Virus record (IMG/VR): IMGVR_UViG_2885633469_000002
Coordinates: 1-64,000 of that record
Length of the DNA stretch: 64,000 bases
Direction: 5' to 3' (one strand)
Source of the DNA: a virus
Taxonomy: Duplodnaviria > Caudoviricetes
Shown: positions 1 through 64,000 of the stretch, piece by piece
Layout of the letters: each line of letters begins with the position of its first letter
How positions within the stretch are numbered: position 1 is the stretch's first letter
Translations under genes and position numbers: made by a program
The notes under the pieces: model-generated
What the model was told of the DNA's origin: nothing
Databases searched by the model: none
Seen by the model: only the letters and a program-made list of their open reading frames with translations

Positions 1-111
1 ACTGTAAAAGAAAGGTATACAGCATGTGTATCTGATACTAATAGATATAACATGTTGGGTGATGGTTGGACAATTAATGTGATAGCGCACATTTTAAAAG
101 GATTATGTTAG
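1..111 (+). CDS. DNA (cytosine-5)-methyltransferase, C-terminal end (truncated by window edge)
   Basis: Frame 1 reads TVKERYTACVSDTNRYNMLGDGWTINVIAHILKGLC*, matching C5-MTase motif X (RYkmLGNgWtv.VI.hIl). Confidence 0.75.
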   Translation, partial: TVKERYTACVSDTNRYNMLGDGWTINVIAHILKGLC

Positions 112-157
112 TGTTACAATTCAAAAAAAGTCTACATTTAAGAAAGAGGGTAATAGA

Positions 158-307
158 TTGGATAAAGAAGTAGAATATGATTTAAATATGTATAGGAAAT
201 GGAAGAATAACGTTGAGTATGCTTGTAAAGAAGCGAATATAACATTTGAACAAGCAGTAAAATTTATGGATGCACTGAGAGTAAACGAAATTAACGATAA
301 GTCATAA
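158..307 (+). CDS. small hypothetical protein (49 aa)
   Basis: TTG start after AAGAGGG; MDKEVEYDLNMYRKWKNN...; read by hand, not in ORF track. Confidence 0.55.
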   Translation: MDKEVEYDLNMYRKWKNNVEYACKEANITFEQAVKFMDALRVNEINDKS

Positions 308-391
308 TCACAAATATATTAATATAAAAGTTCAATTTTATAACATAAAACAATTTAAAGAGATAGTTTTAAAAAGGAAGGCGTTGAAATA

Positions 392-634
392 ATGAAAAAC
401 AAAATTTTTTCAGATGCATTGTTAGAAGTTGAAAAACAAGGTTTTAAAATTATAAAACAACCTAATGGAGAATATCATTGTATTTCACGTTGTAATTGTT
501 GTCAGCAACTATTTCTATATGAAGTAGACATTAAAGAAACTTGTGGGGAAGTAGAAATTGATAGGCTTCATTGGTACTGCGATGCTTGCGTAAATGAAAC
601 AATTCAAAGTTATGAAGGTGATTTAAATGTGTAA
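392..634 (+). CDS. hypothetical Cys-containing protein
   Basis: ORF with AAGGAAGG RBS; CxxC pairs. Confidence 0.65.
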   Translation: MKNKIFSDALLEVEKQGFKIIKQPNGEYHCISRCNCCQQLFLYEVDIKETCGEVEIDRLHWYCDACVNETIQSYEGDLNV

Positions 635-776
635 ACATGAAAACAGAAAACCAATTATTGAATATAATAAAAAAGGCGACAAAGTTGTATATTCAACAGT
701 TTGTCAGGATTGTTTTCAAGAATTTGTTATAAGTCCAATGTTATATAGTGAATACATAAGAATAATAAGGAGATAA
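627..776 (+). CDS. small hypothetical protein (49 aa)
   Basis: MCKHENRKPIIEY...CQDC; GAAGGTG RBS, overlaps the upstream stop. Confidence 0.55.
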   Translation: MCKHENRKPIIEYNKKGDKVVYSTVCQDCFQEFVISPMLYSEYIRIIRR

Positions 777-1320
777 AGATTTTCTAAAACAATTACAACA
801 TGAAATGTTAACTCAAGATACTGTTGGTCAAGCTAATCCTAGATTTTGGGTTATTAAGCAAGATGTAAAAATATATGGAATTGAAGATAGTTTCGATATT
901 ACAGGGCAAACAATTATTTATGATAATGAAGAAATAGGAGACTCTTTAGTAGAAGTTTATGATTTTTTGATAGATTGTATTTATGATAACTGTTTATAAT
1001 ATACAATTAAATTTTTAAATGGATCAATATTCATTGATGGATTTAAACCAATGAATACAATAGGAGATGTTTTTCATTTTATGAATGATGAATTGCATTT
1101 AGAAAATATAAGTTTAGTTAATTATAGAATTGAGAGACAAGTTGCTTCAGATACAATGTTTTTAACTTTAAGAGAATGCAAAGAACATATTAAGTCAAAT
1201 AATTATCATTATAAAAACCCTCGTCCATATGCTATGACTGCATGGAGAAGCCCACAGGTAGCAAGACTTTATGAAATACTTATGTATACAGATTGGGAAA
1301 AATGTTTAATTACAATATAA
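769..1320 (+). pseudogene. phage hypothetical gene split by an in-frame TAA
   Basis: ORFs 805-999 and 1051-1320 are in the same frame, separated only by TAA 997-999; the frame extends upstream (DKDFLKQLQHEMLTQ) without a start. Confidence 0.65.
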
Positions 1321-1338
1321 ACAGAAGGGGGAAATAAT

Positions 1339-1518
1339 ATGTAAGTTAAATATGAAGCTACAATTAAACTTACTGCAATAGGTGAAATTTATAGTAGAGA
1401 TAATCTAATAGATAATCCTAAAGAAAAATTTGATAAAAATATTAAACAAGTTTTAGAAGATGAAATTGGTGGAAAGGTAGATGTTAATATAGATTCAACA
1501 TTTAATATAGAAGAATAG
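1339..1518 (+). pseudogene. hypothetical gene with stop at codon 2
   Basis: Strong RBS AGAAGGGGG, then ATG-TAA, then an open frame VKYEATIKLTAIGEIY...NIEE* to 1518. Confidence 0.55.
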
Positions 1519-1530
1519 AGAGGGAGAGAT

Positions 1531-1737
1531 ATGAAAACAAAGATAGGATGTTTAATATTTATGATTGTATTAATTATAAATATTACTATAGGAGCATGGT
1601 CAATAATCGAAATATTATCTTGGTTTGGAAAATCAATTCCTTTATGGAGTAGTATTTTATTAGGTTTGTTTACAGGAGAATTTTTGATCCCTATAGCTAT
1701 AATAGGGAAAATATTAAGAATATGTGGGGTATTTTAA
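1531..1737 (+). CDS. small membrane protein
   Basis: Two hydrophobic segments; AGGGAG RBS. Confidence 0.7.
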   Translation: MKTKIGCLIFMIVLIINITIGAWSIIEILSWFGKSIPLWSSILLGLFTGEFLIPIAIIGKILRICGVF

Positions 1738-1740
1738 TAA

Positions 1741-1920
1741 ATGAACATTAACGACAAAGAAGAATTGCAAAAGTTATTGAATTTTACTTTTTATATAAGT
1801 GGAGAATGTCCTAATGAAATTCTAGGTTGCGATATAAGTTGTAAAACGATAGAAAATTGTGTGATGTGCTGGAGAAAAGCATTAAGTGAAAGAATTAATG
1901 TATTAAAAGAAGGTGAATAA
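1741..1920 (+). CDS. small Cys-containing hypothetical protein (59 aa)
   Basis: MNINDKEELQK...CPNEILGC...CVMCWRKAL; read by hand. Confidence 0.55.
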   Translation: MNINDKEELQKLLNFTFYISGECPNEILGCDISCKTIENCVMCWRKALSERINVLKEGE

Positions 1921-2277
1921 TATAGAAAATATTAAAACAATATGTACAAACTGTAATAAAAAAGCAGACATTATATCTTGTAGAAGAATTGAAAAAAATG
2001 AAGTTTTAATTACCTATATTTGTCCATATTGCGGTAATGGAGATGAAGGAATCCATTATTTATATGAAAATTTATTAAATGAAAGAGAAAAACAACTTTT
2101 GCACGAAGGAATTGCTTTACTAATAGAAGAGATAGAATTAGAGTTTGTCATGCTATCTGCCAAGCTTTAGCTTGTGATGAGGTTCAGTATCAAGTTGATA
2201 AAGGGACAGAAAGTTTGAAAGAATGTAGAGGAGATAAGCTTAAAGAAATTATTCAATTAAGGAACAAAATATTATAA
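1913..2277 (+). pseudogene. zinc-ribbon protein apparently interrupted by a 44-bp insertion
   Basis: CxxC...CPYC; removing 2144-2187 joins ...EIELE to YQVDKGTESLKECRG...NKIL* (TAA 2275-2277). Confidence 0.45.
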
Positions 2278-2319
2278 AATTTTAGTTTTAATAAAATTTA
2301 ATTTTGGAGGGATTTATTA

Positions 2320-2847
2320 ATGAAAAATCAATTACAAGAAGTTAAGAATCATTTTGCAAAGGAATTATTTGAAATGATGAAAATTGAAGCAAAGTGCAAT
2401 AATAATATTTTATTTGATTATTATAATCTAATTATAGCAAATATAGACAAGCATAATAATATGTTTAAAAATATATTAGAAAGTGGATTTGAGAAATTGG
2501 ATTATAATATAGATAGTTGGGGCTATGATGATGGAGAAATTAGTATTTATTTAAATAACAATACATACTTTAATATAAAATTAATAAGTGAATATGACAA
2601 TGTTTTTGATATTTATAGAAAAAGCTATAGTATTACAAAAACATCTAATATTATAGAAATTTCAGAAGAAGATACCAATGCAAATATATTACATCAAATT
2701 AAAATAGAAACAGAAAATAAACTACAACAATTCAGATTACAACAAAAACAAGATAAGCTAAATAAGCTAAACCAAATGTTAGAAGATAGAAAACAATTAA
2801 ATTTAGATATAGAAGAATTACAGAAAGAATTAGCATTTGTATCTTAA
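2320..2847 (+). CDS. hypothetical protein with C-terminal coiled coil
   Basis: GGAGG RBS; 175 aa. Confidence 0.75.
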   Translation: MKNQLQEVKNHFAKELFEMMKIEAKCNNNILFDYYNLIIANIDKHNNMFKNILESGFEKLDYNIDSWGYDDGEISIYLNNNTYFNIKLISEYDNVFDIYRKSYSITKTSNIIEISEEDTNANILHQIKIETENKLQQFRLQQKQDKLNKLNQMLEDRKQLNLDIEELQKELAFVS

Positions 2848-2880
2848 TTATAAACAATTCAATAAACAAAGGAGAAAAAT

Positions 2881-3375
2881 ATGTTAGAATTACTATTGCT
2901 ATTTATTTTAAAGATACTAGATAGTGGTATTTCAGTTGCGAAAACATTATTATTAATAAGAAATAAAGACTTTGCCTCAAGTATGTGTATGGCAATATCT
3001 CAGTTTCTATATTTGACTATACTTGTTAAAATAGCTAAAAATGATACAACATTAGGAATATTAGTGGTCTGTCTGGGAGCTTTTGTTGGTTCATATATAC
3101 CCAAATTTATTATAAGAAAAACAGATAAAGATAAAACATGGGTTTATGAAATATTACCTCAATCAACTCAACAAAGCCAAGAAATAGCAGATATACTAAG
3201 AAATAATGAATTAGAAGTTTTTACAATAAAAGGATATAATTTTGATATGGACAAGATATTGACTATCAAAGCATTTTCAAATAATAAAGAAGAAAGCAAT
3301 TTAATAGAAAATCTAATACCAAGAGGCGTATCTTTTCATGTAATAGAAATTAAAAAACAATTAAACTTATATTAA
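2881..3375 (+). CDS. DUF5698/DUF2179-like membrane protein
   Basis: Three N-terminal TM helices with G.F.G motif, then a soluble domain with IADILRNN..EVFTIKG. Confidence 0.6.
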   Translation: MLELLLLFILKILDSGISVAKTLLLIRNKDFASSMCMAISQFLYLTILVKIAKNDTTLGILVVCLGAFVGSYIPKFIIRKTDKDKTWVYEILPQSTQQSQEIADILRNNELEVFTIKGYNFDMDKILTIKAFSNNKEESNLIENLIPRGVSFHVIEIKKQLNLY

Positions 3376-3413
3376 TATAAAACAATTTAAAAAATATTAA
3401 AGGGGGCGATTAG

Positions 3414-4697
3414 ATGATTGATGTTTTAAAAATATTCAATGAAATTAAATCTATATCAAGTAGAGGTATAAAAGAAGAAATCTTGAAAAAAAATAAAAAT
3501 AATCAATTATTAGAAAATGTATTAAAATTTGTTTTTAACCCATATATAGTTACAGGGGTTAGCAAGAAGAAAATTAATAAAAAAGTCAACAATACATCAA
3601 ACCTATCTATTCCTATAATAAGCAATATCGTAAAAATGATGGATTATTTAAAAGAAAACAATACAGGAAAATATTTAGATATATTGGCAATTCAAAACTT
3701 TATTAAATTAGCTCCAAAAGAATTACAAGAATTATACACTCAAATAGCAACTAAATCCTTAAAAATAGGAATTACTGCAAAGACATTAAATAAAATATAT
3801 GGAAAAGGATTTATACCTGAATTTAATGTAATGTTGGCAAATAAATATTTTGACAGAATAGAAAAAGTAAAAGGAGAATTTATAATTACTACAAAATTAG
3901 ATGGAGGAAGAAGTGTAATTATAAAAGATAATGGCAAAATTAAAATATTCACTAGACAAGGACAATCTATTGAGGACTTAGTTGAAATTGAAGAAGAAGC
4001 AAAGTTATTGCCTGACAATATGGTATATGATGGCGAACTATTACTAAGAAATGATAAAGGATTAAAAAGTAAAGACTTATATAGGGCAACAATGAAAGAA
4101 ACTAGAAAAGACGGAATAAAGAAAAATTTAATATTCAATTGTTTTGATATACTGCCATTGGAGGATTTTAAAAATGGAATATGTAAAAAACCTTGTAAAG
4201 ATAGAAAATCTGAATTGCATGAAATAATGAAAAATCTAAAACTAAAACATATTATAGAAGTTCCTATATTATACATAGGCAAAGATCAAAATACAGTTTC
4301 AGAATTATTAGAGAAAGCAAGAAATAATGATGAAGAAGGCGTAATGGTCAATATATCAAATGCACCGTATGAATGTAAAAGAAGTAATAATTTGTTAAAA
4401 GTTAAAGTAATGCAAAGTGCAGATTTAAAAATAATAGGATTTGAAAAAGGAGATGGTAAATTTTCTAATACATTAGGTAAAATTATAGTGAATTATAAAG
4501 GATATAAAGTAGGTTGTGGAAGTGGTTTTACTGATGAAGATAGAGAATATATATGGAATAATCAAGATAAGTTATTAGGCAGAATAGCAGAAATACAATA
4601 TTTTGAAGAAACTAAAAATCAAAATGGTGGAATATCAATAAGATTCCCTGTTTTTAAATCTATAAGAGAAGAAGGAAAAGAAGTTAGTTATAAATAA
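3414..4697 (+). CDS. lig: ATP-dependent DNA ligase
   Basis: KLDG motif I, YDGEL, FDIL, EEGVM, LLKVK and C-terminal RFPVF..IR. Confidence 0.95.
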   Translation: MIDVLKIFNEIKSISSRGIKEEILKKNKNNQLLENVLKFVFNPYIVTGVSKKKINKKVNNTSNLSIPIISNIVKMMDYLKENNTGKYLDILAIQNFIKLAPKELQELYTQIATKSLKIGITAKTLNKIYGKGFIPEFNVMLANKYFDRIEKVKGEFIITTKLDGGRSVIIKDNGKIKIFTRQGQSIEDLVEIEEEAKLLPDNMVYDGELLLRNDKGLKSKDLYRATMKETRKDGIKKNLIFNCFDILPLEDFKNGICKKPCKDRKSELHEIMKNLKLKHIIEVPILYIGKDQNTVSELLEKARNNDEEGVMVNISNAPYECKRSNNLLKVKVMQSADLKIIGFEKGDGKFSNTLGKIIVNYKGYKVGCGSGFTDEDREYIWNNQDKLLGRIAEIQYFEETKNQNGGISIRFPVFKSIREEGKEVSYK

Positions 4698-4766
4698 TTA
4701 AATATTTAAAGATAATATAGTAACAGCTCTATTGATGTTATAAATTTATAGAAAGGATTGTTTTAA

Positions 4767-5621
4767 ATGAGTCTTAATAAAGTAGCTAAGGAAATGACTA
4801 GAGAAGAATTTTTAAATAGCAAATATGTCAAAGAAGTAGATGAAGAAGGTGATATAACGTATAAATGCATTGAAGATTATATTTTCTCTATAGATGATTG
4901 TTGTTCTAACTGTAATGGTTGTTGGGAAAATGCTATTAAAGATATTAAATTTAAAGGGGAAGATAATATGAAATTTGATTGGGAAGGATTTAAAAATAAT
5001 GATTTTGTGGTATTATGCGATACAGAAGAAAAAGCAAAGGATTTTTTAAAACAATGCGATAAAAGAGCATTAAGTTGGTGTGGTGGTGAATCAGCAGAAA
5101 ATTATATATACTATAAAGGTTGCGATACTTGTTATAGTTATAATTTTAATAATCATGAACATCTTCAATATAGCAGCAAGAGTTTTTATTTAGATAACGG
5201 ATGTAAGGTCGTAGAATGGGGAACAGAAAATAAAATAGATTATGATAGAGAATATAATATTATGGAGATTATGGAGTTCCCCGAAGAAACAATATTTAAT
5301 ACTGAAGGTTATGATTTTAAAGTTACAAATGGTGAGTTGAGATTAAAAGATAACACAGGTGTTTGGATACTGGAACATCTAAGAAAAGGAATAATAACTT
5401 CTAAGTTTAAATTAGCTAAGAAAGATAAAAAAGTAAGTTTTAAAGAAGCTATACAATCTTATGGAAATCATATTTACTGTATTTGGGAAGATTGCAACGG
5501 ACTAAAAAAGAGAACTTATTATTTTATAAAAAATAAATATGTTCAAATAGAAGGTGATTTTATACACTCCATGTGTCCTGAACAAATACTAAATGGTGAA
5601 TGGTATATAAAACAGAATTAA
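4767..5621 (+). CDS. multi-module phage hypothetical protein
   Basis: 284 aa; internal RBS-ATG (AAAGGGGAAGATAATATG) suggests fused modules. Confidence 0.7.
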   Translation: MSLNKVAKEMTREEFLNSKYVKEVDEEGDITYKCIEDYIFSIDDCCSNCNGCWENAIKDIKFKGEDNMKFDWEGFKNNDFVVLCDTEEKAKDFLKQCDKRALSWCGGESAENYIYYKGCDTCYSYNFNNHEHLQYSSKSFYLDNGCKVVEWGTENKIDYDREYNIMEIMEFPEETIFNTEGYDFKVTNGELRLKDNTGVWILEHLRKGIITSKFKLAKKDKKVSFKEAIQSYGNHIYCIWEDCNGLKKRTYYFIKNKYVQIEGDFIHSMCPEQILNGEWYIKQN

Positions 5622-5704
5622 TTACATAAATAAGGTGATAAAACCATTCTTTTATAAATAAAATAATTTAATAAAGACAACAGAAAAATATTGGAGGTAA
5701 TAAA

Positions 5705-6067
5705 ATGAAATGTAGTTTATGCAATGAAGAGATACAGAACTCAAAAATAATTTGTGACAAATGTGGTGAAGAACAGAGAATTATGAACAATGATTTAGTT
5801 GATTATTTAATAGAAAAATATAAAGAATACAATAATAGAATTATTCAATATAGCAAAGATGAATACTATGATACTTATGAAACTAGAGCAGCAAAGCAAA
5901 CTCAAATTAAAATTTATAAAGAGATTGTTACAATATTAAAGATGGCATTAAAAGGTTATACGAATATTGATATAGAAAACGTAGAAATTGAAGAATATCC
6001 TATTTCAAAACCTAGAATGTGCGATATGTATAAAGGTAAGATATGTGATGGGTGTGGAGACTGTTAA
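5705..6067 (+). CDS. Cys-rich hypothetical protein
   Basis: CxxC motifs at both ends; GGAGG RBS. Confidence 0.7.
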   Translation: MKCSLCNEEIQNSKIICDKCGEEQRIMNNDLVDYLIEKYKEYNNRIIQYSKDEYYDTYETRAAKQTQIKIYKEIVTILKMALKGYTNIDIENVEIEEYPISKPRMCDMYKGKICDGCGDC

Positions 6068-6149
6068 AGAATATAATAAATTAATCAATATTAATAAAAT
6101 AAATGATTTATTATAATCTGAAATCATTGTGAAAAAAGGGGAAAATTAA

Positions 6150-6311
6150 ATGATAATAGTAAATGGAAAGCTTTTAGAAGCAGATGAACCAAGATTTTAT
6201 TTAGATGATGATAATATATGTTATGGCTGTCAATATTATGGCGAAAATGGTTGTGAAACTAAAGATATTTGTATAGAAGGACAATTAAATGATTATAGAC
6301 TAGATGGCTAG
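6150..6311 (+). CDS. small Cys-rich hypothetical protein (53 aa)
   Basis: MIIVNGKLLEADEP...CYGCQYY; AAGGGG RBS. Confidence 0.5.
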   Translation: MIIVNGKLLEADEPRFYLDDDNICYGCQYYGENGCETKDICIEGQLNDYRLDG

Positions 6312-6669
6312 TATAGGAGGAAATATGAGCATAAAAAATAAATTAAAAGAAAGACTTTTAGAAATTCCAATAAATCATAGTGCATTTAGAGAAAAACATA
6401 GATTAGTAAATGATTTAGAAATTGACTTCAAAAAAGTTGAATTTTATCTAACTGAATTAGTTGAATTAGGTATTTTAATAAAGAAAACTCAATATATATG
6501 TCCTAATTGTGGTGATACAACGACTATGGATAATAAATTGTTAAATGAAGTAGTTGAAGATGGGTATTTTGAGTGTGATAACTGCATGGATTTTATAAAC
6601 CCTAATAAAAATATTACAGGATATGTTTATTATGATATAAAAGACAAAGCATTATTAGAAACTTGGTAA
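6304..6669 (+). CDS. zinc-ribbon hypothetical protein (likely start at MSIK)
   Basis: CPNC...CDNC; AGGAGG RBS before MSIK. Confidence 0.7.
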   Translation: MASIGGNMSIKNKLKERLLEIPINHSAFREKHRLVNDLEIDFKKVEFYLTELVELGILIKKTQYICPNCGDTTTMDNKLLNEVVEDGYFECDNCMDFINPNKNITGYVYYDIKDKALLETW

Positions 6670-6705
6670 TTCGCAATTCAAATATATTATAAAGGAGTAA
6701 TAACT

Positions 6706-6894
6706 ATGAAAGTAACAAAAGTATATGAAGTTGGAGATGTTTTCGATAATTTCGGAGACAAAGAAATTTTAGTATGGATAGAAGATGATAAATATACTAT
6801 TAGAATATGTTATCCAGACGGAATAGAGCATTATACTGTTAATAAAAAATATCTTGATAAATTAAAATACGTTGAAACTATTGAATTAAAATAA
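6706..6894 (+). CDS. hypothetical protein
   Basis: AAGGAG RBS. Confidence 0.65.
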   Translation: MKVTKVYEVGDVFDNFGDKEILVWIEDDKYTIRICYPDGIEHYTVNKKYLDKLKYVETIELK

Positions 6895-6898
6895 GGAA

Positions 6899-7087
6899 GT
6901 GGTTATTATGAAAGAAAATAGAATTTATTTAGATGGTAGATTAATTAATATTTGTTATAACGAATTTGCTTTAATGAATAACTTTACTAGCTATGTCAAC
7001 AAATATGGAAAAGATAGAATTACATTAAAAAGATTAGATGAAACTGTAATGGATAAAGAAAAGAAAGAATGGTTAGATAGTTTATAA
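6899..7087 (+). CDS. hypothetical protein
   Basis: ORF in the co-oriented array. Confidence 0.6.
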   Translation: MVIMKENRIYLDGRLINICYNEFALMNNFTSYVNKYGKDRITLKRLDETVMDKEKKEWLDSL

Positions 7088-7132
7088 AATTTAGATTTTA
7101 ACTTAAAATAATTTATTAAATGGAGGGACTAT

Positions 7133-7678
7133 ATGAAATATATAAGTGTAGAAAAATTTTTAAAACAATCCAAAGAAATCCAAAAGGCATTTATAGATTG
7201 GTGGCAACCTGAATTTGGAGATTTGTTTTTAGAAAATTATTTTGATATGGATAGTATCATAAATGTAGTAGGTTGTGTACCTATTAATAAAAAACATTTT
7301 GAAGATTATGATGGAAATATACATTATAAAACAGATTTAGTAATATCACTATTAACAGAAGGACAATTAAGACAATTTATAGAAGACAAAACAAAATGTA
7401 AAATAGAGTTAGATATTAGTAGTGATATAGGCTATAAGGGGTATAATTTATACTTACGAAAGAATTGGGGAAACGACGATTATGAATATCCTTACAAACC
7501 ATTTGAAAATCTTAGTAACAATTTACTTGAAGCATATTGGCAAGTAGCTTGTCAAATAGCAGAAAAAGAAACTAATAATCAAAAACAAAGTATAATATCA
7601 ACAAATAAACAAGGTTTACCTATTATTAAAGGTGGAGGTAAGACTATGAGGGAGATGTATAATGAAGGATACAAATAA
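7133..7678 (+). CDS. clostridial phage hypothetical protein
   Basis: GGAGG RBS; FIDWWQP..GDL, LTEGQLRQFIEDKT, LLEAYWQVAC. Confidence 0.75.
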   Translation: MKYISVEKFLKQSKEIQKAFIDWWQPEFGDLFLENYFDMDSIINVVGCVPINKKHFEDYDGNIHYKTDLVISLLTEGQLRQFIEDKTKCKIELDISSDIGYKGYNLYLRKNWGNDDYEYPYKPFENLSNNLLEAYWQVACQIAEKETNNQKQSIISTNKQGLPIIKGGGKTMREMYNEGYK

Positions 7679-7880
7679 TAATTTAAAAGATAAGGTTAAA
7701 ATGGATTTAACAAATTTCTTAGCTTTTATAGGTATTTTTAGTTTAATAGAAATTATAGCAGTATTATCAGAGTTATTTATACATAAAAATATTCAATTTA
7801 ATCCTATAAACAATGTTTTAATTTCTTTTTTATCAATATCTTTATATTACAATTATAAAAATTGGATTAAAGAAAGGTAG
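7662..7880 (+). CDS. small membrane protein
   Basis: Two hydrophobic segments. Confidence 0.6.
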   Translation: MKDTNNNLKDKVKMDLTNFLAFIGIFSLIEIIAVLSELFIHKNIQFNPINNVLISFLSISLYYNYKNWIKER

Positions 7881-7887
7881 TGATTTT

Positions 7888-8052
7888 ATGGTTGATAAGA
7901 GGTTAAATATGGATCTACTAGACGAATTTGATGTAAGTATAGACAGAATCGTCACTTTATTAAATGGTCTTAAGGATAACAAACTATTAAATGAATTAGA
8001 GAAATTATCTAAAGAATTATCTAAAAACAGTTCGTGGAAGAAAATATCATAA
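7888..8052 (+). CDS. small hypothetical protein (54 aa)
   Basis: MVDKRLNMDLLDEFDVSIDRIV...; AAAGGTAG RBS; read by hand. Confidence 0.55.
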   Translation: MVDKRLNMDLLDEFDVSIDRIVTLLNGLKDNKLLNELEKLSKELSKNSSWKKIS

Positions 8053-8076
8053 AAAGTTAATTTTATATACAATAAT

Positions 8077-8574
8077 TTGCTAAAGGAGAAAATAAAAATG
8101 AATATCATATTTAGCTTAATGTTACTGTTACTGGGATGCTTCTTGTTAATAATAATCATGGGTATAACCGCACTTGTAGAAGGGTTTAAAGATAGAAGTA
8201 TATTCTCTATCTCAATTGGATTAATAGCTATATTAATAGGAATTGGGCTACCTTTAGGTAAGTTTTATGACTATAATCAAGATTCAAAAGCAACAAAAGA
8301 TACAATACCAGTTGCTTTAAAAATTGAAAATAAAGAGCATAAAAATGCATATACTCAAGTTATTTCTAATGGTAAAACTACTTCTTGTATATATCATGCT
8401 GAACAAAACAATATAATCGTAACAGATGGAGAAAATGAAGAAACCATAGATAATATAACATTATATAATGCACTTAATAAAGGTGATAAAGTAAAGGGTT
8501 ATAAAATTTTATATAAGAAAAAGAATGGCGAAATATATAAGATTAAATTAAAAGTTAAAGAAGATAATAAGTAA
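8077..8574 (+). CDS. membrane-anchored hypothetical protein
   Basis: Two TM helices then a soluble domain; likely start at ATG 8098. Confidence 0.7.
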   Translation: MLKEKIKMNIIFSLMLLLLGCFLLIIIMGITALVEGFKDRSIFSISIGLIAILIGIGLPLGKFYDYNQDSKATKDTIPVALKIENKEHKNAYTQVISNGKTTSCIYHAEQNNIIVTDGENEETIDNITLYNALNKGDKVKGYKILYKKKNGEIYKIKLKVKEDNK

Positions 8575-8599
8575 TAATTTAATAAAGGAGATTGATATA

Positions 8600-8861
8600 G
8601 TGGGAGAAGATATATTCTTAGATAACTGGACGGTATATATTGATGGACAACCTTTTAATGCGACAATAACAGAAATAGATTATAAAAAAAATATCAGAAA
8701 GTCAACCAAATAACATTCAATCAATCAAGCTATTTAATACTTCTATACCTATAAAGCTAACAGATAGTAATATTAAAAAATTAATAAATATCTATAGTAA
8801 GACTAAAAAGTTTAGAATTAAAAAGAAATTAACAAAAAGAATAAATGATTTTATTAGCTAA
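8600..8861 (+). pseudogene. hypothetical gene frameshifted at an A8 tract
   Basis: GTG after AAGGAG; deleting one A at 8684-8691 gives one ORF ending ...KTKKFRIKKKLTKRINDFIS*. Confidence 0.5.
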
Positions 8862-9162
8862 ACTTTAAGAAAAAAGAGAAAAACTAAGGAGGTTTTAAAA
8901 ATGAATAAATATCAAAAACAATTAAGCAAAAGAATAAAACGATGCTCTCGGATACTAAAAGAGGATTATAAAACAGTGAGAAATTACTACATAAAAGGAA
9001 AAAGTAAAAGACTGGTATTAATATAAATAATAATGATAATACATATAAGCCTTTAAAAGAAATTTTAGAAGAAATATCTGATAAGTGGAATGAATTAATA
9101 AATTAGCTAATAAAATATTGCTTTTATATTAATGTAAAATAATTTGATAAATTATAAAGGAG

Positions 9163-10263
9163 ATGGTTAATATAGAATTTAAAAAATTCAACCCCTTAAA
9201 TGTAAGTAGTAAATTTGCAATTTGTGGTCTTCCACTAAGAGTAGACACATATAAAACTTGTTCTTTTAATTGTAAATATTGTTTTTCAAATTATAGAGAA
9301 ATAATGAAATTTAAAAAAGAATTACAAATAGCAAATTTATTTATGTTAGAAAGAAAATTAAAAAAAATAAAGGAAGAGCATCAAATTAAAGAAAATAATT
9401 TTTTAGATACTTTGATATCACAAGATATTACATGGCATTGTGGAGGCATGTCAGATCCTTTTCAGCCAATTGAAGAAGAATTACATATTACAAAACAAAT
9501 GATAGATATAACAAATAAATATAATATACATATTTTATTCTCAACAAAAACAGATAATCTGTATAAATGTAATGTAATGCAGAATTTACATACTTTTCAA
9601 TTTAGTGTTACTAATTTAGAAAATAAAAAAGATATTGAACCTAACGTACCAGATATAAATAAAAGAATAAAGCTATATAAAGACTTGAAAAAAGATGGAT
9701 TTAAAGTTGGAATTAGAGTACAACCGTTTATTCCTAATATAACAAAAGATAATATTGTTGATGAATTTAGAGATGCGGATTATTTCACTATAGAAGGATT
9801 GAAATTAGTTCCACAAAACAAAGAACAAAAAGAATATTTGTTAAAGTTATTAAATTTGAACAAAGAAGATTTTACTCAAATGGGACTACTAAATCTAAAG
9901 CCAGAAATCAGATTGCAAATGTATAAAAATTTTATAAATAAATTAAAGTCTTATAATATACCATTTAGTATTGCTGACAATGATATGCATTACATATCTT
10001 CAGGGAATTGTTGTTGTGGAGACCCCTTAATACATAAATCTACGTCATTTAATAATACTTCTTTAATACAAAAATATGGAACGAATTATTCATTGGAAAA
10101 TGTTTTAAAAGAAGTAGATGCTTGTGGGGGCTGTAAAGCAAATCAATTGTTTACATCAAATAGACAAGAAGGATGTGTAAGTGTAAACGACTTTTTTATA
10201 AAAAGATTTGACAGAAAAACGTCTCCTTTTTCTCCTAAGTTTTTATATTGCAACAAAAGCTAA
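9163..10263 (+). CDS. radical SAM protein, spore-photoproduct-lyase-like family
   Basis: DTY..CSFNCKYC, GGMSDPFQPIE, STK, IEPNVP...R, RVQPFIP, C-terminal CCCG. Confidence 0.85.
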   Translation: MVNIEFKKFNPLNVSSKFAICGLPLRVDTYKTCSFNCKYCFSNYREIMKFKKELQIANLFMLERKLKKIKEEHQIKENNFLDTLISQDITWHCGGMSDPFQPIEEELHITKQMIDITNKYNIHILFSTKTDNLYKCNVMQNLHTFQFSVTNLENKKDIEPNVPDINKRIKLYKDLKKDGFKVGIRVQPFIPNITKDNIVDEFRDADYFTIEGLKLVPQNKEQKEYLLKLLNLNKEDFTQMGLLNLKPEIRLQMYKNFINKLKSYNIPFSIADNDMHYISSGNCCCGDPLIHKSTSFNNTSLIQKYGTNYSLENVLKEVDACGGCKANQLFTSNRQEGCVSVNDFFIKRFDRKTSPFSPKFLYCNKS

Positions 10264-10305
10264 TATCAATTAGAAACAATTTAATAATAGAAAGGAATAA
10301 AGACA

Positions 10306-10572
10306 ATGACCGATGAAGAAACAATAATATTTTGTGCATATATGTTTTTATCTGCACCTTTTACGGTAAGTTTAATGATACATACATTTTTCAACTTAAT
10401 GTTTAGATGGATTAATGATAGAAATACTATATTAGAAGATACGAAAGAATTTTATTCAAATAAAAAACATTTAGTAATGGCAATTATATTTTTCCCAACA
10501 ACATTAGGAGTGTACTTTATAATGAGTGTCTTTTATATATTTGGTAAATCATTTGATTTTTTAGAAAAATAA
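10306..10572 (+). CDS. small membrane protein
   Basis: Two hydrophobic segments. Confidence 0.65.
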   Translation: MTDEETIIFCAYMFLSAPFTVSLMIHTFFNLMFRWINDRNTILEDTKEFYSNKKHLVMAIIFFPTTLGVYFIMSVFYIFGKSFDFLEK

Positions 10573-10713
10573 TAAAAATAAAACGTTGAAATATCAAGAT
10601 TTTCAATGCCTAAAATTACTATAAAAGACTTGTTTTAAACTAATTACAAAGGCGAGTAAATAATATCAATTCATATAATTTAGATGATTATTATATAAAA
10701 AGGAGATAAACAT

Positions 10714-11556
10714 ATGAAGTTTCAACCAGTAATTAAATGGAGTGGTAGTAAAAGAAGTCAATCAGAAGAAATCATAAAGAGAATACCTAAACAAGAGTAT
10801 AATACATATCATGAAAAATTTTGTGGAGGATGTTCTATTTTGTATCAACTATTACATAGTAATATTAAATTTAAACAATACATATGTAGTGATATTAATA
10901 GAGGTTTAATTGATTTATGGAATGAAATTAAACAGAATCCTAACACCGTTTATGAAGAATATAAAAAAAAATGGGAGGAGCTAAATATAGATGATGATAA
11001 GGAACGTAAAAAACAATATTTTTACACAGTCAGAGAAAGATATAATAAGGAACATAACCCATATGATTTTATGTTTATTATGCGTACTACTACTAATGGT
11101 ATGCCTAGATACAATAATAAAGGTAATTTTAATAACTCTTTTCATGTAACAAGAAATGGAATTAAACCTAAAACTTTAGAAAAAATTATATTAAAGTGGT
11201 CGAACTTATTAAATAAATATGATGTGAAATTTATACATAGTGATTATTGCAATATAAAACCTGATAAAAATGATTTATTATATCTTGATCCACCATACTC
11301 AGGAACTAAAGGAATGTATTATGGAACAATAGATTATAATAATCTATGGGATTATCTTAAAGATTGTAAATGTGATTATTTATTAAGTTTTGATGGTAAA
11401 ATTACATCAGAAGATAAAACATATGAAGTGCCTAAAGAAATATATGATAAACATGAATATATATATAGTGGTAATAGTAGTTTTAGAAGAGTTATAGGGA
11501 AGTCAAATAAAGAATATGTTGAAGAAAGTTTATATATAAAAAGTAATATAAAATAA
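10714..11556 (+). CDS. Dam-like (D12 class) DNA adenine methyltransferase, orphan
   Basis: KWSGSK, FCGG motif I, SDIN, RYN..G.FN, YLDPPY. Confidence 0.9.
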   Translation: MKFQPVIKWSGSKRSQSEEIIKRIPKQEYNTYHEKFCGGCSILYQLLHSNIKFKQYICSDINRGLIDLWNEIKQNPNTVYEEYKKKWEELNIDDDKERKKQYFYTVRERYNKEHNPYDFMFIMRTTTNGMPRYNNKGNFNNSFHVTRNGIKPKTLEKIILKWSNLLNKYDVKFIHSDYCNIKPDKNDLLYLDPPYSGTKGMYYGTIDYNNLWDYLKDCKCDYLLSFDGKITSEDKTYEVPKEIYDKHEYIYSGNSSFRRVIGKSNKEYVEESLYIKSNIK

Positions 11557-11568
11557 TTTAATAATAAC

Positions 11569-11597
11569 TTGACAAAATATAGGAAGGAGGATATAAT
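11569..11597 (+). promoter_or_regulatory. consensus sigma-A promoter for the topoisomerase operon
   Basis: TTGACA (11569-74), 17 bp, TATAAT (11592-97). Confidence 0.8.
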
Positions 11598-11674
11598 TAG
11601 AGTTGTAATTTGTTCTTATTCCTATATTTTATAATTTAAAACAATTTAATGATAAAAATATTAAAGGAGGCAAC

Positions 11675-13684
11675 TTGATGTCAAAACGAATTAACTTTTT
11701 TGATGATAGAAGTAAAGCAAGGAATAAAATTGGTGTTTGGTTGGGTTCAAATACACATCAAGCAGTAATACATACTATAAAAGAATTAACTTCTAATTCT
11801 GGAGATATACTTATGGAAGGGTTTGGAGATAAAATCATATGGACTATCTATGATAACAAAACAGTAGAAATATATGACAATGCTATAGGATTGCCTATAG
11901 AGGGGAAAACAACAATAGAAAAAAAAGATGCAAGGGGGAATGAAGTAACTGAAGAAAAATCCAACTATGAATTGTTATTATTAACACTTTTTGCAGGGAC
12001 AAAACATAACGGATTAGAAACAGGTGAGGCTAATACTGGAACTAACGGTTTGTTTAATACGGTTTTAACCTATACATCTGCGTATATTGAATATGAAATA
12101 GGTAGACCTGATGGCAATATATATTTCTGCTCTTTTAAAGAAGGATTTATTGACAAAGAGTTACAGGTGATAGGAAAAACAAATAAGACATTTACTAGAA
12201 TAAAATATACGTTATCTGACCAAGTATATACCGATAACTATTTTACATTTGAAGAAATATGTGATATTTGTCAGAAACAATCTGCGTTAATACAAAAACC
12301 TATTCAAATAATTGATAAAGTAAATAATCAAGAAAAAACTTATTGTCTCTCAAATGGTTTACAAGAATTATTTAATGTTTTTGTAAACAAAGAAGAAAAT
12401 ACTTGTAAAGACATAATAATAAAAGACAGTTTTAGTAAGAATGTAAAATTCGATAATAAAAATTATATTGATAATATGGAGTACAATCTTATATTAAATT
12501 ATAGTAAAAATGAAAACACTATGAATATGGATTTTTTAAATAGGAGTGAATTAATACATCATGGAACAATCTATGAAGGGCTAGTAGATGGTTTAAGAAA
12601 AAGCATTCATAATTTTATATATAAAGAAGGAATGTACAATAAAAAAGAATCTAACATAAACAAAGATGATATATTATGTGGATTAAATTTTATAATTGAT
12701 TTTAAATCATTGCATCCAAATATGTATAGCAATCAAACAAAATTTGAAACACAAATTAAATATTTTAAACCACTTGTTACTCAATCTATCATTGATTTTT
12801 TTGAAGTATACTCAATTGAAAATAAAAATGAAATGATGAAAATAGCCGATAAATTATTAATTAATAAAAGAAGTCGTGAAAAAGCTGAAACAAATAGAAA
12901 AGAAGCAAAGAAAAAACTAGAACAAGATGTAAATAAATCTACAAGTAGACCTAATAAGTTTGTACCTTGTACATCTAAAAACAAGAATGAGAAAGAATTG
13001 ATATTAATAGAAGGGGATTCAAGCTTAAATTCAGTTAAACTATCACGTGACAAGTACATCCACTCTATATATCCATTGAAAGGAAAACCTTTAAACGCTT
13101 TAAAGAAATCATTAGATGAAATATTGAAAAATGAAGAAATTATGGATATATTTCAAATTCTACAATGTGGTATGCAATATAAGGGGAAGCCAATTAAAGG
13201 AATTAAACAATTCAATATAGGTGATTTAGGTGTATCTAAAATAATTGCATTTTGTGATGAAGATGAAGATGGCTTACATATTCGTTCATTATTGATATGT
13301 ATTTTTTATGTGTTAGCACCTGAAATAATAGAAAAGGGATATTTTTATGTTTTAGATTCTCCTTTATATAAAATAGATACAAAAAATAAAACATATTTAG
13401 CTTATAGTGAAAAAGAAAAAAATGATATAATTAAAAATTTAAATACAGACAACATAAAATTCACAGAATCAAGATTTAAAGGTTTAGGAGGTTTGTCTGT
13501 AGATTTATTATCAGAAACAGCTATGAATATAGAAAATAGAAAATTGACACAAATAACTATAAATGACGTTGAAAAAGCAAAAAATACATTAGAAATGTTT
13601 ATGGATGATGATTCTACAGATAGAAAGAAATATATAGAAGAGTTTGGTGAAAATTATTTCGATTATTCAATATATGAAGATTAA
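11675..13684 (+). CDS. gyrB: type IIA DNA topoisomerase subunit B (GyrB/ParE-like)
   Basis: GHKL motifs (ELTSNSGD, DNAIGLP, GTNGLF); TOPRIM EGDS, PLKGK, DEDEDGLHI; RFKGLG. Confidence 0.92.
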   Translation: MMSKRINFFDDRSKARNKIGVWLGSNTHQAVIHTIKELTSNSGDILMEGFGDKIIWTIYDNKTVEIYDNAIGLPIEGKTTIEKKDARGNEVTEEKSNYELLLLTLFAGTKHNGLETGEANTGTNGLFNTVLTYTSAYIEYEIGRPDGNIYFCSFKEGFIDKELQVIGKTNKTFTRIKYTLSDQVYTDNYFTFEEICDICQKQSALIQKPIQIIDKVNNQEKTYCLSNGLQELFNVFVNKEENTCKDIIIKDSFSKNVKFDNKNYIDNMEYNLILNYSKNENTMNMDFLNRSELIHHGTIYEGLVDGLRKSIHNFIYKEGMYNKKESNINKDDILCGLNFIIDFKSLHPNMYSNQTKFETQIKYFKPLVTQSIIDFFEVYSIENKNEMMKIADKLLINKRSREKAETNRKEAKKKLEQDVNKSTSRPNKFVPCTSKNKNEKELILIEGDSSLNSVKLSRDKYIHSIYPLKGKPLNALKKSLDEILKNEEIMDIFQILQCGMQYKGKPIKGIKQFNIGDLGVSKIIAFCDEDEDGLHIRSLLICIFYVLAPEIIEKGYFYVLDSPLYKIDTKNKTYLAYSEKEKNDIIKNLNTDNIKFTESRFKGLGGLSVDLLSETAMNIENRKLTQITINDVEKAKNTLEMFMDDDSTDRKKYIEEFGENYFDYSIYED

Positions 13685-13696
13685 GGAGAGATATGA

Positions 13697-15964
13697 ATGA
13701 TAGTACAATCAGATTTAGACAAAGCGTTAACGGAATACTATATGCCTTATGCAATGAAAGTAATAACAGATAGGGCATTACCCGATGTAAAAGACGGGTT
13801 AAAACCTATAGCAAGACGTATTTTATGGACACTATGGAAAAATGGTTCAAAATATAATACACCCAAGGACAAATGCGGAAAGATAGTTGGTGATGTGCTT
13901 AAAATACATAATCATGGAGATATTAGTGCATACTTAGCTTTAGCACTTCTAACAGAACAAAATGAAAGTTTGATTTGTCCTTTTATAGATGGAGGAGGGG
14001 CTTTTGGAAAGATATACTCTAAAGACAAACCTTCTGCTATGAGATATACATCAGCTAGATTAAATGAATTTTCAGAAGAAATGTTTAAAGATATAAACAA
14101 AAATATAGTTAAATTTATAGGTGAAGATAAGGATCATATGCAACCTTTATTTTTAAGTAATACATTCCCTAATATCTTAATTAAACCTAATAGTGGTGTT
14201 GCGGTAGGAGAAGCTTGTAATTGGTGTAGTTTTAATCTAATAGAAGTATGTAATTTAACTCAAGCATATATAAAAAATAAGGATATTAAAGTTATAGATT
14301 ATTTACCCTCACCTGATTTTACTACAGGTAGTTACATAATAACTAATTCTAATAATTTAGAAAAAATATATTCTACAGGAAAAGGGAGCTTTAAACTCCA
14401 AGCGAAATATGAATATAATAAAAAAGATAATACAATAGAAGTTTATGAAGTACCTTATAACTCCACTGTTGAGGATATTATTAAAGATGTAAATGGATTG
14501 ATTTCTTCTGGTAAAATGAAAGACGTAAGCGATATTAAAGACACTACAGGATATGATAAAAAAAATAAAAAAGAAGTAGTAGGTATAACAATAGAATTAA
14601 AAAGAAATGCTAATCCTGATAAAGTAATGAAAATTTTATATAAAAAAACAAGACTTATGACTTCTTTTAACTGTAATTTTAATTGTTTGGTTGACTATAA
14701 ACCAAAAGTGTTGGGAGTTAAGGAAGTTTTAGATGAATGGTTAAAATTTAGGGTTGATTGCATTGAAAAGTCATTACAATATGATATATCTGAAAAAGAA
14801 AAAAATCTTCATTTTTTAAAAGGATTAGAAAGAGTATTGTTAAACATAGACAAAGCTATTGGAATAATAAGACATTCCGAAAGTGATGAATTGATTATTG
14901 ATAATCTTATTACGGAATTTAACATTGATGGGAAACAAGCTAATGATATATCTAATATGAAACTAAGAAATATAAATCAACAATATATAATAAAAAGAAC
15001 AAAAGCAATAAATAAAATAGAGCAGGAAATAATTAAGTTAAAAAATACACTAGATTCTAAAAAAGCTGTTAACAATATAATAATTCAAGACTTAGAAAAA
15101 GTTAAAATAAAATATGGGAAACCACGTAAAACAGAAATATTGGATACTTCTGATTTTCAAGATATAACCACTGAAGATTTAATAGAAGACAATACTGTGA
15201 CATTAGTATTGACCAAAGAGGGTTATTTAAAAAAGAATCTTAAATATTCAGAATCACAAAAACTAAAAGAACAAGATGAAATTATACAAATGTTCCAAAC
15301 TACAAATAAAACAGATATTCTTTTATTCACTGATAAGGGGAATGTATTATTACGTAAAACTTATGAATTAGATGAATGTTTACCATCATCATATGGTATA
15401 TTTATATCTAATTGGTTAGGTGAATATTTACAAGAAGGTGAAAAAATTATCTATATGGCAACTACAAAAGACTACAAAGGGCAAGTTCTTACTGTATTTG
15501 AGAATGGAAATGTTGCTTGTACAGACTTAAAAAAATATAAAACAAAAACTAATAGACAAGTACCTATGGATGCTTATAATACAGCAAGTAAGCTAATAGA
15601 TATTAAAGTAACTACAAATGATGTTGATATATTTTTATTAACTGATGAAGGCAAAGCATTAATAGTTAATACTAAAAAGTCTGAAATAAGACCAACTAAA
15701 TCAAGGGATACAAAAGGTGTAGTAGGTATCAGATTAAAAGGAGATAATAAGGTCATAGGTGCTATTATTGATTGTAAAGAAGATAATTTCACTATATATA
15801 CTAAGAAAGGCAAGAAAATTGATTATATGCTTGACGACGTAGCCAATAACATAGAAAAATCATGGAAAGATTATTTAACTATGAAAAGAGGAAATCAAGG
15901 GAACTTCATGTACAATACCAGGCAGAAAAAAGATAAAATAATTAAAATGGAATTAAGAGAATAG
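13697..15964 (+). CDS. gyrA: type IIA DNA topoisomerase subunit A (GyrA/ParC-like)
   Basis: RALPDVKDGLKP..RRIL, HNHGD, catalytic SAMRYT, PDFTTG, C-terminal beta-pinwheel-like repeats. Confidence 0.92.
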   Translation: MIVQSDLDKALTEYYMPYAMKVITDRALPDVKDGLKPIARRILWTLWKNGSKYNTPKDKCGKIVGDVLKIHNHGDISAYLALALLTEQNESLICPFIDGGGAFGKIYSKDKPSAMRYTSARLNEFSEEMFKDINKNIVKFIGEDKDHMQPLFLSNTFPNILIKPNSGVAVGEACNWCSFNLIEVCNLTQAYIKNKDIKVIDYLPSPDFTTGSYIITNSNNLEKIYSTGKGSFKLQAKYEYNKKDNTIEVYEVPYNSTVEDIIKDVNGLISSGKMKDVSDIKDTTGYDKKNKKEVVGITIELKRNANPDKVMKILYKKTRLMTSFNCNFNCLVDYKPKVLGVKEVLDEWLKFRVDCIEKSLQYDISEKEKNLHFLKGLERVLLNIDKAIGIIRHSESDELIIDNLITEFNIDGKQANDISNMKLRNINQQYIIKRTKAINKIEQEIIKLKNTLDSKKAVNNIIIQDLEKVKIKYGKPRKTEILDTSDFQDITTEDLIEDNTVTLVLTKEGYLKKNLKYSESQKLKEQDEIIQMFQTTNKTDILLFTDKGNVLLRKTYELDECLPSSYGIFISNWLGEYLQEGEKIIYMATTKDYKGQVLTVFENGNVACTDLKKYKTKTNRQVPMDAYNTASKLIDIKVTTNDVDIFLLTDEGKALIVNTKKSEIRPTKSRDTKGVVGIRLKGDNKVIGAIIDCKEDNFTIYTKKGKKIDYMLDDVANNIEKSWKDYLTMKRGNQGNFMYNTRQKKDKIIKMELRE

Positions 15965-16027
15965 TTGTTTATTTCATTAATGTAAAATAATTTCATTTTA
16001 ATTTATAAAAACAAAGGAGATGTTGGC

Positions 16028-16222
16028 TTGATTAATAAAAAACATAAGAAGTGTGTGTTATGTGATGGAGATGCTGTAATGAAGTGTAGTAAGTGTAATA
16101 AGGACATTTGTTTAAAACATGGCTATTGCTATATTGACGAGTCCAATATAGCAATAACTCAAAACGCACCTATGTTATGTGGACAGTGTTATATTAAAAC
16201 TTATAGAATAAAGAAGTTTTGA
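16028..16222 (+). CDS. small Cys/His zinc-binding protein
   Basis: CxxC...CxxC...CxxH pattern. Confidence 0.6.
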   Translation: MINKKHKKCVLCDGDAVMKCSKCNKDICLKHGYCYIDESNIAITQNAPMLCGQCYIKTYRIKKF

Positions 16223-16301
16223 GTTTGTTGAAAAACATGTTCAAAGTGATATAAAAATTAGAGTGTTTAACCATAAAACAAAGCAAGGAAAGGTGATTTG
16301 A

Positions 16302-17063
16302 ATGGCAATACTACAATGTAATCCTATAGCAAATAAAATTACATTAGAATTACAAGAATATATAAAAAATAACAGAGTTATTAAAAGGTTAGCTATAATT
16401 TATGAGGGTAAGGAAAATGGACAACAATCGTACATAAAAAATATTATACGATATTGCAATATCTATAATATTAAATATGATTTGTGGAACGTCAAAGAAA
16501 GTAATTTAAATAAAGATGATATTTTTGCAATAAATCAATTATATGATTCTATAATGTGTGTAAAACCATTTAATAAAGTAACCGCAAAATTATTAAAGGA
16601 TAGTATATCAATAAAGAAAGATATAGATGATTTTACAGATCAATCAGATTTTATGTCTTGTACAGCAGAAGGAGTGCTAAGTATATTAAAACATTATAAT
16701 ATCTCTACCGTACAAAATCATATTGTAATTATAGGAAGAGGGGAGGGTGATAAGGTATGTAATTTATTATCAAATAAAATACATAATGCAACAGTAAGTA
16801 AAATACACTCAAAAACATCTAAAACAATGGTAAGTAAATTATTAAGTATTGCAGATGTAATTATATCAGCAACTGGATGTAAAGACACACTGAATATTAA
16901 CAATATACCTTCCAATAGTAAAAAAATAATTATTGATATAGGTAGAGGTGATGTTGGGAATAAATTATATAACTATGATAATTTAAAGATAACTCCTAAA
17001 ATAAATGGAACAGGATTAATTACTACACAAATATTAATGAAGCATATAATCAAAGGGCAATAA
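16302..17063 (+). CDS. folD: divergent FolD-like methylene-THF dehydrogenase/cyclohydrolase
   Basis: KKDID, SCTAEGV, IIGRG, ADVIISATG, IIDIG.GDV, TPKINGTGLIT. Confidence 0.75.
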   Translation: MAILQCNPIANKITLELQEYIKNNRVIKRLAIIYEGKENGQQSYIKNIIRYCNIYNIKYDLWNVKESNLNKDDIFAINQLYDSIMCVKPFNKVTAKLLKDSISIKKDIDDFTDQSDFMSCTAEGVLSILKHYNISTVQNHIVIIGRGEGDKVCNLLSNKIHNATVSKIHSKTSKTMVSKLLSIADVIISATGCKDTLNINNIPSNSKKIIIDIGRGDVGNKLYNYDNLKITPKINGTGLITTQILMKHIIKGQ

Positions 17064-17120
17064 TATTTGCACAAAACATCAAAATATTTATAATAAAACA
17101 TAGTTGAGAGGGGTATATTT

Positions 17121-17459
17121 ATGAACTCAATTTTAGGAGCAAGAATTAGAGCTTTAAGAGAAGCTAAAGGTTTGACACAGGAGCAAGTTGCAGAAAAAAT
17201 GAATTGTACTATACAAAAATATGTTAGAATTGAGAAAGGTTTAGTGGATATCTCATATGCAAGTATTACAACTATTGCTACAATTTTAGGAATAAAGACC
17301 AAACAAATAACTTCTGCTGTAAATGAAACTATATTTGTAAAAAATAACAATACTGCTTGTCAGGATAAATTTGAGTATATAATTGAAATGATTAATACTT
17401 TTTATGCTCATAGAAACCTATATCAAAGTGTAAGGCGTGGGAAATTTAAACCATATTAA
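17121..17459 (+). CDS. XRE-family HTH regulator
   Basis: LGARIRALREAKGLTQEQVAEKM...YVRIEKG. Confidence 0.9.
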   Translation: MNSILGARIRALREAKGLTQEQVAEKMNCTIQKYVRIEKGLVDISYASITTIATILGIKTKQITSAVNETIFVKNNNTACQDKFEYIIEMINTFYAHRNLYQSVRRGKFKPY

Positions 17460-17497
17460 TGATTTTAAAAAAGAATTGAAAATACATAAAATATTTA

Positions 17498-17863
17498 ATG
17501 GAGGTGTTCATTATGAGTGAAATAAATCACCTATTTACAAATGAGATTGTGTGTCCATTTTGTGGGTACGAATTTGTGGATAGTTGGGAATATGGCGATA
17601 ATTATGAAGATGAATTGGGATTAATAGAGTGTAATGAATGTGGGAAACAGTTTTATACTAACAAGGATGTTTCAATAACTTATTGTACATATAAGGCTGA
17701 TTATGGGACTTGTAAACACTGCAAAAAAGATAATGTAGTTATTCAAGATTATCATTCAACAATAGGTAGATATGATAGTTTATGCATTAAATGTGGTAAT
17801 TTAGAAAAGCAACGATTGCAGAAGAACTATATTAATTGTATCTGTAACAAGAAAGATTACTAA
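17498..17863 (+). CDS. multi zinc-ribbon hypothetical protein
   Basis: CPFCG...DSWE...CNECGK and further CxxC motifs. Confidence 0.7.
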   Translation: MEVFIMSEINHLFTNEIVCPFCGYEFVDSWEYGDNYEDELGLIECNECGKQFYTNKDVSITYCTYKADYGTCKHCKKDNVVIQDYHSTIGRYDSLCIKCGNLEKQRLQKNYINCICNKKDY

Positions 17864-17899
17864 ATATAATTCAAAACAATATATAAAGGAGTATAAATA

Positions 17900-20800
17900 A
17901 TGGATATTGAGAATACGGTTGATAAAGTACAATTAATCTCAGAATTAAAAAATATTCATAGTGAATTATTTAAAGTATATAGAAAACTATTTGATTTTAA
18001 ATATAAGTATGATGAGAATTTTAAATTATTTATAGAGAAGGAATATAAAGAAAAGGGTATAACAAGCAAAGGAAAGAAAGCATGGAATGATAACTTCTGC
18101 CATAGAGCCTCGTATACTTTATTAAATAAAATATTATTTGTAAGAATATGTAAAGATAAAGGTTTTATACAATGTACAAGTGACTATATATGCAATTTAG
18201 TTAGCAATTATACATTAGGTGAACTAATTAAATTTGCTTTTGATGATATGAAAAAATCTTATAAAAACATAAATCTATATAAGAAAGATGATTATGAAAT
18301 ACTTAATTTTAAAGATGAAGTATTTAATTTAATGTATATAGAGGGAGATAAGGGTACTAAAGAATTAGTTTTAGAATTTGAAAAGTTATTAAATAGTATT
18401 ATAGAAAAACTAGATACCAATAAATTTAATTTTAAGTATACAGATGGAAATATTTTAGGGGATGTTTATGAAAAGTTCATGGATAAAGAGACACGAAAAG
18501 CAATAGGTCAATTTTATACTCCAGAATTTGTAATAAAATACATACTAAAAAATACAGTAGAAGAAGCAGATGTTGTAGAAAAGCCTTTTGTAACTGTTGC
18601 AGATATATCTTGTGGTTCTGGACATTTTTTAATAATGGCTTATGATATTTTAAGAGAAAAATTCTTAGGAAATCTTGATGTATTAAAAGAAAAATATGCA
18701 GATGAAATTTATACAATAAAAAAAGACGGAAAAGAAATAGAATTAACAGGAAAAGAATATTGGGTAAAAGAATATATTCATTACCATATATTAAAACACT
18801 GTATCTATGGTGCGGATATAGATAGTTTTGCTGTGCAATTAACTACTATAAATCTACTTCTTAAGGATTTGGACAATTTTACTGATGAACTAAACATTAT
18901 TGAATGTGATAGTTTGATAAAATGGGAAGAAGATTATGATTGGAAAGATTTAAAGAAGCAGTTAAAAGATAAATATGTAACTAAGACTTGTGTAAGTGAA
19001 GATTTCTTTGGTAATAAAGAAGAATTTTTAAGAACAGAAGAAAATCAGGAAAATTTTAATTTAAAGTATAAAGATATATCAGGAGTACAAAAAGAAAAAG
19101 GAATTAATAGGGAAGAAGCAAAAGAAATATTGCAACTATGTAAGTTTTGGAGTAATAGATTTGATTATATAGTTGGGAATCCTCCGTATATAGGATTTGG
19201 CAATAAGATAGATAAAAAATATATCGAGAATAAATATGAATGTTTTATGGGAAAATCAGATATTTTTATTGCGTTTATTGAGTTGGCTTACAATAAATTG
19301 AAATTAAAAGGAGATTGTGGATTAATATTTCCAGTTACTTTTTTAAACCATCCAAATAATGAAAATATACGCAAAAAGATAATAGAAGATACTAAGATTA
19401 AGAATATAGTAAATTTAGGTGAAAAAGTATTTGAAGATGTAAGAAAAAATACAATGTTACTTATATTTAAAAAGGAAAGAATAGATGAAAATTATTTATG
19501 TACAACACAAGACATTTCAAAAATAAAGAGAATAAATGATAAAGAAAGTGATTTATTCAGTAATAATGGATGTAAGAAAGTGCAACAATCTATATTTAAA
19601 CAAATGCCTCTAATGATTTTAGATACTTTTTTAGAAGAATCATTAATTATACTATTTTTAGATATTTACAAAAATAATAGTAAGATAGTTGATATTGGAA
19701 AGGCTTTAGATGCAGGAATTGATTATAATAAGAAATCAGTTTCAGAAAAGGTATTTTATAAAGGTGAAAAAAGTAATATTAATGATCATGAAATTTTAAG
19801 TGGAAAGAATATAAACAAATTTGTAACTTACAGTGCTGATAAGTATTTATTAGAAAATTATAAGGAAGAAATTCAAAAGGGTGAATATATAAAAGTTAAC
19901 GAAGATGTTTATGAATTAGAGTCTAAAATTATATATAGACAAACAGCAGATAGAATTATAGCAACAATTGATGATGGTAGAAGATATTTTGACAAAAGTG
20001 TTCATGCAATTAGAATTAATGATATAACACTTAATAATAAGTATATAGCATGTTTATTAAATAGTTCTTTGTTCAAGTTTTTTTATGATATTTTTGCCGG
20101 TGGGGAAATTAGGTGTCATTCTGATTTCCCACAAGTTAAAACTATATTTGTTGATAATTTGCCAATTAAACTAAATATATCTAAAAAAACAGTTAAGTTA
20201 ATTGATCAATTAATTAACAAAATTTTTGAGGAACAAAATAATTTAATAAACTTGAAACTACAGGACTTTTATATAAGTAATTATATAGAATTTGAAGAAA
20301 ATAAACTGGATATTGAATTAAATATATTATATTTGACCATTATCTCAGATTTAATTGTATATGATATATATGAAGTAGATTGTTCGGTAAGATTAAAAAT
20401 ATTAAAAAGCATAGATAAAGAAGAAAGCACGAAAATGGTAGAAGATATAATTAAAAGAAAAAGTATAAAAATTAATTATGATAACTATTTTGAAAGTTTA
20501 AAGGAATCTGTGGATTATCAAATAAAAGAAAGCATAGATGAGGTTATGGAAATAATTACACCTGAAAAACTAATTTATGAACATATCCAAAACAGAAAAG
20601 ATATTGACAAAATTTCTCAAGAGTATGGAATTAATTCAACTATATTGAAATTAGTAAGAAAGAAATACTCTCAAGAGCAGTTTTCTAATTATCCTTTGAA
20701 GTTTTATAGTTTAAAAGAATTCTGTAATGTGATTAATAATTATTTAAGAAAAATTATAATTATAGAATTAAAAAAGAAAAAAAGTGTTAATGATCTAGAT

Positions 20801-21199
20801 GATATAAAGAATTTTCTTGAGAATAATAATGAAACATTCACTCTATTAGTGGATGTTTATAGACAATACAAAGAAACGATAAAGACGAAAGATATAGTAA
20901 AAGAAGCACTAAACCCAGATGCTTATACTTGGAATGCTTATAGAAAAGATAAGGCTAAAGATAAAGTAAGTAAAACTTTTGTAAAATACTATGATAGCAA
21001 ATATTATGGATTGTCAGAATGGTCAGATGAAATTCATAAGCAATACTTTTTGGATGCTATAGATGAATACACAGTAAATAGTCCTAATGAAAAGAAGGCA
21101 AAGGATATATTAAAGCTGTTTAAAGATTTAGATATAGAAGATAAGGAAGACTATATAGATGTTATTGAAGACAAGATAATATCTACCCAAAATCACTAA
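17900..21199 (+). CDS. large N6-adenine DNA methyltransferase (Eco57I/type IIG-like M + TRD)
   Basis: LNKILFVRI, ILGDVYE, GQFYTP, DISCGSGHFL, IVGNPPY, TaqI-C-like TRD (KIIYRQTA, LLNS). Confidence 0.88.
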   Translation: MDIENTVDKVQLISELKNIHSELFKVYRKLFDFKYKYDENFKLFIEKEYKEKGITSKGKKAWNDNFCHRASYTLLNKILFVRICKDKGFIQCTSDYICNLVSNYTLGELIKFAFDDMKKSYKNINLYKKDDYEILNFKDEVFNLMYIEGDKGTKELVLEFEKLLNSIIEKLDTNKFNFKYTDGNILGDVYEKFMDKETRKAIGQFYTPEFVIKYILKNTVEEADVVEKPFVTVADISCGSGHFLIMAYDILREKFLGNLDVLKEKYADEIYTIKKDGKEIELTGKEYWVKEYIHYHILKHCIYGADIDSFAVQLTTINLLLKDLDNFTDELNIIECDSLIKWEEDYDWKDLKKQLKDKYVTKTCVSEDFFGNKEEFLRTEENQENFNLKYKDISGVQKEKGINREEAKEILQLCKFWSNRFDYIVGNPPYIGFGNKIDKKYIENKYECFMGKSDIFIAFIELAYNKLKLKGDCGLIFPVTFLNHPNNENIRKKIIEDTKIKNIVNLGEKVFEDVRKNTMLLIFKKERIDENYLCTTQDISKIKRINDKESDLFSNNGCKKVQQSIFKQMPLMILDTFLEESLIILFLDIYKNNSKIVDIGKALDAGIDYNKKSVSEKVFYKGEKSNINDHEILSGKNINKFVTYSADKYLLENYKEEIQKGEYIKVNEDVYELESKIIYRQTADRIIATIDDGRRYFDKSVHAIRINDITLNNKYIACLLNSSLFKFFYDIFAGGEIRCHSDFPQVKTIFVDNLPIKLNISKKTVKLIDQLINKIFEEQNNLINLKLQDFYISNYIEFEENKLDIELNILYLTIISDLIVYDIYEVDCSVRLKILKSIDKEESTKMVEDIIKRKSIKINYDNYFESLKESVDYQIKESIDEVMEIITPEKLIYEHIQNRKDIDKISQEYGINSTILKLVRKKYSQEQFSNYPLKFYSLKEFCNVINNYLRKIIIIELKKKKSVNDLDDIKNFLENNNETFTLLVDVYRQYKETIKTKDIVKEALNPDAYTWNAYRKDKAKDKVSKTFVKYYDSKYYGLSEWSDEIHKQYFLDAIDEYTVNSPNEKKAKDILKLFKDLDIEDKEDYIDVIEDKIISTQNH

Positions 21200-21353
21200 A
21201 TTATATAATTTTGAAACCTCTGCAAATGGCTTAAATTAAGTAATATGATTGTCAATAATGGAGGAAAATACTTTAAAAATTAAAAAGAAGTTGCAAATTT
21301 ATCTAAACAACAATAAATAAAATGATAATATTATAAGAAAGTGAGGAATATAT

Positions 21354-21635
21354 ATGGAGTGTTTGTATTGTAATGCTGAATTAGAATGGCAAGATAGTTA
21401 TGGGAATTATGATTATATATGTCATGGAGATATAAATGGAAAAGCAGGAGATATTTATAGATGTCCTAATTGTGAAGGATTCGACGATAAAGAAACGGCT
21501 ATTCAATATGCAAAAGACAATGACATAGGGTATCAAGATTGGGAAGAAATTTGTTGTGATAGTAACTATCATAGTGTATGTGGTGGTTTTTATACTGATA
21601 AACAAGAAAATCTATATGAAGGCTATCTATGTTAA
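21354..21635 (+). CDS. Cys-rich hypothetical protein
   Basis: CLYC...CPNC; GAGG RBS. Confidence 0.7.
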   Translation: MECLYCNAELEWQDSYGNYDYICHGDINGKAGDIYRCPNCEGFDDKETAIQYAKDNDIGYQDWEEICCDSNYHSVCGGFYTDKQENLYEGYLC

Positions 21636-21689
21636 AATGTTAGATAATAAAAAATAATCTAATAGTAAAATATAAGGAGTGACTATATT

Positions 21690-21857
21690 ATGAATATAAA
21701 TAAATACATAAAGATTATAAAAAAACATATACCAAAAATAAGTGATGTACAAGCTATGGAACTTATAGAAAAAACTAATTACAAATATGATATAGATAAA
21801 GAAATTATAGAACAATTAAAACATAATATAAAACAATTTAAGAAAGGTGGTAAATAA
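21690..21857 (+). CDS. small hypothetical protein (55 aa)
   Basis: AAGGAGTG RBS; MNINKYIKIIKKHIPKISDVQAME...; read by hand. Confidence 0.55.
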   Translation: MNINKYIKIIKKHIPKISDVQAMELIEKTNYKYDIDKEIIEQLKHNIKQFKKGGK

Positions 21858-21861
21858 TTAA

Positions 21862-22431
21862 ATGAAAAAAATATTTATTATAAGTGGCAAAGCAAGAAAT
21901 GGAAAAGATTCTACGTATGAAATCATGAAAAAACACTTAGAGTATTACAATGAAAAATGTTTAAGAGTGGCTTATGGAGATTGTGTAAAATTCATAGCAA
22001 AACAATATTTTGGATGGGGTGGTACGAAAAATGAAAAGGGAAGACAGCTTTTACAATATATTGGGACTGACTTAGTTAGACAAAAACTAAATAAACCTAA
22101 CTATTGGGTAGATAGAGTTATAGATACTATAAGAATAGTAGGGGATGAATATAATTATATATTTATTACAGATGCCAGATTCCCTAATGAAATAGAATTA
22201 GTCAAACAAGCATTCCCTACCATGGTAGAAACAATAAGAGTAAGTAGAAAAAACTTCATTAGTCCTTTAACTAAAAAACAGCAAATGCATATATCTGAAA
22301 TTGCTTTGGATGATTATACGTTCGACCATTACATAGAATCTGAAAATGGATTAAATAATTTAGAAACCAAAATATTAGATACTTTTAAATTTATTAAACC
22401 TATGAAAAACTATGAAATAGGGGATTTATAA
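21862..22431 (+). CDS. deoxynucleoside monophosphate kinase (phage P-loop)
   Basis: ISGKARNGKDS, RQLLQYIGTD, ITDARFPNE, HISE..LD. Confidence 0.85.
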   Translation: MKKIFIISGKARNGKDSTYEIMKKHLEYYNEKCLRVAYGDCVKFIAKQYFGWGGTKNEKGRQLLQYIGTDLVRQKLNKPNYWVDRVIDTIRIVGDEYNYIFITDARFPNEIELVKQAFPTMVETIRVSRKNFISPLTKKQQMHISEIALDDYTFDHYIESENGLNNLETKILDTFKFIKPMKNYEIGDL

Positions 22432-22444
22432 AATAAAACAAATT

Positions 22445-22600
22445 AATGATCCTAAGAAGGCTAACCACTTAATAGAGTGCATAGGGCAAACAACTGAAAT
22501 AAGAAAAAAGGTAATAGCTGATTTACCAGAATTAGAAAAATACTTAGTTCCACATTGTAAATACCTATTATGGTGTCCTGAAGATAAGTTATTTGAATAA
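22445..22600 (+). pseudogene. probable thyX C-terminal remnant
   Basis: Start-less frame ...TEIRKKVIADLPELEKYLVPHCKYLLWCPEDK* resembles the ThyX tail (EIR...P.L...LvP.C....CPE). Confidence 0.45.
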
Positions 22601-22640
22601 TTAATAATATAAAATAATTTAATAATATTCCAACAAAGGA

Positions 22641-23252
22641 GTGATATATATCGGTAACGCTAAGCAAGTATTAAAATTGATATGTAAAGATTTTATAAGT
22701 GTAAATCATTATATGTCATATAGATCGGTTAAGAAGGGCAAGTTTAATATGGTTATGGCATATAAACCTAAAACAACTAAGGACTTTGAAAAATCTTTTG
22801 GTGAATATGTCAAGCAAGAAATTAAAAAACAAGGATGGATTAAACCACCTAAAGATAAATTTATAAATTTAGATACTGTTTTTTATTTTCCTAGAGTAGA
22901 TATGGATGCACAGAACTTTTTCAAATCGTTAAGTGATATTTTAACATCTAGTGGTGTTTGGGAAGACGATAATATTGTCTTAGAAAAAGTACATAGAATT
23001 TATTATGATAGTGAAAACCCTAGAATAGAATTAAATGTAACCGTATCAGATCACATAGGTATATTTGATAATCAAGAAGATTATAAAAATTTCATAAATA
23101 CATATTGCAACAATTGTAAAAAAGGAAATAAAATAGGACAAAAGGGTGGCTGTTCTATATATAAAAAAATATTAGAAAGTAGAATTATTGATGACATAGA
23201 AATTAATTTTAACACCGGAGAAAAGAAGTGCTTAAAATTTAAACAAAAATAA
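22641..23252 (+). CDS. rusA: RusA-family Holliday junction resolvase
   Basis: SVNH, DAQNFFKSLSD, WEDDNIV, NPRIE. Confidence 0.85.
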   Translation: MIYIGNAKQVLKLICKDFISVNHYMSYRSVKKGKFNMVMAYKPKTTKDFEKSFGEYVKQEIKKQGWIKPPKDKFINLDTVFYFPRVDMDAQNFFKSLSDILTSSGVWEDDNIVLEKVHRIYYDSENPRIELNVTVSDHIGIFDNQEDYKNFINTYCNNCKKGNKIGQKGGCSIYKKILESRIIDDIEINFNTGEKKCLKFKQK

Positions 23253-23348
23253 ATGAATTACATATTTAATATTTAAAAATGACTATGTTTTGGTTATAAT
23301 GACTAATATATGGTCATTTTTAAATATTAAAAGAAAGGATTTTTTAAA

Positions 23349-24806
23349 ATGGAAATTAACTTGATACCGTTTGTTGCTGAAGCACTAAGTGTAAATAAAA
23401 GAATATATAAAGATATCGATAAGATTTATAATAACGATAAATTAAAATTTATTAAATTAGCTAAGCATAACGAGTTTTACAATCACGTTATGAGTCAAGA
23501 AGGTAATGTTGAGCAAGAATATTATTTTAAAAAAGTATTAGGTATATTAGAAGGTACAAATTTTGATGAAGATGTATTAGAGGGTGTGTTATTGATATTA
23601 AAAAAAGGCTGGAGATATACTTATACTTATGTTTGTAATCATAGTCAAGTAAACGTCAGTATTTTCTTAAATAGATTGATTAAAAAATATAAAGGCATCG
23701 ATAATTTATCTGATGATGAACTTAACTCTAATGTGATAGTATTATTGATATTATCTACATATTTTGAAAAAGAAATCAACAGAGAAGATGAGATGTATAA
23801 TACTTATATTAATTCTTGTGCTATGAGATTAGAACATTATAAAAATTTTAATAGAATTAATTTAAATAATATTACTAAAGAGCAAAAGGAATTGATTAAT
23901 AAATTAGAATTAAAATTAAAAGCACATGAAAAAATTTCTCCTATTACACCTTCTTCACACAGATTAGATATAGACAAACAAAAAGGACTACTAGTAGATA
24001 TCTCTAAATTAACAAAAGATGATAAGAATTTTTTACCTTTTGAGTATATTGGAGAACTGGAAAATATTTCATTGATAAGCATTATAGGCGATGATTACTT
24101 TAAACAAAGAGATATTCAAGAATTAATTTATACTTATAGTCAATTTCAAAATGAAGAAACTATAAACTATGATGACTTTTTTAGATATATATATCCGGCT
24201 ATTGAACTAAGGTATTTATATAGAGAATATAGAAATGCCAAAAAATATTTTTTTGAAAACTTTGATGAAGAATTATATAATGAAATAAGTAACAAAGAAA
24301 TTGAAAATAAAGAAATTAAAAAGAATAATATTATATTACAAGATGAAAACGAAAAATTGAAATTAGAATTGGAAAAATTAGAAAAAGAAAATAAAAAACT
24401 AAAATTAGAAATTAATAAAAGAGAAGATTATAAATCTGAAATAATACCTTTAAGGGAATTTATTTTTAACTTAGATGATATCGAAGACTATAAAACAGAA
24501 ATGTTAGACTATAATAAGTTGAAATCACTAAACGCAATAATTGTAGGAGGACATCCTAAGTGGCAAAATAAAATGAAAGAATATTTGCCTAATTGTAAAT
24601 TTATAAGCATCGATATGCTTCAATTCGATACAAAAATAATTAATAGTGTAGATGTAGTATTTATATATACTAATTATTTAAATCATGCAATGTATTATAA
24701 AATTATAAATATAATCAGAGAGAAGGGATTACGATTAGAGTATTTGAAAAGTAATATTAATATTGAAATTATTTTAAATCAAATTTATAATTTTATAAAA
24801 GAATAA
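23349..24806 (+). CDS. DUF2325-like domain protein with coiled coil (moron)
   Basis: C-terminal IIVGGH.KW...T.YLNHAMYYK preceded by a coiled coil; own promoter region. Confidence 0.7.
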   Translation: MEINLIPFVAEALSVNKRIYKDIDKIYNNDKLKFIKLAKHNEFYNHVMSQEGNVEQEYYFKKVLGILEGTNFDEDVLEGVLLILKKGWRYTYTYVCNHSQVNVSIFLNRLIKKYKGIDNLSDDELNSNVIVLLILSTYFEKEINREDEMYNTYINSCAMRLEHYKNFNRINLNNITKEQKELINKLELKLKAHEKISPITPSSHRLDIDKQKGLLVDISKLTKDDKNFLPFEYIGELENISLISIIGDDYFKQRDIQELIYTYSQFQNEETINYDDFFRYIYPAIELRYLYREYRNAKKYFFENFDEELYNEISNKEIENKEIKKNNIILQDENEKLKLELEKLEKENKKLKLEINKREDYKSEIIPLREFIFNLDDIEDYKTEMLDYNKLKSLNAIIVGGHPKWQNKMKEYLPNCKFISIDMLQFDTKIINSVDVVFIYTNYLNHAMYYKIINIIREKGLRLEYLKSNINIEIILNQIYNFIKE

Positions 24807-24819
24807 TATTGGTTATATT

Positions 24820-24848
24820 TTGACATTTTACTAAAGATATTGTATAAT
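24820..24848 (+). promoter_or_regulatory. consensus sigma-A promoter with no downstream + ORF
   Basis: TTGACA (24820-25), 17 bp, TATAAT (24843-48). Confidence 0.7.
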
Positions 24849-24976
24849 TAAGGGACTAATTATATTATATTGTATATAATACCAAAACTATAAAAAGTAA
24901 TATTTTCAACCCCATTGGACTTATTCTTCTTTTCTATAGTTTTGGTTTATATAATTTATTTTTATTAAGTATATAA

Positions 24977-25204
24977 TTATTTTGTTTTATCTAATAGTTG
25001 CAACAATGATTCTATTTTTCTTATAGTATCTTCTTTTCCCTTTATATATCCTTTAGAAAAATCAAAAGTATGTGTATTATGGAATTCTGTATGTGTGTCT
25101 TGTAAATCTTTATATAGTATTTGCATAACTTGAGTTTTAGTTATATGGGTATTAGGAAGATTAATTTTCTCAATATTTATTTTATTATTGTCCATTAAAT
25201 TCAC
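24977..25204 (-). CDS. hypothetical protein
   Basis: AAGAGGG RBS; last gene of the - arm. Confidence 0.6.
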   Translation of the reverse strand: MNLMDNNKINIEKINLPNTHITKTQVMQILYKDLQDTHTEFHNTHTFDFSKGYIKGKEDTIRKIESLLQLLDKTK

Positions 25205-25318
25205 CCTCTTTTGTAAACGTTTAATTTTGCTGTTGGTTTAGAATAAAAAAAATGAATAAGTTAAATATTCTACTATAAATTTATTTATTTGTTCTTAAAT
25301 ATTTAAATATAGTGAAAT

Positions 25319-26338
25319 TTATTTTATGTTAGATAAATTCTTAATTTGATTTTTGATCTCGTCTCTAATTTCTGTAGAAGATTTCGGCTTTTGGTAAAAT
25401 GATAAAGTCGTTGAAATATCTTTATGATTTAAGTATCGGCTAACTAGGCTAGGGTCTATTCCAGTATCTAGCAAACTATTACTTTTTGTTTTGCGGATAC
25501 AATGTGCATGAAAGTCATCTAATCCTATTATAGTACCAATCTTTTTTATTCTTCTTTGTAGAGTTCCTTTAGTCATTTTATTATATTTCCCATCATATCT
25601 TGATATAAACAATGCATCTATTTCAAGATTATCCATATGTTCTTTTCTATATTCTAACCATTTTAAAATTAATTCTTTTGTATTTTCATTGAAACTTACA
25701 TCTACTATATAACCTTCTTTTTCACGAATATTTTTAAAGCAACAATTGTCTAAATCTAATTGAGATAAAGTCAATCTATTTAATGCTCCAATTCTATTAG
25801 CACTATCTAAAGCTACATTCCATAATACCAAGTCTAATAAATCAAATTTATTACCTTTATTTTCTATTAATCCTTTATTGATTTGTCTTACCTGTTCTTC
25901 TGTTAAGAAATAAGCATTTATAATTTTTTCTTCCCTTGCTCCTTTCATTCTTTCTAATCTTTTGTCAAACGGATGAAATTCTATATGTCTTCTTCTCATA
26001 CTCCATAAATAAAAACTAGAAACAGCAGATATTTTTGTATTTATTACTTTTTTATTGTTTTTTAAAGTATCTTGACAAAATAATATAAAACCTTCCATTA
26101 TGTCTATTGCATTTTCCATAAAATCTGCATCATATAAATCAACATTATCCCATTCTTCTGCTAGATACACTAAAAAATGTTGCATATAATTTTTGTATAC
26201 CTTGTATGTAGTATTTTTAACATCTTTATTTTTGATTATATTGCTTCTTAAATACTTTTCATATTTATCCCAATTACTTTTACTAATTAAATCTAATTTT
26301 TCTTTGGTAAAATATTTAATTCTTTTAACTTTAGCCAT
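25319..26338 (-). CDS. tyrosine recombinase/integrase family protein
   Basis: ANRIGAL (R), EKEG (K), HCIRKT (HxxR), LNHKDISTTLSFY (H, Y). Confidence 0.9.
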   Translation of the reverse strand: MAKVKRIKYFTKEKLDLISKSNWDKYEKYLRSNIIKNKDVKNTTYKVYKNYMQHFLVYLAEEWDNVDLYDADFMENAIDIMEGFILFCQDTLKNNKKVINTKISAVSSFYLWSMRRRHIEFHPFDKRLERMKGAREEKIINAYFLTEEQVRQINKGLIENKGNKFDLLDLVLWNVALDSANRIGALNRLTLSQLDLDNCCFKNIREKEGYIVDVSFNENTKELILKWLEYRKEHMDNLEIDALFISRYDGKYNKMTKGTLQRRIKKIGTIIGLDDFHAHCIRKTKSNSLLDTGIDPSLVSRYLNHKDISTTLSFYQKPKSSTEIRDEIKNQIKNLSNIK

Positions 26339-26514
26339 ATATTTTCCTCCTTGTAAAATAACATAATTATTAAATTGTTTTTAAATTAAAATCGTACTAA
26401 TAAATTCCCAATCTAAAGTATCTTGTCCATTCTTCTAAAGCATTTTCTAATTTGCCATTTTCATCAAATATAAATATTGCATTTTATCATCACTTTTATT
26501 AAAAATACAAAATA

Positions 26515-26540
26515 AAAAAAAGAGTAGGCATTACCTACTC
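26515..26540 (-). terminator. intrinsic terminator
   Basis: GAGTAGG/CCTACTC hairpin followed by a T-run on the - strand. Confidence 0.7.
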
Positions 26541-26566
26541 AAAATCATTAAGTTTTATATTAAACT

Positions 26567-27427
26567 TTAAATATTATTAATTATATCTAATAATTCTTTT
26601 TTTGTTTTACGAGTATAAATTCGTGTGGTATTAATATTCTCGTGTCCCACAATATCAGCAATAGAATCTAAAGGAATATCTTTGTCAACTAAATCCTTAC
26701 AAAATTTATGTCTTAAATTATGTGCATGTCCTTTTGATTTTTTTACTCTTGCTTGTCCAGTATAGTATTTTATAATTTTATCTACTGTCTGTCTTGTAAT
26801 AGCTCCCTTTTGACCTGTAAAGAGCATTTCACTTTTATCAATCCTAACTGCAACATATTGTTGCCAGACTAATTTTAATTTTTCTGATATAAAAACATTT
26901 CTATATTTATTGCCTTTACCACATATAATAATAGTATCCTTGTCAATATCATGTTTTGTCAATTGTAGCATTTCACTAACTCTCATTCCAGTTAGACGCA
27001 ATGTCATGATTATTGCTTTTGCACGCAAATCATTTTTCTTATTAATAGCCCTTAAAATTCTTTCTAAATCAGAAGATGAGAATATATCATCTAAAAAGTT
27101 TTGACTCTGAACCTTTTCTTGTTTTATATCTACCGCAATACCATTAAATTTTAAATATTGATTAATTGCTACTAACTTTTTATTAAGTGTTTTTATACTT
27201 AATTCTAATTCTTTAATTATAAATACTTTATAATTATCTATATCATCATTTGTAATATCTTTTAATTGCTTATCTTTAAAATAAAATAAGAAGTGTTTGA
27301 TATCTCTAATGTATACTTCTATAGTTTTTTCACTTTTTCTATTTTTCAATAAATGTTTTTTAAACTGATTTAATTGATAATCCATAAATATCACCCTAAG
27401 TATTTTATTTTGACAACATATGTACAA
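26567..27427 (-). CDS. XerC/D-like tyrosine recombinase (likely start 27385)
   Basis: TGMRVSE, GKGNKYR, HNLRH, GHENINTTRIY. Confidence 0.92.
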   Translation of the reverse strand: MYICCQNKILRVIFMDYQLNQFKKHLLKNRKSEKTIEVYIRDIKHFLFYFKDKQLKDITNDDIDNYKVFIIKELELSIKTLNKKLVAINQYLKFNGIAVDIKQEKVQSQNFLDDIFSSSDLERILRAINKKNDLRAKAIIMTLRLTGMRVSEMLQLTKHDIDKDTIIICGKGNKYRNVFISEKLKLVWQQYVAVRIDKSEMLFTGQKGAITRQTVDKIIKYYTGQARVKKSKGHAHNLRHKFCKDLVDKDIPLDSIADIVGHENINTTRIYTRKTKKELLDIINNI

Positions 27428-27818
27428 GGCTTGATATTATTATATCATAGAGTATTAAAAAAAACACTACAAAATATACATTCTGTCACATATTTGTTTG
27501 TTGACAAAGTCGATTTGCAACTTTTTAGAAGATTTCAATAAAACACTATTTTTATTAAATTATTGTGCTGGTTTAAATCTAAAACTAAATTTTAATACAA
27601 TATACCAATATAAAAACATGATTGAATAAATTTTAAAATTATATTTTTTAACAGAATCGATATATTATTTTTACTTATATTTTTTAGTTTTTGATTCACT
27701 TATAAATAAATGAATATTAAAATGTAAATAATAATTAAACATTCATTTCATAAAACAGATAGGGGGTATACCTATCCATTTTATACTTTATAGAAACCCG
27801 ATAACTATGTGTGGTGCT

Positions 27819-28202
27819 TTAATCAAATTCTTTAGTATCTGAGGCTATATTTGATTTTTCTACTATTGGTGTATTATAGAAATTGTTTATAGTTTGTATA
27901 TCATCATCTTTCTTTTTATTGTTATTTAACATATTAGGAAAATCGTGTGATGCAATTGCACTTAATCCAACAAATATACCATTCATAAACATTATGTATA
28001 AATCTTTCACCATAAAGCAATCATTTACTAAATGTCCAAAAATAACAGTTAATATACCTACTATAATTGCTATAAATTTAGTAGGTATATTTTTTACAAA
28101 CTTAATTTCTTTAATTAACTGAGTTAATGTGAAACAAATCATAATGCAACACATAGGTTGAATTAACATTTCCCTAGTAATAAAACCATTCATTATATCC
28201 AT
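27819..28202 (-). CDS. holin
   Basis: Three TM segments, LTQLIKE...IPTKF, NGIFVGLSAIASHD; next to the endolysin. Confidence 0.75.
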   Translation of the reverse strand: MDIMNGFITREMLIQPMCCIMICFTLTQLIKEIKFVKNIPTKFIAIIVGILTVIFGHLVNDCFMVKDLYIMFMNGIFVGLSAIASHDFPNMLNNNKKKDDDIQTINNFYNTPIVEKSNIASDTKEFD

Positions 28203-28243
28203 ATAAACATCTCCTTAATTAAATTATTTTATATTATGATAAT

Positions 28244-29239
28244 TTACTTTATTTTTTTAATATAATCAACCACAGCTTGTGCAGTATCAAATCTACCACC
28301 GTTGGAAATTAAAATAGTATTAGATATAGGCTTTTCACTTCCACCTACCATATAAATTTTTCCCACATTTTTCTTTAAATTTGAATTGACTTTAAAATCT
28401 GCCAAACTTAAAACTGGTAGCTTTAATTTGTCTCTTAATAAATTAGCACCATACTCATCAACTGAACCAAAATATAATATTAAATCCATTTTCTTTTCCT
28501 CCTTTTTTATCGGCTTATTAAGTTTTTGAACTATATTATCAGATATGTTATATAAATTTACATATTTTTTACTAATAAAACCTCCATGTGGCGGGTAATA
28601 GATGTGAATCCAATCTCCTTCAACTTTATATACTTCAACTGATTTATTATTAGGCAATACACCTAAAATTTTAGAAGAAGTAGACTTTTTCTCTCTAACA
28701 TTTAATGCACTAGCTGTAACCACTGCTGTTGGCTTAGATGGTGATGGATTTGGACTGGAAACGCTACTACCTAGTTGTGATTTAAACCAATTCCATTTTG
28801 CCCAATTATTCGAACTCATACTGCCAGGACATTTTTTTCTACTTGCATCATAGTGCCTTACCACTTTATTGATAGGAATACCAAATTGTTTCATCTTATA
28901 TTTAACTAAATCTATTGTATTAGAAATAGTCTTATTATAATCACCATCAGAATTTATACAAATTTCAATTCCAATTGAGTTTCCGTTGGAGATACCATAC
29001 ATTCCGCCTCCATCACCGCAATGCCAACTTTTATTCCAATCTTCTATGATTTGTATAATATTGTTACCATCTACAAAATAATGTGCAGAAGATTGTCTAT
29101 CTCCTCCATTAAAATAATTATAATGTGCATTTGCATTAGCTCCTCTATCTGTATTACCTGTGTCATGTATAACAATATACTTGACATTATTACCACTGGA
29201 ATAATTGTACTTAATTAGTTTTTTTTTAATCGGTAACAT
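28244..29239 (-). CDS. endolysin: Amidase_2 + SH3b + C-terminal cell-wall-binding domain
   Basis: YIVIHDT, SAHYFVD, WHCG, SIGIEIC, RHYDASRKKCP; LNVRE SH3b; C-terminal VGG...GGRFDTAQAV. Confidence 0.93.
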   Translation of the reverse strand: MLPIKKKLIKYNYSSGNNVKYIVIHDTGNTDRGANANAHYNYFNGGDRQSSAHYFVDGNNIIQIIEDWNKSWHCGDGGGMYGISNGNSIGIEICINSDGDYNKTISNTIDLVKYKMKQFGIPINKVVRHYDASRKKCPGSMSSNNWAKWNWFKSQLGSSVSSPNPSPSKPTAVVTASALNVREKKSTSSKILGVLPNNKSVEVYKVEGDWIHIYYPPHGGFISKKYVNLYNISDNIVQKLNKPIKKEEKKMDLILYFGSVDEYGANLLRDKLKLPVLSLADFKVNSNLKKNVGKIYMVGGSEKPISNTILISNGGRFDTAQAVVDYIKKIK

Positions 29240-29274
29240 TTAATCATATCCTTCCTACACTATATTCCTATAAA

Positions 29275-29508
29275 TTATTTAAGCAATCCATACTGAACCA
29301 TATAAAAAAAGAACCCAAGCAAACCTGATGCTCCAAGTCCTATTAACCATTTGATAGCACTTGTTAATCCTTTTATATTCTCACATAAGTTTTTAATCTC
29401 TATTCTAAATTCTCTACCATCCTGTTCTATTTTATCTAATCTTTTATCATGTTCTTTTAATGTATCTGTATGCTCGTTGATTTTCATTTCCATTACTTCA
29501 GATTTCAT
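29275..29508 (-). CDS. xhlA: XhlA-family lysis membrane protein
   Basis: LKEHDKRLDKIEQ...IKNLCE coiled coil plus C-terminal TM (LLGFFFY). Confidence 0.8.
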   Translation of the reverse strand: MKSEVMEMKINEHTDTLKEHDKRLDKIEQDGREFRIEIKNLCENIKGLTSAIKWLIGLGASGLLGFFFYMVQYGLLK

Positions 29509-29582
29509 ATTAATCACCACCATATATTTATTATAATTTTGTACAAAACAAAAACTCCTAATCTTTACCTAATTAGAAGTTT

Positions 29583-29801
29583 TTAAATAACACTATTAAA
29601 ATACTCTTCTGAAACTTGCAACTGTTTCCTAAGTATTTCTTTCCACATATGATATTTTATTTCACCTGTACCTCTTGATACTTTTGTTTTTAATATTTTA
29701 CCTTTGTTACTTTTTTTTCTGTAATAATAATGGTCAGTACTTTTATATAATTCCCAACCGTCCTTATCACAAAATCTTTTTAATTCTCTCCATTTTGGCA
29801 T
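29583..29801 (-). CDS. HicA-family toxin
   Basis: ELKRFC..DGW...DHYYYRK...TKVSRG..EI....W.EIL.KQL.VSEEYF. Confidence 0.75.
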   Translation of the reverse strand: MPKWRELKRFCDKDGWELYKSTDHYYYRKKSNKGKILKTKVSRGTGEIKYHMWKEILRKQLQVSEEYFNSVI

Positions 29802-30259
29802 CTTATTATATCTCTAATTTCATCATCATTAAATTTTTTAAACAGCTTATATAAAAAATCTACTTCCTGCTTTCTTTCTTTATCTCTACACCAATATTCA
29901 GATTCGTTCATATAATCTTCTACATATTCTTTTAATTCATTAATTATAGATTTAATTGCATTCTCAAAATTATCTTCATTCACTACAATATCAAAATCTT
30001 GTAATGATAAAGTTGTACTTCCGTCATTTTCTAAATATTTAATACAATTTAAAGAACAGTTCTTAATACATGAATTAAAATTTTTTATATGCAATTTATT
30101 AGAGAACTTAGGTATATTAATTCTTTTAGATATAGCTGATTCCATATTCTCTCCCCCATTTTGTTTTAATTTATACAATTTTACTTTTATAGGTTTATCT
30201 AAATTAATATTTTTCCATTTCTTTAAGTTCATTTTATCACCCCATATGGCAGAATACAA
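29780..30259 (-). CDS. putative cognate antitoxin (HicB-like)
   Basis: Overlaps the toxin start; E.DGS.TLSL..FDIV.N...E.AI..LKEY.EDY fold; likely start 30231 or 30144. Confidence 0.6.
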   Translation of the reverse strand: MYSAIWGDKMNLKKWKNINLDKPIKVKLYKLKQNGGENMESAISKRINIPKFSNKLHIKNFNSCIKNCSLNCIKYLENDGSTTLSLQDFDIVVNEDNFENAIKSIINELKEYVEDYMNESEYWCRDKERKQEVDFLYKLFKKFNDDEIRDIIRCQNGEN

Positions 30260-30510
30260 TAATTTGTCGAACGATTACTATCAATATCTATAAATAATAT
30301 TAATAATAATAGTTGACCACACTTTATATTTTACCATATTTTGTAATTAGATTAACTATAAATCGTATCAAAAATATAGACAATATAAATGAATAAAACT
30401 ATAGATTATATACCAAAATACACAGTTTTATTGACAATTTTATTTGTTTTTATATGTCCTTAAACTAAACGAATAAAAAATTCTAAAGTTAATTTTGTGA
30501 AATATTTTAC

Positions 30511-30936
30511 TTATATTTTTTTTAACGACATAACGTCAAATCCCTCATCTAATAAGGCATATATATTATATCTTTCACAATCATATTTTATTAGTTTTTT
30601 ATTATCATCAATATCCATCGAAATAATATTATCTTTTATATCGTTTGAATTTAATTCAAAATCCGTTTTCCATATTTCATTTTCATCTTTTGTCATAGGA
30701 AATTCTTTGCTGTTTAAGTATTGAGTTAAGATATTTATTTCATCTACACCGTATTTAAAATACCAGTTTTTTAATTGATTTTTATCTATAGGCTTCCCAA
30801 GAGTAATAAAGTTATTTTTTATTGAGTAATAACTATTATTTTGTTTTATTAAATGTTTAAAATTTTTACACCTTACCCATTGCACTTGTCCATTACCATC
30901 TAATGCATTTCTATCCCATTGTATCCCGTAAATCAT
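30511..30936 (-). CDS. truncated adhesin/fibre protein (22-aa N-term + conserved C-terminal module)
   Basis: KHLIKQNNSYYSIK module shared with neighbours; variable domain absent. Confidence 0.6.
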   Translation of the reverse strand: MIYGIQWDRNALDGNGQVQWVRCKNFKHLIKQNNSYYSIKNNFITLGKPIDKNQLKNWYFKYGVDEINILTQYLNSKEFPMTKDENEIWKTDFELNSNDIKDNIISMDIDDNKKLIKYDCERYNIYALLDEGFDVMSLKKI

Positions 30937-31046
30937 AAAACCATCTCCATTTATTTATATAAATTATTATTTTTATTATTTTAAATTTTTTCACCTTATT
31001 TAATTTTTGTTATTGAATTCTTATATAAACAAAATAATCACAAAAA

Positions 31047-32120
31047 CTAAAAAGAAACCGAAGCAGTAGTATCATTCATACTACTAGCCCCACCATTAAT
31101 ATCAAACTGGAAAACGCCCGAATTATCTTTATGGCACCAACACCCACCGCCTATAGCAAAGCCACTACAAGTGAAAACTCCGTAATCATATAAATTACCT
31201 GGATCAGATTTGTTGTTTTTAGACGGAATAAACCCACAATTTTTATTAATTTGTATGTTTCTAATATAACCGACAAAGGTACCAATTACCCCAAAATTTT
31301 TATATCCACTTCCTGTGTTATTAAATCCTTTATTGCTTATTAATATATTATTATAACCCCTAAAAAAACCATCCATCCAATACGCACAATTACCCCAAAA
31401 ATCTTCTATTCCTCTATAAGACATTTGCTTTTTACCTGTAGTTTCTCCATAACTATGATTACCATATTGTAAAGTTCCGCCAGTATTTATTTTTCCAGTT
31501 TCTAAATTTCCATCAACATATCCTCTACCTAATGCGGTCTGACTATCATAATCTCCATATTCTATAGAGTACAATAGCTGGATTGCAAAATATAAATTAT
31601 AATCTAATATACTCCAACCATTACCATTAGCTTTGGCATAATCTCTTGATTGACTTATAGTTATTTCCACCTTTGGATTTTTATTAGGTAAACTTCTTAA
31701 ATTGCCATTTATAAAACTACCTAAAAAAGCAGGAGCGTATCTATATTCTACTTTCTTTACTTCACCTGTGGGGTCATCACATAATTTATCTCTGCACCTC
31801 ATAAATGCAGGGTGTAATTCAAACCCATCATCAGGGATACTGCTGATATACCAAGCATGACCATTTTCAAAATCTGTGTCATTTTCATTAAATCCTACTT
31901 TTTTAAAATAAAACTTAGGTATTTCTACCATACAATTCAATCCACTTTTTTCATAATCAAGCCAATCAACCTTTGTCCCGTCTTCCCATAAATTTGTATT
32001 ATCCTTATTATGATACTTGAAAACTGTCCCTGATTTTGTTAACGCACATCTTCTCATCCCTTTCCAAGGATAGCATTCATCGGGATTAAACGGTCTTTTA
32101 TCTAATAATTTTATGCTCAT
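31047..32120 (-). CDS. tail fibre/adhesin with C-type-lectin (FGE-like) fold
   Basis: MVEIPKFY, LHPAF, YRGIEDFWGN...W.DG, GG.W...GVF. Confidence 0.7.
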   Translation of the reverse strand: MSIKLLDKRPFNPDECYPWKGMRRCALTKSGTVFKYHNKDNTNLWEDGTKVDWLDYEKSGLNCMVEIPKFYFKKVGFNENDTDFENGHAWYISSIPDDGFELHPAFMRCRDKLCDDPTGEVKKVEYRYAPAFLGSFINGNLRSLPNKNPKVEITISQSRDYAKANGNGWSILDYNLYFAIQLLYSIEYGDYDSQTALGRGYVDGNLETGKINTGGTLQYGNHSYGETTGKKQMSYRGIEDFWGNCAYWMDGFFRGYNNILISNKGFNNTGSGYKNFGVIGTFVGYIRNIQINKNCGFIPSKNNKSDPGNLYDYGVFTCSGFAIGGGCWCHKDNSGVFQFDINGGASSMNDTTASVSF

Positions 32121-32155
32121 TATCACCACACTCCTCTGTGAACTTAAAAACTATT

Positions 32156-33232
32156 TTAATATAAAATAGTTTTCATTAATACTTCAAATCTACCATTGTT
32201 ATTTTCTTTAATTTTATCTATTATTTTATACTTACCACAATCATATTGAATAAACTTTTTATTATATTCTTCTGTAATATTTATGTTGCTTCCTAAATCA
32301 TTTAAATTAACATCCAATGAAGTATAATAACCATCTTTTAATACTACAGGTATTCTTTTGCTATTTAGTTCGTTAGTGAGTATAGATAAGTCATTATAAC
32401 CATAAGTATTAATTAAGTCATTTAATTCTTCATTATTATTTATATTTCCTAAATTTAAATAATTGTTGTTAATTGAATAGTAATTATTCTTCTGTTTTAT
32501 TAGAAATTTGTCTAATACGTTTAGTTCTAAAACTGGTCTCCAACCAAAATTATCATTAGCAGAATCATATCTCTTATCAAAGGTTACGTAACTACAAAAT
32601 TTAGCCGAATAACGTCCTCTAAAAAAACATATTTGATTATCTCCATCACGCTTATCTACATTATACCAAGAACCATTTCCCCACCAATTCCATAGGTGGT
32701 TATGTTCGCTATCAAAAGATTTATATGTGTTATCTATCCTTTTTAAATCATAGTCTTGTGGCTTAGGTAAACCTAATATATTATCTTCATTTGCTATAAA
32801 TCTATCCCACTCATTATTTGTTGGAAATCCTCCAGCGTATGCATCATCATTTCTTCTATCACTTCCACCATTAATTAATCTACACAAGTATTTATTTCCA
32901 TCTATTACAATCTCTTTTCCATTTACATATCCTGCGTTATTTAAATCATTCCATGAAAGCCTATTTAAAATATTTCTATCACAAATATATATAATTTTAT
33001 TTCCATCTTTAATTTTTATCCATTTCAATTTATTTTCTTCTTTTTCAGAAGTATCTCCTATAACCCATTTATTCATATCTTTCATATCTGTAAATATAGG
33101 AGTGTTTCCCGTTCCTTTTTTAGGAAGCTTGTAAGGATGACCTCCAGAACGCCAAGGTTTAGTAGGTAAAGGTAACTCTTCACCATTTTTATAAAAAGTT
33201 CCTAGTTTCACAACTCCTAAAAATTTAACCAT
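32156..33232 (-). CDS. adhesin/fibre protein, CLec-like N-domain + conserved C-terminal module
   Basis: CDRNIL...SW..LN, NEWD, WNWW, GWRPVLE, then KFLIKQKNNYYSI. Confidence 0.7.
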   Translation of the reverse strand: MVKFLGVVKLGTFYKNGEELPLPTKPWRSGGHPYKLPKKGTGNTPIFTDMKDMNKWVIGDTSEKEENKLKWIKIKDGNKIIYICDRNILNRLSWNDLNNAGYVNGKEIVIDGNKYLCRLINGGSDRRNDDAYAGGFPTNNEWDRFIANEDNILGLPKPQDYDLKRIDNTYKSFDSEHNHLWNWWGNGSWYNVDKRDGDNQICFFRGRYSAKFCSYVTFDKRYDSANDNFGWRPVLELNVLDKFLIKQKNNYYSINNNYLNLGNINNNEELNDLINTYGYNDLSILTNELNSKRIPVVLKDGYYTSLDVNLNDLGSNINITEEYNKKFIQYDCGKYKIIDKIKENNNGRFEVLMKTILY

Positions 33233-34741
33233 AACATCACCCTCTATACTTTCTTAAATAATATATTACAAGTAGCACTATTCTTTTTTAACTTATCTAT
33301 TGGTCTAAAACGTTCACAATTATAAATCATTTCGCATTCTTTTTTTTCTAAATTATCTGTATATACAAGTAGCTTAATTCCTTCTAAACTTTGAAATTTA
33401 CTCAATAATAAATCTCTAGTTACTAAATCAATATCTGTAAACCCATTATTTATAAAGTTATTTTCATCTAATATTTGCGATGGAGATTGTAATAAATTAT
33501 TTTCATTTAGTGTATATAAAATATTGGTTTTATCTTGAATTAAATATTTTTCTATTTTTTCAAACCATAACCTAGGATATTCACCATCTTGTAATTTCCA
33601 AACAGAAGTACCATCTTCAAGTTTTTCTTTATCCCAATCAGCGTCTATGAAGGTTTGTTTTATTTTTAATTCTTTTTCTGTTATACCCTTCCCCTTATCT
33701 GAATTTTGATTAGATAAATCCTTATTCCAAAAGCAATTAACTATTGACTTATTTCCATTAATATTACTTGTTAATATTCCTACTGTATTAGTTCCATTAC
33801 AAAAGCAATTTTTTATCACACCTCCTCTACCATCTGCTAAACCAATTAATCCGCCTATTGGTTTAGAAGTGATTAAATCGCAGATGGCAAAACAATTTAT
33901 AATATTACAATCGAAACCTATAGAACCTATTAAAGTAGACACCTGTTTTTCTTGACTAAATTGTATAGTTCCCTTCTTTAAATAGCAATTCTTTATATTA
34001 CAGGAATAACCCACGCCACCACATATTCCTCCTGCGCTTAATTTACTAAATCTGGCATTTATTTTTGATACAGAACAATTTAGTATATTTGTATAACATG
34101 TGGATTCGCCCACAATTGTGCCACTGAGATTGGATGCACAAATATCAACATTTACTATGTTTAAATTTAAAATTGTTGAATTACTAGTCCTTCCAAATAA
34201 GCCTTGAAATGTATTTGGTGGTCTATTTATATATAAATTTTTAATAATTTTGTTATTCCCATTAATATTTCCATTAAAAGGATTTTCATAGCCACCAATA
34301 GGATTCCATCCTTCGCCTTCATTAAAAGGTTTTATATCTAAATCAATATCATCAATTAATTTATAACATTTATCTAATCCATTTCTAATTGCATCTAAAT
34401 CAAAAACATCTTCTATTAAATATGGATTATTTGCACTTCCATCTCCGCCTGCAAAATTTCCGTTTGCCATATTATCTCACCTCACTCATACTCATAAAAT
34501 CATTATTTAAATTAAATTCAAAGTATTTACCTTCTCCCAGTTCTCCTTTTTTAATACCTTTAACACTTCTAGTGTTAATAGTCTCAAATATTGTATTTAT
34601 ATTATTCACGCCATAATTTTTAAAATCATTTTGAGTAAGTATATCTTTATCTCTTAACTCTTTAATAGGAACGTAATTGCCATTTTTATAAAATTCTGAT
34701 TTAATTGAATAGTAATCACTCTTCTGTTTTATTAGAAATTT
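32469..34741. repeat. 41-bp direct repeats (39/41) at adhesin domain junctions
   Basis: TTAATTGAATAGTAAT(TAT/CAC)TCTTCTGTTTTATTAGAAATTT at 32469-32509 and 34701-34741. Confidence 0.85.
33244..34470 (-). CDS. GLUG-like beta-helix adhesin/fibre protein
   Basis: FAGGDGS..NPYLIE, GW.PIG, GLFG, GGICG/GGLIG repeats, YPRL, then KYLIQD module. Confidence 0.75.
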   Translation of the reverse strand: MANGNFAGGDGSANNPYLIEDVFDLDAIRNGLDKCYKLIDDIDLDIKPFNEGEGWNPIGGYENPFNGNINGNNKIIKNLYINRPPNTFQGLFGRTSNSTILNLNIVNVDICASNLSGTIVGESTCYTNILNCSVSKINARFSKLSAGGICGGVGYSCNIKNCYLKKGTIQFSQEKQVSTLIGSIGFDCNIINCFAICDLITSKPIGGLIGLADGRGGVIKNCFCNGTNTVGILTSNINGNKSIVNCFWNKDLSNQNSDKGKGITEKELKIKQTFIDADWDKEKLEDGTSVWKLQDGEYPRLWFEKIEKYLIQDKTNILYTLNENNLLQSPSQILDENNFINNGFTDIDLVTRDLLLSKFQSLEGIKLLVYTDNLEKKECEMIYNCERFRPIDKLKKNSATCNILFKKV

Positions 34742-35206
34742 ATTTAAATCAGGATTATATGGTTTTAATTCTCCATCTTCATTTATATCTATAGCATCAA
34801 TATAAAAACTTTCTGAACCCAATCTACAAAGTTGAATAAAATGTTCTCTGAATGGTAAATTATTTAATTCATAGTTTAAAACTTGGTATATTGTACTATT
34901 GTTATATTGACCAAAATTGCCTATATGTTTGCCATCTAAAATAACTTCTATATTTCCTGCTCCACATAACCTAGATAACACACCAATAATTCTTATTTTA
35001 TCGCCAATAAAATTAAATCTAACAATGCTATTAATATCTTTATCTTCTTCATGATGATAACCACCTTTATACGCAGAGGATTCTTTTGGTTTTTTCATAT
35101 TTATATATTCTATATTACTATTAGTATCATCATATCGCATCCAACCTAATTCTGGTTGTAATAATTGTTCGCCTAATTTTGCCATATTATCTCACCTCAT
35201 TCATAC
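34463..35206. repeat. 29-bp direct repeats (28/29) flanking the 237-aa adhesin gene
   Basis: TTTGCCATATTATCTCACCTCA(C/T)TCATAC at 34463-34491 and 35178-35206. Confidence 0.85.
34472..35185 (-). CDS. clostridial cell-adhesion-type protein (jelly-roll N-domain + C-terminal module)
   Basis: GEQLLQPE.GW.RYDD, FNF.GDKIRII, DAIDI..DGEL, then KFLIKQKSDYYSI. Confidence 0.7.
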   Translation of the reverse strand: MAKLGEQLLQPELGWMRYDDTNSNIEYINMKKPKESSAYKGGYHHEEDKDINSIVRFNFIGDKIRIIGVLSRLCGAGNIEVILDGKHIGNFGQYNNSTIYQVLNYELNNLPFREHFIQLCRLGSESFYIDAIDINEDGELKPYNPDLNKFLIKQKSDYYSIKSEFYKNGNYVPIKELRDKDILTQNDFKNYGVNNINTIFETINTRSVKGIKKGELGEGKYFEFNLNNDFMSMSEVR

Positions 35207-35247
35207 CTTTAAAAATTACCACCTCTTGTTAAGTTAACAAATAGAAT

Positions 35248-35277
35248 TAGTAGTCATAATATTAAATATGACTACTA
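35248..35277 (-). terminator. hairpin (possible terminator) upstream of the adhesin array
   Basis: TAGTAGTCATA / TATGACTACTA 11-bp inverted repeat. Confidence 0.5.
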
Positions 35278-35487
35278 TAATAATTTTTTATATCTTTTAA
35301 AATTTTCACCTTTTCTATTAGACTTTACTATTTCTTTCCTAAGACAAAATTCACACACCCTATCATATACAAAAATCATTTTATCTTTTTTAACCATCAT
35401 TTTGTTGACTGGATTACAACACCACTTGTGATTACAACCCAAATCACCCTCTACTTCTATATTAATTATTTTTATAATTTTATCCAT
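35275..35487 (-). CDS. small Cys-containing tail-module protein
   Basis: CNHKWCC...CEFC; GAGGTG RBS. Confidence 0.6.
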   Translation of the reverse strand: MDKIIKIINIEVEGDLGCNHKWCCNPVNKMMVKKDKMIFVYDRVCEFCLRKEIVKSNRKGENFKRYKKLL

Positions 35488-35501
35488 TTTTTCACCTCTT
35501 A

Positions 35502-37265
35502 TTACATTATAAAAGCATAGATATAGCCAGTTTCTATATTTGAATTTTCACCAATTATAATTAAACCATTCAAATCATCTATGTCCATAGCTTGTACTTT
35601 CATGCATCCATCTAAATCATTTTTAATATTAGTCTTAATATTCCCATACAGTTCACTTAAAGCATTTACGTTTATTTTACATTTTAAATCATTTACAGCA
35701 TTAACGTTTACTAAACCATTGAATCCAACAGGATTAACTCTTATACTTCCTTGAAGGTCATATCTTAATATTGTATTTATCAAACTTTCCATTTCTGATA
35801 TATCTTTATAAGTTGGTCGTATATATCCTTCTAAATCATTTACATACATTACTTTTAATTGTCCATTTAAGTCTTGTTTATATTTAACTTCTAATCTTCC
35901 TAATATATCATTTTTGTCACTAACTTGGATAAAACTCTGTAAATCTTTTCTTTTCATAGGAACAACATTTATATCACCTAATATATTAGATTTATATTTA
36001 ACTTTCAATCTTCCTGACATATCATTTTTGTCACTAACTTGGATTTTAGAATTTATATTTTGTTCCATTAAAGGTCTTATTTTATTTATACTGCCATATA
36101 GTTGTGATTTATATTTTACATCTATCAATCCATCTATATTAGAATTAGGCATAGTTTGTATATAGCCATACAAGTCTTTACAAGCACTAGAGCAAATAGT
36201 TCCATGTAATTTTTCTTTACTAGAGAATATTTCACCTTTAACATCACTTCTCAATCTTTGTGTTTTTATAACTCCATTCATATTTTTGAACTGTGCTACA
36301 TTTACTTTACTTTCTAACATATTCATATTATGAACATGAATGTTACCATCTATCAAACTTTCTCCCGAATGTCTAAATACTGATATGCCACCATATAAAT
36401 CGGCATTTCCTGTTCTTTGCACTTTTACGCTACCACCTATTATTGAGCCTGTAGTTAAAAATAAATCTTTATCAAAATATTCAATTTCTAATTTAGGAGG
36501 ATTTTCACTTTCCATAGTCCCAAAGTTTTTAACTTGTTTAATTGTTTCATCTTTAGATTTTAATATTAATCCCTGATTCTCATATGGATATAATACCCAT
36601 ATATCTTTTACTAATTCAGTGATATCTATAATATGCTCATATTTACCTTCTGGTAAATCAGATATTTTTACAACTCTTTTTCTTGAGGGTTGTCCATACC
36701 AAACTACATTGTATTCCCCCCAAGCCTTACTGGGTACTGATATTTCCAAATCTTTAAAACTATTAATATCGTCTGAATAAAGTTTTAATTTGGTTTTTGT
36801 TATATACATTGTCTGTAAGTCTTTAGGGATTTTAAATTCTAACAAACCTCTATAAACATAATTGTTTTTATCTGTACCAACTTTCATGATACTGCTTTTT
36901 CCATAATTCAAGCTAGGTTTTAACTCTGTAACATATGTATCCTTTATAGTTTTTAACTCCACAGTGTTTCTTTCTGGTAATACCGAACTCAACTCGGCTT
37001 CCATTTTATTTTTAGGTTGTTTATATATTTCTATATTCCCTTTGAAGATATCGCTTTGTTCACTCGTATTAATCACACCATTTATTTCAGTGTCTTCGTG
37101 CCAAGTTACATTAAAATCTGACTCCATTGTACTTGAAAAGGTTTTTTTTGTTTCTATAACCCCCGTAAGGCTATCTTCTTGATTAGTAACCTCTAAATTT
37201 CCATCTATTCCATCATTCCTATACCAAGTCATTTCAAACTCAGCTTCCATCGTACTTATATCCAT
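35502..37265 (-). CDS. DNRLRE-domain tail-associated protein with ~13-aa repeat shaft
   Basis: KDTYV...NYG...YRGLLEF...NQGLILK...PKLEIEY; repeated DLxGxIxV units. Confidence 0.7.
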   Translation of the reverse strand: MDISTMEAEFEMTWYRNDGIDGNLEVTNQEDSLTGVIETKKTFSSTMESDFNVTWHEDTEINGVINTSEQSDIFKGNIEIYKQPKNKMEAELSSVLPERNTVELKTIKDTYVTELKPSLNYGKSSIMKVGTDKNNYVYRGLLEFKIPKDLQTMYITKTKLKLYSDDINSFKDLEISVPSKAWGEYNVVWYGQPSRKRVVKISDLPEGKYEHIIDITELVKDIWVLYPYENQGLILKSKDETIKQVKNFGTMESENPPKLEIEYFDKDLFLTTGSIIGGSVKVQRTGNADLYGGISVFRHSGESLIDGNIHVHNMNMLESKVNVAQFKNMNGVIKTQRLRSDVKGEIFSSKEKLHGTICSSACKDLYGYIQTMPNSNIDGLIDVKYKSQLYGSINKIRPLMEQNINSKIQVSDKNDMSGRLKVKYKSNILGDINVVPMKRKDLQSFIQVSDKNDILGRLEVKYKQDLNGQLKVMYVNDLEGYIRPTYKDISEMESLINTILRYDLQGSIRVNPVGFNGLVNVNAVNDLKCKINVNALSELYGNIKTNIKNDLDGCMKVQAMDIDDLNGLIIIGENSNIETGYIYAFIM

Positions 37266-37278
37266 TAAAGCAACCTCC

Positions 37279-38418
37279 TTATGTTACGGGATGTGCTTCT
37301 GCTTTTATTTCAAATTTAGCTCTTCTATACTCAAATTCTACATCTGGGTATATCCTTAAGAATAATTCTACCTTATCTTTATTCTTTATTATATTATTAT
37401 TTGTTAATTCTTCATCACTTTCTATCAATGTATAACTTTCAAAACCATAAAATACTGTTAGTTTTTCTGGTTTCTTTTCTGGTGTTATGCTTATTTTTAA
37501 ATTTTTTATATCTACTCCTGTATTATTTTCAATCATAACCTTTTTTATATCACTTAAATGTCCAGCAACAATTTGTCCAAAATTTAATCTTTTTAGAATT
37601 TCTCCTATATCTGTTGAATAGTAATCTCCTTTTTCATCAGTGAATAACAACCCTATATGTTCTCCTATAAATTCATATATAAACGTGTTTTTTTCGCCCC
37701 AATTATCGATTGCGTTAATCTCAATTTTATTTCTTTCTCTAATTATTATATCTTTTGATTTCAATTTGATAATATTATTTAAAGGAGGCTCATAACCTGT
37801 GTATTCAGAATCTTTTGGGAATATTTTATTGTTGTTTAAAAATACATTATATTTAACTAAGTCATTTGCTTCATCTCCTATTTGTACAAATAATTTATCT
37901 CCGTTTACTTTTCCAATTATAGTAGGAGCTTGATTATATAATATTACTTCTTTTGAAAAACTTTGTATTTGATGGTTTTCAAAAGATACAGTGATTATAA
38001 TATTATATGAGTTAGTAGAAGTAGTAATTAGATTAATTGGTACTAAGACTTTTTCTGTTAATTTTTGTTCAATACTTATATACTTTGATTGACACTCTTT
38101 TATTGTTTTAATAACCTCTCCTTTTATATTTAATAACTCTACTTTGTATTTTAACTTTGCTTTAGGAATACCTGTAATACTTAAATAGCCATCTTGTTCA
38201 TTTTGAATTTTATCTACTCTTATCCAATCTTTCTTAAATAATGAAGTTTTATAGACTTCATTATTTTGCAAATCCTCATAGAAATCTAATTTATATTTTT
38301 TAGTTGTCAAATCATCTTCTGATTCCACTGGTGGCTCTAGTTCAAATGTAAAATCAAAATCTATTCCTTTATAGACTAGCAAACTTCCCTTTCCTACATT
38401 TATATTTACATTTGCCAA
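37279..38418 (-). CDS. tail/baseplate-associated protein
   Basis: Late-operon position; GLLF.DE.G.YYSTD.GEILK.L.FG motif. Confidence 0.6.
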   Translation of the reverse strand: MANVNINVGKGSLLVYKGIDFDFTFELEPPVESEDDLTTKKYKLDFYEDLQNNEVYKTSLFKKDWIRVDKIQNEQDGYLSITGIPKAKLKYKVELLNIKGEVIKTIKECQSKYISIEQKLTEKVLVPINLITTSTNSYNIIITVSFENHQIQSFSKEVILYNQAPTIIGKVNGDKLFVQIGDEANDLVKYNVFLNNNKIFPKDSEYTGYEPPLNNIIKLKSKDIIIRERNKIEINAIDNWGEKNTFIYEFIGEHIGLLFTDEKGDYYSTDIGEILKRLNFGQIVAGHLSDIKKVMIENNTGVDIKNLKISITPEKKPEKLTVFYGFESYTLIESDEELTNNNIIKNKDKVELFLRIYPDVEFEYRRAKFEIKAEAHPVT

Positions 38419-38432
38419 TTGTCTCCACCTCC

Positions 38433-39044
38433 TTATATTCTAATAAACCATGTTAATTCTCCGCCAATATTTTTCTCTAGTGGTGCATGGATATTGTATG
38501 TTTTTAGATTATTTACTTTTATAACTATTTCGCCATCCAAGTCTACGTTTGAAACTAACCATATTTTAAAATTAGTAGGTTGTCCCATAGGTATATTTAT
38601 AATTGGTTTAAAATAAAAAAAAGTTCCATCTTCAAATGAAACTTTAGCTTTATATCCATAATTATATCCACAAAAATTAGTATTACTCATTCCACCATAT
38701 CTAATTTGAGAATAAGCATTTTTAAAATAAATAATATCATTATAATAAGTATCATTACTCATTAAATTATATTCTTTTTCTTTTGTTTTATAAAATACTT
38801 CTATTTTATTTTTATCAAACGTAAAAACACCTGTTAATGCATTAAAATATGTTCTTAATCCGTTGCCTACCAATCCAAATCTAATTAATTTATTCTTATC
38901 TATTTCTTTTACTGAATTATATATCTTTTTTTCAGGATTAAATTCAAAAAGGAAAGTATTATTTAAATACTCTCCTACAAACATATAGTCCATTTCTCTA
39001 CTAAAGGAATAAGGATGGACTTTTTCATATTTGTTTAACATCAT
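38433..39044 (-). CDS. tail-module hypothetical protein
   Basis: Co-oriented, GAGGTG RBS. Confidence 0.65.
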   Translation of the reverse strand: MMLNKYEKVHPYSFSREMDYMFVGEYLNNTFLFEFNPEKKIYNSVKEIDKNKLIRFGLVGNGLRTYFNALTGVFTFDKNKIEVFYKTKEKEYNLMSNDTYYNDIIYFKNAYSQIRYGGMSNTNFCGYNYGYKAKVSFEDGTFFYFKPIINIPMGQPTNFKIWLVSNVDLDGEIVIKVNNLKTYNIHAPLEKNIGGELTWFIRI

Positions 39045-39076
39045 TATTTACCACCTCATTGCATTGAGTTTTTGCT

Positions 39077-39673
39077 TTATACGTTGTAATATACTCTAAC
39101 TATAAATTTGTTTTTTTCTGCATCAGCAGAAGGCGGAACTTTTACTTGTGCTTTTATTTTTGCAAAATTATTTTTAGAACTTTCTGTTTTGAATTTACCA
39201 TCATTCATTTGCCCACTTATTGTTCCAGTTGACACTCCCGTACCATCTGTACTCCCCATAGCTGTAATCTGAATATCTTTCTGTGTTAATACACCATTTT
39301 TAAAAGTAGAACCTATTGGTATATATATTTCAGAATCTGATGAGTCGCTTGATAAGACATTATTAATCCTTACCCATTGCTCTATAACCAAAGGTGACTT
39401 CATTTCTCCTGCCATATAGTCTTCAAAACTTCCGTCTTTAGTTGTAACTCTACAATTAACCATATCTGGAACATTGTTATATTCAGATGTGCTAGATGGT
39501 TTTTTATTATTCCATATATAAAATGTATGCGTTGTTAAATCTGGGTTATTATCCGCATCTACTACTCCTAAATCCCATAAGTTATTTGGTACAGGTCTTT
39601 GTTTCAACTGCCCATCATTAGCATCTATATAATCTTCCCACCATGTTATTATCGGTTTTAATGCTGTTGACAT
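39077..39673 (-). CDS. tail-module structural protein
   Basis: P.ITWW...WDLGVVDA...FYIWNN...ISG..NDG motifs. Confidence 0.6.
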   Translation of the reverse strand: MSTALKPIITWWEDYIDANDGQLKQRPVPNNLWDLGVVDADNNPDLTTHTFYIWNNKKPSSTSEYNNVPDMVNCRVTTKDGSFEDYMAGEMKSPLVIEQWVRINNVLSSDSSDSEIYIPIGSTFKNGVLTQKDIQITAMGSTDGTGVSTGTISGQMNDGKFKTESSKNNFAKIKAQVKVPPSADAEKNKFIVRVYYNV

Positions 39674-39748
39674 AATACTATCACTCCTTTTATTATCTTC
39701 ATTATCAAGTATCTTTTCCCTGATAATGTATTTGTTGTTATACTTTAA

Positions 39749-41212
39749 TTAAATTAATATATTTACATTTATAGTTATATTTTCTATACCAAAGCCGACA
39801 TGTTTAACATTTAATCTAAATACGTCATTAGCTTGGACTTTAAGATGTACTATATTTCCTACATTAGCTTGATACTCACCATAATCAAATATGATTTCTT
39901 TATTTTCTTCACACACACCTGTCCAAGTATCTATACCATGTTGAAAATCCAATTCAGATATTTTTTCTAATTGTATAGATGTGTGTTCTGTGCCAGTGGT
40001 TTGGCAAATTCCTTCAATAGTATTTATTACCCCTTCGTTAGGAAATGTAATTAATACATTTTGAACACCTTGTTTTAGTTTATCTGTTGATAATACAAAT
40101 ACCATTGTCTTTGTATGAACATAATCGGGTAATGCGTTTTTAGCATCCTCTCCTACATAGTTCTTCTGTGCTTTATCTTCTATTTGATTTAATTTTACAT
40201 AATCATCTTTTCTCATGAGTCCATCCATATCTTTTTTTACTAATGGTATTCCACCTTTCATGTTACCTATGTATTTCCATGATACATTATCCCATCTATA
40301 TAAGTTTCCATTGTCCATAGTCATCACTAACCATCCAATATCTGGATTAGGATGTTTAATATCAATCTCCGCAAAGGAATTTACAGGCTCTTTCCATATC
40401 AGTCTAGTATTGAGTCTATCTATCTTAATATTTTCAGTTTCCTCTTTCGCCCTATCTGTTGCATCAATACATTCTTTTGTTTTTTCTATAGACAATTGAG
40501 TTGCTTGATTTGCTTTATCTGTGACGTTAATTGCGTTTTTAGTTGTTATTTCGGTTTTTTCTTTTGCTATAAGTGTTTCATTCTTTACTTTAATAGTTTC
40601 ATCAGTAATCTTCTTACATTCATTAGTTTGCTTCCTCGACAATTCAATATGAACATCAACTTCTCTAATTTTTGACTCTGCTTTTTCAATAAAAGTATTT
40701 ACATAAGCAACAAATTCATCAGTCTTCTGTTGAACAAAAATAGTAAATTCATTTGTCTTTTGTTCAATAAATGTTATTGCTTTTGCCACAGATTCTTTTA
40801 ATTCTTGCTCTTTTTGATAAATAAAATCTATTAATTCTTGTAAATTGTCAACTGCCCATGGGTTAGGACTATGTACATAAATTCTTCCAGCTGGATATTG
40901 AATAATGCCCTTCCCTTTATATTCAATAGTAACCGTCTTCCCATTTTGATTAGGACTAAAAGTTATTTCCCCGTTTGAATAATCCACATAAAACTCATTT
41001 TCAGCCAATACTTTTCTACAATCATATTTCTCTCTGGGAACTTCCACATATTCTTTAATCCTAACCTTATAAGTTATGTCAGGAACTTCATCTAAGCCTG
41101 TCCTTCCATTAATTATTGTATACTGACCTGTTTTTAAAACATAAGGATCATCATCTGTCCCTTTTCTCAATTTAAATCTTACAGCGTCAAAATAATATTT
41201 TAAATTTTTCAT
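39749..41212 (-). CDS. baseplate/fibre protein with coiled coil
   Basis: L.EVPD, FYVDYSNG.I.F, Y.G.G, coiled coil, YRWD..SW, DGLM.K.D..KL..I fibre motif. Confidence 0.65.
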   Translation of the reverse strand: MKNLKYYFDAVRFKLRKGTDDDPYVLKTGQYTIINGRTGLDEVPDITYKVRIKEYVEVPREKYDCRKVLAENEFYVDYSNGEITFSPNQNGKTVTIEYKGKGIIQYPAGRIYVHSPNPWAVDNLQELIDFIYQKEQELKESVAKAITFIEQKTNEFTIFVQQKTDEFVAYVNTFIEKAESKIREVDVHIELSRKQTNECKKITDETIKVKNETLIAKEKTEITTKNAINVTDKANQATQLSIEKTKECIDATDRAKEETENIKIDRLNTRLIWKEPVNSFAEIDIKHPNPDIGWLVMTMDNGNLYRWDNVSWKYIGNMKGGIPLVKKDMDGLMRKDDYVKLNQIEDKAQKNYVGEDAKNALPDYVHTKTMVFVLSTDKLKQGVQNVLITFPNEGVINTIEGICQTTGTEHTSIQLEKISELDFQHGIDTWTGVCEENKEIIFDYGEYQANVGNIVHLKVQANDVFRLNVKHVGFGIENITINVNILI

Positions 41213-41241
41213 CTTGTCACCTCCTTTTAATGGAGTATATT

Positions 41242-41379
41242 TTATTCATCTTGAATAGTTTTTAAAGAGTTGACTACATCTACAAACAGTGGAACTTCCT
41301 TCCCCTCTAAAGGAACTCTATTTAAAAACATTTGTAAGTATTGTAAAACTTCTTCGCTTATCTCAATTTTATAATTCAT
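41242..41379 (-). CDS. small tail-associated protein (45 aa)
   Basis: AAGGAG RBS; MNYKIEISEEVLQYLQMFLNRVPLEGKEVPLFVDVVNSLKTIQDE; read by hand. Confidence 0.6.
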   Translation of the reverse strand: MNYKIEISEEVLQYLQMFLNRVPLEGKEVPLFVDVVNSLKTIQDE

Positions 41380-41396
41380 TTAACTCAGCTCCTTCT

Positions 41397-41582
41397 TTAT
41401 TTAAACCAATTTTTGATAATAAATTCTTTATTAAAGAATTGTACTTGAACATTACAATTACATATTAAATTACATTCACAATTTGAGTTGCAATTACAAC
41501 CACAATAATTTAACAAATACCTTTCTTTAATTTCTTTTATTCTTTCTTGCAAATCGTTGTTTAGCTCTAATATCCCTTCCAT
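41397..41582 (-). CDS. Cys-rich peptide B (61 aa), putative radical SAM substrate
   Basis: AGAGGTG RBS and ATG 41582; YCGCNCNSNCECNLICNCN (7 Cys). Confidence 0.7.
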   Translation of the reverse strand: MEGILELNNDLQERIKEIKERYLLNYCGCNCNSNCECNLICNCNVQVQFFNKEFIIKNWFK

Positions 41583-41595
41583 GCTCTCACCTCTT

Positions 41596-42024
41596 TTAGT
41601 TTGAAGACGGATGATAATTACAATTGCAACTACAATAATTACAATTACAGCGACATACATCACAATTACAAAAACAATTTGTGTTACAACCACAATCTTC
41701 TATTTTTACTGCTACACATCTACATACTCTCGCAGGTTTTACATAATCTAATAACTCTCCTAAAGAAACTGTTGATTTAGAGTAATATGATGTAAGAGTA
41801 TTACTTGCACAGGTAGTTTTTCTATAACCGTTATGTAGTTCATTTCCATGGCAATTGCAACCATATACTTTTGAAATCCCTTTTCTTGTGTCAACCAATT
41901 CATTTAGTAAATTTCTTAAATCATTTAAATCTCTGCTTAAATGAGGTTTAGGCTTACTTAAGCTACCTTTTTCTTCTTCTATATATTTTCTAACCCCACC
42001 TAAACTAACATCATTTGTAGGCAT
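41596..42024 (-). CDS. Cys-rich protein A (142 aa), putative radical SAM substrate
   Basis: 16 Cys; C-terminus CRC...DCGCNTNCFCNCDVCRCNCNYCSCNCNY. Confidence 0.8.
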   Translation of the reverse strand: MPTNDVSLGGVRKYIEEEKGSLSKPKPHLSRDLNDLRNLLNELVDTRKGISKVYGCNCHGNELHNGYRKTTCASNTLTSYYSKSTVSLGELLDYVKPARVCRCVAVKIEDCGCNTNCFCNCDVCRCNCNYCSCNCNYHPSSN

Positions 42025-42034
42025 AATTGACCAC

Positions 42035-43303
42035 CTACCCTTTTATTATTTTTAACATCTCATTTTGATTTTTTATTATTTGTTTTTGATTTGTTTTCAT
42101 TTCATCTACTTCAATAAATAAAACCTTCATAGCTTGTGCTAAAACATCTAAACTTTCGTCTATAGTAAAAGAAGCTACCGAATTTTTATCTTGATAAAGA
42201 CTTAATTCAGTAGCTTTCTCTTTCATATATTCACATATTTCATGTTCAACGTGAGCCATTTCACAATAATGTCCTCTTATCTGTTTCTTTATATCACCAT
42301 TTACCATATAATTAGCTCCCAAACACCTATAACAGTTATAACACTCACATTGTCCGCAACCTTCCATCTCTTCATTCTTTAACTTTAAGAATGGTTTTCT
42401 TTTTTCATCGTCTATACCTTCATATAAACTACCTATCCTCATTTCACCTTTAAAATCATTAAAGTAAAAATGATGACATGGGTATATGTCTCCATTAGGA
42501 ATTATCGATATATAAGTTTTACCTGCATTGCAAGGAGGATTTACCCAACTTCTACCTTCTAATAGCTTACTTAATGGACTAAAGTTTTTTAATTCATCTA
42601 TTCTTTTATTTTTTATCATATCATCTAATATGTAATCTGATATTTTTTTTAATTGTTCTCTATATATTCCTACATCATTTATATCCCATTGTTCCTCATG
42701 CACAGGCATAAACCATATTCTTTCGATTCCACAACCTTCTCTAAAGAATTTGTAATTTTCAAATAAATGTGGCAAAGATTGTTTATTTAAACAACCATGA
42801 ACACTGAATTGTTGCGGACTATCTTTAAAAAGTTCTTTATATATCTTTATATTTTTTTCTACATATTTAAAACTACCCTCCCCATTTTCTCTAACCCTAT
42901 ACATATCATGTGTTTCTCTATTTCCATCACATGATAACTGTACCCCAAAATTTAATTTGTCTTTGTATTTAATTATTAATTTCTTAAGTTTCTCACTTAC
43001 ATATACACCATTTGTAATTAATCCTATCTGACATTGGATACCTGTTTCATTTTGTCTTTTAAAAGCATGAGTTAATAAAATATCAATTTTTTCAGGAACT
43101 AAAGTTGGTTCACCACCAAAAATACTAATATTAATTGATTTTTTTCCTGCCTTTTTAGCATTATTTAGCAAATAATCTATCCCATCTGTTATTACTTCGT
43201 CTTTTATTACCTCATGTCCAAACTTGTGTACAAAACAATACTTACACCTATTATTGCAATTTGTTGTCATTATAAAACTTGCATCTGTTGGTAAAACGTT
43301 CAC
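42035..43303 (-). CDS. radical SAM/SPASM-domain maturase
   Basis: CNNRCKYC, FGGEP, ITNG, SCDG...HD..R; SPASM CNAG...GDIYPCHHF...CGQC....CYRC...YC. Likely GTG start 43303 after AGAAAGGGA. Confidence 0.92.
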   Translation of the reverse strand: MNVLPTDASFIMTTNCNNRCKYCFVHKFGHEVIKDEVITDGIDYLLNNAKKAGKKSINISIFGGEPTLVPEKIDILLTHAFKRQNETGIQCQIGLITNGVYVSEKLKKLIIKYKDKLNFGVQLSCDGNRETHDMYRVRENGEGSFKYVEKNIKIYKELFKDSPQQFSVHGCLNKQSLPHLFENYKFFREGCGIERIWFMPVHEEQWDINDVGIYREQLKKISDYILDDMIKNKRIDELKNFSPLSKLLEGRSWVNPPCNAGKTYISIIPNGDIYPCHHFYFNDFKGEMRIGSLYEGIDDEKRKPFLKLKNEEMEGCGQCECYNCYRCLGANYMVNGDIKKQIRGHYCEMAHVEHEICEYMKEKATELSLYQDKNSVASFTIDESLDVLAQAMKVLFIEVDEMKTNQKQIIKNQNEMLKIIKG

Positions 43304-43320
43304 TTTATCAATCCCTTTCT

Positions 43321-46300
43321 TTACTTTAAAATAATACAATCAAATTGGGGGTTAGAACCACCAGAATTATATATCGTAACTGAATTTGAACTTTTTTCTA
43401 TGCTTATTTCTCCTACGTATGTCAAAGAACTTTTGCCTATAGGAGTTACAGAAACAACATAGTCTAATGTTCCTAAATTATGTGTTATTGTTGTTCCATT
43501 CATTCCTGAAAATCTAGACGTTGCTTTAAATAAAGCAGGGAGTCTGTATGTGTAATCTGCTTCTCCTTGAATTTTACCTTTTTTAAACCATGCAATTCTA
43601 AGATTTCCTAAATCTGTCACATTTAAGGTTATTCCACCTTTGCCTAAACTCACACTACTAAGCCTTCTATTTGACATAATAGTAGACCCTGTACTTTGAT
43701 TTAACTCAAAAGCACTACCATTCTTATCATACATACCAAAATTATTCTCGTTATTGGCTGTTATAAAAAATTGTTGTGAATTATCGTAAGAATTAAACTG
43801 CAACAACCCACCTGTTTTTCTATCTCCTGATACTACATCTGACATATTATCTGTTGAAGATTTTGCTTTAATCATTATTTTTACATTATTATCTTCCCCA
43901 TATAATTTAACCACTCCTTGATTCAACTCCGCATCTTGAGAAGACATAAACAATTTAGGCTGTTCCAACTTATTATTTAACCTAATAGTCCCCCCTGTAT
44001 CATCACTTCCAGTTAATTCAACTATTTTTTTACTTTCATTATTTTTAATCCTTATTATCCCCATATCATTCAAGGATTGAGTCCCCATCTCAATCCTTTC
44101 TTTTGTCATATCACCATTATATAGTTTCAGAAATCCGCCCGTATATTTATAATCAGGAGCAGAGCCTAAAAAAGCATTTATATTTCCATCCCAATCATTT
44201 AATAATAATTTTCCACCATTACCTTCATCTTTATATAAATCTGCTAACCAGATTTTATTTTTAGAATTATTATATCTAAATACTCTAAACCTTCCATTAG
44301 CATCAACTTCACCATCTATATTAACATTAAATACATCGTCTCCATTTTGATTATTTATCCATATACATCCATTATCTATTCTCAATCCCTTGTTATCTAG
44401 AACCGAATGTGTATTTAAAATATGAAATGATTTAGCCCATACAGAACCATCATTTCCGTCTAAAAAAATCACATCCTCCCAAGGATATCCTTTCCCATTT
44501 CTTTTTTGAAGTTTAATGCCAACTTTAGGATTTAAAAAAATTCTATTTTTATCTTTGTTGCCTTCTAAAGATAAATCCATATTTATAGCTTTCATATGAT
44601 TTTTATCAACTAAAAAAGAAGATTCTCCTTCATCGTTCATATTTGTTATAATAAGTTTATTTGAGCCTACCAACTTGCCATAAATTTGTTCAGCTACGTT
44701 TCCATATGGTGTGACAGCTGTTGAAACTGTTTTCCAATTATCTTTAGTCATAACAAGGCAATTATTTACAATTCTTAATTGTTCGTCATCAGAAAACATA
44801 TCTTTCATATGTATTCCTCTTTCGTCTATCCTTATATTTTGATTCCTAGCACTTAATATCCTATTTTTCGCACTATCTAATACATTACTCATTATTTGAC
44901 TTACTAAATCAGTGTTTCTCTCACTTAAGTTCCATATAGGTTTATACATATCAACTGTATTAGCCACATCATTTACGTTTTTCATTAAGTCTGCTAAGTA
45001 ACCTGCTGTATTATCTGCATCTTCCTTATTGCTAATTGTAATGTTTAAACTATTTTTATCTATTTCATGTGTTATATTTATAATCCTTACTTTATATTCG
45101 GTATTCATTCTATCTGAATATATATGAATAAAATCTCCTAATTTCAATTTATTCCAATCGTGTTGACATTCAACTAAATTCAAAAAATTCACTATATCTA
45201 AGCTTAATTCTATAATTGGCTGAGACAAATTATCTAATGCGTTTTTACCTGCTGATAGTAAATCTTTATTATCATAATAATTTTCATTTTTCCACGTATC
45301 TTCTTTTATAAAATCATCTAACACATTCAATTGTGATGTAGTAAAATTATTGCTTTTTTTAAGGCTTTCACCTAATTGTTTTATACTATTATTATTTTGA
45401 TTTATGTCTAAAACAACATTCTTAATCTCTTCTTCTTTTTTTTTCATTTTATTTTTTATGTCATCTCTTATTTTATTTAATTCTGTTAAATCTTTAGCTT
45501 TATCAAAATCAGATAAATTTACTTTTAATTCCTCTGATATATCTAAAGTACCGTCATTTACTTTTGATATAGGCTCATCTTTATTTTTTTTGTTAAATTG
45601 TATTACGTTATCTATATTATCTTGTGCAATCTCATATTTCACCTTTAAATCAACTAAATCATTTTCTAATTTTGCAACTCTTGAATCTAAAGTATGTCTT
45701 TGTTTTAATAAATTATAAAATATAGGTGTTTTTTCTTCTATTAACACATCATATTTATTCAAAGCATCTAATAAATCTTGTGGCATGTATTTTAATGTTC
45801 TATAATATGAAAAGTTTTCTATATAAGGCATACCAGTAGGATTTATATCTGTTATGTTTAAGTTATCTTTTCCATATATATTTAACCTTGTTATTAAATC
45901 ATCATCTTTCACATGCCTACTTATTTTTCTTGCATAATTTTGTTTTGAAATATATAATCCCTTATCCTCAGTTATATTATCTATATGATAAATATTTATA
46001 ATTTTACTTAAACTATCAAATTGTAAAACACAGTCAAAGGATTTCTGGATGTCTTCTCTAAGAAAGCTTAGCCAATCTTGTTCAGATATATTAAATACTC
46101 TATACTTACGATGATTTTGCCCATCGCTTCTATCTTCCCTTACTTCAGGATCAACATATCCTATTTCCCATGATGTTTCATTTTCTAATATATTTAATAT
46201 TCCATCACCTGTTTCCGATATTATCTTTATACTCACTTCTATTTTATAGTTAATACTATCAGTTACTTTATAAATTACATCTATATTTTCTAATTCGTGT

Positions 46301-46914
46301 AATTTATCTTTTGAGTTCCATTTATATGTATTAATTTCTGTATCGTTATGGTCATAAACTTTAATAAATAAGTTTTTGCCTTCCTCCATAATAAATGAAT
46401 TTGTATAAGTTACATAATTAATATCGTCAAAAGAATACTTTATTTTGTTTACTAATGTCTCTGAACCATCTCTGTATAATTGTCTTGTCCCTACAAAATT
46501 AACTAATTTTCTTTTAGATAGGTTTATTTCTCTACTATAACAATGAATACTTTTTACATATTTCTCATCGTCATCATCTTCGTACTCATTGATTTTGAAC
46601 ATATATTTATTATTTACTTTAACTAACATTCCATCTTTAATAGCATCAATGTTGGGGTTTTTTATTTGCTCATGTTGCCTTTTGATATAATATGGTATTT
46701 TAAAACTTAGTTCATAAGTATCTTTAAAAGGAGTTGTAAAAGATATATCATAGGCATCTTTTAACATAGATATTTCAGTATCATCTTGTCTACATAAAAT
46801 TAATTGAAAATCTTCTTTTGCGGTTTTTAAATCTCTATTTATTTTCCCTAATTCAAATTTATTTTTTACTAGACATTCATCTACCCTTTCGCCATTTAGA
46901 TATACATAACTCAT
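43321..46914 (-). CDS. Tal / tail spike (prophage tail endopeptidase-like)
   Basis: Follows Dit; ITRL.IYGKD.L.I..INPTG..YIENFSYY, LKLGD, AEQIYGKL, C-terminal ITHNLG. Confidence 0.8.
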   Translation of the reverse strand: MSYVYLNGERVDECLVKNKFELGKINRDLKTAKEDFQLILCRQDDTEISMLKDAYDISFTTPFKDTYELSFKIPYYIKRQHEQIKNPNIDAIKDGMLVKVNNKYMFKINEYEDDDDEKYVKSIHCYSREINLSKRKLVNFVGTRQLYRDGSETLVNKIKYSFDDINYVTYTNSFIMEEGKNLFIKVYDHNDTEINTYKWNSKDKLHELENIDVIYKVTDSINYKIEVSIKIISETGDGILNILENETSWEIGYVDPEVREDRSDGQNHRKYRVFNISEQDWLSFLREDIQKSFDCVLQFDSLSKIINIYHIDNITEDKGLYISKQNYARKISRHVKDDDLITRLNIYGKDNLNITDINPTGMPYIENFSYYRTLKYMPQDLLDALNKYDVLIEEKTPIFYNLLKQRHTLDSRVAKLENDLVDLKVKYEIAQDNIDNVIQFNKKNKDEPISKVNDGTLDISEELKVNLSDFDKAKDLTELNKIRDDIKNKMKKKEEEIKNVVLDINQNNNSIKQLGESLKKSNNFTTSQLNVLDDFIKEDTWKNENYYDNKDLLSAGKNALDNLSQPIIELSLDIVNFLNLVECQHDWNKLKLGDFIHIYSDRMNTEYKVRIINITHEIDKNSLNITISNKEDADNTAGYLADLMKNVNDVANTVDMYKPIWNLSERNTDLVSQIMSNVLDSAKNRILSARNQNIRIDERGIHMKDMFSDDEQLRIVNNCLVMTKDNWKTVSTAVTPYGNVAEQIYGKLVGSNKLIITNMNDEGESSFLVDKNHMKAINMDLSLEGNKDKNRIFLNPKVGIKLQKRNGKGYPWEDVIFLDGNDGSVWAKSFHILNTHSVLDNKGLRIDNGCIWINNQNGDDVFNVNIDGEVDANGRFRVFRYNNSKNKIWLADLYKDEGNGGKLLLNDWDGNINAFLGSAPDYKYTGGFLKLYNGDMTKERIEMGTQSLNDMGIIRIKNNESKKIVELTGSDDTGGTIRLNNKLEQPKLFMSSQDAELNQGVVKLYGEDNNVKIMIKAKSSTDNMSDVVSGDRKTGGLLQFNSYDNSQQFFITANNENNFGMYDKNGSAFELNQSTGSTIMSNRRLSSVSLGKGGITLNVTDLGNLRIAWFKKGKIQGEADYTYRLPALFKATSRFSGMNGTTITHNLGTLDYVVSVTPIGKSSLTYVGEISIEKSSNSVTIYNSGGSNPQFDCIILK

Positions 46915-46930
46915 AAAAAACACCTCCTTT

Positions 46931-47704
46931 TTATATTGCTATAGGATAACAACATCTAATTGATACTCTTACATCCCCTCTAATTTCTAGTAAATTATAT
47001 CCTCTTACTAACCTAATCCAGTTTTTATTAAAATTATCTAATCTATACGTATTAGGTAGGTTACTTTTAATTCTTTGCATATTATTGTCAACATATATAA
47101 TTTCATTTTTTATTAAATTGTCAATCTTAAAGATTTCACCAGCATTACTTAAATTTTCTATTTCTATACTTGTATCTCCAACCATTTCTATTTCTATTTC
47201 AGGATAATAATATTTTTTAACATTACTTAAATTTTCTATTTCTAATATATTTGAATTAGAAATAGAAAAATCCCATGTATATATATATGTTGGAGAATAA
47301 GCATAAGGGCTGTTACATTCCATTGTTAATGTTATATAACCCTGCATTGCTCCAGTATCAAATCTTCTTGCATCCCCGATTAATTTACAATAATAAATAA
47401 CTTCTGGATTGTCTAGTGATATAAATGGCTTATAGTCATCTTGAAATAACCATTTAACTACATCTTTTCTAGTTTTATAATCCCACAATAAATCATCATC
47501 AGTTATTTTTGCTAAAGTAATTTTGAACTTTAATGGGTCTGTATTAAAACCATAGGAGTATATGTTATCATTAATTTTGTCTATTCTATTCTCTCTTTTG
47601 TATCCAAAAATAGATTCTATCATATCTGTATTTGTATCTACCAATGTTAATCCCATATCAGAACCTTTTATCCCATCGTACATAAATTGTGTACTTATAA
47701 ACAT
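46931..47704 (-). CDS. distal tail protein (Dit)
   Basis: Immediately after TMP; F.YDGI, WLFQDDYKP, GYITLTMECNSPYAYS, W.RL..GYN.L. Confidence 0.85.
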   Translation of the reverse strand: MFISTQFMYDGIKGSDMGLTLVDTNTDMIESIFGYKRENRIDKINDNIYSYGFNTDPLKFKITLAKITDDDLLWDYKTRKDVVKWLFQDDYKPFISLDNPEVIYYCKLIGDARRFDTGAMQGYITLTMECNSPYAYSPTYIYTWDFSISNSNILEIENLSNVKKYYYPEIEIEMVGDTSIEIENLSNAGEIFKIDNLIKNEIIYVDNNMQRIKSNLPNTYRLDNFNKNWIRLVRGYNLLEIRGDVRVSIRCCYPIAI

Positions 47705-47740
47705 TTATCTCAAATCACCACCTTAAATTAAAATACTCTA

Positions 47741-50700
47741 TTATTTATATATACCTCTTTTGTTGTATGCTTTTCTTAATTCCTTTAATACGTCATTTTT
47801 AAGAACACTTTTTAATTTTGGAAATATATTCTCGTCAACATTTCCTTCAACATTTAATAAATTCCTTATTTTTATAACTCCATTACCATTTTCTGGCATA
47901 GAGTTTGTATTAATTTTAGGAAACATACACGCTAAATTATCTCCATTAGGTAAATTCTTAACTACGCTGTATAACTTCTTTGCTTGACTACTATTAAAAA
48001 TTACTTCTGAATTTGATTGACTGCCATGAACCATTGCTAATCCAGAATAGTCCATTACTCCACCTTCACTAAATTGTGGTACTCCTCCATGACTAGCCCA
48101 TGCGATAATCCTCTCCAAAGTTTCTTTTGAAGTTACACCACCTAATCTAATCACCCCTATTGCTCTCAATATATCATCTGAAACAGGAGATACTCCTTTT
48201 TCACCTAAAACAATATCCCCCTCTCTTAAAATTTTTTCTAATTCTTCCGAAGATAAATGTTGCGTATTAACAAATTTATACCCCATAGCAGATAACCACT
48301 TTTGAGCATTTTTTAAATCTTCGCCCCAACCATAAACAGTATTTTTTATTTCCTTAACATCTCCTGCGATCATTTTTTTTTCATAATCAGCATATCCAGA
48401 AACTATTTTATCAGTCTCATATCTATCATTTCCTTTTAACCTTCCTGCTCCATTTAAATTTTTATTATTTAATGCATTTCCAATAACTAAATCATTTTTA
48501 TCTAATTTTATTTTGTCTAATTCATTTTTAGATAGTTTAGTTATATCAATTACTTCATACCCTAATTCTGATAAATATTTTTGTGCAATTATATAATCGT
48601 TTATTTTATTATTTCCATCAGACTGAGCATATACTTTTTTATCTTCACTTTTTGTAATAGAATTGTTTTTTTTAGGCTTTTCTATCTCTTTAATCTTACT
48701 TAAAATATTATCTAAATTCTGTGCAGTATCTATCGCCTTTTGTAAATTATCAATTAAGTTGGATTTAATTTTTGTTCCAATTAAACTTAATCCTTCTCCC
48801 CATTCATCTTCATATTTTAATATAGCATCTGTTAAATTCATCATTTCTCCATTTATATATTTAATTTGATTTCTAAATATAGCTTTTCTTGCTTCTGAAT
48901 ATAAATTTTCTTTCTGCATTAGTTTTTTATAATACTCTTCAGTATTTTTTAATTCTTTATCAAGTCTCTCTTTTGTATCCTCATATTTTTTATTTTCTGC
49001 TTTATTCTTTTCTTCATATTCTTTTTGTATATCTTCTAATTTATCATTAAGATTCTCTTTTCTTAAATCTATTTCTCTTTTATGTCTAAAATCATCTATT
49101 TCTTCTTGTTTTTTATCTATTTGTTCTTTTAAACTATTCTTTTTTACTTTACCCTCAAGTGTGTCTACAAGCATCCAAGAATTGTATTCATATTGCAATT
49201 TTAACTTTTCACTTATTAAAGTATTTAATTGTTTTTCATAATTGTCTGTTTTTTCATTTTTATCGAATTCTTTTAATTGTGATTTTATTATTTCTTCTCT
49301 TACTTTCTTTTCTTCATTTAAATTATCAATTGATTTTTTATGTCTTTTCTCTTCTAAATCTTTTTTTTCATTGTATTGTTTTTTATATTCATCTAATTCA
49401 GTCTCATATCTTTTCTTAATTATTTCTATTATTTTTTGTTCTAAACTCTTTAAATTATCCAATTCGCTTTGTAAATTATTTTTTAATTCTTCGTTGTTTT
49501 GTTTCATAGATTTTGCAATATCTCTTATTTTTTCATTATATTCTTTGGCTTTATCATTAAGGAAATTCCATTCATAAGTATTCTCTTTTAACAAATCTCT
49601 TTCTGCTAATAGTTCTATTTTCGCCTTTTGAATATAAATAATATATTTTTGTTGTTCGTCAACCTTTTTCGATAAAAATCTTGTCTTGTCTTTCTCATAG
49701 AATATGTCTTTTACATTTAAAAGGTCTATTTTATCTTGCATTTCAGTTATTTCACTATCAAATTCTTTAAAATATCTATCATCAAATTTAATTTTAAATT
49801 CCCATTTAGTTTGAAACGCATCTTGTAAAGCCTTTGTCATCTTCTCAATTTCACCTACAGTATCTTGTAGGTCAAATCTCATTTTAACAATTTGGTCTGA
49901 AGTATGTCCACCATACCATATTTGTTTTTGCATGTACTTTTGTTTTTCTAATAATACTCTATTTTTTTCTTTAATTTCATTTGTGTAATTATCAAAATTC
50001 TTAAAACTATCAACAACACTTGTAGACCATTGTTCAGCTCTGTCCTTATAGATAGATGCATTTACATTAGTTCTTTTTATTTTATCATCAAAAATTCCGA
50101 TTGTTGATTCATATTTATCCACTTTTAATTGGTTAAATTGGTCTTTTAATCCAATTAATTGTTGCTTTAAATCCTCTGCTTTATTCCATGCTCTATCTGC
50201 CCTTTCTTCTGGTGACACGTCTTTTACAGAGTTTTTATTTTGATAAGATATCTTACCAGAAGAATAACCTCCACCTGATAATTCATTATAAATAGATTTT
50301 ACAGTAGGTATCCAATTTTTATTCAATCCATTTGGGTCATTACTTGCACCTATTGGAGCATATTTTGCACCTATTTGCTCTATTGTTGTTAATCCTTGAT
50401 TAAAATAAAGATTCTTTAAATTTCTTGCTGAAAATTCTATTCCCTCAGCAATAGAATTAAAATGTTTTATTGTTTTCCAATTATTTTCCCAATCCATAAT
50501 ACCCGATGGATTATTATGATTTCTAATCGCTGGAGAAGTACCTCTGCCAGATTCAAACATAGAAATTGATGCCAGTAAATATGGGTCTATTTCATATTTA
50601 CTTCCTGCATTAACAAAGTCTTGTCCATGACCTCTTAAAACTCCTTGTAACTTATTATCTAAATGTGTATTGCTATAACTACTTGAAGCCACACCCGACC

Positions 50701-53700
50701 TAGCACCCTCAACATTTTTATAACTACTTGCTAATTGATTATTCTTTTTAATTTCTTGTTCAGTCAATTTAATTTGTTGCTTGATTAGATTGCCTTTTTT
50801 GTCTAACGCCTTTATATAGTCCCATGAATTTTTATATAATTTACTATTAGAAGAATTTAACTTATCTAACTCGGTTTTTAAAGCTTTTATAGAATTGGCA
50901 TATTCATCTGTAGCATATTTAGCTTTCTCAGTGGATTTTGTAGTATCATCTAACGAAGGTATGTATTCATTATTATTTGTTGATATTATTTTGTCTAAAT
51001 TTTTTAAAGCTTTTTCATAAGATAAGTCAATTTTATCTATTTCATCTTTTAGTTCATTTTCTTTCCCTTTTTTTTTATTAGCTATATCCGTAAATATACT
51101 CGCAGAAGTAGGACCGCCAATTAACTTCGACCCTATATCTATCACTGAAGGGTTTTTTTCTGCTTCTTTAGCTTTATCCATATAAAAATTATATTTTTCT
51201 TGTAACACTTCAATTTGTTTTTTAGCTTGTACATATGTCATTTTGGTTATGCCCTTTTGAATCATTGCATCTTGTTTAGACGCTTCTAACTTTGCCTTCG
51301 TTAAATCTTGAACTGTTAATTTTTTATTACCTAGTATTTTTATCTCATTTTTAATTAAATTCATATTTTGTATACTAGAAAGCCCAGCCTCGTCCTCCAC
51401 TGTAATCAAACCTGAAATAATAGGCTTTAGTTTATTTGAAATATCTGACATACGTTCTTTTTCTTCTATATTTTTATTTTTTATATCATTTAATTCTAAA
51501 TACTCATTTCCAAGTTCTTTAATTGTATCCTTATATTGCAATTCAACTTCGTTAGTATTTTGTATACCTTCAATAATTTCATGATTTTGCAAATTGTTTG
51601 TAGCTTCTGTCACCTTGTATATCTCACCAGTATATTCGTTAAAAGCTACTCCTGCGTCAGTTAGAATTTTTTTTTGGTCATCTATCTTTTTATTAAAGTT
51701 GTTTAAATCGCTTTCTGCCATTTTGAATATCATCCAATTGGAGACATTCCATGAATCTCCTTTATCCCAGTTACTCTTTTTTTCATTTATTTCTTTTTCT
51801 AATTTTTTTCTTTCTTTAAGTAATTCTTTATATTCATTTTGCTTTTCTTTTAATTCATCTACAGTTGATCCAATTTCAATTTTATCGCCATCTTTTAATG
51901 CCTGATTTAATTTATCATAGCTTCTTTTAACCGAATCAGTTGATTCTTTTAATTCTTTTTGATACTGTATATGTTTGTGTAATTTATATGTAGCTACACC
52001 TAAAATTGCTATAAACCATGTTAAAGGATTTTTCAAAAGAGCTATAGTTACTCCAGTTATACCTTTACGTAATGCAATAAATGTTTGTGTCAAAGCTGTT
52101 ATTATACCATTTTGTTTGGCTGTATACAGAAAACCTTTTAAAACCCCTTTTAATTTGTTTAATCCTTTAGTGATATAAGACGTGTGCTTAAATAAAGTTA
52201 CCCATGCAAATCCCAACCCAAGTACAGCAACACCTGATTTTTTTGATGTAGACGTTATTACATTAAAAGTATTAATAATTTCAGTACCAGCTTTAATAAA
52301 ATTATTTATAGTATCGGATTGAATTAAATTTCTCCATAAATTTTCTAATGCTCTTTTGAAATCATTAATTTTTGCTTCATTTGATTGACTGTAAAAACTT
52401 TCAAACTTCTGCTTAGCAGAACCACTAGCGTCTCCAACTTTTTCTTGTAACTCAGCAACTTTATCAAGATTTTGCATCAATACTAAAAAGTTTTCTCTTT
52501 GCCTTGTACCTGCGAGACTTTTAGCTATATCACTTTTTTGTAAATCGTTTAAATTACCCCATTTATTTCCTAAATCTTCAATTACTGTTGAAAAACTTTT
52601 AAAATGAGTAGCATCTTTTCTAATTGCAACACCAATTTTATTAAGAGACCTTTCAACATTTGAAAGAGGCTGATTTTCAGCATCAAATTTTTTTCCTTGC
52701 TTAATATCCTGATATCTTGCAAAAATACTTTTAAAAGACTCTCCAATACTTTCCGCAGATTTCCTAGTTGTAGAACTAACTACTCCTATATATTCTGAAA
52801 GCCCTTCCATTGACACTCCTGCCATTTGTGCGGAACTCGAAGAACGTTTCATTCCTTCTGCTAATTCTGCAAAACTAGTAGCCGCATTGTTATCAATCGT
52901 ACTTAGAGTATCTACTACTTTCATTGTTTCTTTGGCTTCCATACGAAATCCATTAGTAATAGCAATCAGTTGTTCAGACACATCTTTTGTACTTTGTCCA
53001 GACAGTTTTGCTCCTATTGTAGAACTTTCCAATAGTTTTCCTGTTTCCTCTACATTTCTTCCAGCTCTAAAAAATTCAACTGAGCCTTCCATTATTTCTT
53101 TAGTAGTAGTATGCAATACATCCGCCAACTTACTGTATTTATCGGTTAGTTCCTCTATCTCAGCCTTGTTCATATTTGTCACCATACCAACATCAGTTTC
53201 TACTTTATTTAAGTCATTTATAAAAGAAACCCCTTCTTTTAATTTTCTTAAAACCCCAAATAAAGCTGTTCCTGCTATAGTAAACCTTACCAAACGCTCA
53301 ATACTAGTTTTCATTCTCTCTGCAAACGTAGTCTGTTTTTTGTTTATATTCTCAATTCCTGTAGCCATGGAATAAGTTGACTTAGTAGTATTATCTATAG
53401 TCATCTTATATTTACTTAATCTTTTTCCGCCTTCATTTATATTCACATTAACTTGTTTTATTTTGTTACCCATACTATCTACACTATTAGCTATATTCGA
53501 AATACTAGCATTTAGTCCATATGTTTTTTTTACAAATTTTTCAATATCTTTAAATGAAGAATTTATATTAATTTTTCCATTTACTTTATTACCTAATTTA
53601 ATAATTCTTTGTTGTTCTTTTAATTTTGATTCATATGCATCTAATTGCTTATTAATTTCATTAAAATCTTTAACTATATTTGAAGATTTAGGGTCTAGCG

Positions 53701-54859
53701 AACCTATTGATAACCTTAATTTATTAACATCAGTTTGATTTGCTATACCATTATATTTCTTAGATATTATATCTAATTGTTTTTCATACTTTTTAATATT
53801 ATTATTTATCAATATATATTCTGAAATCAATCTCTTTAAATCATTAATCTTACTATTAGTATTATGTTTTTCTTCTAATGTTAGTTCATTACTTTTCTTT
53901 TTATAATTATCTAATTGTTTTATAATTAAATTATATTGACTATTTAGTTGTTTATAAAAATTACTATTTGTATCAAATCTTTTATTATAATTAGATTTCA
54001 TATTTTTTAATTTTTCTTCTTGTGTAAAAACATAATTCAATGTTTTACTTTGTTCTTCAAATACATTTTTAGTGCTATTAATTCTATTTATACTTGCTTC
54101 TTTTAATTTTTTTTCTTCTTGAATTAATTTTTCATATTGTATAACTAAATCTTCTAATTGTTTTTTAGATTCATCTCCATTTAATAAATTTATCTTAGAT
54201 TCAAAATTTTTAATTTTATTTTCTGGTAAGATATTATTCTTATATAAATTAGTAATTTTATCATTATATTTAGAAACAAAATTCACTGTATCTTCCAGAA
54301 TTCCTTCTTGTAATTTTTTATTTTTCTTCTTAATTTTATCTGTGTTGTCAATAATACCCCTATTTACTAAAGTATATTCATCATTTAAAACCTTAAAATG
54401 TCCATTTCTTAAACTCATTGGATTTTTAGCAGTATAATCAAACTTTTCAATTATACCGTTAGCTTGTTTTACTGTTGCTGTAAATTTTAAGATATCATTT
54501 GTTAATGTATCAATTTGATTTGAAGTTATTTTTACCTCACCAATATTAGATAAATCATTTTTTACTTTTTTTATAGAACTGCAATAATTTTCAACATTTT
54601 TTATAACACTATCAAAACCTTTATTACTATTATTTGAAAATTGTTTTATTTGACTATCTAAAATAGACACATCTAAATTGTTCATTATGTTTTCTATTTT
54701 GTTAAGTTGTGTAAATAATTTATCCAACCCATCAATATTTGTATTAATATCAATTTTTTTATTTTTCAAATTGTTTATAATTGTATTTAATTTATTTTGG
54801 TTTTTATTTAAACTACCAAAATCTAATTCCAACTCTATTTTATATGGATTTAAGGACAT
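47741..54859 (-). CDS. tape measure protein with glucosaminidase/lysozyme-like domain
   Basis: About 2370 aa; TP901-type core (AESIGESFKSIFAR, AGTRQRE.F..LM); IDPYLLASI..FESG...NN..GI hydrolase. Start 54859 after AAGGAGG. Confidence 0.92.
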   Translation of the reverse strand: MSLNPYKIELELDFGSLNKNQNKLNTIINNLKNKKIDINTNIDGLDKLFTQLNKIENIMNNLDVSILDSQIKQFSNNSNKGFDSVIKNVENYCSSIKKVKNDLSNIGEVKITSNQIDTLTNDILKFTATVKQANGIIEKFDYTAKNPMSLRNGHFKVLNDEYTLVNRGIIDNTDKIKKKNKKLQEGILEDTVNFVSKYNDKITNLYKNNILPENKIKNFESKINLLNGDESKKQLEDLVIQYEKLIQEEKKLKEASINRINSTKNVFEEQSKTLNYVFTQEEKLKNMKSNYNKRFDTNSNFYKQLNSQYNLIIKQLDNYKKKSNELTLEEKHNTNSKINDLKRLISEYILINNNIKKYEKQLDIISKKYNGIANQTDVNKLRLSIGSLDPKSSNIVKDFNEINKQLDAYESKLKEQQRIIKLGNKVNGKININSSFKDIEKFVKKTYGLNASISNIANSVDSMGNKIKQVNVNINEGGKRLSKYKMTIDNTTKSTYSMATGIENINKKQTTFAERMKTSIERLVRFTIAGTALFGVLRKLKEGVSFINDLNKVETDVGMVTNMNKAEIEELTDKYSKLADVLHTTTKEIMEGSVEFFRAGRNVEETGKLLESSTIGAKLSGQSTKDVSEQLIAITNGFRMEAKETMKVVDTLSTIDNNAATSFAELAEGMKRSSSSAQMAGVSMEGLSEYIGVVSSTTRKSAESIGESFKSIFARYQDIKQGKKFDAENQPLSNVERSLNKIGVAIRKDATHFKSFSTVIEDLGNKWGNLNDLQKSDIAKSLAGTRQRENFLVLMQNLDKVAELQEKVGDASGSAKQKFESFYSQSNEAKINDFKRALENLWRNLIQSDTINNFIKAGTEIINTFNVITSTSKKSGVAVLGLGFAWVTLFKHTSYITKGLNKLKGVLKGFLYTAKQNGIITALTQTFIALRKGITGVTIALLKNPLTWFIAILGVATYKLHKHIQYQKELKESTDSVKRSYDKLNQALKDGDKIEIGSTVDELKEKQNEYKELLKERKKLEKEINEKKSNWDKGDSWNVSNWMIFKMAESDLNNFNKKIDDQKKILTDAGVAFNEYTGEIYKVTEATNNLQNHEIIEGIQNTNEVELQYKDTIKELGNEYLELNDIKNKNIEEKERMSDISNKLKPIISGLITVEDEAGLSSIQNMNLIKNEIKILGNKKLTVQDLTKAKLEASKQDAMIQKGITKMTYVQAKKQIEVLQEKYNFYMDKAKEAEKNPSVIDIGSKLIGGPTSASIFTDIANKKKGKENELKDEIDKIDLSYEKALKNLDKIISTNNNEYIPSLDDTTKSTEKAKYATDEYANSIKALKTELDKLNSSNSKLYKNSWDYIKALDKKGNLIKQQIKLTEQEIKKNNQLASSYKNVEGARSGVASSSYSNTHLDNKLQGVLRGHGQDFVNAGSKYEIDPYLLASISMFESGRGTSPAIRNHNNPSGIMDWENNWKTIKHFNSIAEGIEFSARNLKNLYFNQGLTTIEQIGAKYAPIGASNDPNGLNKNWIPTVKSIYNELSGGGYSSGKISYQNKNSVKDVSPEERADRAWNKAEDLKQQLIGLKDQFNQLKVDKYESTIGIFDDKIKRTNVNASIYKDRAEQWSTSVVDSFKNFDNYTNEIKEKNRVLLEKQKYMQKQIWYGGHTSDQIVKMRFDLQDTVGEIEKMTKALQDAFQTKWEFKIKFDDRYFKEFDSEITEMQDKIDLLNVKDIFYEKDKTRFLSKKVDEQQKYIIYIQKAKIELLAERDLLKENTYEWNFLNDKAKEYNEKIRDIAKSMKQNNEELKNNLQSELDNLKSLEQKIIEIIKKRYETELDEYKKQYNEKKDLEEKRHKKSIDNLNEEKKVREEIIKSQLKEFDKNEKTDNYEKQLNTLISEKLKLQYEYNSWMLVDTLEGKVKKNSLKEQIDKKQEEIDDFRHKREIDLRKENLNDKLEDIQKEYEEKNKAENKKYEDTKERLDKELKNTEEYYKKLMQKENLYSEARKAIFRNQIKYINGEMMNLTDAILKYEDEWGEGLSLIGTKIKSNLIDNLQKAIDTAQNLDNILSKIKEIEKPKKNNSITKSEDKKVYAQSDGNNKINDYIIAQKYLSELGYEVIDITKLSKNELDKIKLDKNDLVIGNALNNKNLNGAGRLKGNDRYETDKIVSGYADYEKKMIAGDVKEIKNTVYGWGEDLKNAQKWLSAMGYKFVNTQHLSSEELEKILREGDIVLGEKGVSPVSDDILRAIGVIRLGGVTSKETLERIIAWASHGGVPQFSEGGVMDYSGLAMVHGSQSNSEVIFNSSQAKKLYSVVKNLPNGDNLACMFPKINTNSMPENGNGVIKIRNLLNVEGNVDENIFPKLKSVLKNDVLKELRKAYNKRGIYK

Positions 54860-54885
54860 AAAAATCCTCCTTTCTTTATTTTGAT

Positions 54886-54918
54886 AAAATAAAAAGACAG
54901 GCATTGATACCTGTCTTA
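54886..54918 (-). terminator. intrinsic terminator between moron and TMP
   Basis: AAGACAGG/CCTGTCTT hairpin followed by a T-run on the - strand. Confidence 0.7.
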
Positions 54919-54922
54919 AAGA

Positions 54923-55708
54923 TTATAAATCATTTAATTTTTCATAATTAAACTTTTTCTTAGCCTCATGTCCGTTAGGGTATATAATAATTACTTCTAA
55001 TTCTTTAGGGTTTAAATTCATTATTTCATCTGCTGTAAATGCCCCAAGTATAGTTGCCTGATATTTAGGTGATTCTGGGAAAAATTTTGTTACTTTAATA
55101 TCATAATATTTGTCTTTATGAACATTTTTAGGCTGTATAATTTTTTCTGTATTATCTTTAGTATATACTTTTAAAACTATATGAACATCTTCTATAAAAT
55201 CATCCTCATCTCCCCCAACATCACTGTATGCTATAAAATTATTAAGTCCATCATAATGTTTTTTTAAATGTTCTATGACATTATTACTATTTGGTTCAAG
55301 ATATTTTCTTGAAATTTTTTCAGATACTTCTGCTACAACAGTGAATGGCGTGTCAAAAGAGAAAACAAACGCTTTTGTTTTCTGTATGTCATCATTCGAG
55401 TTAAAACTAAACCTCTTTTTACTTACTCCACCTTTAATATCTTTATACTTCTTCCCAATCTCTATTGCTTTATAGAATTCTTCTTTAGTTAAAGGCGTTA
55501 TATCGTAACCATCTATAAGCGTTTTATTATCTTCTTTTTCTTTTGACACAACTTTTTTTTCTTTTTTATCCATATCTGTTGTTTCACCTTGTGTAGATGA
55601 AGCAATAGCCTTTTTTTGTTTGTTATTTTTTAAATAATATACTCCAAAACAAATACATGTTATGACTACTATTGAAACTATAGTTACAAAAGTTTTCTTT
55701 CTTTTCAT
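54923..55708 (-). CDS. membrane-anchored/secreted moron protein
   Basis: Basic N-terminus + single TM helix, Lys-rich linker; own terminator. Confidence 0.7.
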   Translation of the reverse strand: MKRKKTFVTIVSIVVITCICFGVYYLKNNKQKKAIASSTQGETTDMDKKEKKVVSKEKEDNKTLIDGYDITPLTKEEFYKAIEIGKKYKDIKGGVSKKRFSFNSNDDIQKTKAFVFSFDTPFTVVAEVSEKISRKYLEPNSNNVIEHLKKHYDGLNNFIAYSDVGGDEDDFIEDVHIVLKVYTKDNTEKIIQPKNVHKDKYYDIKVTKFFPESPKYQATILGAFTADEIMNLNPKELEVIIIYPNGHEAKKKFNYEKLNDL

Positions 55709-55889
55709 AAAATCTAGCTCCCTTCTTTTGAGTTCAATATAGCCATTGTATCATAGAAAACTTACCTTTTTCAACTAATTTTACCAATTAACATCTACAA
55801 TATGAAACATCTGTATCTTTGCTAATTCGTGAAATTACCTCAAAAAGACAAGCCATTATGAAAGCTAAAGTCTCTAGTACTACTTTATT

Positions 55890-56426
55890 TTATCCCATTT
55901 TTTCTAAAATTCTTTTCTTTTGACTCTCTAATTCTATTTCTTTTATCTCTATCTGCTCTTGAACGTTTTCTTTGATAAATAATATATTTATCATCCTATC
56001 TATGTTGACACAATAATTATATCTTGTTCCATTGGCATAATTAGTCAAATATGCTTGTGCTTCCTTTATTATAATTTTTACATTTTTAGTTATTTTATTA
56101 ATATCTGCTTGATTTTCTATGTTATTTTTATAATAAGAACTAATATATTCCTTTTTTATTGGAAACATTTTAATATAATGTAACCCATGTTTTCTATGTT
56201 TATGAGTTGTTTTTCTTGGTGGCAATGGATAAAACTCTTTCCTACTTGCTTTGCCATTTATATTTGACCTAAAAGGTATCGCAAAATCATATTTTTTATC
56301 TTTATATTTTAATTTTAATATTATTAAACAAGGTCTTTTTTTATTTTTTTCTAACTCAATAGAATCATCAAACATATCATAAAAAATTTGTTTAATAGAA
56401 CATACTCTTACCTTCAATGTACCCAT
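55890..56426 (-). CDS. type III toxin-antitoxin endoribonuclease toxin (TenpN-like)
   Basis: K.RPCL...FAIPFRSNI...GLHYIKMFPI motifs; upstream repeat array plus hairpin. Confidence 0.8.
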   Translation of the reverse strand: MGTLKVRVCSIKQIFYDMFDDSIELEKNKKRPCLIILKLKYKDKKYDFAIPFRSNINGKASRKEFYPLPPRKTTHKHRKHGLHYIKMFPIKKEYISSYYKNNIENQADINKITKNVKIIIKEAQAYLTNYANGTRYNYCVNIDRMINILFIKENVQEQIEIKEIELESQKKRILEKMG

Positions 56427-56442
56427 CTACCTTTAACATAGA

Positions 56443-56472
56443 AATAACCTCTTTAAAACTAAAGAGGTTATT
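56443..56472 (-). terminator. hairpin between antitoxin array and toxin
   Basis: AATAACCTCTTTA / TAAAGAGGTTATT 13-bp stem with 4-nt loop. Confidence 0.8.
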
Positions 56473-56474
56473 GT

Positions 56475-56634
56475 GTTATATTCTAAATTAATGTCCCGTA
56501 ACACTTCGGAGACCAAACGAAATATTAATGATATTCTACATTTTTACATCCCCGTCATTGCGGAGGATAAACACGCATAAGCGTTATATTCTAAATTAAT
56601 GTCCCGTAACACTTCGGAGACCAAACGAAATATT
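56475..56634 (-). ncRNA. type III antitoxin RNA array (~3 units)
   Basis: Identical 52-bp units at 56475-56526 and 56583-56634, with a divergent 56-bp unit between them. Confidence 0.8.
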
Positions 56635-56645
56635 TTATTGTATAT

Positions 56646-56674
56646 AGTATATATTATTTATTACATAATGTCAA
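56646..56674 (-). promoter_or_regulatory. sigma-A promoter of the type III TA locus
   Basis: On the - strand: TTGACA (56674-69), 17 bp, TATACT (56651-46). Confidence 0.8.
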
Positions 56675-56752
56675 TAATTTTCATATTTATCTTCAATTTT
56701 ATCCCACACCTCATTGGAATATTTAATGTTTCTTTAGCTTTTTTTTATATAA

Positions 56753-57031
56753 TTAGTAGCTTAATATTAATTCTTTATTATAGTTTTTACAAATTAAAGT
56801 TAATACATCATCTAAACTTTTGTTAAATTTAATTAAATTGTTTTTTTTTATTTTAATTTTATAATTATGTACTACATCAAATTCAGTCTCAACATCGCCT
56901 TTAATAGTAATAAAATTATCATTATCTTGAATTTTAATATTATACATTGTAGGTACATCATCGTTTGTGACCCAGCTTATAAAGCTAGTTTTTCTTAATA
57001 CATTTAATAAGTTTTTTATCATATTAAACAC
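56753..57031 (-). CDS. hypothetical moron protein
   Basis: GTG start after AGGGA; upstream TTGACA promoter and 18-bp inverted repeat. Confidence 0.6.
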   Translation of the reverse strand: MFNMIKNLLNVLRKTSFISWVTNDDVPTMYNIKIQDNDNFITIKGDVETEFDVVHNYKIKIKKNNLIKFNKSLDDVLTLICKNYNKELILSY

Positions 57032-57166
57032 ATCCCTATTATAATATTTGTAAGGTTTAGATTAATTGGTTTGTTTTATCTTACAAATATTATAATACAC
57101 CTTATAGTTGCGTGTGTCAATACTTATTTATTAATATTTTAGTAAAATTATATAAAAATACTAATT

Positions 57167-57367
57167 TTATTTTTCATAATAAAATATATCAGTAAATTCT
57201 ACTCCTAAAACATCTGCAATTTTAAACCCAAGTTCAATAGTAGTTTTATATCTATTATTAATTATATTAGATATAGTAGATTTATTAACTCCTACTTCTT
57301 TAGCTAACCATACTTGTTTTATACCTTTACTATCTATTATTTTCTTTAATCTATTTTTGACTGCCAT
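57167..57367 (-). CDS. Cro/XRE HTH regulator (66 aa)
   Basis: NRLKKII..KGIKQVWLA..VGV..STISNI.N; GGAGG RBS. Confidence 0.9.
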   Translation of the reverse strand: MAVKNRLKKIIDSKGIKQVWLAKEVGVNKSTISNIINNRYKTTIELGFKIADVLGVEFTDIFYYEK

Positions 57368-57414
57368 AATTATCCTCCAAATTAATAAAATGATATTATA
57401 ATTATAACATAATA

Positions 57415-57546
57415 GTGCTATCCATCCCATGCCTTCAGGTGTGGGATTTTCGCATCTTTTTATAATTATATATTATCAAATTATTTTGTGTTTGTCAAAT
57501 GCTTTTGGGAATTCATCTCGTGATTGAAGTCACAAGAGTTCTTGGT
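57415..57546. mobile_element. IS200/IS605-type end hairpins without transposase (remnant)
   Basis: CATCCCATGCCTTCAGGTGTGGGAT and CATCTCGTGATTGAAGTCACAAGAG, co-oriented imperfect hairpins. Confidence 0.5.
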
Positions 57547-57587
57547 AAAAATATATTTAAAAATAAAAAAACTAAAATCTTAAACCA

Positions 57588-58037
57588 CTACTTTATTTTT
57601 ATTCCATTTTTTCTAAAATTCTTTAATATTATCCTATCACCATTTTTATTAATTTGCTGTTGTGTTTTATCTGTAAATTTTCTTCCTTTTAGATAAGTAT
57701 ATTTTTCTGTATTTCTATTTTTTAATGGAAATTCATAATACTCACCTTCTTCAACAGCCTCATCCAATCTATAGTCTCTACTATAAAAGGTAGGAGTATC
57801 GTTTGTTACTTTTATGGAAATAATACTTCCACTTTCTTTTACACTATGATTCATATTCGCAACATCATCTAATCCACCAACTATTCTTCTTTTATATCTT
57901 CTTGGATTATATTTTTTTAATTCTTCTTTTATTACCTCACTTTCAATTTTTTTTAAATCTTGTGAAACATCTTTATCAATTATTTTAATACAATCCTTTT
58001 TTATCTGTGAAACTACCTCTTCTAATGATTTAGCCAT
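57588..58037 (-). CDS. putative neck/tail-completion protein
   Basis: Y.P..Y.RR..GGL.D..N motif; position in the tail operon. Confidence 0.6.
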   Translation of the reverse strand: MAKSLEEVVSQIKKDCIKIIDKDVSQDLKKIESEVIKEELKKYNPRRYKRRIVGGLDDVANMNHSVKESGSIISIKVTNDTPTFYSRDYRLDEAVEEGEYYEFPLKNRNTEKYTYLKGRKFTDKTQQQINKNGDRIILKNFRKNGIKIK

Positions 58038-58630
58038 CAGAAATTATCTTCCTTTTTTGCTTTAATTGTTTTAGTTGTTTTAGTCGATGTATCACTCTTC
58101 TTTTTACTAGCTTCTTTCTTTACTTTTTTATTTTTCTTAGCCTTGTCATTATCTTCATTCTCTAATTTTATTTCAAATTCATTTATCATACCTTCTAATT
58201 TATCTTGTTTTGAAAGTAGTTCTACTATTTCATCATTAGATAAATTAGATAATCCATACAATTTATCCAATACATTTAACAATCTCAAATTAACTTCTTG
58301 AATTTCCCCAATAATTTCTATTACAGAAACCATAGTCTTTTGTAATACCAAACTAGGATTAGCAAATATTTTATTAATAATCTTCTCATCTTTTGGTATT
58401 TTTATATCTGTTAATCTACTGATAATTTCCTTAATTGTCACAATTGGTGGTACTACTAACTTCTTATTTTTTACATCTGTATACTGTAATAATACTGATT
58501 GTATTTCTTTTTGTTTTTCTTCGTTAGGGTTATAAATAGTAATTGTCTGCTCTACCCCTTCATTATCTCTAAATTTTATTATTTCTTTTATAGGATTAAA
58601 ACCTAAGTTTTCAAGTATAACTGACATCAA
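58037..58630 (-). CDS. putative tail assembly chaperone
   Basis: Directly downstream of the tail tube gene; inferred from position. Confidence 0.5.
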   Translation of the reverse strand: MMSVILENLGFNPIKEIIKFRDNEGVEQTITIYNPNEEKQKEIQSVLLQYTDVKNKKLVVPPIVTIKEIISRLTDIKIPKDEKIINKIFANPSLVLQKTMVSVIEIIGEIQEVNLRLLNVLDKLYGLSNLSNDEIVELLSKQDKLEGMINEFEIKLENEDNDKAKKNKKVKKEASKKKSDTSTKTTKTIKAKKEDNF

Positions 58631-58655
58631 AAAACCTCCTTATATTTTAAAAATA

Positions 58656-58682
58656 AGGTATAGATAGTTTTATCTATACCTA
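58656..58682 (-). terminator. hairpin after the major tail gene
   Basis: AGGTATAGATA / TATCTATACCT inverted repeat. Confidence 0.65.
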
Positions 58683-58697
58683 CATAAACTTTATTAA

Positions 58698-59699
58698 CTA
58701 TTTTGCATTACAAATTACTTGTGAGAATGTTTTTACATTTTCGTTATCTTTTAATTTTACTGTTAGCATAGATTTACCTTCTGCTAAATACTCAACCTCG
58801 CCTGAAGGTGTTATTTTTGCTATTTTATTATTGTCTAAAACTAAATCCACCTGTGAGTTGTCAACTATCATAGGAGCATAAACTCCTCCTCTAATACCAT
58901 ATATCTTCAACATTGCTTTTTCACTTGGATTTAAAATTATTTCAGATTCAGTGAATATTTTTTGTATAGGCTCATTCGCTTTATCAACCCTTCTAATCTT
59001 AATTTTTGCATATTTACCCTTTCCAAATGCTAACGCCTTACCTGATAGCTTAGAAGTAGACGCACCGTCATGTTGTAAACTTAATTCTATATTAGAAGTT
59101 ATTTTGAATCTTGGAATTTCTATTTCTATTTCCTTGTATCCTTCATGTCCTTGTTTAGACATTTTTAGTGACATAACTAATCTAATAGTCTTACCAAACT
59201 TATTTCCATCAATAGTAATCGTATCTAGGGACTCTCTTACTTGATATGTACAAAATACAGTTTCTCCATCTTTAAACTCTGGTATATTTAAATTATTACC
59301 TATAGCTGTTTTTGTTAAAATAATTTCCCCATCTGCATTTTTTACAAATACCTCGCCACTAATTGGTGTGTCGTTTAAAGTTACTTTCCCATTTTCAATT
59401 ATATGTTCTTCGTCTTTATTGTAAAAATTATCTAATTCTCTTGTTATTTCAACACCATTCGTTAAAGCAATAAAAGCTTCTTTTACCTGTGAATCTTCTA
59501 TTTCTACTTCACATTTTTTATCGTAATCAAATTGATACTGAGTCAAAGACCCGTATCCTCCTTTTATCTCTTTGTTACTTGAACTAATTTTGAAATCACT
59601 TTTTATAAGTGTTTGTGCGTCGAACAACAATGCATTTGTTGTTATGTCGAACCCCATTACATCCCCGACTGAAATAAGAAATTCTTTAGTATTATCCAT
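58698..59699 (-). CDS. major tail (tube) protein with C-terminal Ig-like domain
   Basis: FL.SVGD, EIKGG.G...Q, IEIPRF.I.SNIELSL...GAS..KLSG.AL; Big_2-like tail. Confidence 0.75.
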   Translation of the reverse strand: MDNTKEFLISVGDVMGFDITTNALLFDAQTLIKSDFKISSSNKEIKGGYGSLTQYQFDYDKKCEVEIEDSQVKEAFIALTNGVEITRELDNFYNKDEEHIIENGKVTLNDTPISGEVFVKNADGEIILTKTAIGNNLNIPEFKDGETVFCTYQVRESLDTITIDGNKFGKTIRLVMSLKMSKQGHEGYKEIEIEIPRFKITSNIELSLQHDGASTSKLSGKALAFGKGKYAKIKIRRVDKANEPIQKIFTESEIILNPSEKAMLKIYGIRGGVYAPMIVDNSQVDLVLDNNKIAKITPSGEVEYLAEGKSMLTVKLKDNENVKTFSQVICNAK

Positions 59700-59733
59700 A
59701 TTTGTTCCTCCTTTATTATTGAATTATTTTATG

Positions 59734-60528
59734 TTAAGAAATTTCTTTGAATTTATTCAATTCACTACCAGAAATTAATATCTCATCATATTTATTTGTT
59801 TTTGGAATATGTTGTAAGCAATTAGGTATATCCTCTATTGGAATCATCCCAGAAGCCGACATAGACCAAATTTTAAAACATTCCATCATCCAACTCATAC
59901 GATTAATGTTAAAATCAAACTGATATATAGTCATCTTTTTTATTTCTTCAATTGGTGTTTTTGTTGCAACACTATAAGTGGCTATTTGTTCTTCAAGTGT
60001 AGCCATTTTACCCTTTTGTTTTTTAGCAAAATATTCAATTGCCTTTTCCATGGATTTTTTAACTTCGGGATGTAAGTTTTTAGGTTGGTCTATATACATA
60101 TTATTTTGCTTTAAAATTATTTCTCTTATTTTATCAAATTCCATACCTCTAATAGTCATCACTTTGTTATTTTCTACACTAACAAATATAACAGGTCTTC
60201 CTGTTTTTAAATCTGTAGCAATTGAAAAATCCTGTTCTCTTAATGCTATTTTCAACACCGAAAATAAATCCTCTAATCCATTAGGCAATAATTTATCTCC
60301 ATCTTCATTAACAGCCATACATACCAACGAATTATAGAAATCAAAATATGACATTGTTAAAATTGTAGGGTCATTAAAACTTGCAGAAAACCCTTCTTTA
60401 TCTATCATAATAGAATAAGATTTGTTATAAAAAGTGTCTATATCCTTCATTAACACAGGATATATTTTGATATTTTTATAACATTTATAATCACCCCATA
60501 TATCTCGCAAATCACTTTTATTTTGCAT
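59734..60528 (-). CDS. SPbeta-like tail-region protein
   Basis: IYPV.MKD, FD.IREII..QN, TLEEQI, I..MTIYQF. Confidence 0.6.
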   Translation of the reverse strand: MQNKSDLRDIWGDYKCYKNIKIYPVLMKDIDTFYNKSYSIMIDKEGFSASFNDPTILTMSYFDFYNSLVCMAVNEDGDKLLPNGLEDLFSVLKIALREQDFSIATDLKTGRPVIFVSVENNKVMTIRGMEFDKIREIILKQNNMYIDQPKNLHPEVKKSMEKAIEYFAKKQKGKMATLEEQIATYSVATKTPIEEIKKMTIYQFDFNINRMSWMMECFKIWSMSASGMIPIEDIPNCLQHIPKTNKYDEILISGSELNKFKEIS

Positions 60529-60537
60529 TTTAAATCA

Positions 60538-61077
60538 CTACCTAATATTCATTATTTTAAAAGTGCAGGTGGTTTTTAGATATCTATTTTGAACCTTACC
60601 ACAATCAAAACCTTGTAATTCTAAGTTATTCAATCCGATTTTCAATTGCCTTCCATCAAGTAATTTTCTAATTTTGTTTAGAATCTCGATACTTCTCGAA
60701 ATTCTTTTATTGTTTATATCTATCGCTTCCATACTTTTATGGACATAAATATCTATCATAAAATAATTATCTTCTATACAATAATTATCTCTATTGATAT
60801 CTCCACCCGCAATGTGTATATTTATGATATTTCTCGAATCATTTTGCACATCAAATAAATAATCATATTGAAAAATATTTTCATTATACAAATCTTCATA
60901 AACTTCTTCTTTTGCATAAGGATTGACATAAATTATATTACCATCTTTATCTGTTTCATTTCCGTAATACAAAAGCTTCTTTAAGTCTATTGAATCCTGA
61001 CTATCATCCAAAAGTAATATATTAACTATTTCATAAAATATATCATTGAGATTGTTATTCCCCGTATATTTTTTCAT
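60538..61077 (-). CDS. putative tail terminator/completion protein
   Basis: LKKLLYY, IDIYVH, R..EI...I; position. Confidence 0.55.
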   Translation of the reverse strand: MKKYTGNNNLNDIFYEIVNILLLDDSQDSIDLKKLLYYGNETDKDGNIIYVNPYAKEEVYEDLYNENIFQYDYLFDVQNDSRNIINIHIAGGDINRDNYCIEDNYFMIDIYVHKSMEAIDINNKRISRSIEILNKIRKLLDGRQLKIGLNNLELQGFDCGKVQNRYLKTTCTFKIMNIR

Positions 61078-61096
61078 TGTAATTTTATCCTTTGTT

Positions 61097-61609
61097 TTAC
61101 TTTATTTTTGGCTCTATTATGAATTTAACTGGATTAGTTGTTTTTAAATCAATAGTCTCTATATTATTTTTTATATAGCCTAACATTTTTTCACCACTTA
61201 AAAGAACAGTATTGAAGATTTTTTTATTAGAACCAGTATCTATCATAGTGACATCATATAAATCATTCTCATAAGACAAATCTTCTTTCATTTCTACCAC
61301 AGCCTGATATTTAGATAACTCTTCTTTAGCCTTTTCAACAGTGTCTACAGTAGCTTTATCTACTATTATCTTAATTTTCCCATCTGAACCACAACAAAAC
61401 TTACCTTTGCTATTTTCATCATCTAAAGCACCGTCTTCAATTTCAGTAACTTGTACACCATCTTTAGTTAACACAATAAATCCATCAACTAATGAGGTAT
61501 TTAATTTCATATTTTCATCTAATTGCTTAGACCTAATTACTGCTACATTTGTATAAGTAGTTTTGTCAAAATTATCAAATTCTAATTTATCAATTAACTT
61601 TATTGACAT
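61097..61609 (-). CDS. hypothetical structural-region protein
   Basis: Co-oriented late gene. Confidence 0.6.
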   Translation of the reverse strand: MSIKLIDKLEFDNFDKTTYTNVAVIRSKQLDENMKLNTSLVDGFIVLTKDGVQVTEIEDGALDDENSKGKFCCGSDGKIKIIVDKATVDTVEKAKEELSKYQAVVEMKEDLSYENDLYDVTMIDTGSNKKIFNTVLLSGEKMLGYIKNNIETIDLKTTNPVKFIIEPKIK

Positions 61610-61712
61610 ATCATCACCCTTTCAGTTTTTTTGCATTTTTATCTTTTATTTCCTTTCATTTACTCCATATTACTTCACTTTTCAAGTGTAATTTTGTAAT
61701 AAAATATGAGCT

Positions 61713-62987
61713 TTATATTAATTTTTTTAAAATTATTTCTTGTTCATCAAAACTTAGCCCATCAAGAGTTTTACATTTAATAATAAATTTTTTGCCTATA
61801 TTTTCTTGTTTATTATAAGCTAACAAAACTATACTGTTAGATGTTTTATTTCTAATCTTAACTAACTCGTTGGTATTCTCACTTAAAACACTCCATTCAA
61901 CTACTCCATCAACCTTATTACCTTTACTATTATACAGTTCTACTGTCCATTTAGATAACTTCCCTATCTTCATAAAATCATTTCCGATAATATTACAAGT
62001 GCCACTATGTACACTTGTATCTGTAATTTGTATTGGAATATTAATAATTTGCTTATCATAACAAACCTGTATATTCGTATCACCTTTTGACAAACTTGTT
62101 ATTATTCCATTTTCTATTTTTGCAATTATACCATCAACTTTATAGGTAATTTTATTTAATTCTTCTTGTGATAATATTTCTTTATTTCCCTGAAATAGTT
62201 TAGGATTTAATTGATAAGTTTTATTAATTTCTAGTTGAATAGTTTTGTTGTCTATTTGCAATTTTATAGGTTCTTCTTTTTTTAAATGAGAGTTATCTGC
62301 TAAGTTATTTTTAAAATCATCAAGATTATGTTTTTCCTGCTCTCTAATTAATGTTAATTTTAATAAACCATTTTTCTCGTTGACTTGCTTAAAAGTAAAA
62401 TCATCTATTAACGAAACAGAAAATATACTATTATTATTGAACATAAGTCTTTGCTGTAATTGTATTTTTTTTGTCAAATCATTATAAGGTATTAAAATAC
62501 TTCTTTGGTCATTGCTTAGTATAAATTGTTTTTCTTCTAATCCATCCGAATATAGTGTTGCATTACTTAATATACAAGGATATTGATATACTTTATTTTT
62601 ATATTCAAAAATTATAACGTTATTACAAGGTTTAATTATTAAAGTCTTATGAGATGATATTGTATTTTTTTCTTCAAAAACAATCATATATAATTGTTTA
62701 TTCCAAAGTATCAAATCGCCTACACTATTTGTTTCATCATGTTTACAACAAAGTATTTTACAGTCAATATTTTGTGAATCATTAAAATGATAATCCTGTA
62801 TAGTACATAGAATTTTTTTGTTTAATGAAGTATTATTATCTTTATACATTTCTACTTCATATTTATTTGGTGCATTATTTAAATAATATTCAAAATTTTC
62901 TTTTTCCTGTTTTATTAATTGTTCTTGGGAGGTTATACCGGATACTATTGATTTTCTTCTATACTTATTTAAATAAGAATAATCCAT
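61713..62987 (-). CDS. putative head-closure protein with Ig-like C-terminal domains
   Basis: GDLI.W, I.PCN, YPCI, D...NNLAD, then Ig-like region. Confidence 0.6.
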   Translation of the reverse strand: MDYSYLNKYRRKSIVSGITSQEQLIKQEKENFEYYLNNAPNKYEVEMYKDNNTSLNKKILCTIQDYHFNDSQNIDCKILCCKHDETNSVGDLILWNKQLYMIVFEEKNTISSHKTLIIKPCNNVIIFEYKNKVYQYPCILSNATLYSDGLEEKQFILSNDQRSILIPYNDLTKKIQLQQRLMFNNNSIFSVSLIDDFTFKQVNEKNGLLKLTLIREQEKHNLDDFKNNLADNSHLKKEEPIKLQIDNKTIQLEINKTYQLNPKLFQGNKEILSQEELNKITYKVDGIIAKIENGIITSLSKGDTNIQVCYDKQIINIPIQITDTSVHSGTCNIIGNDFMKIGKLSKWTVELYNSKGNKVDGVVEWSVLSENTNELVKIRNKTSNSIVLLAYNKQENIGKKFIIKCKTLDGLSFDEQEIILKKLI

Positions 62988-63005
62988 ATTCGTACTTTCC
63001 CCTCC

Positions 63006-63437
63006 CTATTTATATTTTAAGTCATTGTAGGTATAACTAATTATATAATTTTTTAAGTTTCTTCTAGTTTTTTCTTCTAAATTGTTTAATTTATCTAATG
63101 TTTGCCAATTAGAACTTAATTTAAAATCTCTATCTCCTAACGATTGCCTTATAAGTTGTAATCTTTGTACTTGTGGTTGTAACCAATGTAACACCATTCC
63201 TAAACTAAGAATATAAATCTCTTCCAAATCTAACTCTATTTCAAATTTTTGTTTTTCCTTGTTTAAATTCTTTATTAAATTTTTTTTACATTTTTTAAAA
63301 TCTACTATTGAATTTTCTAAATAATTAAATAAGAAAGATTCTATGTCTTCATTTTCTAATTTCAACAAATCAGTATCATCTATCTGTGCTAAGAATTTAT
63401 CATAAATTCTTTGAAATGAAGTAGCCAAATTAGCCAC
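63006..63437 (-). CDS. putative head-tail adaptor
   Basis: T.F..IYD.FL..I.D, F...L...EI.IL..GM...WL, DF..SS; SPbeta-like position. Confidence 0.6.
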   Translation of the reverse strand: MANLATSFQRIYDKFLAQIDDTDLLKLENEDIESFLFNYLENSIVDFKKCKKNLIKNLNKEKQKFEIELDLEEIYILSLGMVLHWLQPQVQRLQLIRQSLGDRDFKLSSNWQTLDKLNNLEEKTRRNLKNYIISYTYNDLKYK

Positions 63438-63442
63438 CTCCT

Positions 63443-63988
63443 TTATTCAACTACACTTAAATCTAATTGCAGTTTTTCTTCTAATAAATCTATAATTCTA
63501 ATATCATATAACTCTCTATTTTCAATCATTTTCCTAGCCTTTGAAGCCAAAATATTTCTTGCTCCTAAAGGAAGCTTCTCTAATTTTTCAGATATTTTGT
63601 TTAAAGGTTGTCTAAAAAATTCTTCTAAATTTTCTATTGGAACTATTGAATTATAGAGACTTTCTAATCCTAAATATTTTATCGCAGAAGGGTTATCATC
63701 TATAACTAACCAAGGTTCAAATAGAAAAACTGGTTTAGATGCTTTCATACTTAACAATTCTCCATATTCAATATATTGTTCAGCACCATAATCATCAAAA
63801 CGCCACGTTGCCCCACTTCTTTCAGATACATAAGTTAATCCACCTACGACTACACTTCTACATGTTATCATTTCATCCCTATTAGGCGGTTTTAGCTCCT
63901 TTTTCTTTGTAGTTGTATTTGTTTTTTCTTTAACATCTACGTTTACCACTTTTGCATCTGTATCTTTAACTTCTTTTTTTGTTGCCAT
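63443..63988 (-). CDS. SPbeta-like head-region protein
   Basis: GGLTY.S...G..W.F..YG....I.YGEL..MK; lies just upstream of the adaptor. Confidence 0.6.
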   Translation of the reverse strand: MATKKEVKDTDAKVVNVDVKEKTNTTTKKKELKPPNRDEMITCRSVVVGGLTYVSERSGATWRFDDYGAEQYIEYGELLSMKASKPVFLFEPWLVIDDNPSAIKYLGLESLYNSIVPIENLEEFFRQPLNKISEKLEKLPLGARNILASKARKMIENRELYDIRIIDLLEEKLQLDLSVVE

Positions 63989-64000
63989 TTAAAAATTCTC

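What the first reader, a model, noticed from the sequence alone, without database searches (positions are those of the whole stretch)
41242..43339. RiPP-like radical SAM/SPASM + Cys-repeat module hard-wired into the tail operon
Seen: between Tal and the baseplate gene lie a complete rSAM/SPASM enzyme, a 142-aa protein ending CGCNTNCFCNCDVCRCNCNYCSCNCNY (16 Cys), a 61-aa peptide with CGCNCNSNCECNLICNCN (7 Cys) and a 45-aa ORF. They are tightly packed with their own RBSs, and I saw no promoter or terminator separating them from the tail genes. The two Cys-rich ORFs share a CGCNxxxxCN-type motif. No transporter, protease or obvious N-terminal RRE/PqqD domain is present. Established: SPASM rSAMs install thioether (sacti-/ranthipeptide) or cyclophane crosslinks on Cys-rich precursors. 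Inference: the phage crosslinks or metal-loads its own tail components, or makes a non-exported modified peptide, during late infection. I know of no characterised example in a virion module.
Basis: partly seen in the sequence, partly recalled or inferred. Interest (0 to 1): 0.88.

Follow-up and report, generated by a model that had tools for sequence, protein, structure and literature searches.

The report
Phage tail radical-SAM Cys-repeat protein cassette
A prophage of an anaerobic bacterium carries, in the middle of its tail genes, a radical-SAM enzyme and two cysteine-repeat proteins from a small phage-only family that no paper I searched describes; the enzyme probably staples the proteins with covalent cross-links, possibly as part of the tail.

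Summary
On the minus strand, directly after the Tal-like gene, lie an rSAM/SPASM gene (42035-43303), a 142-aa protein with 16 Cys, a 61-aa protein with 7 Cys and a 45-aa ORF. Each has its own RBS, and no terminator separates them from the tail genes.

The enzyme belongs to a distinct clade. It is nearest PapB, CXXX-repeat and SCIFF maturases but scores below every NCBIfam cut-off, and it lacks an RRE.

The 142-aa protein is not a peptide precursor. It belongs to an undescribed family:
- a folded N-terminal domain of about 95 aa;
- 5 to 37 CxC[N/D]x(R)(T) repeats;
- an RCxCNxxxxF end.

The family has 109 cluster representatives among 1.84 billion proteins.

In 27 of 33 related loci the enzyme sits beside such a Cys-repeat gene, and 25 of 33 also have a second, SPASM-less rSAM that this window lacks. 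In 14 of 18 genome or viral locus groups the cassette lies beside tail-fibre, baseplate or Tal genes. I recognised no exporter or protease among the neighbours I scanned.

Best reading: enzymatic thioether stapling of a tail-associated protein. The chemistry and virion location are inferred, not shown. This scan has flagged analogous cassettes on other DNA.

The parts
43321..46923 (-). Tal-like minor tail protein (1200 aa). Context: the last recognisable tail gene before the cassette.
   Evidence: phrog_6211 'minor tail protein', E = 1.6e-193. It follows a Dit-like gene (PF20753/PF20195) and the tape-measure gene. It is 51% identical to the syntenic gene in L001/L002.
42035..43303 (-). Radical SAM/SPASM enzyme ('rSAM1'), 422 aa from GTG 43303 (434 aa if from TTG 43339).
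   Evidence: Pfam Radical_SAM and SPASM. Best NCBIfam hits are PapB at 184 bits (cut-off 340), TIGR04115 at 148 (350) and TIGR03974 at 111 (425). Best PDB hit is CteB 5WGG, E = 2e-21, aligned from CteB residue 104. 48 close homologues at E <= 1e-54. GGEP, CX3CX2C and most SPASM Cys are invariant or nearly so in the family.
41596..42024 (-). Cys-repeat protein, 142 aa, 16 Cys: conserved N-terminal domain (residues ~1-100) plus a CxC[N/D] core (residues 103-137).
   Evidence: Aligns with 17 neighbours of homologous rSAMs. tblastn hits to L001, L002 and L015 neighbours. AF2 gives three helices at pLDDT 80-94 and a core below pLDDT 50. 9 CxC units, 7 followed by N/D/Q/E.
41397..41582 (-). Second Cys-repeat protein, 61 aa, 7 Cys: short N-terminal region that looks helical (my reading), 4 CxCN units and the family's C-terminal CxCNxxxxF end.
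   Evidence: Has its own RBS (AGAGGTGA) and ATG. It is the only one of 711 window ORFs hit by a profile of the family's C-terminal 40 residues (E = 0.0026, weak). A counterpart exists in L001/L002.
41242..41379 (-). 45-aa conserved small protein of the cassette ('o45'), function unknown.
   Evidence: jackhmmer finds homologues right after the second rSAM in L001/L002, L005 and L006/L026 (E = 4e-16 to 4e-22). Alignment. Weak phrog_18977 hit.
39749..41212 (-). 487-aa conserved phage protein that resumes the tail module (context). About 11 kb of further tail-module and receptor-binding-like genes follow before the endolysin at 28244-29239.
   Evidence: phrog_11315, E = 3.5e-114. 55% identical and syntenic in L001/L002. 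Amidase_2 + SH3 endolysin and a weak, below-cut-off holin-family match (26.2 vs 29.2 bits) downstream.

Best explanation
This is a phage-encoded protein-maturation cassette expressed with the tail genes. I commit to the following mechanism.

1. The four genes are transcribed late as part of the tail operon.
2. The rSAM/SPASM enzyme has one radical-SAM [4Fe-4S] cluster plus two auxiliary clusters. It recognises the Cys-repeat proteins and uses 5'-deoxyadenosyl radical chemistry to install intramolecular thioether (ranthionine-type) bridges. The likely bridge runs from a Cys sulfur to the beta-carbon of the Asn/Asp that follows each CxC unit, so that C-x-C-[N/D] equals C-X-X-[N/D].
3. No protease or exporter is encoded, so the N-terminal domain stays attached. 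The stapled 142-aa and 61-aa proteins remain in the infected cell and are built into, or onto, the distal tail as a small rigid fibre, spike or decoration.
4. This phage carries a reduced form of the cassette. Relatives have longer CxC[N/D]xRT repeat proteins and a second, SPASM-less rSAM that probably acts on the Arg/Thr part of the repeat. Here the Arg is gone and so is the second enzyme.

Shown: gene order, family membership, co-occurrence and tail context.
Inferred: enzyme-substrate pairing (about 0.85), thioether chemistry (about 0.6), virion location (about 0.5).
For: Operon structure: RBSs before every gene, and no minus-strand terminator from 39 to 47 kb.

Enzyme class: the nearest families are all Cys-thioether or related peptide maturases. 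PapB scores 184 bits, CXXX-repeat maturase 148, SCIFF maturase 111 and QhpD-like 105. CteB is the best solved relative. The cluster-binding Cys are conserved in 39 family members.

Pairing: after clustering the related enzymes at 90% identity, 27 of 33 locus groups have a Cys-repeat ORF on the same strand in the fetched stretch. 23 of 33 have the N-domain type. All 6 groups without one sit on contigs cut within 395 nt of the enzyme gene.

Substrate family: the N-domain profile finds 109 representatives among 1.84 billion proteins, and 99 of the 109 are Cys-rich with at least 3 CxC. Over 367 CxC units, the next residue is N 40%, D 17%, Q 10% or E 8%; Arg follows at +3 in 57% and Thr at +4 in 36%. 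AF2 folds the N-domain confidently and leaves the Cys core unconfident in both models, as expected if the core's structure depends on modification.

Precedent: CrpC/CrpA of Methanococcus voltae is an rSAM-SPASM that installs ranthionines on a large Cys-rich protein. That protein has a conserved N-terminus and C-X-X-Q/D repeats (PMC13692751, abstract and passages).

Tail context:
- Synteny TMP-Dit-Tal-rSAM in L001/L002 and L006.
- Baseplate_J two or three genes upstream in L003, L004, L014 and L015, and Sipho_Gp37 in L020.
- Tail-fibre PHROG hits directly upstream in L003, L007, L008, L012, L015 and L022, and nearby in L016, L021 and L024.
- A tail-fibre-like gene inside the cassette in L012.
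- In the window, about 11 kb of further tail-module and receptor-binding-like genes lie between the cassette and the endolysin.

Fibre-like architecture: conserved ends with a repeat number varying from 5 to 37. One relative (P0204) carries a ~330-aa non-Cys C-terminal domain after the repeats.

Arg and second rSAM: 19 of 20 groups with the second rSAM have Arg in at least 33% of CxCxxR positions. The three groups without it (window, L008, L024) have 0/13, 1/16 and 0/10.
Against: - There is no experimental datum on any member. No cultured phage in the GenBank phage collection has the family, so no virion proteome exists to consult.
- The enzyme fails every curated family cut-off, so the reaction type is extrapolated.
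- 16% of CxC units are followed by Val, so Asn/Asp cannot be the only acceptor.
- In L003, L004 and L024 the cassette sits at the junction between tail fibre and endolysin. That junction is, from my recall, also a classic site for non-structural cargo genes.
- The N-domain has no detectable similarity to any tail-protein fold: Foldseek against PDB and BFVD gave no hit with E <= 0.001, and the PDB profile search gave nothing better than E = 0.22.
- PHROGs and Pfam gave nothing for the Cys proteins.
- The Arg/second-rSAM link rests on only two independent lineages. L024 groups with L007/L008, and the window groups with L001. L001/L002 keep the second rSAM without Arg.
- The 61-aa peptide's link to the family is weak (13 bits).
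Confidence: 0.5

Rival explanations
1. Non-structural cargo. The enzyme matures the Cys-repeat proteins as above, but the products are not virion parts. They act inside the infected cell or after lysis, for example as an anti-competitor RiPP-like protein released by lysis, an inhibitor of a host function, or a redox or metal buffer during late infection.
For: No signal peptide, protease or exporter is needed if lysis releases the product. In L003, L004 and L024 the cassette directly precedes the endolysin. The N-domain resembles no known tail fold. The module is gained and lost sporadically: 3 of 295 scored genomes of the host's family have it, in 2 of 59 genera.
Against: In the window, L001/L002, L006, L012, L016, L020 and L021 the cassette lies between tail genes, not at the module's edge. 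In the window there is no terminator or above-chance promoter around it. Sizes up to 494 aa with 81 Cys, and a variable repeat number between conserved ends, look structural rather than like a bioactive peptide.
Confidence: 0.28
2. Metal or iron-sulfur reading. The CxC-rich proteins are metallothionein-like metal or Fe-S binders that are not cross-linked. The rSAM either has another substrate, such as a tail protein, or uses them as cluster donors.
For: CxC spacing is typical of metal-thiolate proteins (my recall). CrpA's operon is induced on pyrite, and its authors raise metal binding as a possibility (PMC13692751, discussion passage). The AF2 core is unstructured without ligands.
Against: The enzyme's nearest families are all peptide or protein Cys-crosslinking or related maturases. 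The polar residue after CxC is conserved (N/D/Q/E in 75% of 367 units), as are Arg-Thr and a dedicated N-domain. These point to an enzyme-recognised repeat rather than a simple chelator. The one-to-one genomic pairing (27 of 33 groups) fits enzyme and substrate.
Confidence: 0.12
3. Decaying remnant. In this particular phage the cassette is on its way out, with the second rSAM lost and the target short and split in two, and it no longer has a function.
For: The second rSAM is absent from the window and from the whole genome; the best match to it elsewhere is 27% identical. The target has 9 + 4 CxC units against up to 37 in relatives. The window's enzyme has the longest terminal branch in its two-member clade, 1.08 against 0.52.
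Against: All four ORFs are intact with strong RBSs. All cluster Cys and the GGEP motif are kept. An 82%-identical full-length enzyme exists elsewhere (P0002). Short N-domain forms of 120-145 aa make up several separate clusters (for example P0169 at 57% and P0178 at 42% identity). The same split into two ORFs is kept in L001/L002 at only ~30% identity. Two other lineages also work with one rSAM (L008, L024).
Confidence: 0.1

Closest known systems
CrpC/CrpA of Methanococcus voltae (PMC13692751; I saw the abstract, outline and searched passages)
   Same: An rSAM enzyme with a SPASM domain acts on a whole Cys-rich protein rather than a short peptide. The substrate has a conserved N-terminal region followed by C-terminal Cys repeats containing C-X-X-Q/D. 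Here C-x-C-[N/D/Q/E] gives the same C-X-X-acceptor spacing. No protease or exporter logic is needed.
   Different: The host is archaeal and there is no viral context. CrpC has a predicted RRE (section title), and the phage enzyme has none. The repeat is 17 residues rather than about 7-11. I did not compare the sequences directly because no CrpC sequence was at hand.
PapB/PapA (freyrasin) ranthipeptide system, NCBIfam NF047865
   Same: It is the best-scoring curated family: 184 bits over profile positions 6-329 of 330. It is a compact rSAM/SPASM without a long N-terminal extension, acting on a repeated Cys-acceptor motif. That the bridge is Cys to Asp beta-carbon is from my recall.
   Different: The score is far below the 340-bit cut-off. 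PapA is a short peptide with CX3D units (recall). Here the substrates are proteins with a folded N-domain and CxC[N/D] units, in a phage tail operon.
CteB/SCIFF (TIGR03974; PDB 5WGG)
   Same: It is the closest solved structure (E = 2e-21). Both are Clostridia-associated thioether maturases with two auxiliary clusters.
   Different: CteB's first ~100 residues (I recall these as its RRE) have no counterpart here. The score is 111 bits against a 425 cut-off. SCIFF is a ~45-aa six-Cys peptide (recall).
CXXX-repeat target / maturase system (TIGR04115, TIGR04119; Pfam PF27846 as named by the Atlas)
   Same: It is a bioinformatically defined pairing of an rSAM maturase with a Cys-repeat target. The window enzyme hits both maturase models (148 and 91 bits). 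The Atlas's nearest cluster to a family member is a 100%-viral cluster; 53% of its members carry PF27846 (score 0.84, a lead only). A true CXXX-repeat protein with its own PapB-like rSAM sits 4 kb upstream of the CxC cassette in L012.
   Different: Both scores are below cut-off (350 and 150). The spacing is CxC, not a Cys at every fourth residue. The ~95-aa N-domain and the RCxCNxxxxF end are specific to this family. As far as my searches show, the CXXX system itself is not experimentally characterised.
QhpD/QhpC (quinohaemoprotein amine dehydrogenase) and NxxcB/NxxcA (streptococcal RaS-RiPP)
   Same: QhpD puts Cys-Asp and Cys-Glu thioethers into a protein subunit that stays part of a larger assembly (passage in PMC13692751); TIGR03906 scores 105 bits.
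   Different: Neither is viral, and neither has CxC repeats or this N-domain. Membership is not met: 105 bits against a 453 cut-off. NxxcB was not tested here.

Membership tests
PapB-family ranthipeptide maturase (NF047865) | Whole-protein score at or above the curated cut-off (340 bits) | tested here: not met
   184.1 bits.
PapB-family ranthipeptide maturase (NF047865) | Radical-SAM CX3CX2C plus a seven-Cys SPASM domain | tested here: met
   C28/C32/C35 are nearly invariant. The SPASM cysteines were read from the sequence: C270-x12-G-x4-C288, the CGQCECYNCYRC block and C359; C270, C288, C331, C339 and C359 are invariant alignment columns. Pfam SPASM, E = 2.1e-5.
PapB-family ranthipeptide maturase (NF047865) | Short precursor with CX3D units (recalled definition) | tested here: not met
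   The neighbours are 142-aa and 61-aa proteins with CxC[N/D] units.
CXXX-repeat maturase/target system (TIGR04115, TIGR04119) | Scores at or above the cut-offs (350 and 150 bits) | tested here: not met
   148.1 and 91.2 bits.
CXXX-repeat maturase/target system (TIGR04115, TIGR04119) | Target with a Cys at every fourth residue | tested here: not met
   The spacing is C-x-C. No NCBIfam target model is hit at E <= 0.01 by any of the 9 Cys-rich family proteins scanned. The CXXX-type protein of L012 also hit no target model, so this scan had no positive control.
SCIFF maturase CteB/ScfB (TIGR03974) | Score at or above 425 bits, and an N-terminal RRE domain | tested here: not met
   110.7 bits. The alignment to 5WGG starts at CteB residue 104 and query residue 13.
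RiPP in the strict sense | Leader removed by a protease and product exported by cluster-encoded genes | tested here: not met
   No peptidase or transporter domain in the 20 window ORFs scanned with Pfam. Neighbours in related loci that gave hits are tail, lysis or further rSAM genes. Many neighbours have no annotation, so this is not exhaustive.
rSAM-SPASM maturation of large Cys-rich proteins (CrpC/CrpA type) | Adjacent Cys-rich protein with a conserved N-terminal region and C-terminal C-X-X-[Q/D]-type repeats | tested here: met
   N-domain alignment. 75% of 367 CxC units are followed by N/D/Q/E. The motif definition comes from PMC13692751.
rSAM-SPASM maturation of large Cys-rich proteins (CrpC/CrpA type) | Demonstrated ranthionine formation | not testable with these tools
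   Needs anaerobic reconstitution and MS.
New family defined here: N-domain / CxC[N/D]xRT repeat protein with paired rSAMs | N-terminal ~95-aa domain, CxC repeats and an adjacent clade-specific rSAM/SPASM | tested here: met
   Window protein against L001/L002/L015 neighbours: E = 4e-10, 3.5e-11 and 2e-5. Alignment. Enzyme clade supported 100/99 against outgroups.
New family defined here: N-domain / CxC[N/D]xRT repeat protein with paired rSAMs | Second, SPASM-less rSAM (~300 aa) and Arg-Thr in the repeat | tested here: not met
   Absent from the window and from the genome. 0 of 13 CxC units have Arg at +3. The window is a reduced variant.
Phage tail fibre / virion structural protein | Encoded within the tail module | tested here: met
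Phage tail fibre / virion structural protein | Present in virions; oligomeric fibre fold | not testable with these tools
No fold match in PDB or BFVD. No cultured phage carries the family in the phage collection.

The most novel reading that the evidence does not exclude
Phages of strict anaerobes build part of their host-contacting tail apparatus from a new kind of protein. It is a rod or spike made of CxC[N/D]xRT repeats that is covalently 'laddered' by thioether bridges. One to three phage-encoded radical-SAM enzymes install the bridges during assembly. This would be the first enzymatically cross-linked virion component made with RiPP chemistry, with division of labour between the SPASM enzyme (Cys to Asn/Asp) and the SPASM-less enzyme (the Arg/Thr part of the repeat).
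Probability: 0.4. Interest if true: 0.88.

Novelty: new variant of a known kind. Interest (0 to 1): 0.74.

Why it matters
rSAM/SPASM thioether chemistry is known from small secreted peptides and, very recently, from one archaeal Cys-rich protein. A phage-only family in which this chemistry is wired into tail operons would extend it to virus-particle construction. It would also give structural virology a new covalent stabilisation principle, alongside HK97-type isopeptide chainmail.

It would define a compact, testable enzyme-substrate pair (422 aa plus 142 and 61 aa) for studying RRE-independent substrate recognition.

It would explain why phages of anaerobes carry otherwise puzzling radical-SAM genes.

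If the product is instead a lysis-released modified protein, that would be a new class of phage-borne RiPP-like cargo.

Tried and rejected
- Programmed frameshift joining the 142-aa ORF to the 98-aa ORF: rejected. The overlap is only the alternate frame of the TGT/AAT repeats, which reads as a Val/Ile run. The 61-aa ORF has its own RBS and ATG. The same two-ORF split is kept in L001/L002.
- Homology between the two Cys ORFs: BLASTP E = 0.6. The N-domain profile does not hit the 61-aa ORF. Only the C-terminal-end profile hits it, and weakly.
- Fold of the N-domain: Foldseek against PDB and BFVD gave nothing at E <= 0.001. The PDB profile search gave nothing better than E = 0.22.
- Pfam, NCBIfam and PHROGs gave no family for any Cys-repeat protein.
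- The Atlas search on the extra C-terminal domain of P0204 gave no usable hit. The Atlas hit for L020's protein scored 0.84 and is a lead only.
- Cultured phages: tblastn of the enzyme, the 142-aa protein and L020's pair against 50,697 phage records gave only rSAMs below 30% identity and no N-domain protein. A single-protein scan of viral contigs found nothing; the alignment-based scans did.
- Literature: six full-text searches found no description of a phage rSAM plus Cys-repeat tail cassette. PMC9723712 only remarks that tail spikes of some archaeal viruses are Cys-rich. The library lacks most subscription journals, and supplements were not consulted. The Haft & Basu 2011 paper that I recalled could not be opened, so whether it mentions phage context for CXXX-repeat systems is unchecked.
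- Expression: no sequencing run was listed for the stretch, so no RNA holder is listed.
- Tail context could not be shown for L005 (contig too short), L023 and L027 (tested neighbours gave no tail hit) or L025 (not tested).
- The Arg/second-rSAM correlation is kept only as a suggestion. The tree shows just two independent lineages.

Full report
1. WHAT IS THERE

The window is about 25% G+C. From about 25 kb to 64 kb it carries a minus-strand phage late operon. The gene order is:
- tape measure (47741-54904);
- Dit-like gene (46931-47704; PF20753/PF20195);
- a 1200-aa Tal-like minor tail protein (43321-46923; phrog_6211, E = 1.6e-193);
- the four genes of the finding;
- five conserved phage genes (phrog_11315, 11814, 11178, 30732, 11333; the last carries a CBM96 domain);
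- an array of five genes noted by another reader as receptor-binding-like;
- a PHD-like protein, an Amidase_2-SH3 endolysin, a weak (below cut-off) holin-family match and two tyrosine recombinases.

The window lies on contig C26 of a 3.28-Mb, 30-contig bacterial genome.

The junctions, read base by base, show a Shine-Dalgarno sequence before each of the four genes and before the next gene. The enzyme most likely starts at GTG 43303, giving 422 aa, which agrees with the database gene call P0001. No terminator-like hairpin lies on the minus strand between 39 and 47 kb. Promoter-like sites are no more frequent than in shuffled sequence. The Cys counts (16 of 142 and 7 of 61) and the quoted C-terminal strings are correct.

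2. THE ENZYME

Pfam finds Radical_SAM and SPASM. Against NCBIfam the best hits are all Cys-crosslinking or related maturases, and all are far below their cut-offs:

| Model | Bits | Cut-off |
|---|---|---|
| PapB | 184 | 340 |
| CXXX-repeat maturase TIGR04115 | 148 | 350 |
| SCIFF maturase | 111 | 425 |
| QhpD-like | 105 | 453 |
| TIGR04119 | 91 | 150 |

The closest solved structure is CteB (5WGG, E = 2e-21). The alignment starts at CteB residue 104, so the N-terminal recognition domain of CteB has no counterpart here.

A search of 5.8 billion proteins returned 48 homologues at E <= 1e-54, nearly all unnamed metagenome proteins. Below them, scores fall to generic SCIFF-type maturases. In an alignment of 39 of these, the GGEP motif and most of the SPASM cysteines are invariant, and CX3CX2C is nearly so. 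In a tree the clade separates from the nearest other rSAMs with 100/99 support, and the window's enzyme pairs with that of Clostridium mobile MSJ-11 (97/97).

3. THE CYS PROTEINS BELONG TO A DEFINED, UNDESCRIBED FAMILY

I fetched loci around relatives of the enzyme from species-representative genomes, IMG/VR and JGI metagenomes. The gene next to the enzyme is almost always a Cys-rich protein of 139-494 aa. The family has three parts:
- Eighteen of these proteins, including the window's 142-aa protein, align over an N-terminal domain of about 95 residues. It reads roughly SL..LK, KGGY, L..LK.L...M...R, C..H, SLG.
- After the domain come 5 to 37 CxC units. Over 367 units the consensus is C-[TSD]-C-[N40 D17 V16 Q10 E8 %]-[S/T/A]-R(57%)-T(36%).
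- About half of the representatives (52 of 109) end in C.C[N/D]....[F/Y], most often as RC[S/A]CN....F (my reading of the tails printed).

A profile of the N-domain, run against 1.84 billion representatives, finds 109 proteins at E <= 0.001 and 48 at E <= 1e-10. Of the 109, 99 are Cys-rich with at least 3 CxC; most of the other ten are short fragments or outliers. The domain begins within the first ten residues in nearly all hits.

AlphaFold2 with family alignments folds the N-domain confidently as three helices:
- window protein: pLDDT 80-94;
- L020 protein: residues 1-80 at pLDDT about 78-96.

It leaves the Cys core at pLDDT 33-54. Neither fold search nor PDB profile search finds a relative. 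No Pfam, NCBIfam or PHROG model matches any member.

The window's 142-aa protein has the N-domain and 9 CxC units but lacks the canonical end. The 61-aa peptide has 4 CxCN units and ends ...CNCNVQVQF. A profile of the family's last 40 residues hits that ORF alone among 711 window ORFs, but weakly (E = 0.0026, 13 bits). The syntenic prophages L001/L002 have the same two-ORF arrangement. The pair therefore looks like a canonical protein divided in two. That is an inference. The two window proteins are not significantly similar to each other.

4. THE CASSETTE AND ITS VARIANTS

I searched all fetched loci with profiles for the enzyme, the N-domain and the gene that usually follows, then grouped the enzymes at 90% identity. 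Of 33 locus groups outside the window:
- 27 have a Cys-repeat ORF on the same strand;
- 23 have the N-domain type;
- 25 have a second radical-SAM gene of about 300 aa.

All 6 groups without a Cys-repeat ORF are on contigs cut within 395 nt of the enzyme gene.

The second rSAM matches only the first ~210 positions of the PapB model, so it has no SPASM domain. L016 and L021 add a third rSAM; L016's is HemN/HemW-like.

The window has no second rSAM, and neither does the rest of its genome; the best match elsewhere is 27% identical. L008 and L024 also lack it.

The 45-aa ORF is a real cassette member. Homologues follow the second rSAM in L001/L002, L005 and L006.

One pattern is suggestive. In 19 of 20 groups with the second rSAM, Arg occupies at least a third of the CxCxxR positions. 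In the three groups without it the counts are 0/13 (window), 1/16 (L008) and 0/10 (L024). The exception is L001/L002, which keep the second rSAM with 0/5 Arg. The tree shows only two independent lineages behind this, so I offer it as a hypothesis: the second enzyme works on the Arg/Thr part of the repeat.

5. WHERE THE CASSETTE SITS

L001/L002 (Clostridium mobile and a Clostridiaceae MAG) are syntenic with the window over about 15 kb: TMP, Dit (43%), Tal (51%), enzyme (44%), Cys protein (30%), then the five downstream genes (44-76%). L006 (an Izimaplasma MAG) also has TMP-Dit-Tal-enzyme.

Other loci have quite different, myovirus-type tails:
- Baseplate_J lies two or three genes upstream in L003, L004, L014 and L015, and L020 has Sipho_Gp37.
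- The gene directly upstream hits tail-fibre or tail-protein PHROGs in L003, L007, L008, L012, L015 and L022.
- L016, L021 and L024 have tail-fibre genes within 5 kb.
- L012 has a tail-fibre-like gene inside the cassette.
- In L003, L004 and L024 an endolysin follows the cassette.

That is 14 of 18 genome or viral locus groups with tail evidence. L005 is too short, L025 was not tested, and L023 and L027 gave no tail hits.

All 8 family loci found in genomes come from Bacillota or Izimaplasma; I take these to be anaerobes, which is my inference from their names. Within the host's family, 3 of 295 scored genomes (2 of 59 genera) have the N-domain gene, as expected for a mobile element. No record in the GenBank phage collection has it.

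6. MECHANISM

The pairing of enzyme and Cys protein is strongly supported by co-occurrence.

The chemistry is extrapolated from the nearest families and from one close functional precedent. CrpC of Methanococcus voltae is an rSAM-SPASM that installs ranthionines on CrpA, a large Cys-rich protein with a conserved N-terminus and C-X-X-Q/D repeats (PMC13692751). The same paper recounts that QhpD makes Cys-Asp/Glu thioethers in a protein subunit. C-x-C-[N/D/Q/E] has the same C-X-X-acceptor spacing. From recall, NxxcB shows that Asn can accept. I therefore favour Cys-to-Asn/Asp beta-thioethers, with the second Cys of each unit either bridging elsewhere or free.

Val follows CxC in 16% of units, so this cannot be the whole story.

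Since no protease or exporter is seen, the N-domain probably stays on. It could serve both for enzyme recognition and for docking.

Three things favour a structural role:
- the tail position across unrelated tail types;
- the fibre-like architecture (conserved ends, variable repeat number);
- a relative with an extra C-terminal domain (P0204).

Nothing proves it. The main rival is a non-virion modified protein that acts in the cell or after lysis.

7. COMPARISON AND NOVELTY

The cassette works like the CrpC/CrpA, PapB/PapA and QhpD/QhpC systems, but it fails the membership tests of every curated family (see Membership tests).

Six full-text searches found no description of it. The library lacks most subscription journals.

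This scan has already noted analogous rSAM plus Cys-repeat cassettes beside tail fibres on other DNA, including CXXX-type, Asn-Cys-type and others. One first-reader note covers this same CxCxxR family in another genome (e1-6326895). Those notes are unchecked AI notes. What I tested myself agrees with them.

I class the finding as a new variant of a known kind: rSAM/SPASM maturation of Cys-rich proteins. If the product is a virion part, the biological context would be new.

8. VERDICT

My estimates are:
- enzyme-substrate pairing about 0.85;
- thioether chemistry about 0.6;
- tail-associated product about 0.5.

Interest is 0.74.

Noticed in passing
L012:5365-7343 (same in L013): The same large viral contig carries a second, different system 4 kb upstream of the CxC cassette. 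It pairs a PapB-like rSAM/SPASM (418 aa, 228 bits to NF047865) with a 241-aa protein that has a Cys at every fourth residue over about 95 residues (a CXXX repeat).
   Followed up: partly
L016:12929-13975 and L021:13789-14916: A third radical-SAM gene follows the second rSAM in these cassettes. L016's resembles HemN/HemW/ChuW-type enzymes (77 bits to NF006067, 70 to hemN_rel).
   Followed up: partly
L006:9983-11479 (same DNA in L026 and L038): In the Izimaplasma-associated locus the SPASM enzyme is split into two ORFs of 192 and 285 aa by a frame change with a TAA stop near 10585. This is either a broken gene or an assembly error. The 494-aa, 81-Cys target next to it is intact.
   Followed up: partly
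L021:9983-12307: Here the SPASM enzyme ORF is 774 aa, about 330 residues longer than in other members. The extension was not analysed.
   Followed up: no
L046:612-1433, L047:1001-1822, L049:915-1730; also L023:4990-5874 and L025:1040-2011: These are Cys-repeat (CxCxxRT) proteins that lack the usual N-domain. One set starts with a different ~55-aa N-terminus that hits phrog_25859 (unknown function). The other set starts directly with repeats.
   Followed up: partly
proteins P0204 (612 aa) and P0172 (384 aa): These are fusion forms of the family. P0204 has the N-domain and repeats followed by a ~330-aa Tyr/Asn-rich C-terminal domain. P0172 has a 165-aa extension before the N-domain. Neither extra domain matched Pfam or PHROGs.
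   Followed up: partly
L027:1522-5815: Three consecutive Cys-repeat genes (560, 325 and 531 aa, with 55, 35 and 57 Cys) lie about 4 kb upstream of the enzyme pair. The first has a Gly/Tyr/Thr-rich N-terminus instead of the N-domain.
   Followed up: no
window 41599-41693 (-): The 98-aa ORF's first 37 codons read as a Val/Ile-rich, transmembrane-like run. This is only the alternate frame of the Cys/Asn codon repeats of the 142-aa gene and is not a real feature.
   Followed up: yes
window 25319-30259 (-): The end of the late arm holds a PHD-like antitoxin-domain protein (29780-30259), an Amidase_2+SH3 endolysin (28244-29239), a weak, below-cut-off holin-family match (27819-28202) and two tyrosine recombinase genes (26567-27427 and 25319-26338).
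   Followed up: no
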